30,631 nt of DNA from Armatimonadota bacterium (GTDB lineage: Bacteria; Armatimonadota; Zipacnadia; JAUWAU01). Numbering within the stretch: position 1 is the first letter of the stretch; each line of letters opens with the position of its first letter. A program made the translations under genes and the position numbers. This document shows, piece after piece, positions 1-30,631 of this stretch. Under the pieces are notes generated by a model. That model did no database searches. It was not told where the DNA came from and saw nothing but the letters and a program-made list of their open reading frames with translations. Where the stretch lies: contig JASFTE010000001.1 of assembly GCA_050114035.1 (NCBI GenBank), positions 1 to 30,631 of the forward strand. Direction: 5' to 3'.

Positions 1-2
1 AG

Positions 3-263
3 AAGGCCATCGTGCTCGACGCGTCGGCGACCCCCGGCAAGAAGGGAGTACGCGGAGTGGCCCAGGCGCTGGGTACCGAGGGGCACAAGGAGAGTCCCTA
101 CTACCTCGAGCTGTTTGACTTCTTCCGGTGCGTCCGGGACGACGACGAGGTCTTCTGCAGCGGCGAAGTTGGATTCCACAGCGCCGTAACGTGCCTCGCG
201 GCCAACGACGCCATGGAGCAGGAGAAGGTCATCGAGCTGAAGCCGGAGATGTACGCCGTGTAG
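3..263 (+). CDS. 3' fragment of a probable Gfo/Idh/MocA-family oxidoreductase (5' truncated by window edge)
   Basis: Frame is open from position 3 (KAIVLDASATPG...). The C-terminus 'ELFDFFRCVR...GFHSAVTCLAANDAMEQEKVIEL' resembles C-termini of this family; the diagnostic Rossmann N-terminus is not in the window. Confidence 0.45.
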   Translation, partial: KAIVLDASATPGKKGVRGVAQALGTEGHKESPYYLELFDFFRCVRDDDEVFCSGEVGFHSAVTCLAANDAMEQEKVIELKPEMYAV

Positions 264-310
264 CGTGCGGTCGCACCATGCGGGTTCGCGGGCAGACTGT
301 CGAAGCACAC

Positions 311-337
311 AGCGCGCCGCCACTCTGGCGGCGCGCT
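311..337 (+). terminator. Perfect 12-bp GC-rich hairpin, probable terminator or RNA-stabilising stem
   Basis: AGCGCGCCGCCA-ctc-TGGCGGCGCGCT lies 48 nt after the stop at 263; no clear U-tract. Confidence 0.45.
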
Positions 338-447
338 TGCGCTGTGGGTCTACACGAGATGTGGTGGCAGAGGTGCGTGGGACCCCGGGCGGGAAATGGC
401 GCAGCGTCTGACGAGGCGGGATGGTATCAGAGGGGAGCATCACGAGC

Positions 448-1278
448 ATGATTCGGCCCAGGCATACTCTGGCCGCGACGGCCGCGGCTGCCCTGGCACT
501 GTCGGTGTCGCAGGCCGCGTCTGCCGCACATCTGCTGCACCGAATACCGGGTGCACAGGCAGCACCGAAGCTCCGCGTCCTGATCCTCACGGGCAAGAAC
601 AACCACAACTGGCGTGCGACCACGCCGGTGCTGCGTGAGATGCTCGAGGAGACCGGGCGCTTCACGGTGCACGTGATGCACCGGCCGGAGAGCGCGACGC
701 TCAGCAAGTTCGCGCACTACGATGTATTGCTGAGCAACTACAACGCCCGCCCGCGGTGGGAGGAGCCAGCGGCGAGCGCCCTGCTGGACTATGTACGAGG
801 TGGGGGAGGGCTCGTGATCATTCACGCGGCCAACAACGCCTTCCCCGGCTGGGACGAGTATGACCAACTGATCGGCGGCGCGTGGCGCAGAGGCGCCGGA
901 CACGGAGTCAGGTGGAGCTTCCCGGTGGAGATAGTGGACCGGGACCACCCCGTCACGAGGGGCATGCCGGACTTCCAGAATGAGGTGGATGAGCTATATC
1001 ACCGCCTGACCATGCAGCCGCACATCCGACTGCTCGCCCATGCCTTCTCCAGGGAGGATAAGCGGGGCACGGGCAACTACGAGCCACAGTTGTGGATCGT
1101 GCGGTACGGCGAAGGTCGGGTGTTCCACAACTCCCTCGGCCACGACACGAAGCCCATGAGCGGGGTCGGCTTCATCAATGTCACGCGGCGCGGGACGGAA
1201 TGGGCGGCGACGGGACGCGTGACGATACCGATTCCTCCCGATTTCCCCAGGGCAAGACCGCAAGAGGCAGAGGAATAG
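448..1278 (+). CDS. Exported ThuA-like (class I glutamine amidotransferase-like fold) domain protein
   Basis: ATG 448 follows SD-like GAGGGGAG. Ala-rich signal peptide (TLAATAAAALALSVSQAASA), then 'VLILTGKNNHNWRATTP', 'GGGLVIIHAANNAF', 'DELYH', 'YGEGRVFHNSLGHD' typical of ThuA-like proteins. ORF track start 421 is an alternative. Confidence 0.8.
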   Translation: MIRPRHTLAATAAAALALSVSQAASAAHLLHRIPGAQAAPKLRVLILTGKNNHNWRATTPVLREMLEETGRFTVHVMHRPESATLSKFAHYDVLLSNYNARPRWEEPAASALLDYVRGGGGLVIIHAANNAFPGWDEYDQLIGGAWRRGAGHGVRWSFPVEIVDRDHPVTRGMPDFQNEVDELYHRLTMQPHIRLLAHAFSREDKRGTGNYEPQLWIVRYGEGRVFHNSLGHDTKPMSGVGFINVTRRGTEWAATGRVTIPIPPDFPRARPQEAEE

Positions 1279-1477
1279 GCGACCGGATCGAGGACTGTAG
1301 GACACCTTACATTTGGCCACCTCCTGCGTTCGGTCGTGGCGTTACTAACTGTCGGTAATGGGGCGTAGAAGGTATACGCTGCCATTGTGTGGGCGATGCA
1401 TGGTGGCTGCGGCGCCGACGGGGCCGTGGTCGGCGCCCGGACAAGCTGAGGTCAGACCAGAGAAGGGGGAACGTCAG

Positions 1478-2074
1478 ATGCCTCACGAGCTTCCTGCGCT
1501 GCCGTACGATTACGATGCTCTCGAGCCGCACTACGACGAGCAGACGGTGAAACTGCATCATGACATTCACCACAACGGGTACGTCACCGGGCTGAACGCC
1601 GCCGAGGAGAAGGTCGCGGCAATGCTGGAGTCGGGCGACTTCACGGCCGCCAAGCCGGTGTGCAAGGAGTTGGCCTTCCACGGATCAGGCCACATCCTGC
1701 ACTCCATCTTCTGGACCAACATGAAGGCGGGCGGCGGCGGCGAACCGAGCGGCGCTCTGGCCGACGCGATTGCCGCGCAGTTCGGCAGCTACGATGCCTT
1801 CAAGGGGCTCTTCCTGGCCGCCACGAACGCCGTCGAGGGTTCTGGCTGGGGAATCCTGGGCAAGTGCCCCGAGACGGGCGTCCTGGCTGTCATGCAGGCG
1901 GAGAAGCACGAGAACCTGACGGCGTGGGGCATCACGCCGATCCTCGTGCTGGACGTCTGGGAGCACGCGTACTACCTGAAGTACCAGAACAAGCGCCCCG
2001 ACTGGACGGCGGCGTTTATGGATCACCTCGTGGACTGGGACAACGTGGCGGAGCGATTCGCTGCCGGAACGTAA
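1478..2074 (+). CDS. sod: Fe/Mn superoxide dismutase
   Basis: ATG 1478 after SD AGAAGGGGGA; MPHELPALPYDYDALEPH, metal ligands in LHHDIHH, FHGSGHILHSIFW and DVWEHAYYLKYQN. Confidence 0.97.
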   Translation: MPHELPALPYDYDALEPHYDEQTVKLHHDIHHNGYVTGLNAAEEKVAAMLESGDFTAAKPVCKELAFHGSGHILHSIFWTNMKAGGGGEPSGALADAIAAQFGSYDAFKGLFLAATNAVEGSGWGILGKCPETGVLAVMQAEKHENLTAWGITPILVLDVWEHAYYLKYQNKRPDWTAAFMDHLVDWDNVAERFAAGT

Positions 2075-2106
2075 GGGAAAGGACACGTCTCCTGAGGCGG
2101 AGCTGC

Positions 2107-2153
2107 GCAGCCGGGTGCCACGCCCTGTTGGCGGGCCCGCGGTGCCCGGCTGC
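2107..2153. terminator. Stem-loop between convergent sod and M42 peptidase genes, candidate bidirectional terminator
   Basis: GCAGCCGGGTGCC (2107-2119) pairs with GGTGCCCGGCTGC (2141-2153): 13 bp including 2 G-U pairs on the plus-strand RNA. Confidence 0.5.
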
Positions 2154-2185
2154 ACTGGTCTGTGGTGTCAGAATTGCTGAGCCAC

Positions 2186-3268
2186 TCAGGGCGGCGAGAG
2201 CAGCTTTGCCACCCGTGCCGCGTCCAGGCGTTTGATGAGCGCGAGCAGGAGCTTGACGGCGTTGTCGAAGTCGCGGGCGTGGATGATGCCCGTGTGGGAG
2301 TGGATGTGGCGCGTGGGCACGCCGACGATGAGGCACGGGACGCCGCGCGCGTGCAGGTGCATCCTCCCGCCGTCGGTGCCGCCGCGCTCCAGGATGGAGA
2401 CCTGGTGCGGGATCTTGTCCCGCTTGCACACGTCAATGGCGAAGTCGCGGAAGCGGGCGTCCGGGATCATGGATCCCTCGAGCAAGTAGATGGTGACTCC
2501 GCCGCCGAGCTTCACGGACGACTCCTCGTCGCTGATGCCCGGGACGTCGCCGGCGATGCCGGTCTCGAGTACGATCCCCAGATCCGGCCCAATGGTCTGC
2601 ACGCTCGTCTGGGCGCCCCGGAGGCCCACCTCCTCCTGGACGGTCCCGACGCCAAACAGCACGTTGGGGTGCTTCCTTCTCTTGAGGCGCTTCAGCGTCT
2701 CGACGAACAGCCCGACTCCGACGCGGTCGTCCCAGGCCTTGGCCATGAGGAGCTGCTTGTTCGCCATGCGGCCGAAGGCGCTCAGGGGAGTGATGGGGTC
2801 CCCGGGCAGAATGCCAAACGTGTCGGTGGCCTGCCGCTTGTCTCGGGCGCCGACGTCGATGAACATATTGCTGCGCTTCTGCACCTTGTTGCGCTCGTCG
2901 GGGCTGAGCAGGTGGGGTGGCTTGGAGCCGATGATGCCGGTGACGGGCCCCTTGCGGGTCTCGATCACCACCCGCTGGCCGAGCAGTACCTGGTCCCACC
3001 AGCCGCCGAGGGGGCTGAACTTGACGAAGCCCTTCTTGGTCACGATGTTGACCATGAAGCCGATCTCGTCCATGTGACCGGCGAGCATGATCTTGGGGCC
3101 GCCGGAGCCGCCGTCCTTCTCGCAGATGATGCTCCCCAGATGATCGCGCGAGATGTCCGTGAACGCCCCGACCTCCCGCTCGACTATCTTGGCGATGTTC
3201 CCCTCGAAGCCGGGGACGCCGTTCGCCTCGGTCAACTCACGCAGAAGCTCGACGGTCGCGTCTCTCAT
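2186..3268 (-). CDS. M42 family metallo-aminopeptidase (TET/glutamyl aminopeptidase-like)
   Basis: Motifs AGHMDEIG, KAWDDRVG, TVQEEVGLRGA, GGTDGG, GVPTRHIHS. Confidence 0.95.
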   Translation of the reverse strand: MRDATVELLRELTEANGVPGFEGNIAKIVEREVGAFTDISRDHLGSIICEKDGGSGGPKIMLAGHMDEIGFMVNIVTKKGFVKFSPLGGWWDQVLLGQRVVIETRKGPVTGIIGSKPPHLLSPDERNKVQKRSNMFIDVGARDKRQATDTFGILPGDPITPLSAFGRMANKQLLMAKAWDDRVGVGLFVETLKRLKRRKHPNVLFGVGTVQEEVGLRGAQTSVQTIGPDLGIVLETGIAGDVPGISDEESSVKLGGGVTIYLLEGSMIPDARFRDFAIDVCKRDKIPHQVSILERGGTDGGRMHLHARGVPCLIVGVPTRHIHSHTGIIHARDFDNAVKLLLALIKRLDAARVAKLLSPP

Positions 3269-3424
3269 CGGTCAATGCCTCTTCGTGGCGTCGCTCTCAT
3301 TGGGCGGGGCCTTGCGATCCCGCAGCCCGCATTCCCGGTCGCGGCCAGAGCTCGGAAGCCTACGCAGCGCTGAGCGCAGCAGGTCGCCGATGCTGCGGCA
3401 TTCTACTGGCGCGCGGTGCGGCCG

Positions 3425-3775
3425 TCAAGCACACTCGACATCGAGGGCGTCCACGGAGAGCTCCAGGCCCGAGGTGACTTCGATCCGGGGCGACTCGCAC
3501 TTGGGGCAAGCGGCGAGCATGTGCTCGATGGGGAATTCGTCGCCGCAGTCCGTACAACGCGCCGCTGCGGCGATGTGGTTCACGTCCAACGTTGCGCCCT
3601 CGGCCGGCGTGCCCTCAGCGACACACCGGAAGTGCAGTTGGAGCGCATCGGGGGAGATGCCCTTGAGCGCCCCGAGGTTCAGCTTCACGCCAACGACGCG
3701 CCGGACATCGGCGCGCCGTGCCTCCTTGAGCACGCCATCGAGGATATTCTTGGCGATACTGAGCTCGTGATGCAT
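3425..3775 (-). CDS. hypA: Hydrogenase maturation nickel metallochaperone HypA
   Basis: MHHELSIA N-terminus, G-x-L...P-x-AL-x-x-x-F core, Zn-finger CTDC...CPKC, GLEL; 116 aa. Confidence 0.95.
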   Translation of the reverse strand: MHHELSIAKNILDGVLKEARRADVRRVVGVKLNLGALKGISPDALQLHFRCVAEGTPAEGATLDVNHIAAAARCTDCGDEFPIEHMLAACPKCESPRIEVTSGLELSVDALDVECA

Positions 3776-3781
3776 CTTGGG

Positions 3782-3787
3782 ATGGTA
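3782..3787 (-). promoter_or_regulatory. Possible -10 element (TACCAT) for a leaderless hypA transcript
   Basis: TANNNT hexamer 6 nt upstream of the hypA ATG; no SD-like purine tract upstream and no good -35. Confidence 0.3.
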
Positions 3788-3848
3788 CGGCAGGGGCAGA
3801 GGGGAAGGAGTACGGAAATGGGCGACCTGGCCGCCGCCCTCCGCCGCC

Positions 3849-4424
3849 CTAGACCGCGTGTCCCCTTTCCCCTCGCCCCTGGCCCCCGCCGGTAAGATGA
3901 GGGAACGCCTCCCGGACGATGGTGGTGGCTATACCCGGGACCGCCTCTTCGATCTCAGGCGACAGATGCTCCCCAAAGCAATACGGATCATGCACCTCCA
4001 CGCCGTATATGGCGACGACGGAGGGCACGTTCATTCCCACGCGCTGGCCGAAGCGCAGGGCCGTGTGGAAATCCATGCCATGCTGCCACGCCAGACGGTG
4101 TGTGCCGGCCTTCATCTCCAGGGGAACACGATGGAGCGTCCCCGGCGGAGCTTCGCCCGTCTGGATGGCGTCGATGACGATCAGCTTGTGGTATCCCTGA
4201 ATGACATCGAGCAGGCGGAGACCACCTGCGCTGGCCTCGTCCACGTCTGCCTCGTGGGCCTCGATGCGGCGGCGCAGCTCCCTGGCGACATGCAGCCCCA
4301 CCGCGTCGTCTGACATGATGGGGCTGCCGAGGCCGAGGATGAGAACGTCCGGACGCTCTCGCCCGGACGGTCCCGCGTGTGCATCCGTCACAGAATTGGT
4401 CTGTGGCTCTGCGTCTGCGGCCAC
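3849..4424 (-). CDS. [NiFe]-hydrogenase maturation endopeptidase (HybD/HycI family)
   Basis: VLILGLGSPIMSDDAVG, LIVIDAI, WQHGMDF supply the D/D/H metal residues. Start uncertain: GTG 4433, 4424 or 4391; the ORF-track start 4535 lies inside mvhA. Confidence 0.9.
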   Translation of the reverse strand: MAADAEPQTNSVTDAHAGPSGRERPDVLILGLGSPIMSDDAVGLHVARELRRRIEAHEADVDEASAGGLRLLDVIQGYHKLIVIDAIQTGEAPPGTLHRVPLEMKAGTHRLAWQHGMDFHTALRFGQRVGMNVPSVVAIYGVEVHDPYCFGEHLSPEIEEAVPGIATTIVREAFPHLTGGGQGRGERGHAV

Positions 4425-4432
4425 CGAGCTCA

Positions 4433-5899
4433 CTATCCTCGTGTCAGCGTCTGCACGACGCGCCCGGCGGTGTCGCGGATCTCGATTTCGAGAGGCATCT
4501 GCCCCGGCAGGGCATGGGTCGCGCAGCCGAAGCACGGGTCGTACGCGCGGAAGGCCATCTCCACCATGTTGAGCAGGCCCTCGCTGACCTCTGTGCCGGG
4601 CACGATGAGGGCCTGGGCGGCCCGCTTGATGGACATGCAGATGGCGCCGTAGTTGTGGCCCGTGCCGACGATGAGGTTGACCTTCTTCGCCATGCCCTCT
4701 TCGTCGGGCACGTAGTGGTGGATGAGCGTGCCGCGTGGCGACTCGACTACGCCCATGCCCTCCCCGGGCGTCTCGGTCGGGATGGCGTGGAACTCCTCGC
4801 TCACGATCTCCTCGTCCTGGATGAGCTCCACCATGCGCTCGGCCGAGTAGAGCATCTCGACGAGCCGCGCCCAGTGCATCGCCAGCGTGGCATGGCAGGG
4901 CTTGCCGCCGACAGTCTCGTACATGCGTTCGTACTCGGCCTGTGCCTGCGGCGTGGCCATGCCGTCGGCCGCGTTCAGGCGCGCCAGGGGGGCCACGCGA
5001 TACAGGCCGCTGTCCTTGCCGTCCTCGAGGCCCTTCCAGCCCACCTGCTTGAGGTATGGGAACTTGAGGTACGACCAGGACTCGACGTGCTCGCCTATGT
5101 GCTCGAGGTAGTCGCTCGCCCCGAACTTGTTGATCTCGTTGCCCTCGGGATCGACTGTTCGGAGCATCCCGTCGTAGAAGTTCACGCAGTTGTTCTCGTC
5201 CACCAGCCCCATATAGTACGTCTGGTGCTGGAACGCGTCGCTCAGGATCAGGTCAACGTACTCCTGGTTCCCAAGCACAACGTCGTTGAAGACCTGGAGG
5301 GAGAGCTTGGCGAACTCCACGGCGCCGTTGGCGATCTCTTGGACTCTCGCCCGCTCTTCGTCATCCAGGCCTTTGCTGACACCTCCAGGGATGGCGGCCA
5401 CCGGGTGAACGGGACGCCCGCCGAGGATCTCGATGACTTCGTAGCAACTGAGCCGGGCATCAATGACCTGCTTGCCCAGCTCGACGCCGACCTTGCCAAT
5501 CAGGCCGAGGATGTTGCGCTCGGCCGGGTCCGCGGTCGGGCCGACGACGAAGTCGGGGCCGGCAAGGATATAGAAGTGGGTGGCATGGTCGCCCACGTAG
5601 AAGGCGTTGTAGAGCAGCTCGCGCAGCTTCTTGGCGGCGCCGGGGGGATCGACCCGGTAGCAGGCGTCCGCGGCCTTGGCGCTGGCCATGTGGTGCGCCT
5701 CCGGGCACACGCCGCAGATGCGCGGCGTAATGCGCGGCAGCTCCTCGATAGGGCGGCCCTCGCAGAATTTCTCGAAGCCGCGGAGCTCCGGGATCTGCAG
5801 ATAGGCGTCGCGCACTCCGCCCTCGTCGTTGAGGAAGATCTGTATCTTCCCATGTCCTTCAAGGCGAGTGATCGGATCAACTACGAGCGTCTGTGCCAT
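4433..5899 (-). CDS. mvhA: [NiFe]-hydrogenase large subunit, MvhA/VhuA type (group 3c)
   Basis: L1 RICGVCPEAH, L2 RAYDPCFGCATH, N-terminal DPITRLEGHG, 26-aa cleavable C-terminal extension; SD GAGGAGG; context mvhD-mvhG-hdr. Confidence 0.95.
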   Translation of the reverse strand: MAQTLVVDPITRLEGHGKIQIFLNDEGGVRDAYLQIPELRGFEKFCEGRPIEELPRITPRICGVCPEAHHMASAKAADACYRVDPPGAAKKLRELLYNAFYVGDHATHFYILAGPDFVVGPTADPAERNILGLIGKVGVELGKQVIDARLSCYEVIEILGGRPVHPVAAIPGGVSKGLDDEERARVQEIANGAVEFAKLSLQVFNDVVLGNQEYVDLILSDAFQHQTYYMGLVDENNCVNFYDGMLRTVDPEGNEINKFGASDYLEHIGEHVESWSYLKFPYLKQVGWKGLEDGKDSGLYRVAPLARLNAADGMATPQAQAEYERMYETVGGKPCHATLAMHWARLVEMLYSAERMVELIQDEEIVSEEFHAIPTETPGEGMGVVESPRGTLIHHYVPDEEGMAKKVNLIVGTGHNYGAICMSIKRAAQALIVPGTEVSEGLLNMVEMAFRAYDPCFGCATHALPGQMPLEIEIRDTAGRVVQTLTRG

Positions 5900-5948
5900 G
5901 CCTCAGAGTCCTCCTCGGTCCGGAAGCGACCGGTAAGTACAGGCCCCG

Positions 5949-6968
5949 CTAGCCCTTCGCTGCCGCCCGCGCCGACTCGGCTGGGAGGGCCGTCTCTTCG
6001 CTGTGAGCGATGGGGCGATATCGCCGGCGAAGCAAGGAGCGGGCCAGGCCAAACCGGTAGAAGGTGCCGCCCGGGTCCTTTATCTGGGCGATGATCTCCT
6101 GAATTGTGTCCTCGTCCTCCGAGTCTATGACCGAGGCGACAGCACTGAGCATCTTTGCGCCTTGGTCCAGCACATTGGCCGGAGGCCCGTAGCAGCCGCG
6201 GCACGGCATGTTGGCCGTGGGGCACTTGGCGCCGCACCCGGCCCGGGTCGCGGGGCCCACGCAGATTACGCCCTGGTCGAGCAGGCACTGCTCGGGATCG
6301 GCCTTGATCTCGTGCGGACGATGGATGGCCGTGAGCTTCTTCTCCTCCCGCTCCCGCTCGCACTCCTCGCAACACGTCTTCTCCAACGCGCCAACGACGG
6401 AGCCTGGAGGCGGGAGCTCGCCGCTCAGGACGGCCGCCAGCACCTCCCAGATGCGGTCCCCCTCGGGCGGGCAGCCGGGGACGTAGTACTCCACCTGGAC
6501 GGTCTGGTCGAGAGTCCTCACCGTGTTGTAGAAGGCGGGTAGCTCCAGCTCGCCGGCGGGGACCTGCGTGCTCGTCTGGGGCACGGTACGCTCCGGGTTG
6601 TCGGTGGATTGACTCTCGTGGTACGCGCGATCGAAGATCTCGTCCCGGTCGTGGAAGTTGGCCAGGCCCGGAATGCCACCGAGATGTGCACACGCGCCAA
6701 AGGCAACCATGACCTTGGACTTGGCGCGCAGGAGATGAGCGATCTCCTCCTGTTCGGATGTGCGGATGCCTCCGTTGAAGAGGCACAGGTCGATGCTGCC
6801 GTCATCCATCGCCTCGACGTGATGGACCTTGAAGTCGAGAGCGACGGGCCAGAAGACGATATCGACTGCGTCGGCCAGATCGAGTACCTTCTGGCCGATC
6901 TGGAGGACAGCGATCTCGCACCCGCCACAGCTTGCGGCCCAATAGAGCGCGACCTTTGGCTTGCTCAC
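5949..6968 (-). CDS. mvhG: [NiFe]-hydrogenase small subunit, MvhG type (339 aa)
   Basis: GTG 6968 overlaps the mvhD stop (GTGA). ASCGGCE, FGACA, VPGCPP proximal-cluster motifs plus Cys-rich C-terminus (CCEEC, CLL..G.IC.GPATRAGC...CP...MPCRGC). No Tat signal, so cytoplasmic. Confidence 0.95.
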   Translation of the reverse strand: MSKPKVALYWAASCGGCEIAVLQIGQKVLDLADAVDIVFWPVALDFKVHHVEAMDDGSIDLCLFNGGIRTSEQEEIAHLLRAKSKVMVAFGACAHLGGIPGLANFHDRDEIFDRAYHESQSTDNPERTVPQTSTQVPAGELELPAFYNTVRTLDQTVQVEYYVPGCPPEGDRIWEVLAAVLSGELPPPGSVVGALEKTCCEECEREREEKKLTAIHRPHEIKADPEQCLLDQGVICVGPATRAGCGAKCPTANMPCRGCYGPPANVLDQGAKMLSAVASVIDSEDEDTIQEIIAQIKDPGGTFYRFGLARSLLRRRYRPIAHSEETALPAESARAAAKG

Positions 6969-7414
6969 GGCGCGGGGACCTCCTCTTCCGTGTGGACCTG
7001 CCCGGCCCAGTTCAGCGGCCCGAGGCCGCGGACTGTCTCTGTTATCTCTGACACGACCTGGCCGAACTTCTCGCCCTCGGACGCCGACACCCACTCCAGG
7101 CGGACACGCTCTCTCTCGATGCCGAACTGGTCCAGCAGCGCATGCAGCAGGGGGATGCGCCGCATGACATTGTAGTTGCCGCGCTGATAGTGGCAGTCCC
7201 CCGGGTGGCACCCGCAGATGAGGACACCATCGGCGCCATCGGCCAATGCCTTCAGGACGAAGCTCGGATCCACCCGGCCGCTGCACATCACTCGGATGGG
7301 GATAACGTTCGGCGGGTACTTCCGCCTACTGACGCCTGCCAGGTCAGCTCCCTGGTAGCTGCACCAGCGGCATAGGAACCCGACTATCTGTGGCTCGAAT
7401 GCTTCGTCAGCCAT
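6965..7414 (-). CDS. mvhD: [2Fe-2S] adaptor subunit MvhD
   Basis: GFLCRWCSYQGADLAG, IRVMCSGRVDP, GADGVLICGCHPGDCHY, RVRLEWVSASEG; SD GAGGAG. Confidence 0.96.
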   Translation of the reverse strand: MADEAFEPQIVGFLCRWCSYQGADLAGVSRRKYPPNVIPIRVMCSGRVDPSFVLKALADGADGVLICGCHPGDCHYQRGNYNVMRRIPLLHALLDQFGIERERVRLEWVSASEGEKFGQVVSEITETVRGLGPLNWAGQVHTEEEVPAP

Positions 7415-7455
7415 GTGCGATTCGCTCCTCGACGATCGTCATCGCGCGCCAGGCG

Positions 7456-9219
7456 TCAGGAGACCTGGACCAGCAGCGCGCCCTCCAACTCCGCCAGGAT
7501 CTGCTTGTCGCTGAAGCCCCTCTGGTGTGCGGCGCCCGACGGGCAGGCCGCCACGCACGTGCCGCAGCCTTTGCAGAGTACCTCTTCGATCTTGGATATC
7601 TTCTTTTCGTCGTCGAACTCGATAGCCGTGTACGGACACAGTTCGATACATGTCTTGCAGCCAGCGCAGAGGTCCTCGTCGATCGCGGAGGTGATAGGCT
7701 CGATCGCGACGCGCCCGGCATCGATGAGGCTAAGAGCCTCCGCGGCCGCGGCGGCGCCCTGCGCCACGCTGTCGGGGATGTCCTTCGGGCCCTGGCACGC
7801 GCCGGCGATCATGACCCCGTCCGTGCTCGTGGAGACAGGCGCCAGCTTGGGATGCTGCTCCAGGAAGAAGCCGCCGTCGGCGCAGGAGAGCGAGAAGGTG
7901 TGGGCCACGTCCTCGGAGTCTGCATGTGGCTCGAGGCCGACGGCAAGGACCACCATGTCCACGGGGATGCGTCGGATCTCGCCCAGCAGCGTATCCTCGC
8001 ACTTGATGGTGAGCTTGCCCTCCTCCTCGGGCGTCTCGGCCACCTCGGTGACCTCAGCGCCTTTGCCGCGGACGAAGATGACGTCCTCGCTCAGCACACG
8101 CTCGTAGAACTCCTCGTAGCCCTTGCCAAAGGCACGTACGTCGATGTAGAACTCGTACACGTCCGCATCGTGCAGCTTTTCCCGCACAAGGTGCGCGAAC
8201 TTCATGGCGTACATGCAGCACACGCGTGAGCAGTACGGGTTGTTGTTCTCGTCCCGGCTTCCCACACAGTGGATGATGCCGACGCTCCTCGGGACCGAGC
8301 CGTCCTGCATCACGATGTCTCCGCCCGTGGGCCCGCTGGCGTTGCTCATCATCTCGAACTCGAGGCCGCTGATGACGTTCGGCAGCCGCCCGTAGCCGTA
8401 CTGCGGAGTGCGGGCCGGATCGAATGGCTTGAAGCCAGTGGCCACGACGATCGCCCCCACATCCACTTCCCGCTCCTTCTCCTCGGTCTCGAACGTGATG
8501 GCCTCCGGCTCGCAGACGGTCTCGCAGAATTTGCAGCCCTCTGTCTGGGAGTGGATGCAGCTCTCCGTATCGATGACGGGAACGTTCGGCACAGCCTGGG
8601 CGAAGGGGACATGAATGGCCTTCGGCGGCCCGAGCTGAAGCTCGCTGTGGCGTACCTGGTCTGCTTCCTCGATCTTGATGCACTCGGTCGGGCACACCAG
8701 CGCGCAGGCGGCGCACGTTATGCAGTCCGCTGACGGCTCGCTGAAGGCGGTGGTCACTTCCCGCTCATCGCCGCGGTTGACGAAGTTGACGATGCTCTTG
8801 CCGACGACCTCGTCACAGACCCGCACGCAGAGGCCGCACAGAATACATTCCTCGTCCTCGTCCCCGGCCGGGAACCGCGACTTCTCGATCCCCATGTCGG
8901 TGGCCAGCTCGCGGACCTTCTCCGCCTTCGGCGCCCGGGCCATGAGGAGTTCGACCATCATTTTGCGCGCGTCGAGCACCTCGGGCGTGTCCGTCCGGAC
9001 CACCAGGTCATCCTGGACCGGATAGCTGCAGGAGGCGGCCAGGGACGACGCATCGCCGTCGCCGATCTGCACCAGACACACGCGGCACGCCGAGTATGGC
9101 TCGATGGAAGGGTGGAAGCACAGCGTCGGGATCTCGACGCCGAGCTCCTTGGCGGCGTCCAGGACCGTACTGCCCTCTTCCACCTCGACCTGTCTGTCGT
9201 CGATGGTGAGAGTCACCAT
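7456..9219 (-). CDS. hdrA: Fusion: NuoG/HydA/HoxU-like N-terminal Fe-S module (aa ~1-185) + C-terminal half of heterodisulfide reductase subunit A
   Basis: N-part: VTLTIDD...IPTLC..C..C...C ([2Fe-2S]), CILCGLCVRVC and CITCAACALVCP. C-part: KAIHVPFAQAVPN, VGAIVVATGF, LEFE...SGPTGG, HCVGSRD..YCSRVCCMYAMK, GACQGPKDIPDSVAQG, C-terminal CAGCKTCIELCP / CKGCGTCVAACP. Confidence 0.93.
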   Translation of the reverse strand: MVTLTIDDRQVEVEEGSTVLDAAKELGVEIPTLCFHPSIEPYSACRVCLVQIGDGDASSLAASCSYPVQDDLVVRTDTPEVLDARKMMVELLMARAPKAEKVRELATDMGIEKSRFPAGDEDEECILCGLCVRVCDEVVGKSIVNFVNRGDEREVTTAFSEPSADCITCAACALVCPTECIKIEEADQVRHSELQLGPPKAIHVPFAQAVPNVPVIDTESCIHSQTEGCKFCETVCEPEAITFETEEKEREVDVGAIVVATGFKPFDPARTPQYGYGRLPNVISGLEFEMMSNASGPTGGDIVMQDGSVPRSVGIIHCVGSRDENNNPYCSRVCCMYAMKFAHLVREKLHDADVYEFYIDVRAFGKGYEEFYERVLSEDVIFVRGKGAEVTEVAETPEEEGKLTIKCEDTLLGEIRRIPVDMVVLAVGLEPHADSEDVAHTFSLSCADGGFFLEQHPKLAPVSTSTDGVMIAGACQGPKDIPDSVAQGAAAAAEALSLIDAGRVAIEPITSAIDEDLCAGCKTCIELCPYTAIEFDDEKKISKIEEVLCKGCGTCVAACPSGAAHQRGFSDKQILAELEGALLVQVS

Positions 9220-9232
9220 GGATTGATGCCCC

Positions 9233-11086
9233 CTACTCCACGATCACAGCGTCGTACCGACATACATCGCGGCACACGCCGCACTTGATGCACTTCTCCG
9301 ACTGTATTCGCCGCGGATCCCCGTTCTCGCCGATTATGCACGTCTCGGGGCACTGCCGGTCGCACGCGCCACAGCCGTTGCACTTGTCCACGCTGATGCT
9401 GAAGCTGATGAGCTCTCGGCAGACGCCTGCCGGGCATTTCTTGTCCGCAACATGCGCGTCATACTCGTTCCTGAAGTAGCGAATGGTGCTCAGGACGGGA
9501 TTGGGTGCGGTGCCGCCCAGCGCACACAGCGAGGCGCCCTTGACCTGCTGGCCGATTTCCTCCAGCAGCTCCACGTCCCCCTCGCGTCCCTTGCCGTCGC
9601 ACAGCCGGGTCAGGACCTCAAGCATCTGCTGCGTGCCGTCGCGGCACGCCGTACACTTGCCGCACGACTCCTCGGCAGTGAACTGCAGGAAGTACCGGGC
9701 GACGTCCACCATGCACGTACCCTCGTCCATGACCACCATGCCGCCCGATCCCATCATCGAGCCGACTTCCTGGAGCTGCTCGTAGTCCACCGGGAGATGG
9801 ATCAGATCTGCCGGAATGCACCCGCCCGATGGCCCGCCGGTCTGGACGGCCTTGAACTCCCTGCCGTCCAGGATGCCGCCGCCGATCTCGTAGACGAGCT
9901 CCTTGAGGGTGATGCCCATGGGGACCTCAACCAGGCCGGTGTTGTTGACCTTGCCCACCAGGGAGAAGATCATGGTCCCCTTGCTCTGCTCCGTGCCTAT
10001 CCCCGCGAACCACTCGGCGCCGTTCCGGATGATGTACGGGACGCTGCCCCACGTCTTCACATTGTTGATGACCGTGGGCTGCCCCCAGAGGCCGCTCTGG
10101 GCAGGATAGGGCGGACGCGGCCGTGGCTCGCCGACCGTGCCCTCCACCGAGGCGAGCAGCGCGGACTCCTCCCCGCAGACGAATGCGCCGGCCCCCCGCG
10201 TTACCTTGACGTCGAATGAGAAGCCCGTCCCGAGGATGTTCTCGCCGAGCAGACCGTACTCGCGCGCGCTTTCCAGCGCAGCCTCGATGTGTTTGAGCGC
10301 CAGGGGGTACTCGGTGCGGACATAGATGTGGCCCTCCACCGCGCCGATGGCGTAGCCGCCGATGAGGAGTCCCTCGAGCACGCTGTGGGGATTGCCTTCG
10401 AGGAGGCTTCTGTCCTGGAACGCCCCCGGGTCGCCCTCGTCCGCGTTGCACACAATGTACTTCGGCGTTGCTGCCTGCTCGCGGCAGAGCTGCCACTTCC
10501 GGCCGGTGGGGAAGCCTGCCCCCCCTCGTCCCCGAAGTCCCGACCGGAGGATCTCTTCCACGATCTGCTCCGGACTCATCTCAGACAGGGCCTTGGCCAG
10601 CCCGCTGTAGCCGCCGATCGCGAGGTAGTCCTCCATGCTGGTGGGATCGATGTAGCCGTTCTGCGCGAGCAGAAGCCGACGTTGGCTCTTGTAGAAGGGA
10701 ACGTCGGGCTCCTTGATGATCTTCTCGCCCGTGTTGGGATCCTCGTACAGCAAACGGTCAATGACGTTGCCGGCGAGGACGGTCTCCAAGAGGATTTCGT
10801 CGACGTCCTTCGGGGTCACGCGCTGGTAGAAGATCTCGCTTGGGCGCAGAACCACGAGCGGCCCGCGCTCACAGAAACCATGGCAACCAGTGGCTCGCAG
10901 ATCGACCTTGTCCTGGAGGCCTCGCTCGTCGATTGCCTTGCGGAAGGCCTCGGCCACGTCCACGGCTCCCGAAGCCGTGCAGCCCGTACCGGCACAGACG
11001 GTGACGCAGGGCTTTGACGGATCACGTTGCTTGGCGAGCTCCTCTGCCAGTTGGTTCAGCGCCTCGGCGCTCTGCAATCGCGCCAT
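9233..11086 (-). CDS. nuoF: NuoF/HydB-like NAD(P)H- and FMN-binding subunit, long (HydB-type) architecture
   Basis: N-terminal thioredoxin-like [2Fe-2S] (CAGTGC..CHGFC), GRGGAGFPTG, NADEGDPG, GAGAFVCGEE, GGPSGG, ESCGKCTAC..SLC, AH....CPAGVC, C-terminal 2x[4Fe-4S]; SD AGGAGGGAG. Confidence 0.95.
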   Translation of the reverse strand: MARLQSAEALNQLAEELAKQRDPSKPCVTVCAGTGCTASGAVDVAEAFRKAIDERGLQDKVDLRATGCHGFCERGPLVVLRPSEIFYQRVTPKDVDEILLETVLAGNVIDRLLYEDPNTGEKIIKEPDVPFYKSQRRLLLAQNGYIDPTSMEDYLAIGGYSGLAKALSEMSPEQIVEEILRSGLRGRGGAGFPTGRKWQLCREQAATPKYIVCNADEGDPGAFQDRSLLEGNPHSVLEGLLIGGYAIGAVEGHIYVRTEYPLALKHIEAALESAREYGLLGENILGTGFSFDVKVTRGAGAFVCGEESALLASVEGTVGEPRPRPPYPAQSGLWGQPTVINNVKTWGSVPYIIRNGAEWFAGIGTEQSKGTMIFSLVGKVNNTGLVEVPMGITLKELVYEIGGGILDGREFKAVQTGGPSGGCIPADLIHLPVDYEQLQEVGSMMGSGGMVVMDEGTCMVDVARYFLQFTAEESCGKCTACRDGTQQMLEVLTRLCDGKGREGDVELLEEIGQQVKGASLCALGGTAPNPVLSTIRYFRNEYDAHVADKKCPAGVCRELISFSISVDKCNGCGACDRQCPETCIIGENGDPRRIQSEKCIKCGVCRDVCRYDAVIVE

Positions 11087-11183
11087 TGATGCTCCCTCCT
11101 GTGGGGTCCCCGCTTGCGAGGCTCGAGCCGGTAGCCGGTACTCAGACTGGCCGGTGGCGCCCCTCGCCTCTAAAGGAGCAGCC

Positions 11184-11645
11184 TCACTCCTTGTCGCGAT
11201 ACTGCCTTATCAGTCTTGGCACCCGATTGGGGCGGATTCTGCCGTGGTACTGCGGCCCGACCATGAGAAGCGGTCCGAGGGCGCACGCGCCGAGGCAGTT
11301 GACGGTCTCCACCGTGAAGAGCCCATCCGGCGTGGTCGCCCCGGCATCGATGCCCAGATCCTGCTCCAGCCTCTGCAGCACCCTCGGGGCGCCCCGAGCG
11401 TAGCAGGCCGTGCCCATACACACCTTGATGACGTACTTACCTCGACGCTCGAGGCTGAACTGCTTGTAGAAGGTGGCCGCCCGTACCACTTGGCTGATGG
11501 GCACCGCGAGCTGCTCAGCCGTTGCCTCCAGCGCCTCCCGCGGCAGGTAGTTGTACTCCTCCTGGATGTCCTGCAGAGCCTTGAGAAGAGCGGACTGGTC
11601 GCCCGCGTACTGTTCGAGGATCTCTGTCGCCGCCTCCGACGCCAT
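11184..11645 (-). CDS. nuoE: NuoE/HydC-like [2Fe-2S] subunit
   Basis: LQDIQEEYNYLP, ATFY..FS, VCMGTAC, NCLGACALGP; SD AGGAGG. Confidence 0.95.
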   Translation of the reverse strand: MASEAATEILEQYAGDQSALLKALQDIQEEYNYLPREALEATAEQLAVPISQVVRAATFYKQFSLERRGKYVIKVCMGTACYARGAPRVLQRLEQDLGIDAGATTPDGLFTVETVNCLGACALGPLLMVGPQYHGRIRPNRVPRLIRQYRDKE

Positions 11646-11657
11646 CGTACGGGCCTC

Positions 11658-12485
11658 CTACGCTTTGTTCAGGACGAGGTCGCCCTTGCGCATCGTGCGC
11701 ACGGACGGAACGCGCATGCCGAGACACTGCTCCCAGCACAGGCCACAGCCGGTGCACTTCTCCAGGTCCACTTGGCGCGGCTTCTGTTTCATGTGCACCT
11801 TGAAGTTGCCCACGTAGCCCTCTACTTCTGCAACCTCCGAGTACGTGAGCAGCTCGATGCTCTCGTGCTGCCCTACAGAGACCATCTTCGGCGTCAGGAT
11901 ACAGGCCGCGCAGTCGAGAGTGGGGAAGGTCTTGTCGAACTTGCCCATCTGTCCGCCGATGCTCGGCTCGCGCTCCACCAGGTACACCCGCCGGCCCGAA
12001 TCGGCCATCTTCAGCGCGGCCTCAATGCCGGCGATGCCGGCCCCAACGACCATGGCGTTCGGGTTCACGGTAACTTCCAGCGGCTCCAGCGCCTCGTGGT
12101 GCTGCACGCGGCGAATGGCGGCGGCGAGGATTCGCTTCGCCTTCTCGGTGGCCGCACCGCGGTCCTCAGTCACCCACGATGCGTGCTCCCGGATGTTGGC
12201 CATCTGGAACAGGTACGCGTTCAGGCCCGCCTCCGCGCACGCCCGACGGAACGTCGGCTCGTGCATCAGGGGCGAGCATGATGCCACGACCACCCGGGTG
12301 AGGTTGTGCTCCTTGATGTCGTCTCGTATCAGTACTTGCCCGGGGTCGGAGCACATGTACTGGTAGTCCTGGGTCACGACGACGCCCTCGAACCCCTTGG
12401 CGAACTCTGTCAGTTCGTTCACGTCCACCGTGCCCGCGATGTTCGTTCCACAGTGGCAAATGTAGACACCGATGCGTTCCGCCAA
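11658..12485 (-). CDS. hdrA: N-terminal half of heterodisulfide reductase subunit A (275 aa)
   Basis: TTG start 12485 after SD AGGAGGG. IGVYICHCGTNIAG, YMCSDPG, ASCSP, FAD-binding VVGAGIAG..AA, GGQM..FDKTFPTLDC, then a single CTGCGLCWEQC motif and TAG stop. Confidence 0.93.
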   Translation of the reverse strand: MAERIGVYICHCGTNIAGTVDVNELTEFAKGFEGVVVTQDYQYMCSDPGQVLIRDDIKEHNLTRVVVASCSPLMHEPTFRRACAEAGLNAYLFQMANIREHASWVTEDRGAATEKAKRILAAAIRRVQHHEALEPLEVTVNPNAMVVGAGIAGIEAALKMADSGRRVYLVEREPSIGGQMGKFDKTFPTLDCAACILTPKMVSVGQHESIELLTYSEVAEVEGYVGNFKVHMKQKPRQVDLEKCTGCGLCWEQCLGMRVPSVRTMRKGDLVLNKA

Positions 12486-12531
12486 TTGAATCGCCCTCCT
12501 ACGGGAGCTCGTCCGCGCTTGGGACCCGTCT

Positions 12532-13434
12532 CTAGCCCGCCGCGACCGGCTCCGTAGCCTCCGAAAGCGGCTTGACCTTGGCAAGCATGTCGTCCACGGG
12601 GACTAAGGATGCCTCGAGGCTGACATCCTGCGCCGGCAGGCCCATGGCCATTCCCATGAGCTGCGGGAAGTAGACTATCGGCATCTGGATCTCCCTGCCC
12701 ATACGCTCGCCGATGGCGTCCTGGTAGCCCTCGAGGTTCATGTGGCACAAGGGGCACGCCGTCAGTATGCAGTCGGCGCCCCGGTCCATTGCCAGCTTCA
12801 TCAAGCTCGTGCACAGCTTCACGCTCACGTCCTTCGACGTCTGCATCAACATCCCGCCGCAGCATTTGGCCGTGAGCGGGTAGTCCACCGGAACGGCCCC
12901 GCACATCTCGATCACTGCATCGAGGCCCTTGGGGAACTCATCCTCCAGGAAGGTCGCATACGGCCGCACGAGCTGGCATCCGTGGTACGGCGCGACGCGC
13001 AGCCCGGCGAGATCGACCTTGACCTTGGAGGCGATGGCCCCTTCGGGCAGGTCATTCAGGACGACGTCGAGGAAGTGGCGCACTTCGACGGTGCCCTCGT
13101 ACTTGAGCCCCGCGGCCGCCAGACCCGCGTTGACGCGCTCGCCGATGCGCCGATCGTCCCTCATGTAGTTATTTGTCTTGCTCAACGTCATGTAGCAACC
13201 GTTGCAGCACGTCACTACGTCGCGCTCGGCTGGCTCCGCCAGAGCCAGGTTGCGGGCCGAGACGGCAAAGGACGTTATCTCGGCCATCGACGTGTAGCAC
13301 GTGGCGCCGCAGCAGTTCCAGTCATCGAGGTGGACCAATTCGAGCCCGAGTGCCTTCGACACGGCCTCGGTGGATCTGCCGTACGGCACAGCGCTGGCCT
13401 CGAGAGCGCAGCCAGGATAGAAGGTGTAGGTCAC
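12532..13434 (-). CDS. hdrB: Heterodisulfide reductase subunit B (two CCG domains)
   Basis: FYPGC, WNCCG, CCNGC, YHGCQLVRP, KCCGG, ACPLCHMNL; GTG overlaps the hdrC stop (GTGA). Confidence 0.93.
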   Translation of the reverse strand: MTYTFYPGCALEASAVPYGRSTEAVSKALGLELVHLDDWNCCGATCYTSMAEITSFAVSARNLALAEPAERDVVTCCNGCYMTLSKTNNYMRDDRRIGERVNAGLAAAGLKYEGTVEVRHFLDVVLNDLPEGAIASKVKVDLAGLRVAPYHGCQLVRPYATFLEDEFPKGLDAVIEMCGAVPVDYPLTAKCCGGMLMQTSKDVSVKLCTSLMKLAMDRGADCILTACPLCHMNLEGYQDAIGERMGREIQMPIVYFPQLMGMAMGLPAQDVSLEASLVPVDDMLAKVKPLSEATEPVAAG

Positions 13435-14021
13435 TCAGACCCCTCCTCGGCTTCAACGGCCGCCATGATCTTCTGCAGGTCCTCGACCCCGCGAATGGGC
13501 TTGGCCCCGAGGTCCAGGCGTCCCCGCTGTCGCATCTTCCAGGCGAGCGGGAGCTGCTTGAGGCCCTCAACGAACTTCCCCGTTCGCATCGTGAACCGGA
13601 TCATAAACTTGGTCTCAGGGTTGCGCCCGTATTCCTTCACCGTGTCCACGAAGGCCTCGGTGAGGATCGTCGCTTCCTTGCCCTCGCGCGGCTCAATGCC
13701 GTGCTGGAGCGCCAAGCGCTTGAGCTCGTACATCAAGTCAGTGAACTTGATGCCGGACGGACACCGGGCAGCGCAACTGTAGCAGGACGCGCACATCCAT
13801 ACGGTGTTGCTGCGCAGGATCTTGTCCAGCATGCCCGCACGGAAATACGCGATGATCTGGCGTGGCGTGTAGTCCATCTCGTCGCTCGTGGGGCAGGAGG
13901 CGCTGCATGTGCCGCACTGGATGCACGTCTTCAACTTCTCGCCGTCCGGCATGCGCAGCACGTCCTCGACGAACTGCTCGTTCAGCGTCTTCCCGCTGGA
14001 GCCCGGATGGTTGGCAGCCAT
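13431..14021 (-). CDS. hdrC: Heterodisulfide reductase subunit C (2x[4Fe-4S])
   Basis: CIQCGTCSASCP and WMCASCYSCAARCP; SD GGAGGGA; immediately upstream of hdrB. Confidence 0.93.
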   Translation of the reverse strand: MAANHPGSSGKTLNEQFVEDVLRMPDGEKLKTCIQCGTCSASCPTSDEMDYTPRQIIAYFRAGMLDKILRSNTVWMCASCYSCAARCPSGIKFTDLMYELKRLALQHGIEPREGKEATILTEAFVDTVKEYGRNPETKFMIRFTMRTGKFVEGLKQLPLAWKMRQRGRLDLGAKPIRGVEDLQKIMAAVEAEEGSE

Positions 14022-14193
14022 TGCGCGTCCCTCCGCTTAGCTGGCTGGGCTGTGTGCCCTAATTGCTCTCTGGTACCGACGACCGCGGACGATCGCTCAG
14101 ACGTCGCCGACATCCGCCGTCAGGCGCAAACTGAATTGATTCGGTCTGGAATGCCGGCTTCCGTGGTCGATCTCACGAAGCCCGTGGCCTAAC

Positions 14194-14214
14194 ATCCCCA
14201 TCGTCGATGGGGAT
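14194..14214. promoter_or_regulatory. Perfect 10-1-10 palindrome, candidate operator
   Basis: ATCCCCATCG-T-CGATGGGGAT; a 1-nt centre favours a DNA-binding site over an RNA hairpin. Confidence 0.45.
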
Positions 14215-14218
14215 CGCT

Positions 14219-14236
14219 TTGTGACAGGTTTCACGA
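14219..14236. promoter_or_regulatory. Rex-like (or CRP/FNR-family) binding box upstream of hdrC
   Basis: TTGTGACAGGTTTCACGA matches 12 of 14 specified positions of the Rex consensus TTGTGAA-N4-TTCACAA, and 9 of 10 of CRP TGTGA-N6-TCACA. Confidence 0.6.
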
Positions 14237-14248
14237 TTCGTCGCACAG

Positions 14249-14277
14249 AAAAAATCCCCGAGCATCTGACTGGGGAT
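14249..14277 (-). terminator. Intrinsic (Rho-independent) terminator
   Basis: Minus-strand RNA AUCCCCAG-ucagaug-CU(C)GGGGAU ending in a U6 tract. Confidence 0.65.
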
Positions 14278-14382
14278 ATCGTGGGTGCGCCGTATTCCGA
14301 TGCCTACTGCCCCTTCGGCTAGAGAAAGGAGGTCCCCCACTCAGGCAACCCAAATACCCGACCGGCAGTCTGCCCCACCCGT
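14249..14382 (-). ncRNA. Candidate ~130-nt structured RNA (sRNA or attenuator/riboswitch leader), family not recognised
   Basis: Bounded by a near-consensus promoter and an intrinsic terminator. Nested pairings GGGUG/CACCC, GUAUUU/GAAUAC, UGCCU/AGGCA enclose ACCUCCUUUCU. Confidence 0.45.
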
Positions 14383-14388
14383 GCACGC

Positions 14389-14416
14389 AGTATAGTCGCT
14401 TTGGCCAATTTGTCAA
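14389..14416 (-). promoter_or_regulatory. sigma70-type promoter facing the hdr-nuo-mvh operon
   Basis: -35 TTGACA (14416-14411), 16-nt spacer, -10 TATACT (14394-14389). Confidence 0.75.
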
Positions 14417-14708
14417 GTGGTTTTGCCAACTGCGGAGCTATGCCCAAAGGCGTGAGAGGAGCGACGCATCCCAGGCAACTGGGGACGTTGGCGTGCCCTG
14501 CGACGGAGTGCTCAAGCCGGTGCGCGCCTCTGCCCTATGGCGAGGGCACGGAGCTGATCGGTCCATCTGTCAGTGGGTCCTCCGCCGAGCTGGCCCCGCC
14601 CGTGGAGCATCCCTTGGGGGAGTACAGATGCGGCACGTGGGTCAGAGGATGATCCAGCGCACTGGACGCGGGATGCCCAGAGCAGAGCGTCCAGTGTTAG
14701 CGCGCCTA

Positions 14709-14737
14709 TTGGCCGTCGTGGCCATTTGCGGTACACT
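14709..14737 (+). promoter_or_regulatory. Candidate sigma70-type promoter for hypFCDE
   Basis: -35 TTGGCC, 17-nt spacer, -10 TACACT, about 45 nt upstream of the hypF start. Confidence 0.5.
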
Positions 14738-14781
14738 CCGTTGGGAGCGGCTGCAGGCCGCCGTCTGACGGAGTGCACCAA

Positions 14782-17139
14782 GTGACGGACAGTCGCGCCA
14801 TCATCGAAGTCAACGGCATTGTGCAGGGCGTGGGGTTTCGGCCCTTCGTGCATCAGCGCGTGCGCCTGTACGGCCTCAAAGGCTGGGTGCTGAACTCACG
14901 ACAGGGCGTTCAGATGGAGGTGGAGGGCGCCTCCGAGGACGTCCGCCGATTCGTTGATGATCTGGAGACGCAGCCTCCTGTGCTGGCGGCCATCGAGCGC
15001 GTCCACGTCCAGCACGCCGAGCCGGTGGGCTACGAGGCGTTCGAGATACGACGCAGCGAAGAACGCCCGGCCGATAGTGAGACGGCGGAGGACCGTATCT
15101 GCTTCGTCTCTCCCGATGTGGCCACGTGCGAGGATTGCCTCAGGGAGCTCCTCGATCCAGGCGACCGCCGCCACCGGTACCCGTTCACGAATTGCACCAA
15201 CTGCGGCCCTCGCTTCACCATCGTCGAGGACACTCCGTACGACCGCGACAAGACCACGATGCGCGCTTTCCCCATGTGCGACGACTGCCACGGTGAGTAT
15301 GGGGACATCGAGGATCGACGCTACCACGCGCAGCCGAACGCATGCTGGCGCTGCGGCCCCCAACTGACGCTCGAGCTGCCCGGGTCACCCCCGGCCGAGG
15401 GCGACGCCATCACGGCGACGCAGCGGATCCTGGCAGACGGCGGCATAGTGGCCGTGAAGGGGCTGGGCGGGTTCCACCTGGCGTGTGACGCCGAGAACGC
15501 TGCCGCGGTCCGTCGCCTGCGCGCGCGCAAGCATCGCGAGGAGAAGCCCCTCGCCATCATGTGCGGCGCCGCCGAGGCGGCGGAGCGCATCTGTGATACG
15601 GGCGAATCTGAGCGCCGCCTCCTCACCGATCCGCGGCGGCCCATTGTGCTGCTCCGGAAGCGGCCGGACTGCCCCATCGCCGAGCAGGTGGCGCCCGGCA
15701 ACCGGTACCACGGCGTCATGCTCCCGTACACGCCGCTGCACGCCTTGCTGTTCCAGGACGCGCCATACACGGCCCTCGTGATGACCAGCGGCAACCTGAG
15801 CGAGGAGCCACTGACGCACACCAACGAGGGTGCCCGGCGGGGCCTGCTCCCGATGGCCGATGCGCTGCTGGCGCACAACCGGGACATCCACGCGCGCTGC
15901 GACGACTCCGTGGCGCGTATCGCGGCCGGCGGGCCGCTCGTCATGCGTCGCTCGCGCGGGTACGCGCCCTTTCCGGTCCGCCTCGGCGAGGCGACCCCCA
16001 TGATCCTCGCGTGCGGCGCGGAGCTCAAGAACACCTTCTGCCTGGTGCGCGATGGGTATGCCTTCATCAGCCAGCACATCGGCGACCTGAAGAACGCCAA
16101 GGCGAGCGCGTACTTCGAGGAGGAGATCCAGCACTACCAGGAGTTGTTCCGCTCCGACCCCGAGATCGTGGCCCACGATCTGCACCCGCAGTACCTGTCG
16201 ACGCGGTACGCCCTCGGGCACTGCTGCTCGACGAAGATCGCCGTCCAGCACCACCACGCACACATGGCGAGCTGCATGGCCGAGCATGGCATCAGGGAGC
16301 CGGTAATCGGCGTGAGCTTCGACGGCCTCGGACTGGGCGCCGACGACACGGTGTGGGGTGGGGAGTTCCTCGTCGGCGACCTCGTGCAGTTCCGCCGCGC
16401 CGGGCACTTCGCTACCGTTCCCATGCCGGGCGGCGACGCCGCCACCGAGCAGCCGTGGCGCATGGCGCTGAGCTACCTGCTCGCCGCATTCGGCGACGAT
16501 TACCGCACGCTGCCACTGGCGCTCAACGAGCGCATCGACGACGAGCGGCACGAGGTCGTGGCGCACATGATCGAGCGCCAGTTCAACTCGCCGCTCACCT
16601 CGAGTTGCGGCCGGCTGTTCGATGCCGTTGCGGCGCTTGTGGGCCTGCGCGGCGAGGTGCGCTTCGAGGGCCAGGCGGCGATGGAGCTGGAGATGCACTG
16701 CGCCGACGACGTGTCTGCCGGCTACGACTTCGCCATCGTGGAGCCGGACGAAGGCGCGGATGAGCCACTTCTACTGGACTGGCGGCCCGCGTTCCGCGGC
16801 ATGGTCGATGACCTCGTCTCCGGCATTGACTCGCCGGTGATCGCGGCCAGGTTCCACAACGCGCTCGTCACCGCCACAGCGGCGATGTGTTCGGCCCTCT
16901 CGGAACGAACCGGTCTGCGGAAGGTCACGCTCAGTGGGGGCTGCTTCCAGAATGTCCGATTGCTCGACGGCCTCGTGCCCGCACTCAAGCAGCGAGGCCT
17001 CGATCCCTACACCCAGCACCTGGTGCCGCCCAACGACGGCGGCATCTCGCTTGGGCAGGCAGCCGTGGCCCACGCCCGCACGGCGGCGACCACTGGAAAT
17101 GCGCCCACGTACAAGGAGGAAGTGGGGCGATGTGCTTAG
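14782..17139 (+). CDS. hypF: Carbamoyltransferase HypF
   Basis: Acylphosphatase GIVQGVGFRPFV, Zn fingers CEDC..CTNCGPR..CDDC..CWRCGP, KGLGGFHL, HDLHP, QHHHAH, DGLG.G, LSGGCFQN, PPNDGGISLGQ. Start GTG 14782 (CGGAG 8 nt upstream) preferred over 14773. Confidence 0.97.
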   Translation: MTDSRAIIEVNGIVQGVGFRPFVHQRVRLYGLKGWVLNSRQGVQMEVEGASEDVRRFVDDLETQPPVLAAIERVHVQHAEPVGYEAFEIRRSEERPADSETAEDRICFVSPDVATCEDCLRELLDPGDRRHRYPFTNCTNCGPRFTIVEDTPYDRDKTTMRAFPMCDDCHGEYGDIEDRRYHAQPNACWRCGPQLTLELPGSPPAEGDAITATQRILADGGIVAVKGLGGFHLACDAENAAAVRRLRARKHREEKPLAIMCGAAEAAERICDTGESERRLLTDPRRPIVLLRKRPDCPIAEQVAPGNRYHGVMLPYTPLHALLFQDAPYTALVMTSGNLSEEPLTHTNEGARRGLLPMADALLAHNRDIHARCDDSVARIAAGGPLVMRRSRGYAPFPVRLGEATPMILACGAELKNTFCLVRDGYAFISQHIGDLKNAKASAYFEEEIQHYQELFRSDPEIVAHDLHPQYLSTRYALGHCCSTKIAVQHHHAHMASCMAEHGIREPVIGVSFDGLGLGADDTVWGGEFLVGDLVQFRRAGHFATVPMPGGDAATEQPWRMALSYLLAAFGDDYRTLPLALNERIDDERHEVVAHMIERQFNSPLTSSCGRLFDAVAALVGLRGEVRFEGQAAMELEMHCADDVSAGYDFAIVEPDEGADEPLLLDWRPAFRGMVDDLVSGIDSPVIAARFHNALVTATAAMCSALSERTGLRKVTLSGGCFQNVRLLDGLVPALKQRGLDPYTQHLVPPNDGGISLGQAAVAHARTAATTGNAPTYKEEVGRCA

Positions 17140-17351
17140 GCGTCCCGGCGGAAGTGTTGAGCATCGAGGCGGACGGCCGCGCCGAGGTCTCCATCGGCGG
17201 CGCCGTCCGCGAGGCGCGGGTGGATCTCGTGCCCGACGTCAAGACGGGCGACTACGTTCTCCTGCACGCCGGCTTCGCCATCCAGCGACTCGATGCTGAA
17301 GCGGCCCAGGAGATTCTGGATCTGTTCAGGGAGCTCATCGAGACCCAATGA
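17130..17351 (+). CDS. hypC: Hydrogenase assembly chaperone HypC (73 aa)
   Basis: MCLGVP..., GDYVLLHAGFAI; SD AAGGAGG at 17113-17119; overlaps the hypF end. Confidence 0.96.
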   Translation: MCLGVPAEVLSIEADGRAEVSIGGAVREARVDLVPDVKTGDYVLLHAGFAIQRLDAEAAQEILDLFRELIETQ

Positions 17352-18466
17352 GGTACGGCGAGGCGTTCCGCGACAAAGAGGCGGCCGGCGCCCTCGTGCA
17401 GCGCATCGCGGCGGCGGCGCAGCGGCCCACGCGCCTCATGGAAGTGTGCGGCACGCACACCATGGCGCTCTTCCAGCACGGCATCCGCGGGCTCATGCCC
17501 GAGGCGATCACGCTGCTCTCGGGCCCCGGGTGTCCCGTCTGCGTGACGCCCCGGGCCGAGGTGGACGCGGCCATTGCTCTTGCGCGCATGGAGGACGTGA
17601 CGCTCGCGACCTTCGGGGACATGATGCGCGTGCCGGGCAGCGAGACGTCCCTGACGGACGAGGGAGCCAGCGGCCGGCGCATCGAGGTCGTGTACTCGCC
17701 CACCGACGCGCTCGCCATCGCCCGTCGGGACAGCGACCGGCAGGTCGTCTTCCTTGGCGTCGGCTTCGAGACCACGGCGCCCTCGGTGGCGTGCACCATC
17801 CTCGATGCGGCCCAACACGGAATCGCCAACTTCTCCGTCCTGTGCGTGCACAAGGTCATCCCGCCGGCCCTCCGGGCGCTGCTGAGCGCCGAGGATGTGC
17901 GCGTGGACGGCTTCCTGTGCCCGGGACACGTGAGCACCATCATCGGGTCGCGCCCGTACGAGTTCATCTCGGAGCAGTTCGGCGTGCCGTGCGCCATAGC
18001 GGGCTTCGAGCCCCTTGACATTCTGCACGGCATCCTGCTCCTGGCCGAGATCGTCTCCGCCGGCGAAGCGCGGGTTGAGATCGGGTACACTCGCGCGGTG
18101 CGGCCCGAAGGGAACCCGGCCGCGCTGGAGCACATCGAGCGGGTTTTCGAGCCGGCGGACGCCGAGTGGCGCGGCCTCGGATGGATCGACGACAGCGGCC
18201 TGGCAATCAGACCGGAGCTTGAGGCCCACGATGCAGCGCGGCGGTTCGAGTCTGTCATCGCCGAGACGAAGGCGCGCTCCGCCGCCGTCGCCGACCCGCT
18301 CGGCTGCATCTGCGGCGAGGTGCTGCGGGGCACGCACACGCCGCTGGACTGCCCGCACTTCGGCAAGTCGTGCACGCCGCAGGATCCCGTGGGGCCCTGC
18401 ATGGTATCCTCCGAGGGTACCTGCGCGGCTCACTACCGGTACGGCGACGCCCGTGACGCGGACTGA
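17348..18466 (+). CDS. hypD: Hydrogenase maturation protein HypD
   Basis: MEVCGTHT, GPGCPVCV, GFETT, PGHVS, AGFEP, CICGEVLRG..CPHFG..CTP..PVGPCMVSSEGTC. Confidence 0.97.
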   Translation: MRYGEAFRDKEAAGALVQRIAAAAQRPTRLMEVCGTHTMALFQHGIRGLMPEAITLLSGPGCPVCVTPRAEVDAAIALARMEDVTLATFGDMMRVPGSETSLTDEGASGRRIEVVYSPTDALAIARRDSDRQVVFLGVGFETTAPSVACTILDAAQHGIANFSVLCVHKVIPPALRALLSAEDVRVDGFLCPGHVSTIIGSRPYEFISEQFGVPCAIAGFEPLDILHGILLLAEIVSAGEARVEIGYTRAVRPEGNPAALEHIERVFEPADAEWRGLGWIDDSGLAIRPELEAHDAARRFESVIAETKARSAAVADPLGCICGEVLRGTHTPLDCPHFGKSCTPQDPVGPCMVSSEGTCAAHYRYGDARDAD

Positions 18467-18508
18467 CTGACGGCAATCCCCTGACGCTCCCCAGCGGGGT
18501 GGTCAAGC

Positions 18509-19519
18509 ATGGCCCGAACCATCACCCTCGGACACGGAAGCGGCGGGCAGCTCTCCCGGGAGCTCACCGAGAAGTCCTTCCTCCCGCACCTCCGCAGCCC
18601 GGAGCTCGCCAAGCTCGACGACGCTGCCGCGCTCGCGGTGCCCGAGAGCGACCTCGCGTTGACCACCGACTCCTTCGTGGTCACACCGCTCGTCTTCCCC
18701 GGCAGCGACATCGGTCGCCTCGCCGTGTACGGCACGGTCAACGATCTGGCCATGCTCACCGCGAGGCCGCTGTGCCTCTCGGCCGCCTTCATCGTCGAGG
18801 AGGGCCTCGACCTCGAGATGCTGGAGCAGATCGCCGAGTCCATGGCGGGGGCCGCCCGGCAGGTCGGCGTCCCGATAGTGACGGCCGACACGAAGGTGGT
18901 GGAGAGGGGGAGCGCCGACGGCCTCTTCGTCAACACAACGGGCCTCGGCGCGATCCAGTGTACGCCGCCGCCCTCTGGCGAGCGCGCCCAGGTCGGCGAC
19001 CGGGTCATCCTCAGCGGCAGCGTCGCCGACCATGGCATCGCCGTGCTCATGGCACGAAACCAGTTCCCCTTCCGCGCCGACATCGCCAGCGACTGCGCGC
19101 CGCTATGGAGTCTCGTTGACGCCATGCTGACCACCGGTGCGGACCTGCACGCGCTGCGCGACCCCACTCGCGGCGGCCTGGCCAGTGTCTTGAACGAGAT
19201 CGCCGAGGCCGCACAGGTCGCCATCACGGTGGACGAGGACGCCGTGCCGGTCGCCGATCCCGTACGCGGCGCATGCGAGATGCTCGGGCTGGATCCCTTC
19301 TACGTGGCCAACGAGGGCAAGCTCGTCGCCATCGTCCCTGCCGATGCTGCCCACCACATCGTCGCCGCGATGCACGACCACGATCGCGGCCGCCAGGCCT
19401 GCATCATCGGCGAGGTGACCGGCGAGCATCGCAAGGGCCGTGTCACCCTCGCTACCGGCATCGGCGGCTCGCGGATCCTCGACCTCCTCGTCGGCGAGCA
19501 ACTCCCCCGCATCTGCTGA
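18509..19519 (+). CDS. hypE: Carbamoyl dehydratase HypE
   Basis: ITLGHGSGG, TTDSFVV.PL.FPG.DIG.LAV.GTVNDLAM, RDPTRGG, ANEGK, C-terminal EQLPRIC. Confidence 0.97.
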   Translation: MARTITLGHGSGGQLSRELTEKSFLPHLRSPELAKLDDAAALAVPESDLALTTDSFVVTPLVFPGSDIGRLAVYGTVNDLAMLTARPLCLSAAFIVEEGLDLEMLEQIAESMAGAARQVGVPIVTADTKVVERGSADGLFVNTTGLGAIQCTPPPSGERAQVGDRVILSGSVADHGIAVLMARNQFPFRADIASDCAPLWSLVDAMLTTGADLHALRDPTRGGLASVLNEIAEAAQVAITVDEDAVPVADPVRGACEMLGLDPFYVANEGKLVAIVPADAAHHIVAAMHDHDRGRQACIIGEVTGEHRKGRVTLATGIGGSRILDLLVGEQLPRIC

Positions 19520-19625
19520 TCTATCGCCCCGGCGCACGCGCTCCCCCCCAGGCCGGCGCCACGAGGAGAGCGCCTCGCAGGCGACGAAGTACGGGCGGAC
19601 GCCCGGACACGCGGAGGTGCACACC

Positions 19626-21185
19626 GTGCTCCCGGAGGGCCAGCTCGCCACTGCCGACTACGTCGCCCTCGCCATCTACATGCTGCTGGTGTTCGGCATC
19701 GGGGGCTACACGCGCCGGCTCATCCGGGGCATCGAGGACTACTTCGCCTGCGGCCGCCGCGTGCCGTGGTGGATGGCCGCCATCTCGCATCACATCTCTG
19801 GCTACAGCGCCTTCGCCTTCGTCGGGTTCGCCAGCGTCGGCTACACGCACGGCTTCAGCGTCTGGACGCTGTTCGCCATCCCCTGCTTCATCGCCATGGC
19901 CCTCGGCGCCTTCGTCTGGGCGCCCCGCTGGGTGCGGCTCGCCGTCATCACCCCGGCGCAGTACCTGGAGCAGCGCTTCAACAACCTCGTACGCCAGCTC
20001 ATCGCCTGGAGCGGCATCGCCGTCAAGTTCGTGGACGAGGGCGCGAAGCTCTATTCCCTCGCCAAGGTCGTGAGCGCGTGCACGCGGCTGCGCCAGGCAC
20101 ACGTGGTCGTCGGCGCGGGCGTCATCACCATCGCCTACCTTCTGCTCGGCGGCCTCTGGGCCGAGATGATGACCGACTCCCTGCAGTTCTTCGTGCAGTT
20201 CAGCATCACGCTCCTGCTCGTCCCGGTGGTGCTGCGCGCCGTGGGCGGCTGGGGTGGCATGTGGCGGCAACAGCCCGGCCAGTACACGCTGTTCAGCAGC
20301 GAGGTCCCGCTCGCGCGCGTCCTGGTCTATCTCCCGGTCGTCATCATGAGCTACAACGGCGGCACCTGGGGGCTGGCACAGCGCTTCTACTCCCTCGGCC
20401 GCCCGCGGGACGCCACAAAGGCCGCGCTCCTGTCGGCCGCCCTCTTTCTCGTCTATCCCCTGGCCATCTACATCCCGGTCTGGGCGGCGCCCGTGCTGCT
20501 CGGCGAGATCGATCCGGAGCTCTCATACATCCTCGTCGCCGCCAAGTACCTTCCGGGGCTCGCCCCCGGCCTGCTGGGCCTGCTCCTGGCCGCCATCTTC
20601 GCTGCCACGATGTCCATGGTGGACTCCGACCTCAATGCCCTCGCCGCCGTGTTCACCAAGGACATCTACGGACGCATCATCAACCCGCGCGCCACCGAGC
20701 ACAAGCTGATGAAGGTGGGGCTGATCGCCACCGTCGTCTTCGGCGCGCTCACCATCGGCTGTGGCTTGGCCGTCGGCGGGCCGGCGCTGGGCGGGGCGTT
20801 CAGCGCGATGATTGAGTGGTACGGCGCCGTGCTGGGGCCCGTCTCCATCCCGCTGCTCTTCGGCATGGTGCTGCGCCGCACCACCTGGCGTGGCGCACTG
20901 CTCTCATGGGCCGGCGGCTTCGTCACCTTCGTCGCCTTCAAGTACTGGCTCGTCGATCTGCTGTGGGTGAACCTGTTTGGCATGACTCCCGCCGATGCGG
21001 GCACCCACGCCCAGGCCATCGCCTGGTGCATCTACACCGGCGCCGAGCTGTTCGTCGCTTTCGCCATCTTCGTGGGCGAGGGGTACTTGCACACGTACCG
21101 GTCGTACCGCCGTGGTCTGGATCCGCACCGCGAGGAAGACCGGGAATGGGCGGAGCGTTGGTGGTCCCATAGCTCACGGTCGTAG
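19626..21185 (+). CDS. Sodium:solute symporter (SSS) family transporter, substrate unknown
   Basis: GTG 19626 with GGAGG 8 nt upstream. DYF.CGR.VPWW, many hydrophobic helices, AQRFYS, AAIFAATMSMVDSDLNALAAVFTKDIY. Confidence 0.9.
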   Translation: MLPEGQLATADYVALAIYMLLVFGIGGYTRRLIRGIEDYFACGRRVPWWMAAISHHISGYSAFAFVGFASVGYTHGFSVWTLFAIPCFIAMALGAFVWAPRWVRLAVITPAQYLEQRFNNLVRQLIAWSGIAVKFVDEGAKLYSLAKVVSACTRLRQAHVVVGAGVITIAYLLLGGLWAEMMTDSLQFFVQFSITLLLVPVVLRAVGGWGGMWRQQPGQYTLFSSEVPLARVLVYLPVVIMSYNGGTWGLAQRFYSLGRPRDATKAALLSAALFLVYPLAIYIPVWAAPVLLGEIDPELSYILVAAKYLPGLAPGLLGLLLAAIFAATMSMVDSDLNALAAVFTKDIYGRIINPRATEHKLMKVGLIATVVFGALTIGCGLAVGGPALGGAFSAMIEWYGAVLGPVSIPLLFGMVLRRTTWRGALLSWAGGFVTFVAFKYWLVDLLWVNLFGMTPADAGTHAQAIAWCIYTGAELFVAFAIFVGEGYLHTYRSYRRGLDPHREEDREWAERWWSHSSRS

Positions 21186-21351
21186 ACGCCGTGCCGCTTG
21201 AGGAGACGGTGTGGCCGGTCCTGCGCACTGCCGCTGCCCTCAACGCCACATTCCACTGGACGCAGGGCAAGTGCCCCTCCCAGTTCGTACTGTGAGCAGC
21301 TCTGGGCCGCTCCCCGCACGTGCGACTGCGCGGCGTTCGCAGCAGGGCCGC

Positions 21352-21380
21352 TTGTGCACGGCCGCCTGCCGTGCTATAAG
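21352..21380 (+). promoter_or_regulatory. Candidate promoter for the ABC importer with a palindromic operator in the spacer
   Basis: TTGTGC-17 nt-TATAAG with extended TGn; GCACGGC-N5-GCCGTGC at 21356-21374. The -10 lacks the conserved last T. Confidence 0.35.
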
Positions 21381-21428
21381 CCAGGTGCCATGTGCGGACG
21401 CGAGGGCGAGAGCGCCTGCAGTGTTCAC

Positions 21429-23660
21429 GTGAGCGGCGAGCTGCGCCGCGCTCTGCGGCAACTGCGTTGGCGCGCCATGCTCCTGGGCTGTGCCGTCTCG
21501 TTGATTCTGGCGGGCTGCAACAACTCCCCTTACCCCGCTTCGGAGGACCGCGCGAGCATCCTCTACACGACCTTCTCGGCGGAGCCGAAGCACCTGGACA
21601 CCGCCACGGCATATAGCAGCGACTGCTACGCACTCCTGTGCAACATCGTCGAGCCGCTGTTCCAGTATCACTTCCTGAAGCGCCCCTACGAGCTGGAGCC
21701 ACTGCTTGCCGCCGAGGTGCCAAGACCGACGACGCGGCAGATGCAGTGGCAGGGAGAGACCGTCAACGCCGTCGTCTACACGATCCGCATCAAGCCCGGC
21801 GTCCTCTACCAGGATCATCCCTGCTTCGTCGAGGCGAACCGCAGGCTCTCGGAGGGCGATGTGCAGGGCATCAGCTCCGTCTTCGACTTCGCCGACGTGG
21901 CGACCCGCGAGGTCGCTGCTGATGACTGCGTGCTTGCCGTCCGCAGGCTCTGCGACCCGCGCCTCACCTGCCCCATCATCAGCACGCTGGCGCAGAACAT
22001 CCTTGGTCTGGAGGAATACAGCGGGGCGCTGAGCGCCGCCCTCGACGCCGAGCGCGAACGGCGCACCGAGGCCGGGGGAGCGTTCTACAACAGGGAGGGC
22101 GACGAGAAGTACAACCCCGTCCGGCTGGACTACGCCGCCCATCCCCTGCCAGGTGTGCGGGCGATCGATCGCCATACCTTCGAGGTCGTGCTGAAGCACC
22201 CGTATCCGCAGATCCTGTACTGGATGGCCATGCCCTTCTTCTCGCCCGTGCCCCACGAGGCGGTTGACTTCTTCCATCAGCCGGCTCTCCTGCGGCGCAA
22301 CATCGCCTTCGACAAGAACCCCGTGGGCACCGGGCCGTATGTGCTCGCCGAGTTCGATCCGACGAATCAGTTCATCCTCGAACGCAACGCCAACTTCCGC
22401 GACGAACGATACCCCGATCTCGCGGCACCGGACCCGAGTGATCCCGAAGTGGTGGCCCACTTCGAGGCCCTGCGGGCGGCGGGAGTGCTCGAGGATGCTG
22501 GCAGGCAGCTCCCCATGGTGGATCGGGTGGTCTTCCGGCGGGAGGTGGAGTGGATCCCCCGGTGGGCCAAGTTCCGGCAAGGGTACTACGACACGTCGGG
22601 AATCGCCAGCGACGTGTTCGATCAGAGCGTTACGCTCACCTCGACGGGCGATGCCGTGCTATCCGATGAGATGGACCGCCAGGGCATCACGCTGTACACC
22701 GCCCCGTCGGCATCCATCTCATACTTCTGCTTCAACATGAGGGACCCGGTGGTGGGCGGCTATGGCGAGAGGCAGCGCAACCTCCGCCAGGCCATCAGCA
22801 TTGCCTTCGACACCGAGGAGCAGATCACCATCTTCTGGAACGGGCGCGGCACCGTGGCGCACAGCCCGACGCCGCCCGGCTTCTTCGGCTATGAGCCCGG
22901 TGAGGCGGGCATCAACCCGGTCAGCCACGCGTGGGACGCGGAGCGCCGCAGCCCGGTCCGCCGCTCGATTGACGAGGCCAAGCGGCTCATGAAGAAGGCG
23001 GGGTACGAGAACGGATACGGCCCCGACGGCGAGCCGCTGGTGTTGCACTTCGACAATAGCTGGGTGGCCTCGAGCGCGCGACCCCGACTGCGGTTCGTCA
23101 CCAAGCAGTTCGCCAAGCTGGGGATTCAGCTGAAATCGCGCACCACGGACTACAATCGCTTCCAGGACAAGGTGCGCGCGGGCAGCTTCCAGATCCTGTC
23201 CTGGGGCTGGATCGCCGACTACCCGGACCCGGAGAACTTCCTGTTCCTGCTGTATGGCCCCAACAGCCGGGCCGACGAGGGTGGGGGATCGAACTCCTCA
23301 AACTACGCCAGCCCCCGGTACGACAGGCTGTTCGAGAAGATGAGCAACATGGAGAACGGACCCGAGCGTCTCGCCCTCGTCCGCCGCATGAACGGCATCT
23401 TGCACCGAGACGCTCCGTGGTTCGGGTGCGTGCACGGGGTGTCCTACTCCTTGGTGCACGACTGGTACAAGAACGGCTACCCGAACGTCATGGCATGGGG
23501 CCAGCTGAAGTACCGACGGATCGACGTCGAGCAACGCGCGCGCCTGCGGCGTGAGTGGAACAGCCCTCGCTGGCACCTGCCGGTAATCCTCGCCGCCGTC
23601 CTGATCCTGGGGACGCTGCCGGCCATCCGTGTCGCCGTCCGACACCTGAAGGAAGCCTGA
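21429..23660 (+). CDS. ABC importer substrate-binding lipoprotein, family 5 (Opp/Dpp/Nik type), with a C-terminal membrane helix
   Basis: Lipobox LILAGC; EPKHLDTA, EPLFQY, VGTGPY, LRQAIS.A.D, GWIADYPDPENFL; hydrophobic tail WHLPVILAAVLILGTLPAIRVAV. Start uncertain (21390, 21429 or 21477). Confidence 0.88.
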   Translation: MSGELRRALRQLRWRAMLLGCAVSLILAGCNNSPYPASEDRASILYTTFSAEPKHLDTATAYSSDCYALLCNIVEPLFQYHFLKRPYELEPLLAAEVPRPTTRQMQWQGETVNAVVYTIRIKPGVLYQDHPCFVEANRRLSEGDVQGISSVFDFADVATREVAADDCVLAVRRLCDPRLTCPIISTLAQNILGLEEYSGALSAALDAERERRTEAGGAFYNREGDEKYNPVRLDYAAHPLPGVRAIDRHTFEVVLKHPYPQILYWMAMPFFSPVPHEAVDFFHQPALLRRNIAFDKNPVGTGPYVLAEFDPTNQFILERNANFRDERYPDLAAPDPSDPEVVAHFEALRAAGVLEDAGRQLPMVDRVVFRREVEWIPRWAKFRQGYYDTSGIASDVFDQSVTLTSTGDAVLSDEMDRQGITLYTAPSASISYFCFNMRDPVVGGYGERQRNLRQAISIAFDTEEQITIFWNGRGTVAHSPTPPGFFGYEPGEAGINPVSHAWDAERRSPVRRSIDEAKRLMKKAGYENGYGPDGEPLVLHFDNSWVASSARPRLRFVTKQFAKLGIQLKSRTTDYNRFQDKVRAGSFQILSWGWIADYPDPENFLFLLYGPNSRADEGGGSNSSNYASPRYDRLFEKMSNMENGPERLALVRRMNGILHRDAPWFGCVHGVSYSLVHDWYKNGYPNVMAWGQLKYRRIDVEQRARLRREWNSPRWHLPVILAAVLILGTLPAIRVAVRHLKEA

Positions 23661-23664
23661 CCCC

Positions 23665-25908
23665 GTGTTCGCCTACCTGGTGCGCCGCCTCCTGTATGCC
23701 GTGCCCATCGTGGTGGGCATCGTGGCCATCACCTTCGCACTGTTCTTCGTGGTCAACACGCCCGACGACATGGCAAGGCGCATCCTCGGCGACAAGGCGG
23801 ACTCCCCGGAGATCGTCGAGAGGTGGAAGCGCGAGCACAACTACCATCTGCCGCTGTTCGTGAACCACACCGCCGTCGGGGCCGGCAGACTGACCGACAC
23901 GCTGTTCTTCCAGAAGTGCGCCCGGCTTCTGGCCTTCGACCTGGGCCGCTCGGATGTCACGGACCGACCCATTGCGGCCGAGATCCGCCGCCGCATGGGG
24001 CCCAGCCTGGCTATCGCGCTGCCCTCCTTCGCCCTCGGGATGCTGGTCAACATCTCGACCGCCCTCATCATCGCCTTCTGCCGCGGAACGTACCTGGATC
24101 GCTGGGGCACCGTCGTGTGCGTACTGATGATGTCGATCTCATCGCTGTTCTACATCATCGGCGGGCAGTTCATCTTCGCCCAGTGGCTGCGGCTGTTTCC
24201 CATCAGCGGATTCGACTGGGGTGCGTCCACGCCCAAGTTCGTGGTCCTGCCCGTCGTCATCGGCACAATCGCCGGCATCGGCGGGGGCGTTCGCTACTAC
24301 CGCACGGTCATACTGGAGGAAGTGGGCCGCGACTACGTCCGCACGGCCCGGGCCAAGGGCCTCGGCGAGGGGGCCGTGTTGTTCCGCCACGTCCTGAAGA
24401 ACGCGATGATCCCCATCCTCACCAACGCCGTCATGGCCATCCCGTTCCTGTTCGTCGGGAGTCTGATCATGGAGTCCTTCTTCGCCATCCCGGGGCTCGG
24501 GAGCATGACCATCACGGCCATCCACGCACAGGACTTCGCCGTCGTGCGCTCCATGGTATACATCGGTGCGATCCTGTATATCATCGGGCTGTTGCTGACC
24601 GACATCAGCTACACTCTGGTGGATCCCCGCATCACCCTCGGGGCCGGAGACACGCGCAGCCTCTACGCCAGCCCGGCTCTGGGAGACATAATGAAGCTCC
24701 TCGCCGCCGTGGCGGCAGTCGCAGCCGCTGCGGGTGGCGCGTACTGGCTCCTGCGGTGGCTCGTGCAGCAGCCTGCCGTAGAGAACATGCGGGTCCCACT
24801 GCTCACGAACGGCGCCTTCCTGCTGACGGTGGCCGGGGCGCTCGCGTTTTGGCTGCGGGCCAGGAGACAGGAACTGTGGCAGAACGCGTGGCGGGAGGTG
24901 CGGCGGAGCCGACTCGCCATCGGGGCTCTGGTGGCCTTGCTCCTGTTCATCGCGGTCGGCTCCCTGGACAGCATCTCCTGGCGCGATGTCGAGCTGACCC
25001 CGGAGGGCACACAGCGGGTCACGGCCGATGGCCGGGCCGTCCTCTCCCCGCCACTATCCGCACTGGACCGGCTCTGCACGCCGCTGCGCGTCTCGGAGAA
25101 GAGCTACTCGGCGCCACGGGCGACCCATCTGTTGATGAAGGAGACGGTGGAGGAGCAAGTGCGCGGGGAGACGGTTGTTCGGCGAGTCCACCAGCCCCTG
25201 CAATACCCTCGCCGACACCTACTGGGCACCGACAAGACCGGGCAGGACGTGCTGTTCAAGGCGCTCAAGAGCATCCGGACGGGCCTGATCGTGGGAGGGC
25301 TGACGACGGTGATCGCAATCCCCCTGGCCATATCCCTGGGCGTGCTCGCCGGCTTCTTCGGCGGATGGATAGACGATGCTGTGCAGTATCTCTACAGCAC
25401 GCTCTCCTCGGTGCCGTGGGTGCTCCTGGTCGTCGCGTTCATTCTGGTATTCGGCCGCGGGCTGCTGCAGCTCTGCATCGTCATGGGTCTCACGGGCTGG
25501 GTCGGGCTGTGTCGCGTACTTCGCGGTGAGACCCTGAAGCTGCGCGAGAGGGAGTTCGTGCAGGCCGCCCTGGCTCTGGGCGTGTCGAAGCTGCGCGTGA
25601 TCTGGCGACACGTGGTCCCCAATCTGATGCACCTCGTCCTCATCACCGTCGTCCTTCGCTTCAGCGGCCTCGTCCTGGCCGAGGCCGTGCTGAGCTACAT
25701 CGGAGTGGGCGTGGGGCCGGACACCTTCAGCTGGGGATCGATGATCGACCAGGCCCGGGGCGAGCTGGGCCGAGACCCGACGGTCTGGTGGAGTCTGGTG
25801 GCGGCCTTCGTCGCCATGTTCGGTCTCGTACTCAGTGCCAATCTGTTCGGTGACGCGCTGCGGGACGCTCTGGACCCCAGGCTGCGGACCCGGGAGGAGT
25901 TGGCGTGA
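23665..25908 (+). CDS. Fused OppB/DppB + OppC/DppC ABC permease (747 aa)
   Basis: DppB-like N-half (YLVRRLL, FDLGRS, DYVRTARAKGL..HVLKNA) and DppC-like C-half (LLGTDKTGQDV, EFVQAALALG..HVVPN, EAVLSYIGVG, LFGDALRDALDPR) in one open frame. Confidence 0.92.
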   Translation: MFAYLVRRLLYAVPIVVGIVAITFALFFVVNTPDDMARRILGDKADSPEIVERWKREHNYHLPLFVNHTAVGAGRLTDTLFFQKCARLLAFDLGRSDVTDRPIAAEIRRRMGPSLAIALPSFALGMLVNISTALIIAFCRGTYLDRWGTVVCVLMMSISSLFYIIGGQFIFAQWLRLFPISGFDWGASTPKFVVLPVVIGTIAGIGGGVRYYRTVILEEVGRDYVRTARAKGLGEGAVLFRHVLKNAMIPILTNAVMAIPFLFVGSLIMESFFAIPGLGSMTITAIHAQDFAVVRSMVYIGAILYIIGLLLTDISYTLVDPRITLGAGDTRSLYASPALGDIMKLLAAVAAVAAAAGGAYWLLRWLVQQPAVENMRVPLLTNGAFLLTVAGALAFWLRARRQELWQNAWREVRRSRLAIGALVALLLFIAVGSLDSISWRDVELTPEGTQRVTADGRAVLSPPLSALDRLCTPLRVSEKSYSAPRATHLLMKETVEEQVRGETVVRRVHQPLQYPRRHLLGTDKTGQDVLFKALKSIRTGLIVGGLTTVIAIPLAISLGVLAGFFGGWIDDAVQYLYSTLSSVPWVLLVVAFILVFGRGLLQLCIVMGLTGWVGLCRVLRGETLKLREREFVQAALALGVSKLRVIWRHVVPNLMHLVLITVVLRFSGLVLAEAVLSYIGVGVGPDTFSWGSMIDQARGELGRDPTVWWSLVAAFVAMFGLVLSANLFGDALRDALDPRLRTREELA

Positions 25909-27917
25909 GCGAGCCGCTGCTCGAGATCCGTGATCTGCGCACCTACTTCCGCACGACGGCGGAGCCGCTGCGCCCCGTGGATGGAGTGTCGTTGACCGTG
26001 GACCGCGGTGAGACCGTGGGCCTCGTCGGCGAATCGGGCTGCGGGAAGTCGCTCACGGGGCTGTCGATCCTCCAGCTTGTGCCCCGCCCCAGCGGCTACA
26101 TCGCCGGCGGCTCTATCACGTTCGAGGGCAGGGACGTCCTCAAGATGACCGGGCCCGAGAGGCGCGAGTTCCGGGGCGGCAAAGTGGCCATGATCTTCCA
26201 GGAACCCATGACCAGCCTCAACCCTGTCCTGTCCGTCGGGGCGCAGCTCCTGGAGGCCATCCGGAGGCACCAGCAACTGGGCAAGTTCGAGGCGACAGGC
26301 CGAGCCGTGGCGGCGCTCGAGATGGTGGGCCTTCCCGACGCGGGGGATCGCCTCCGCCAGTATCCATACGAGCTCTCCGGAGGGATGCAGCAGCGCGTGA
26401 TGGTCGCCATGGCGCTGGCGTGCGAGCCGGACCTGCTGATCGCCGATGAGCCGACCACCGCCCTCGACGTCACCATCGAGGCCCAGATCCTGGACCTGCT
26501 CCGTGATCTTCAACGCAAGCTGGGCATGGCGATTCTGTTCATCACCCACGACCTTGCCGTGATTGGCGAGATGGCCGACCGTGTGGCCGTGATGTACGCC
26601 GGGAAGATCGTGGAGGCAGCTACAACGGCCGTCCTCTTCGGCCCCGGAGACGCCCGACACCCGTACACCGAGCTACTGCTGCGCTGCCGACCCGCCCGGG
26701 CCAAGCGCCGCAGCCGACTCGAGACCATCCGCGGGGCGGTTCCCAGCCCCTCCGAGTACCCGCCGGGCTGCCGGTTCTGCGACCGATGCCCCAGCGCGTT
26801 CGGCCCCTGTGAACGAGACGAACCGCCTCTCGCCGAGATGGCGCCGGGACACCGGATCGCGTGTCACCTCTACACCCTTCACGACCGGCGCGTCCAGGCT
26901 GTCGGAGATGGCGCAGCAGAACGGACCGAGGTGCCGGGGCCGGAGAGCGACGGGTTGCTGCTCGAGGCCCGGGACCTGACGAAGCACTTCCCCATCCGCA
27001 GGGGTGTGCTCCGGCGTGTCGTCGGGCACGTCAAGGCCGTTGACGGGGTCGATCTCGCCATCGGCCGCGGCAGAACCGTCGCTCTGGTGGGCGAGTCTGG
27101 CTGCGGCAAGACGACGCTTGGGAAGACGCTCATTCGCCTCCTCCCTCCAACCGCGGGGAGCGTGCACTACGACGGGCGCGATCTGATGGCCCTGGGCGAG
27201 AGCCCGCTGCGGGAGCTCCGCCGGCGAGTGCAGTTCGTGTTCCAGGACCCCTACTCGTCGCTCAACCCGCGCATGATGGTGCGGGAGATCATCGGCGAGG
27301 GGATGGCAGTGCATGGCATGGGCTCCTCGACCGGGGACCGGCACGATCGGATCGCCGACTTGCTGAGCGATGTGGGTCTGCCCCCTCAGGCGGCGACCTG
27401 TTACCCTCACGAGTTCTCCGGCGGACAACGACAGCGGATCGGCCTCGCACGAATGCTGGCCGTGGAGCCGGAGTTCGTAGTCTGTGACGAGCCGACGAGT
27501 GCTCTGGACGTCTCCATCCAGGCCCAGATCCTCAACCTGCTCGGTGACCTCCAGGACCAATACGGCCTGACCTACCTGTTCATCACCCACGACCTGAGCG
27601 TGGTGGAGTATTTGTCAGATGAGGTGGCGGTGATGTACCTGGGGCGGATTGTCGAGCACGGAAGCACGGAGGCGCTGTTTGACGATCCGCTCCATCCGTA
27701 CACGCGCGCGCTGCTCTCGGCCGTGCCCAGCGCGGAGGCGGCCCGGCGGCGCGAGAGAATCCGACTCGAGGGAGATGTCGCCTCGCCCAGTGCTCCCCCG
27801 GCCGGATGCCACTTCCACCCCCGATGTCCCCGGGCCATGACCGTGTGCAGCGAGGCATACCCCAGCGCGACTCGCCGCGCAGATGGTCGCATGGTGCGCT
27901 GCCACCTCCACGCATAG
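25905..27917 (+). CDS. Fused OppD/DppD + OppF/DppF ABC ATPase (670 aa)
   Basis: Two Walker A motifs (GESGCGKS, GESGCGKT), signatures LSGGMQQR and FSGGQRQR, Walker B IADEPTTALD / VCDEPTSALD, two Cys-rich oligopeptide-transporter C-terminal domains; GTGA overlap with the permease. Confidence 0.95.
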   Translation: MSEPLLEIRDLRTYFRTTAEPLRPVDGVSLTVDRGETVGLVGESGCGKSLTGLSILQLVPRPSGYIAGGSITFEGRDVLKMTGPERREFRGGKVAMIFQEPMTSLNPVLSVGAQLLEAIRRHQQLGKFEATGRAVAALEMVGLPDAGDRLRQYPYELSGGMQQRVMVAMALACEPDLLIADEPTTALDVTIEAQILDLLRDLQRKLGMAILFITHDLAVIGEMADRVAVMYAGKIVEAATTAVLFGPGDARHPYTELLLRCRPARAKRRSRLETIRGAVPSPSEYPPGCRFCDRCPSAFGPCERDEPPLAEMAPGHRIACHLYTLHDRRVQAVGDGAAERTEVPGPESDGLLLEARDLTKHFPIRRGVLRRVVGHVKAVDGVDLAIGRGRTVALVGESGCGKTTLGKTLIRLLPPTAGSVHYDGRDLMALGESPLRELRRRVQFVFQDPYSSLNPRMMVREIIGEGMAVHGMGSSTGDRHDRIADLLSDVGLPPQAATCYPHEFSGGQRQRIGLARMLAVEPEFVVCDEPTSALDVSIQAQILNLLGDLQDQYGLTYLFITHDLSVVEYLSDEVAVMYLGRIVEHGSTEALFDDPLHPYTRALLSAVPSAEAARRRERIRLEGDVASPSAPPAGCHFHPRCPRAMTVCSEAYPSATRRADGRMVRCHLHA

Positions 27918-28014
27918 CGGCGCCGCCGCCTGCGGGGCTCTTTGCCATCCCCCCGACGGCGCGTCACAGGACTTACTTCGGTCGCGAAGAAGATCCGTGT
28001 CAAAGGAGAAGTTT

Positions 28015-30631
28015 ATGCACATCCGCACAGTCTTCCCCCGAGCCCGTCCGCTGTTGCTGCTTCTCGCGGCGTCCTCAGCTATCGGGACCGCGTTGGCCCA
28101 GGATGACGCCGGCGCACTGGGGCCGGATGGCACCACCATCGACCCCACCACGACGCCGGCCTACAACGCGGCGCGCGTCTGGCACCCCAAAGCCCCGCCC
28201 GCGGACGCACCGACCCGGCCGTACCGGTGCCGCATCGTCAGCTACGCCGGGAAATGGACGCGACACGGGTTCGGCAACTACATGACGTGGCGCTACCCCA
28301 GCGGACCGCTGGCGCCGGAGCTTGAGCCCGAGGACAAGTTCGTGTTCGCGCGGGACTTCGACGTGGACGGCGATGGCGAGACGGGAGACGACTACGTCGC
28401 TTCCCTGCCCTTCAGCCTCACCCGGCCGCTCAGCAACCCCGACTGGCCCATGCACACGGCCTTCCCCGAGCGGTACAGCAGCCGGTTCTACGGCGGCGTG
28501 AGCTGGTGCGTGGGGAACTCGGATCCCGGCGATGCCAGGTTCTACCGCGAGATGGGCTACAACCCCGATCACAGCCCACCGTGGTACGACGGCCGCGCCG
28601 AGGACCACCCGCTGCAGGGCGAGGCGAACGAACGCAAGGCCGACAGCGTCCTGCGCATGTACTGGGCGATCATCTGGAAGAAGGACGACTTCCTCAACGA
28701 GGGCACTCGGTACCGCGTCACCTTCGACGACACCAGCCGCCTCGCATCGATCTCCACGCGCAACTACTGGCTGGGCTATGACGACGTCCGCATGATCGTG
28801 CAGGACGGCGGGCAGCTCTACATCTCTGACAACGAGCAGTTCGACATCCCCAAGGACGGCTACAAGCCCGCCATCGGCCGGGTGTTCCTCTGCTATCCCA
28901 CGAGGGCCACTTGGGCCAGCTACAGCCCCCGAGCGCACCTCGTCAGATTCGACCCGGCGGGCGCCACGTTCGAGAGGCACGAGTTCACGGACGTCCAGGC
29001 AGTCGGCTGGTACCTGGCCAAGGACAATCCCGAGGGCCAGCAGGCGCACATCAAGTGGTACGGCTTCGAGGCCGACGCCGTGGTCCACCGCCCCGAGCAG
29101 GGCAGCGTCAACGTGAGTATGCTGACAGTCCCCGCGAGCGAGGGTGTGCCCGAGTTCTGGATGAGCACCTGCGAGGTGCCGTACGCCAGGTGGCGGGACG
29201 TGCACCGCTACGGCGATGCGCCCTTCCACACGCTGGAGGCGCGTTATGTCTACCTCAAGGACGGCGACATGGGGAGCATGCTGCTCGGGAGCCGCCCCCA
29301 CGAGCCCGACGAGCCCGTCACCAACATCACCTGGTGGGATGCGCTCGCCTGGTGCAACACACTGTCCGAGATGGAGGGCAAGACGCCCTGCTACTACGTG
29401 GATGCGGCGTTCACCGAGGTCTTCCGGAACATGGAGTTTGCCACCCGGGCCATCGGGCCCGGCTACGAGGAGCGCAACCTGAACGACCCCACCTACGACA
29501 CCGTCCCGCCGCCCAGCATCCACGTGCGCTGGGATGCAGACGGCCATCGGCTGCCGACCGTGGCCGAGTGGACGGCGGCCTGGCGTGCCGGGCAGAACGC
29601 GGGGCCCAACGCGCGGCGCTCAACACTCGGCTCCACCCATGCCGTCGGATCAACGAAGCCAGACAAGCTGGGGCTGTACGACCTGCTCGGCAACGTGTGG
29701 GAGCTGTGCTGGCCGTACGGGGACGTGTTCGATCCGGAGGCGGTGGACACGTACGTCGGGCTCGGGGGCGACTTCAACCACCCCGCCGATCCGCGCGCCG
29801 CCGAGCGGGCGGCCTCGCCCTACGGCGACCATCCGTCCAGCGGGAGCCACACCATCGGCCTCCGGCTCGTCTGCCGCAGGCCCGGGTCTCCTCGGCCTGC
29901 AATGGGCGCGACCCCGGAGGAGCCCGCGTACTCCGACGATGGCGTCCCAAGCTGGACCTTCCGCCGCGACGAGAGAACCGGGGCTCGCCAGCAGCCCGAG
30001 CGCATCGCCCGGCTGCCGCTCGATATGGTGAAGCTCCCGGGCGGCAGCTTCCTGCGCCATCCGCAGAGGAACACCATCACCGTCTCGGCCTTCGACATCG
30101 CGAAGTATCCCACCACCTACGACCAATGGAAGCGCGTGCTCCAGTGGGCCGAGGCGAAGGGCTACACCTTCAGCAAGACCGGCGACATGGGCAGCATGTA
30201 CTTCTTCGACTTCCCCCACTCGCCCGACGAGCCCGTCGTCAACATCACCTGGCACGACATGGTCGTGTGGTGCAACGCGCTCTCCGAGATAGAGGGCCGC
30301 ACCCCGTGCTTCTACACCGACGAAGCCTGCACGACCGTGTACCGGAACGCCTACAGGTATCGCCCCCTCAAGGTCGCCGGCCCGGACCTGGTCGCCGCGG
30401 CGCCCCATCGGTACGCCGACTACAGCCACCTCGTTCCCCAGCCCTGGATCTTCACCCGATGGGACGTGGACGGTTACCGCCTGCCCACCGAGGCCGAGTT
30501 CGAATACGCCCTCCGCGGCGGAACGCAGACGCCGTACTTCTGGGGCGAGGACGAGGCGCAGAAGGACACGTACACCTGGAACATCGCCAACGCCGGCGGC
30601 AGAACGCATCCGGTGGGCCGCAAGGAGCCCA
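28015..30631 (+). CDS. Large exported protein with an unknown N-terminal domain and at least two FGE-sulfatase (SUMF1-like) domains; 3' truncated by window edge
   Basis: ATG 28015 after SD AAAGGAG; I translated frame +1 open to the window end (>=872 aa). Signal peptide ..LLLLLAASSAIGTALA|QD; motifs PVTNITW.DA..WCN.LS..EG, RLPT.AE, LGLYDLLGNVWE, GLRLV. Not in the ORF track, which seems to list only complete ORFs. Confidence 0.85.
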   Translation, partial: MHIRTVFPRARPLLLLLAASSAIGTALAQDDAGALGPDGTTIDPTTTPAYNAARVWHPKAPPADAPTRPYRCRIVSYAGKWTRHGFGNYMTWRYPSGPLAPELEPEDKFVFARDFDVDGDGETGDDYVASLPFSLTRPLSNPDWPMHTAFPERYSSRFYGGVSWCVGNSDPGDARFYREMGYNPDHSPPWYDGRAEDHPLQGEANERKADSVLRMYWAIIWKKDDFLNEGTRYRVTFDDTSRLASISTRNYWLGYDDVRMIVQDGGQLYISDNEQFDIPKDGYKPAIGRVFLCYPTRATWASYSPRAHLVRFDPAGATFERHEFTDVQAVGWYLAKDNPEGQQAHIKWYGFEADAVVHRPEQGSVNVSMLTVPASEGVPEFWMSTCEVPYARWRDVHRYGDAPFHTLEARYVYLKDGDMGSMLLGSRPHEPDEPVTNITWWDALAWCNTLSEMEGKTPCYYVDAAFTEVFRNMEFATRAIGPGYEERNLNDPTYDTVPPPSIHVRWDADGHRLPTVAEWTAAWRAGQNAGPNARRSTLGSTHAVGSTKPDKLGLYDLLGNVWELCWPYGDVFDPEAVDTYVGLGGDFNHPADPRAAERAASPYGDHPSSGSHTIGLRLVCRRPGSPRPAMGATPEEPAYSDDGVPSWTFRRDERTGARQQPERIARLPLDMVKLPGGSFLRHPQRNTITVSAFDIAKYPTTYDQWKRVLQWAEAKGYTFSKTGDMGSMYFFDFPHSPDEPVVNITWHDMVVWCNALSEIEGRTPCFYTDEACTTVYRNAYRYRPLKVAGPDLVAAAPHRYADYSHLVPQPWIFTRWDVDGYRLPTEAEFEYALRGGTQTPYFWGEDEAQKDTYTWNIANAGGRTHPVGRKEP
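29263..30315 (+). repeat. Intragenic duplication: 135-bp blocks 29263-29397 and 30181-30315 (cores of the two FGE domains)
   Basis: GDMGSMLLGSRPHEPDEPVTNITWWDALAWCNTLSEMEGKTPCYY vs GDMGSMYFFDFPHSPDEPVVNITWHDMVVWCNALSEIEGRTPCFY: 30/45 identical by manual count, ungapped. Confidence 0.9.

Follow-up and report, generated by a model that had tools for sequence, protein, structure and literature searches.

An Mvh-Hdr-Bfu operon of an Armatimonadota bacterium is predicted to encode a hydrogenase complex with two bifurcation-competent centers

We analyzed a window of 30,631 nucleotides of an Armatimonadota genome (contig JASFTE010000001.1, assembly GCA_050114035.1, positions 1 to 30,631) and found an operon that probably encodes one soluble multi-subunit enzyme, an MvhAGD-HdrABC complex with a BfuABC module built into its HdrA, which would be driven by H2. 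We infer the direction and the coupling of the reaction, which is most likely the oxidation of H2 coupled to the reduction of a disulfide, NAD+, and ferredoxin. A preliminary description of the locus had proposed a single H2/NAD(P)H/ferredoxin/disulfide complex with two bifurcation-competent centers, and the proposal is supported, more strongly than that description states, by gene fusions, gene order, the Bfu cluster ligands, and the HdrA glutamate and lysine. The features of the locus are as follows.

14773 to 19519, plus strand: hypF, hypC, hypD, and hypE, [NiFe] maturation, accessory and divergent to the operon (Pfam HypF domains, HupF_HypC, HypD, AIRS/AIRS_C)
14389 to 14416, minus strand: promoter-like site TTGACA-16-TATACT upstream of hdrC, matching 11 of 12 consensus positions
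13431 to 14021, minus strand: hdrC, 196 aa, 2x[4Fe-4S] (Pfam Fer4_8, Fer4_17)
12532 to 13434, minus strand: hdrB (Pfam CCG twice; full-length alignment to methanogen HdrB 8RVU_b, 173 bits)
11658 to 12485, minus strand: hdrA-N, 275 aa (aligns to residues 4 to 261 of 5ODC HdrA, 332 bits)
11184 to 11645, minus strand: bfuC, NuoE/HydC-like, 153 aa, [2Fe-2S] cluster C1 (Pfam 2Fe-2S_thioredx, E = 1e-48)
9233 to 11086, minus strand: bfuB, long NuoF/HydB-type, 617 aa, FMN/NAD(H) site and clusters B1 to B5 (match to 7T2R_B)
7456 to 9219, minus strand: bfuA::hdrA-C fusion, 587 aa (match to WorA, then to HdrA)
6965 to 7414, minus strand: mvhD, 149 aa, [2Fe-2S] adaptor (Pfam FlpD, E = 2e-53)
5949 to 6968, minus strand: mvhG, 339 aa, long three-cluster small subunit (full-length alignment to 5ODC_E, 237 bits)
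4433 to 5899, minus strand: mvhA, 488 aa, large subunit of a group 3c-type [NiFe] hydrogenase (top solved-structure matches to MvhA)
3849 to 4433, minus strand: hydrogenase maturation protease of the HycI family (Pfam HycI, E = 1e-11; start codon uncertain)

The operon runs on the minus strand from the hdrC start at 14021 to the mvhA stop at 4433 and encodes HdrC, HdrB, HdrA, the NuoE/HydC-like BfuC, the long NuoF/HydB-like BfuB, MvhD, MvhG, and MvhA. It is intact, with intergenic gaps of at most 97 nt. The site at 14416 to 14389 is the sole strong minus-strand promoter-like match between 3600 and 14800, and no minus-strand terminator was seen inside the operon. The source organism is an uncultured wetland bacterium. 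Fragments 99 to 100% identical to five of the operon genes were present in a wetland metatranscriptome; they were few and possibly derived from DNA. Related loci also carry a gene at the position of the HycI-family protease gene.

Pfam, solved-structure matches, and coordinates bore out the earlier account of an operon for MvhAGD, HdrABC, and long HydB-type and HydC subunits. The best solved-structure matches of its products were MvhA, MvhG, MvhD, HdrA, and HdrB of methanogen Mvh-Hdr complexes and HydB of the NiFe-HydABCSL enzyme of Acetomicrobium mobile, and Pfam assigned FlpD/MvhD, NiFeSe_Hases, Oxidored_q6, two CCG domains (HdrB), and Fer4 (HdrC). MvhA carries the L1 motif RICGVCPEAHH and the L2 motif AYDPCFGCATH, in agreement with the MvhA motifs given in PMC6085437. 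The start of mvhG, GTG at 6968, overlaps the mvhD stop as GTGA, and mvhD, which is single copy in the genome, encodes a protein matching 8RVU_F and 5ODC_D at E = 1e-53 to 1e-51. HdrB retains all ten motif cysteines (C9, C41, C42, C77, C80, C153, C191, C192, C227, and C230). HdrC has the motifs CIQCGTCSASC and CASCYSCAARC, and its gene is syntenic with hdrC of related loci.

The preliminary description was right about the identity and motifs of HdrA, but HdrA is not a single gene: one piece lies at 12485-11658, and the other makes up the C-terminal two thirds of the product of 9219-7456. The cut lies inside the inserted ferredoxin domain, between its two cluster motifs, and bfuC and bfuB occupy the gap. 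HdrA-N, whose TTG start at 12485 is preceded by AGGAGGG, contains the N-terminal [4Fe-4S] domain, the start of the FAD Rossmann fold (GAGIAG), a DCxxC motif, and the first CxxCxxCxxxC of the inserted ferredoxin domain, the cysteines C277, C280, C283, and C287 (308-aa numbering) being conserved without exception in the 34 split-type relatives. In the fusion protein, residues 1 to 190 form a BfuA (HydA/NuoG N-terminal-like) adaptor with one [2Fe-2S] and two [4Fe-4S] clusters, of which residues 4 to 187 match WorA of 9MQX (E = 3e-39). Residues ~195 to 587 comprise the second inserted-ferredoxin-domain motif, the FAD environment, and the C-terminal 2x[4Fe-4S] domain of HdrA; residues 195 to 582 match HdrA residues 275 to 653 of 8RVU (E = 6e-123). 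The glutamate and lysine reported earlier are present in LEFE (residues 286 to 289) and CCMYAMK (334 to 340), which align to E356 and K409 of 5ODC HdrA, and E289, K340, and all cluster cysteines of the fusion are invariant in 25 family members. The sequence thus indicates that HdrA is built from two polypeptides predicted to re-form the HdrA fold, with both pieces contributing ligands to the FAD site, to the thioredoxin-reductase-like domain's [4Fe-4S] cluster, and to the two clusters of the inserted ferredoxin domain, and that the BfuA adaptor covalently precedes the second piece, adjoining the inserted ferredoxin domain.

All of the NuoF motifs noted previously (the N-terminal [2Fe-2S] site, GAFVCGEE, GGPSG, C..H..C..C, and the C-terminal 2[4Fe-4S]) are found in BfuB, whose best solved match is A. 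mobile NiFe-HydB (7T2R_B), aligned gap-free at 832 bits. Its Pfam domains are Complex1_51K, NADH_4Fe-4S, and a C-terminal Fer4 pair. The N-terminal [2Fe-2S] site is C31, C36, C68, and C72, the C-terminal region has a pair of CxxCxxCxxxC motifs, and the B1, B3/B4, and B5 cysteines are present. The C..H..C..C site corresponds to the Bfu B2 site (C458, C496, H545, C551, and C556), while the BfuC cysteines are 76, 81, 117, and 121. Judged by their ligands, which in BfuB include all those that define bifurcating Bfu enzymes, BfuB and BfuC have the complete complement of cofactors seen in HydBC-type enzymes that bifurcate.

The split-type arrangement was found in 41 loci from many phyla, cut at the same place, and 17 distinct complete loci, representing about ten phyla, preserve the order hdrC-hdrB-hdrA-N-bfuC-bfuB-fusion-mvhD-mvhG-mvhA. 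The BfuA::HdrA-C fusion is a feature of this locus and of all related split loci, and the matches listed include more than 120 full-length homologues of it. A second fusion, HdrA-N::BfuC, is present in six related loci (L010, L019, L022, L028, L031, and L036) and was confirmed by Pfam in L010 and L019. We found no description of this architecture in the publications examined, which do not include the Appel 2021 HdrA review, and it is not among the Bfu types of Schut et al. 2022.

Like methanogen MvhAGD-HdrABC (5ODC, 8RVU, 9SW2) and the unsplit bacterial hdrCBA-mvhDGA operons, the locus encodes six subunits with cofactor ligands in the same outer gene order, including equivalents of HdrA E356 and K409, an HdrB with both non-cubane motifs, and a three-cluster MvhG; the unsplit relatives share 57 to 69% identity in the HdrA parts. 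In contrast to these systems, HdrA here is two polypeptides, and BfuCBA takes the docking place of ferredoxin or a polyferredoxin (MvhB, FmdF). With HydABC-type enzymes the complex shares all B1 to B5 ligands and the BfuC cluster, BfuB being closest to A. mobile HydB and the BfuA part to the short WorA adaptor of WorABCSL, with clusters A1, A2, and A4. MvhA is almost as similar to A. mobile HydL (7T2R_D, 395 bits) as to MvhA (9SW2_F, 402 bits; 5ODC_F, 396 bits). However, BfuA is the N terminus of HdrA-C rather than a free subunit, the small subunit is of the long Mvh type, with the short A. mobile subunit aligning to MvhG residues 1 to 188 only, and the hydrogenase would reach BfuA only through MvhD and the HdrA FAD, not by direct docking.

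The only characterized enzyme with HydBC-type and HdrA-type modules in series is the class II benzoyl-CoA reductase of Geobacter metallireducens (BamBCDEFGHI, BCRII, or "Bam-Bfu"), which provides a structural and enzymatic precedent (bioRxiv 10.64898/2026.04.10.717634). The analogy with Bam drawn earlier holds for the kinds of module, which include an adaptor resembling MvhD and an output resembling HdrBC, but not for the wiring. In Bam, electrons enter from Bfu, which acts via BamI and the MvhD-like BamF on the HdrA C-terminal ferredoxin domain, and the tungsten enzyme is supplied through the inserted ferredoxin domain. In the present locus, the input role falls to the hydrogenase, and Bfu is attached to the inserted ferredoxin domain. 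Low-potential electrons exit by this domain both in Bam (bioRxiv 10.64898/2026.04.10.717634) and in methanogen complexes, where they pass to ferredoxin or polyferredoxin, and the Bfu module is therefore predicted to be on the low-potential output branch of HdrA, so that the order of the two centers differs from that in Bam. The locus also lacks a tungsten BamB and a fused-dimer BamE, and both non-cubane clusters are preserved in its HdrB, unlike BamD, which in most homologues has a disrupted distal cluster.

In the mechanism that we propose, MvhA would oxidize H2 and MvhG, MvhD, and the C-terminal ferredoxin domain would carry the electrons to the HdrA FAD. The FAD would bifurcate, one electron passing via HdrC to the HdrB disulfide site and the other through the inserted ferredoxin domain and BfuA to the BfuBC center, which would split the electrons that it receives between NAD(P)+ and ferredoxin. 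Overall, the stoichiometry would be approximately 4 H2 + 2 RS-SR + NAD+ + Fd(ox) -> 4 RSH-equivalents + NADH + Fd(red), and it may be reversible. Against this proposal, electron entry to Bfu from a low-potential branch is unprecedented, since characterized Bfu enzymes exchange mid-potential electrons via BfuA. As for the disulfide substrate, DsrC was not found in the genome, and the source organism is not a methanogen but a bacterium without known CoM-S-S-CoB.

We argue that the operon encodes one physical Mvh-Hdr-Bfu complex because of the two fusion types, the identical gene order, and the predicted reassembly of the HdrA pieces. The predicted assembly of the fusion protein with HdrA-N scored 0.83, compared with 0.01 for the best of three controls; of 80 solved complexes, 55 reach the 0.83 mark, compared with 3 of 110 mismatched pairs. 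The model places the second BfuA [4Fe-4S] motif (residues 166 to 175) in contact with the C-terminal cluster motif of HdrA-N. The high score may merely reflect the predictor's memory of solved HdrA structures. A shared operon is no proof of a complex, and the genes could instead specify two cotranscribed enzymes, Mvh-Hdr and a free BfuBC NADH:ferredoxin module, or the split hdrA could be a pseudogene or assembly artifact. We regard this as very improbable: it is already contradicted by the two kinds of covalent fusion tying Bfu subunits to HdrA halves, both HdrA pieces are intact with every ligand conserved, the split position recurs across phyla, and contigs of the source metagenome run span the region at 95 to 100% identity. 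No other or intact hdrA was found in the genome (83% complete), which leaves the split gene as its sole detected copy.

Two further readings accept the complex and differ on its function. The same complex could run in reverse, BfuBC confurcating NADH and reduced ferredoxin and electrons passing via BfuA and HdrA to MvhAG for H2 evolution, with the HdrBC thiol/disulfide site as a co-substrate or redox gate. Bfu enzymes are reversible, and the Bam module is a confurcating input; many related cassettes, including those of Aminicenantes and Eisenbacteria, carry sensor and regulator genes (HATPase, DRTGG, PHP, sensory [FeFe]-hydrogenase-like) typical of fermentative, H2-evolving HydABC operons, which fit the reverse direction equally well. 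An [FeFe] hydrogenase was not found in the genome, and thus no other H2-evolving route for NADH and ferredoxin is evident. However, this direction would require electron entry into HdrA by the low-potential branch, and the FAD could then confurcate only with a thiol as the second, high-potential donor, which makes no obvious physiological sense; the genome also encodes acetyl-CoA synthase, consistent with a demand for NADH and reduced ferredoxin derived from H2. We therefore consider H2 evolution unlikely. Less likely still is a Bfu that is a plain, non-bifurcating NAD(P)H dehydrogenase, NAD(P)+ replacing free ferredoxin as acceptor of the second HdrA electron in an H2:disulfide/NAD+ enzyme. 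BfuB carries Gln where the A. mobile protein has M204, a Met described as typical of bifurcating enzymes, which also counts against our proposal, and most BamGHI clusters are reduced in vitro by NADH alone (bioRxiv 10.64898/2026.04.10.717634). On the other hand, the Met is retained in 33 of 36 relatives, and the B2 to B5 ligands, including the B2 His, which are absent from non-bifurcating NuoF/HoxF homologues, are conserved here and in all 36.

The Mvh-Hdr-Bfu layout is widespread among uncultured microbes. If the H2-driven mechanism is correct, NADH and reduced ferredoxin would be obtainable from H2 even at low H2 pressure, because disulfide reduction is exergonic.

Nine structural genes were found head to tail on the minus strand at positions 14021-4433, with intergenic gaps of no more than 97 nt, in the order hdrC-hdrB-hdrA-N-bfuC-bfuB-fusion-mvhD-mvhG-mvhA, where Bfu denotes a HydABC/NuoEFG-like module. 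Searches against Pfam and solved structures confirmed the preliminary description of an operon encoding MvhAGD, HdrABC and a long HydB-type subunit together with HydC. The LEFE and CCMYAMK motifs that had been attributed to HdrA were likewise present, aligning with E356 and K409, respectively, of the HdrA in PDB 5ODC, but HdrA is encoded by two genes rather than one:

12485-11658, minus strand: hdrA-N (275 aa), aligning to HdrA residues 4-261
9219-7456, minus strand: bfuA::hdrA-C (587 aa), the C-terminal two-thirds corresponding to HdrA residues 275-653

The genes bfuC and bfuB sit between these two pieces. The hdrA-N product spans the N-terminal cluster domain and the start of the FAD Rossmann fold, together with a DCxxC motif and, from the inserted ferredoxin domain, its first CxxCxxCxxxC motif. 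In the fusion protein, residues 1-190 form a BfuA-type adaptor that has a single [2Fe-2S] motif and two for [4Fe-4S] clusters; it matched the N termini of WorA and HydA, and its closest solved relative was WorA of WorABCSL (PDB 9MQX). In methanogen MvhAGD-HdrABC, HdrA is a single chain that binds FAD and six [4Fe-4S] clusters, whereas here all of the ligands and the FAD-site residues are kept but distributed over two genes. As a consequence, two chains must jointly build the FAD site, both inserted-domain clusters and the cluster of the thioredoxin-reductase-like domain. No further hdrA was detectable in the genome, which is 83% complete. We considered whether the split hdrA was a pseudogene or an artifact. 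This reading was ruled out because, among 80 loci taken from species-representative genomes, 41 keep the split form with all ligands intact.

The remaining Hdr and Mvh subunits resembled those of methanogen MvhAGD-HdrABC. MvhA carries the L1 and L2 motifs RICGVCPEAHH and AYDPCFGCATH, which are of the group 3c type (defined as ICGxCxxxH and AYDPCxxCATH; PMC6085437), and its top solved-structure matches were MvhA chains. MvhD, a [2Fe-2S] adaptor, matched Pfam FlpD (E = 2e-53) and chain 8RVU_F (E = 1e-53), and MvhG is the long three-cluster type of small subunit, with 14 cysteines and a full-length alignment to 5ODC_E. In HdrB, both CCG motifs are complete and all 10 motif cysteines align with those of methanogen HdrB, while HdrC has two CxxCxxCxxxC motifs, corresponding to two [4Fe-4S] clusters.

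The Bfu subunits in turn resembled the family defined by Schut et al. 2022, with the B1-B5 sites and FMN/NAD site in BfuB, a [2Fe-2S] site in BfuC and the BfuA-type adaptor. BfuB, a NuoF/HydB-like protein of 617 aa, contains the FMN/NAD site, B1, B2 (defined in the family by four Cys or Thr ligands and a conserved His), the C-terminal B3/B4 and the N-terminal B5. The NuoF motifs named in the preliminary description were all found, and its C..H..C..C site is the B2 site of Bfu enzymes, in which the five ligands C458, C496, H545, C551 and C556 correspond, in a gap-free alignment, to C438, C476, H525, C531 and C536 of HydB from Acetomicrobium mobile (NiFe-HydABCSL; PDB 7T2R). All Bfu-defining ligands of BfuB, including the B2 histidine, were kept in 36 of 36 sequences. 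Two residues near FMN/NAD in the A. mobile protein, A202 and M204, are said to mark bifurcating members. The former is conserved in the window (A222). The position of the latter, near FMN/NAD, is occupied by Q224, versus methionine in 33 of 36 relatives, and methionine is also kept there in characterized Bfu enzymes. BfuC (Pfam 2Fe-2S_thioredx) has the four cysteines for a [2Fe-2S] cluster. Elsewhere in the same genome, contig C502 encodes another [NiFe] large subunit, a distant one with 26% identity to MvhA, and next to it a full-length long BfuB paralogue (58% identical); additional NuoF-type genes, all partial, lie on contigs C254 and C317.

The window is a complete contig of 30.6 kb from a genome of 5.08 Mb that was assembled from a wetland metagenome. 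For the ribosomal protein uL2 of this genome, no named relative exceeded about 70% identity, and the nearest names were Limnochordia/Bacillota and Armatimonadota. A promoter scan identified one strong candidate upstream of hdrC:

14416-14389, minus strand: promoter-like site, strong

A scan with a hairpin loop limit of 8 nt found no minus-strand terminator inside the operon. The leader 3' of the promoter-like site (14219-14416, minus strand) contains a hairpin with T6 (ATCCCCA...GGGGATTTTTT, about 14277-14249), whose loop of about 12 nt exceeds that limit and which was absent from the terminator-scan list. After the hairpin lies TCGTGAAACCTGTCACAA (14236-14219, minus strand), which we take to resemble a Rex-type box. 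A HycI-type protease gene comes after mvhA, and hypFCDE is transcribed divergently from the operon. The upstream flank (421-2074) encodes ThuA-like and Fe/Mn superoxide dismutase proteins, and the downstream flank (19440-30630) encodes a sodium:solute symporter, an oligopeptide-type ABC transporter and an FGE-sulfatase-domain protein; none of these flanking genes has an evident connection to the operon. A few wetland metatranscriptome fragments with 99-100% identity were found for mvhA, mvhD, the fusion gene, hdrA-N and the hdrB/hdrA-N junction. These fragments are a weak sign that the operon may be expressed, since DNA can be present in such RNA libraries.

The existence of a single H2/NAD(P)H/ferredoxin/disulfide complex, as put forward in the preliminary description, was supported as a prediction by four lines of evidence: two types of gene fusion, the conserved gene order and a predicted assembly. 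The BfuA::HdrA-C fusion covalently links the Hdr and Bfu systems, which argues for one complex. More than 120 full-length homologues of this fusion occurred among the matches listed, at 57-85% identity, and 13 clusters (50% identity) spanned the entire BfuA/HdrA junction in a search of 1.84 billion cluster representatives. A second fusion, HdrA-N::BfuC, occurred as a single open reading frame in six related loci (L010, L019, L022, L028, L031 and L036) from Planctomycetota, archaeal, Verrucomicrobiota, Myxococcota, Desulfobacterales and Thermoplasmata genomes, and was confirmed with Pfam in L010 (2923-4599) and L019 (6455-7768). The predicted assembly of the fusion protein with HdrA-N scored 0.83, and none of three controls exceeded 0.01; of 80 solved complexes, 55 attained the mark of 0.83, as did 3 of 110 mismatched pairs. 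In the predicted model, the second [4Fe-4S] motif of BfuA abuts the C-terminal cluster motif of HdrA-N. This score may partly reflect the prediction model's memory of solved HdrA structures; the modeled assembly does show that the two HdrA pieces are predicted to be complementary.

The full gene order was found in 17 distinct loci, with the deposited labels Aminicenantes, Eisenbacteria, Bacillota, Armatimonadota, Zixibacteria, Planctomycetota, Acidobacteriota, Ignavibacteriota, Verrucomicrobiota, Alphaproteobacteria and one archaeon, and split-form loci on truncated contigs extended to Chloroflexota, Calditrichota, Thermoplasmatota and others. In many relatives, genes for HATPase_c, DRTGG, PHP and sensory [FeFe]-hydrogenase-like (Fe_hyd_lg_C) proteins lie between hdrA-N and bfuC (for example, L001:3540-7320 and L003:3237-7292), a set familiar from HydABC operons and absent from the window. 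A small additional thioredoxin-like gene between bfuC and bfuB, seen in the cassette-bearing relatives, is also absent from the window. Five deltaproteobacterial loci (L027, L028, L031, L032 and L042) retain hdrA-N, bfuC, bfuB, the fusion gene and mvhD without mvhG and mvhA, and have more HdrA-like genes and hdrCB downstream, suggesting that the split HdrA/Bfu unit also serves hydrogenase-free complexes. On a Fidelibacterota chromosome (L023:9998-14851), all that is left of BfuA on an HdrA C-part is a truncated stretch (query residues 89-185), and no hdrCB, hdrA-N or bfuCB was detected in the 10 kb upstream; this locus may represent a decayed or rearranged form. When 82 HdrA C-parts were placed in a maximum-likelihood tree, the split forms clustered, requiring 7 changes versus 27.8 in shuffles. 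They did not form one clade, and well-supported branches force at least 3 changes, so the tree does not support a single origin of the split form, and repeated origin or loss may lie behind the pattern. The Mvh-Hdr-Bfu layout is widespread, combines known kinds of module and is experimentally tractable.

We then weighed membership in the known enzyme classes. In group 3d Hox enzymes, HoxF/HoxU lack B2-B5, the small subunit is of the short one-cluster type and neither Hdr nor MvhD is present, whereas the window encodes B2-B5 and a long small subunit; among solved-structure matches, the Hox chains of 5XF9 scored below Mvh chains. Assignment to either Hox or NiFe-HydABCSL was ruled out on three grounds: the type of small subunit, the occurrence of MvhD and Hdr, and the clusters of BfuB. 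The closest precedent for coupling both module types is the class II benzoyl-CoA reductase (Bam/BCRII) complex, in which BamGHI confurcates and BamE then bifurcates in series (bioRxiv 10.64898/2026.04.10.717634). There, Bfu connects through the MvhD-like BamF to the C-terminal ferredoxin domain of HdrA, BamE is a fused HdrA dimer, and Bfu feeds the HdrA input side while the tungsten enzyme receives its electrons from the inserted ferredoxin domain (bioRxiv 10.64898/2026.04.10.717634). In the window, by contrast, BfuA is fused before the second half of the inserted ferredoxin domain of a split monomer unit, with the hydrogenase at the input and Bfu at the low-potential exit, so that the order would be bifurcation and then Bfu, the reverse of Bam. 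The analogy with Bam drawn earlier needs to be qualified as to the side of HdrA on which Bfu is placed. Membership in Bam itself was ruled out by this different wiring and by the lack of a tungsten aldehyde-oxidoreductase-type BamB/BamC domain in the window ORFs scanned. Bam-Bfu is among the Bfu types catalogued by Schut et al. 2022, but an Hdr/Mvh-linked type is not. We found no description of an Mvh-Hdr-Bfu operon or of such a split HdrA in the searchable literature; the HdrA-module review of Appel et al. 2021 may mention one.

In methanogens, electrons from H2 pass through MvhG and MvhD to the C-terminal ferredoxin domain of HdrA, and the HdrA FAD then splits them, one electron reaching HdrB by way of HdrC and the other leaving for ferredoxin or polyferredoxin via the inserted ferredoxin domain (bioRxiv 10.64898/2026.04.10.717634); PDB 9SW6 contains the polyferredoxin MvhB. 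The fused BfuA would be the acceptor at the exit of the inserted ferredoxin domain, leading to the FMN/iron-sulfur center of BfuBC, a type of center that in every characterized Bfu enzyme passes electrons to or from NAD(H) and ferredoxin. From this placement we infer that the complex is an H2:disulfide/NAD+/ferredoxin oxidoreductase, using roughly 4 H2 + 2 RS-SR + NAD+ + Fd(ox). With standard values of -140 mV for disulfide, -280 mV for NAD and -500 mV for ferredoxin, a rough estimate would put the mean acceptor potential near -265 mV, at which the complex could run at about 10 Pa H2 (E about -296 mV); the mean for a stand-alone Bfu hydrogenase would be near -390 mV by the same rough estimate. 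The genome has an acetyl-CoA synthase (CdhC/AcsB) gene on contig C16, and no [FeFe] hydrogenase, Rnf or DsrC was found in the 83%-complete assembly, so the organism would benefit from NADH and reduced ferredoxin supplied at the expense of H2. Somewhat short of an even chance, in our judgment, is that two bifurcations occur in series, with the HdrA FAD splitting H2 electrons between disulfide and a very-low-potential branch and Bfu splitting that branch between NAD+ and ferredoxin.

Mvh-Hdr operons are very common in bacteria and other non-methanogens. The variant described here hard-wires Mvh-Hdr to an NAD(H)/ferredoxin module and so names two likely substrates. The split and fused genes also bear on the annotation of such loci, in which the pieces are labeled "4Fe-4S binding protein," "2Fe-2S iron-sulfur cluster-binding protein" or "heterodisulfide reductase subunit A," and which genome papers and metabolic reconstructions annotate as plain MvhADG/HdrABC. 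With Bam, this would be a second, differently wired case of two unrelated bifurcation machines in one complex; here, unlike in Bam, the partner is a hydrogenase and Bfu lies on the low-potential side. If serial bifurcation is true, many uncultured anaerobes could use trace H2 to produce NADH and reduced ferredoxin, or alternatively could reach potentials below that of ordinary ferredoxin, and the bacterial "methanogen-type" group 3c hydrogenases would gain a defined physiological role.

Follow-up and report, generated by a model that had tools for sequence, protein, structure and literature searches.

A divided HdrA subunit with a putative Bfu-type bifurcating module at the break in a bacterial Mvh-Hdr operon

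The window, i.e. the whole stretch of DNA analysed (30,631 nucleotides), derives from an uncultured Armatimonadota-like bacterium. Its minus strand carried one operon (about 3849-14416) with the order hdrC-hdrB-hdrA(N)-bfuC(nuoE-like)-bfuB(nuoF-like)-[bfuA(N)::hdrA(C)]-mvhD-mvhG-mvhA-protease (Table 1). The first-pass annotation had delimited the unit as positions 7456-12485; the five genes there were intact minus-strand open reading frames (ORFs), but the unit was larger, reaching from the hdrC/hdrB side to the protease gene. All ORFs were intact and each had a ribosome-binding site, in agreement with the annotated Shine-Dalgarno sequences and clean stops. A single promoter-like site was found for the operon, within the divergent spacer towards hypF, and no terminator-like site was found inside the operon on the minus (coding) strand. 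The GTG start codon of mvhG shared bases with the mvhD stop codon (GTGA), indicating translational coupling. Matches to PF00374, PF01058 and PF02662 in operon order, beside hdr genes, met the criterion for an Mvh-type group 3c hydrogenase, a label that rests on Pfam matches and gene neighbours, without a hydrogenase classifier. The CCG domains of the HdrB-like protein are the site of disulfide reduction.

Table 1. Features of the operon and its surroundings in the window.
Feature	Position	Strand	Observation
Promoter-like site upstream of hdrC	14389..14416	-	TTGACA-16-TATACT, 11/12; consensus match only
hdrC-like	13431..14021	-	Two [4Fe-4S] motifs; TIGR03290, E 1e-25
hdrB-like	12532..13434	-	Two CCG domains; PF02754; TIGR03288, E 7.5e-60
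hdrA N-half	11658..12485	-	275 aa; Cys domain, GxGxxG, DCxxC, ferredoxin motif 1, 21-aa tail
bfuC (NuoE/HydC-like)	11184..11645	-	Thioredoxin-like [2Fe-2S]; PF01257, E 1e-48, full length
bfuB (NuoF/HydB-like)	9233..11086	-	Aligns to NiFe-HydB 7T2R_B, E 4e-249
Fusion gene bfuA(N)::hdrA(C)	7456..9219	-	587 aa
BfuA-type N-domain of fusion gene, aa 1-190	8650..9219	-	[2Fe-2S] A1 and two [4Fe-4S] A2/A4
HdrA C-half of fusion gene, aa 195-587	7456..8637	-	Ferredoxin motif 2, remainder of TrxR-like FAD domain, C-terminal 2x[4Fe-4S]
mvhD (FlpD)	6965..7414	-	[2Fe-2S] adaptor; PF02662, E 2e-53
mvhG	5949..6968	-	[NiFe]-hydrogenase small subunit; PF01058
mvhA	4433..5899	-	[NiFe]-hydrogenase large subunit; PF00374
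HycI-type hydrogenase maturation protease	3849..4330	-	True start uncertain; listed ORF runs to 4535
hypF-hypC-hypD-hypE, divergent	14773..19519	+	Maturation genes

HdrA was encoded by two genes 2.4 kb apart. The N-half started with TTG at 12485, 8 nt downstream of GGAGG, and contained an N-terminal four-cysteine domain, the motifs VVGAGIAG and FPTLDCAAC and one CxxCxxCxxxC motif, followed by 21 residues and a TAG stop codon that shared bases with the GGAGG of the next gene. Its residues 4-260 aligned to residues 5-261 of the solved HdrA 5ODC_A, and residues 4-254 to residues 13-264 of the solved HdrA 8RVU_a (both E about 1e-98). Residues 195-582 of the fusion protein aligned to 8RVU_a 275-653, and residues 165-581 to 5ODC_A 245-649. 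The bit scores against solved HdrA (333 for the N-half, 414 for the C-half) reflected high identity. The break fell inside the inserted ferredoxin domain of HdrA and left four cluster cysteines on each polypeptide: those of motif 1 on the N-half, those of motif 2 (Cx7CxxCxxxC) on the fusion protein. The FAD-binding fold was likewise divided, GxGxxG being present in the N-half only. Across the two chains the HdrA criteria were met (four-Cys domain, GxGxxG, flavin-adjacent DCxxC, two-motif inserted ferredoxin domain, and C-terminal 2x[4Fe-4S] domain at residues 512-566 of the fusion protein); the single-polypeptide criterion was not, since the NCBIfam HdrA model NF040770 scored 360 bits for the N-half and 459 bits for the fusion protein against a cut-off of 1100. 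The only overlap, at HdrA 245-261, arose because the A4 ferredoxin motif of BfuA is generic and aligned to HdrA motif 1, and the halves are therefore complementary. The colinear alignments, without a large gap or overlap, bore out the original description of an N-half that stops after one ferredoxin motif, followed by nuoE- and nuoF-like genes and a complementary C-half.

As the genome comes from a fragmented metagenome bin of 756 contigs (completeness 83%, contamination 5.75%), a chimeric join during assembly, or a recent insertion into a decaying, non-functional hdrA, had to be considered. Both were effectively refuted. Logan contigs, produced by another assembler from a public run that is probably the source sample, covered 5938-9752 and 10803-14200 at even depth, with 0-2 differences, and so ran across both junctions. 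Unrelated assemblies, complete chromosomes among them, showed the same architecture at 52-85% protein identity (best tblastn segment), and the intactness of the ORFs and ribosome-binding sites also argued against decay. No flanking direct or inverted repeats and no mobile-element genes were found around the cassette; the only repeats were ferredoxin-motif codons, e.g. 11720-11764 versus 9346-9390 (76%). Insertion by a mobile element was thus not supported. A selenocysteine or frameshift as the cause of the split was rejected in view of the distance between the halves, the intact genes between them and the absence of an in-frame TGA. Metatranscriptome contigs matched five operon genes.

The genes at the break were compared with the Bfu family, with clusters named A1-A4 after PMC12318220. 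According to PMC9304861, a BfuB of this family is told from non-bifurcating NuoF/HoxF by two extra domains, a 2Fe-2S-type one at the N terminus and a 2x[4Fe-4S] one at the C terminus. BfuB of the window had both, in addition to the FMN/NADH site and the NADH_4Fe-4S domain (Pfam), and its residues 28-614 aligned to 8-594 of 7T2R_B, end to end with a bifurcating HydB. A plain NADH dehydrogenase module (NuoEFG/HoxEFU) was ruled out by the two extra Fe-S domains. Residues 1-187 of the fusion protein aligned to NuoG/HydA-type BfuA N-domains; the best match was WorA (9MQX_A 7-190, E 3e-40), with which the Fer2_4 domain and two ferredoxin motifs were colinear. The His-ligated cluster A3 had no PF10588 match in this domain, and its deletion was visible in the WorA alignment. 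The reported NuoG/HydA-like module running into HdrA was thus correct in that both parts aligned, but not in respect of the His-ligated cluster of NuoG/HydA. With the thioredoxin-like [2Fe-2S] BfuC and a BfuA N-domain with A1, A2 and A4 (A1, A2 and at least one of A3/A4 being required), the Bfu-family criteria were met. On these motifs, we assign the cassette to the ferredoxin-dependent bifurcating Bfu type, with a complete bifurcating-type BfuBC core and a WorA/BamI-type BfuA N-domain.

The inserted ferredoxin domain is the low-potential exit in solved Hdr complexes, as the first-pass annotation had noted as proposed for methanogen HdrA, and the low-potential output in BamE (10.64898/2026.04.10.717634). 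About 19 residues separated the last BfuA cluster motif from the resumed HdrA sequence. When HdrA(N) and the fusion protein were co-folded, they were predicted to dock with an ipSAE of 0.82 (three runs, 0.82-0.83; best control 0.01), a mark that 55 of 80 solved complexes attained in benchmarking, against 3 of 110 mismatched pairs. The roughly 460 contacts included N-half residues 243-274 against fusion residues 124-186 and 195-263, so that the A2/A4 domain (124-186) lay next to the tail of the N-half and its C-terminal ferredoxin motif. A high score is possible simply because the chains are pieces of a fold that the model has seen, and neither coordinates nor cluster distances were available. 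The position of the break, the 19-residue spacing and the predicted contact support the reading that an NADH/FMN module may be wired onto the HdrA exit arm; electron-transfer distances and the direction of flow are not shown. The earlier inference of an NAD(P)H/FMN module covalently attached to this arm agreed with the topology but went too far, since only the BfuA Fe-S domain is fused, while BfuB, with the FMN/NADH site, and BfuC are separate polypeptides.

The operon might alternatively encode two enzymes. The fusion protein and BfuBC would then form a Type-1 Bfu enzyme with its own flavin domain and a third substrate, and HdrA(N), HdrBC and MvhAGD would act elsewhere or be remnants. Bfu enzymes with a catalytic flavin domain on BfuA are known (e.g. 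Nfn-Bfu), and related fusion proteins without the C-terminal ferredoxin domain, or of other lengths, occur. We nevertheless consider this arrangement very improbable: the FAD fold is shared between the two genes, the docking model is strong, and the N-half, the break point and the ferredoxin motif were kept beside the cassette in every complete locus examined.

The search for the gene order suggested by the first-pass annotation yielded 18 loci with the order hdrC-hdrB-hdrA(N)-...-bfuC-bfuB-fusion-mvhD-mvhG-mvhA, in at least 10 named taxonomic groups. The hosts were Armatimonadota, Eiseniibacteriota, Aminicenantia/Acidobacteriota, Verrucomicrobiota, Planctomycetota, Deltaproteobacteria, Zixiibacteriota, KSB1, Sumerlaeota and others. 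At 90% identity the family comprised at least 120 sequence clusters; in a 50% identity library it collapsed to approximately three full-length representatives, so that the cluster count there was uninformative. The eight cysteines of the inserted ferredoxin domain, the break point and the N-half tail motif were conserved in 15 family members. Split HdrAs formed one clade with HdrL-type HdrAs (99/98 support). In HdrL, one chain of about 1120-1135 aa includes an in-frame GltD/NfnB-like flavin domain, and its NAD(P)-linked module (Fer4_20 + Pyr_redox_2, about aa 290-690) directly follows ferredoxin motif 1, the site of the break in the window; the insert was present in three comparators. HdrL-type HdrAs of Ignavibacteriota, Calditrichota and one Chloroflexota MAG were found in hdrCB-hdrA-mvhDGA operons. 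What sets the window operon apart from HdrL is the broken hdrA, the three additional genes and the FMN-based BfuBC core, and membership in HdrL was ruled out by the absence of the Fer4_20 + Pyr_redox_2 insert from both halves. Monophyly of the split form was rejected, which implies that modules were exchanged at the inserted-ferredoxin site. We regard the shared clade and the inferred exchange of modules at one site as a new finding, as judged from the phylogeny.

The operon shares all six subunit types with MvhAGD-HdrABC of hydrogenotrophic methanogens (5ODC, 8RVU; group 3c), along with the HdrA domains, the cofactor motifs, the HdrB CCG domains and the presence of hdr and mvh in one operon. 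It differs in that HdrA, broken within its inserted ferredoxin domain, is two polypeptides, the gap is filled by a BfuABC-type NAD(H)/ferredoxin module fused to the C-half, and the host is a bacterium. No sign of genes for CoM/CoB chemistry was seen in the window. Short-BfuA Bfu enzymes such as WorABCSL (9MQX; PMC12318220 and PMC9304861) resemble the window in the lack of A3, in full-length BfuB and BfuC homologues and in a partner Fe-S chain that docks onto A4; in the window, the partner is covalently joined and would itself be a flavin-based bifurcating enzyme.

The only complex known to us in which a HydBC/Bfu-type module (BamGHI) is combined with an HdrA-type bifurcating flavoprotein (BamE) is the class II benzoyl-CoA reductase (BCRII) Bam[(BC)2DEFGHI]2 of Geobacter metallireducens (10.64898/2026.04.10.717634; 'Bam-Bfu' in PMC9304861). 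It also has an MvhD-like adaptor and an HdrBC-like subunit, its BamI has three clusters (I1-I3) like the N-domain of the fusion protein, and the two types of module are proven to work in one complex. There, BamI is a separate subunit that feeds the C-terminal ferredoxin domain and BamF on the input side, and the inserted ferredoxin domain delivers to the tungsten enzyme BamBC. In the window, by contrast, BfuA is fused at the inserted ferredoxin domain and a [NiFe]-hydrogenase is on the input side; HdrA is single-copy and split, whereas BamE is duplicated and fused. No BamB/BamC-type gene (tungsten AOR-type BamB) was seen in the operon, which, together with the single-copy, split HdrA, ruled out Bam membership.

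We hypothesize that the products form one soluble supercomplex, MvhAGD-HdrBC-HdrA(N)/HdrA(C)-BfuABC, that oxidizes H2 with Bfu as the low-potential acceptor. We consider this probable, though far from certain, and hard-wiring of the HdrA low-potential arm to the NAD/ferredoxin core most likely, without protein, activity or structural data for any member. The promoter-like site, the translational coupling and the lack of an internal terminator-like site support the supercomplex. The two HdrA polypeptides would come together around one FAD and restore the usual HdrA fold, with the ADP-binding GxGxxG from the N-half and the rest of the FAD domain from the C-half; neither alone is expected to bind FAD. 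With motif 1 supplied by the N-half and motif 2 by the fusion protein, each chain would contribute ligands to both [4Fe-4S] clusters of the rebuilt ferredoxin domain. From there, the BfuA domain of the fusion would extend the Fe-S wire through A4-A2-A1 as far as the BfuBC core, with its FMN and its sites for NAD(H) and ferredoxin, along the path by which WorA reaches BfuBC (PMC12318220). H2 would be oxidized at MvhA and electrons passed via MvhG and MvhD to the HdrA FAD, which would bifurcate them: the high-potential electron via HdrC to HdrB, reducing an unidentified disulfide, and the low-potential electron to Bfu rather than to free ferredoxin. Bfu may then split electrons between NAD+ and ferredoxin, with the net reaction 4 H2 + 2 RSSR' + NAD+ + Fd(ox) -> 4 thiols + NADH + Fd(red). 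The physical complex, the continuity of electron transfer, the direction and the substrates are thus inferred. Pyridine-nucleotide coupling of the low-potential arm is independently indicated by the sister HdrAs, in which this site holds a GltD-like NAD(P) module. Speaking against the wiring, BCRII, the only solved precedent, has its Bfu-type module on the input side (C-terminal ferredoxin domain, MvhD homologue), so the opposite role here rests on topology alone.

The same supercomplex could also run with Bfu as the donor, NADH and reduced ferredoxin confurcating at BfuBC and feeding HdrA through the inserted ferredoxin domain. The enzyme would then serve to dispose of fermentative reductant by evolving H2 (or by reducing disulfide), and the hydrogenase would be its output. 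Many carrier hosts, such as Aminicenantes and Armatimonadota, are predicted fermenters, which counts for this direction. Longer versions of the locus, moreover, carry a HydS-like sensory [FeFe]-hydrogenase, kinase-like ATPases, PHP and DRTGG proteins and a small 2Fe-2S protein between hdrA(N) and bfuC, which we take to be the accessory set of fermentative HydABC operons. BamGHI is a confurcating input module in BCRII (10.64898/2026.04.10.717634), and MvhADG-HdrABC of non-methanogens has been proposed to run in reverse, as H2-evolving confurcation, with Mvh-Hdr proposed as such an enzyme in a fermenting archaeon. Still, we consider the donor role rather unlikely. Feeding the FAD through the low-potential arm would need a simultaneous high-potential donor (HdrB thiols) for H2 to be formed, thiol oxidation would be without obvious benefit, and neither an [FeFe]-hydrogenase nor the sensory cassette was found in the window or the genome (83% complete). 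The gene sequences themselves give no direction, and our preference for forward H2 oxidation by the supercomplex rests on our own thermodynamic reasoning.

A search of the accessible full texts found no published description of the split-HdrA and Bfu layout; these did not include Appel et al. 2021 (BBA 1862:148379), in which a prior mention is not excluded. Where PMC9304861 lists the third reactions catalysed by Bfu enzymes (Table 1 therein), none belongs to an Hdr- or Mvh-linked member, and its text supplement has no Hdr/Mvh entry. Anaerobes have few known routes to low-potential electrons, two of them being flavin-based bifurcation by HdrA and the non-canonical bifurcation of BfuBC, and their combination in one enzyme is presented as unprecedented for BCRII (10.64898/2026.04.10.717634). 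The window operon would be a second case, wired differently and far more widespread.

Tentatively, and with more doubt than confidence, we propose a joint reading in which a widespread hydrogenase complex has two bifurcating sites in series, supports life on trace H2 and uses its low-potential arm as an evolutionary socket. If true, H2 electrons would pass the HdrA FAD and then the Bfu FMN/Fe-S site and be shared three ways between disulfide, NAD+ and ferredoxin. With half of the low-potential electrons going to NAD+, the overall reaction would be near equilibrium at approximately 1 Pa H2, a pressure that makes the canonical Mvh-Hdr reaction unfavourable (both our own estimates). The Bfu cassette (with the gene split) and the GltD-like domain (in-frame, HdrL) would have been exchanged in the socket more than once. 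The supercomplex may also explain the role of group 3c hydrogenases in non-methanogenic wetland, sediment and aquifer bacteria. The locus offers a natural experiment on the readout of the HdrA low-potential arm and on a ferredoxin domain predicted to be assembled from two polypeptides, and the compact five-gene core of the window, without the regulatory cassette, is a convenient expression target.

The genes from hdrC to a HycI-type protease gene were tightly packed in the window (G+C approximately 66%). One strong promoter-like site (11/12 match) lay upstream of hdrC, and no terminator-like sites were found on the coding strand of the operon. The first-pass annotation had described hdrA as two pieces with Nuo-like genes between them, and this was confirmed by gene order and by alignment to solved HdrA. 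Residues 4–260 of the N-half, encoded by hdrA(N), aligned with 5–261 of 5ODC_A and 13–264 of 8RVU_a. The fusion protein, in which a BfuA-type domain precedes the HdrA C-half, aligned to its end from residue 195 (8RVU_a 275–653) or 165 (5ODC_A 245–649). The NCBIfam HdrA2 model was covered at 1–253 by the N-half, 241–640 by the fusion protein and 644–774 by MvhD. The halves were complementary, as claimed, with only a small overlap arising from the last BfuA ferredoxin motif matching HdrA motif 1. A GGAGG-type site stood ahead of both hdrA(N), which starts with TTG, and the NuoE-like gene (bfuC), which starts with ATG; the hdrA(N) stop overlapped the second of these sites. The GTG start of mvhG overlapped the stop of mvhD.

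Features of the window and of related loci (loci from other contigs carry their own prefix)
Feature	Position	Strand
hdrC	13431-14021	-
hdrB	12532-13434	-
hdrA N-half	11658-12485	-
bfuC, NuoE/HydC-like	11184-11645	-
bfuB, NuoF/HydB-like	9233-11086	-
fusion gene, 587 aa	7456-9219	-
mvhD	6965-7414	-
mvhG	5949-6968	-
mvhA	4433-5899	-
HycI-type protease gene	after mvhA, last in minus-strand order	-
hypFCDE	14773-19519	divergent from hdr/mvh genes
Fe/Mn superoxide dismutase	1358-2074	+
peptide/oligopeptide ABC transporter	21198-27917	+
ORF >916 aa, open at window end	27883-30630	+
extended-form loci	L011:2237-6292; L002:2481-6277; also L012, L022, L023, L027	
HdrL-type HdrAs, 1117-1133 aa	L049:2402-5755; L062:6664-10065; L075:6697-10077	
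genes on C502, a contig of the same genome	L089:62-1492	-
genes on C502	L089:1590-1949; 2165-4087	+

The inserted ferredoxin domain of HdrA is said to span approximately residues 238–312, in 2017 work by Wagner et al., which puts the break within this domain, C-terminal to the first CxxCxxCxxxC motif; the fusion protein carries the second (Cx7CxxCxxxC). In the 2x[4Fe-4S] ferredoxin fold, each cluster is bound by three Cys of one motif and one of the other. Since the two motifs are on separate chains, we infer that both clusters should have ligands from both polypeptides. The break point, the eight Cys and a short basic tail of the N-half were conserved in 15 members. Ferredoxin-motif codons of hdrA(N) (11720–11764) and of the bfuB C-terminal domain (9346–9390) shared 76% DNA identity over 45 nt; that this was microhomology for the original recombination is speculation.

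Both junctions were bridged by another assembler's contigs from a wetland metagenome run, probably the source sample, which spanned 5938–9752 and 10803–14200 with 0–2 differences and even depth. In a metatranscriptome of another sample, contigs fell on mvhA, mvhD, the fusion point (8419–8725), hdrA(N) and its boundary with hdrB, with DNA carry-over not excluded. In line with the expectation that the halves dock, co-folding gave an ipSAE of 0.82 in three runs, whereas the best of the three controls reached 0.01 (in calibration, 55 of 80 solved complexes attained the mark, as did 3 of 110 mismatches). The N-half ferredoxin motif and tail contacted the A2/A4 domain as well as the inserted ferredoxin domain's second half. 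Since each chain is a portion of a fold already known, the score shows complementarity and is not proof of binding.

The bfuB product begins with a thioredoxin-like 2Fe-2S-type domain and ends with a 2x[4Fe-4S] domain; such extra Fe-S domains separate bifurcating BfuB from NuoF/HoxF (PMC9304861). Its residues 28–614 aligned with the bifurcating NiFe-HydB 7T2R_B; HydB, WorB and NfnB matched nearly as well. Within its first 190 residues, the fusion protein carries one [2Fe-2S] and two ferredoxin motifs; this region is colinear with WorA (9MQX_A) and, compared with HydA, is without the ~20-residue segment binding the His-ligated cluster. By the cluster naming of PMC12318220 the domain is an A1-A2-A4 BfuA, a type in which a partner Fe-S chain docks at A4 and electrons pass A4-A2-A1 to BfuBC. 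A linker of ~19 residues separates the last A4 Cys from the resuming HdrA sequence. A second BfuB-type gene lies on contig C502 of the same genome; it is 57% identical to that of the window, includes the C-terminal 2x[4Fe-4S] domain and is oriented divergently to the gene for a distant [NiFe]-hydrogenase large subunit that shares 26% identity with MvhA. These may represent a NiFe-HydABCSL-like enzyme.

At least 120 homologues matched the fusion protein over its full length (99% coverage, 57–85% identity), the best 120 of 8000 candidates scored; sources among the matches listed included Armatimonadota, Aminicenantes and Eisenbacteria. The nearest relative among them was an Armatimonadota MAG (85% identity, same gene order). 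The proposed genome search recovered the order hdrC-hdrB-hdrA(N)-...-bfuC-bfuB-fusion-mvhD-mvhG-mvhA, intact as far as each contig extends, in 18 loci from Armatimonadota, Eiseniibacteriota, Aminicenantia/Acidobacteriota, Verrucomicrobiota, Planctomycetota, Deltaproteobacteria, Zixiibacteriota, KSB1, Sumerlaeota and a 'Deferribacteres' MAG. The window has the compact form, whereas the extended form has ~4 kb between hdrA(N) and bfuC encoding a HydS-like [FeFe]-hydrogenase homologue (Fe_hyd_lg_C + FeS), kinase-like ATPases (HATPase_c) and PHP and DRTGG proteins, plus a small 130-aa 2Fe-2S protein ahead of bfuB. These genes are absent from the window. The extended gene set suggests, by inference, that the Bfu cassette came from a HydABC-type operon. 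Within the phylum, a junction-spanning query picked up, besides a longer variant, the fusion in 4 of the 401 genomes sampled and in three further relatives, a patchy distribution consistent with lateral transfer. In an Actinomycetota MAG (L072:1258–7659), a BfuA-type domain is fused to a divergent HdrA C-part without the C-terminal ferredoxin domain, and a second complete HdrA and mvhDGA follow; other representatives with the same N-terminal match were 508–660 aa and ~1090 aa long.

In a tree of concatenated HdrA N and C parts (63 loci recruited by similarity to the window's protein, LG+C20, root not inferred), one clade (99/98) united the 15 split HdrAs, without exception, with 10 of the 12 that carry a 1.5-kb in-frame insert, and included no other unsplit HdrA. 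The insert, GltD/NfnB-like (Fer4_20 + Pyr_redox_2, approximately residues 290–690), directly follows ferredoxin motif 1 (L049, L062, L075), the site at which the window's HdrA is split. This architecture was named HdrL in Desulfobacterium autotrophicum (PMC2702500). Two such genes (L049, L062) lie within hdrCB-hdrA-mvhDGA operons, and the mvh-linked HdrL-type HdrAs interleave with split ones: an Ignavibacteriota/Calditrichota HdrL-type group was sister to a split Sumerlaeota sequence (100/99), and a Chloroflexota HdrL-type sequence to the Armatimonadota/Aminicenantia split group (100/95). Our reading is that, on more than one occasion, the Bfu cassette and the GltD-like domain were exchanged at the site after motif 1. 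Since each is a pyridine-nucleotide module, this is independent support for coupling this arm to NAD(P). An AU test run after the tree was seen rejected monophyly of the split HdrAs (p = 3.6e-5). A relative's unsplit HdrA match (G007:C2:1243599–1244771) contains a single in-frame TGA, which might encode selenocysteine, a residue present in other HdrAs.

In solved Hdr complexes and BamE, the inserted ferredoxin domain takes the low-potential electron from the bifurcating FAD (10.64898/2026.04.10.717634). Hydrogenase and MvhD would feed H2 electrons to the HdrA FAD, from which the high-potential branch would run through HdrBC to a disulfide and the low-potential branch on into BfuA and BfuBC, serving NAD+ and ferredoxin. 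This serial coupling is the best-supported model, its function untested; with the low-potential branch continuing into the fused BfuA, the earlier interpretation of an NAD(P)H/FMN module on the exit arm is supported. The main rival runs in reverse, with NADH and reduced ferredoxin in and H2 out. For the serial coupling, we estimate (E' of H2 approximately −266 mV at 1 Pa, disulfide −140 mV, NAD −280 mV, ferredoxin −500 mV) that 4 H2 with two disulfides, one NAD+ and one ferredoxin is near equilibrium at 1 Pa H2, and that the canonical 2 H2 with one disulfide and one ferredoxin is unfavourable. The Bfu module could therefore lower the usable H2 threshold, an inference only.

Class II benzoyl-CoA reductase alone, among described enzymes, combines the two module types, a coexistence its authors call unprecedented (10.64898/2026.04.10.717634); its Bfu-type module forms a separate unit on the input side, docked to the C-terminal ferredoxin domain and the MvhD homologue. 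The Bfu family survey includes Bam-Bfu and lists no Hdr- or Mvh-linked third reaction (PMC9304861). No published description of a split HdrA of this kind was found in the literature searched, which did not cover Appel et al. 2021. The locus is a new arrangement of known modules and, though untested in function, of high interest for bioenergetics.

Elsewhere in the window, the FGE-sulfatase domain of the ORF that runs off the window end is confined to the C-terminal part; the first 700 residues of this ORF are without a Pfam match. The ABC transporter is built from fused components: its SBP_bac_5 protein is 820 aa long, its permease (747 aa) carries two BPD_transp_1 domains and its double ATPase has 670 aa. 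The superoxide dismutase gene, whose product has a ~42-residue N-terminal extension before the Sod_Fe_N domain, adjoins the anaerobe-type hydrogenase operon.
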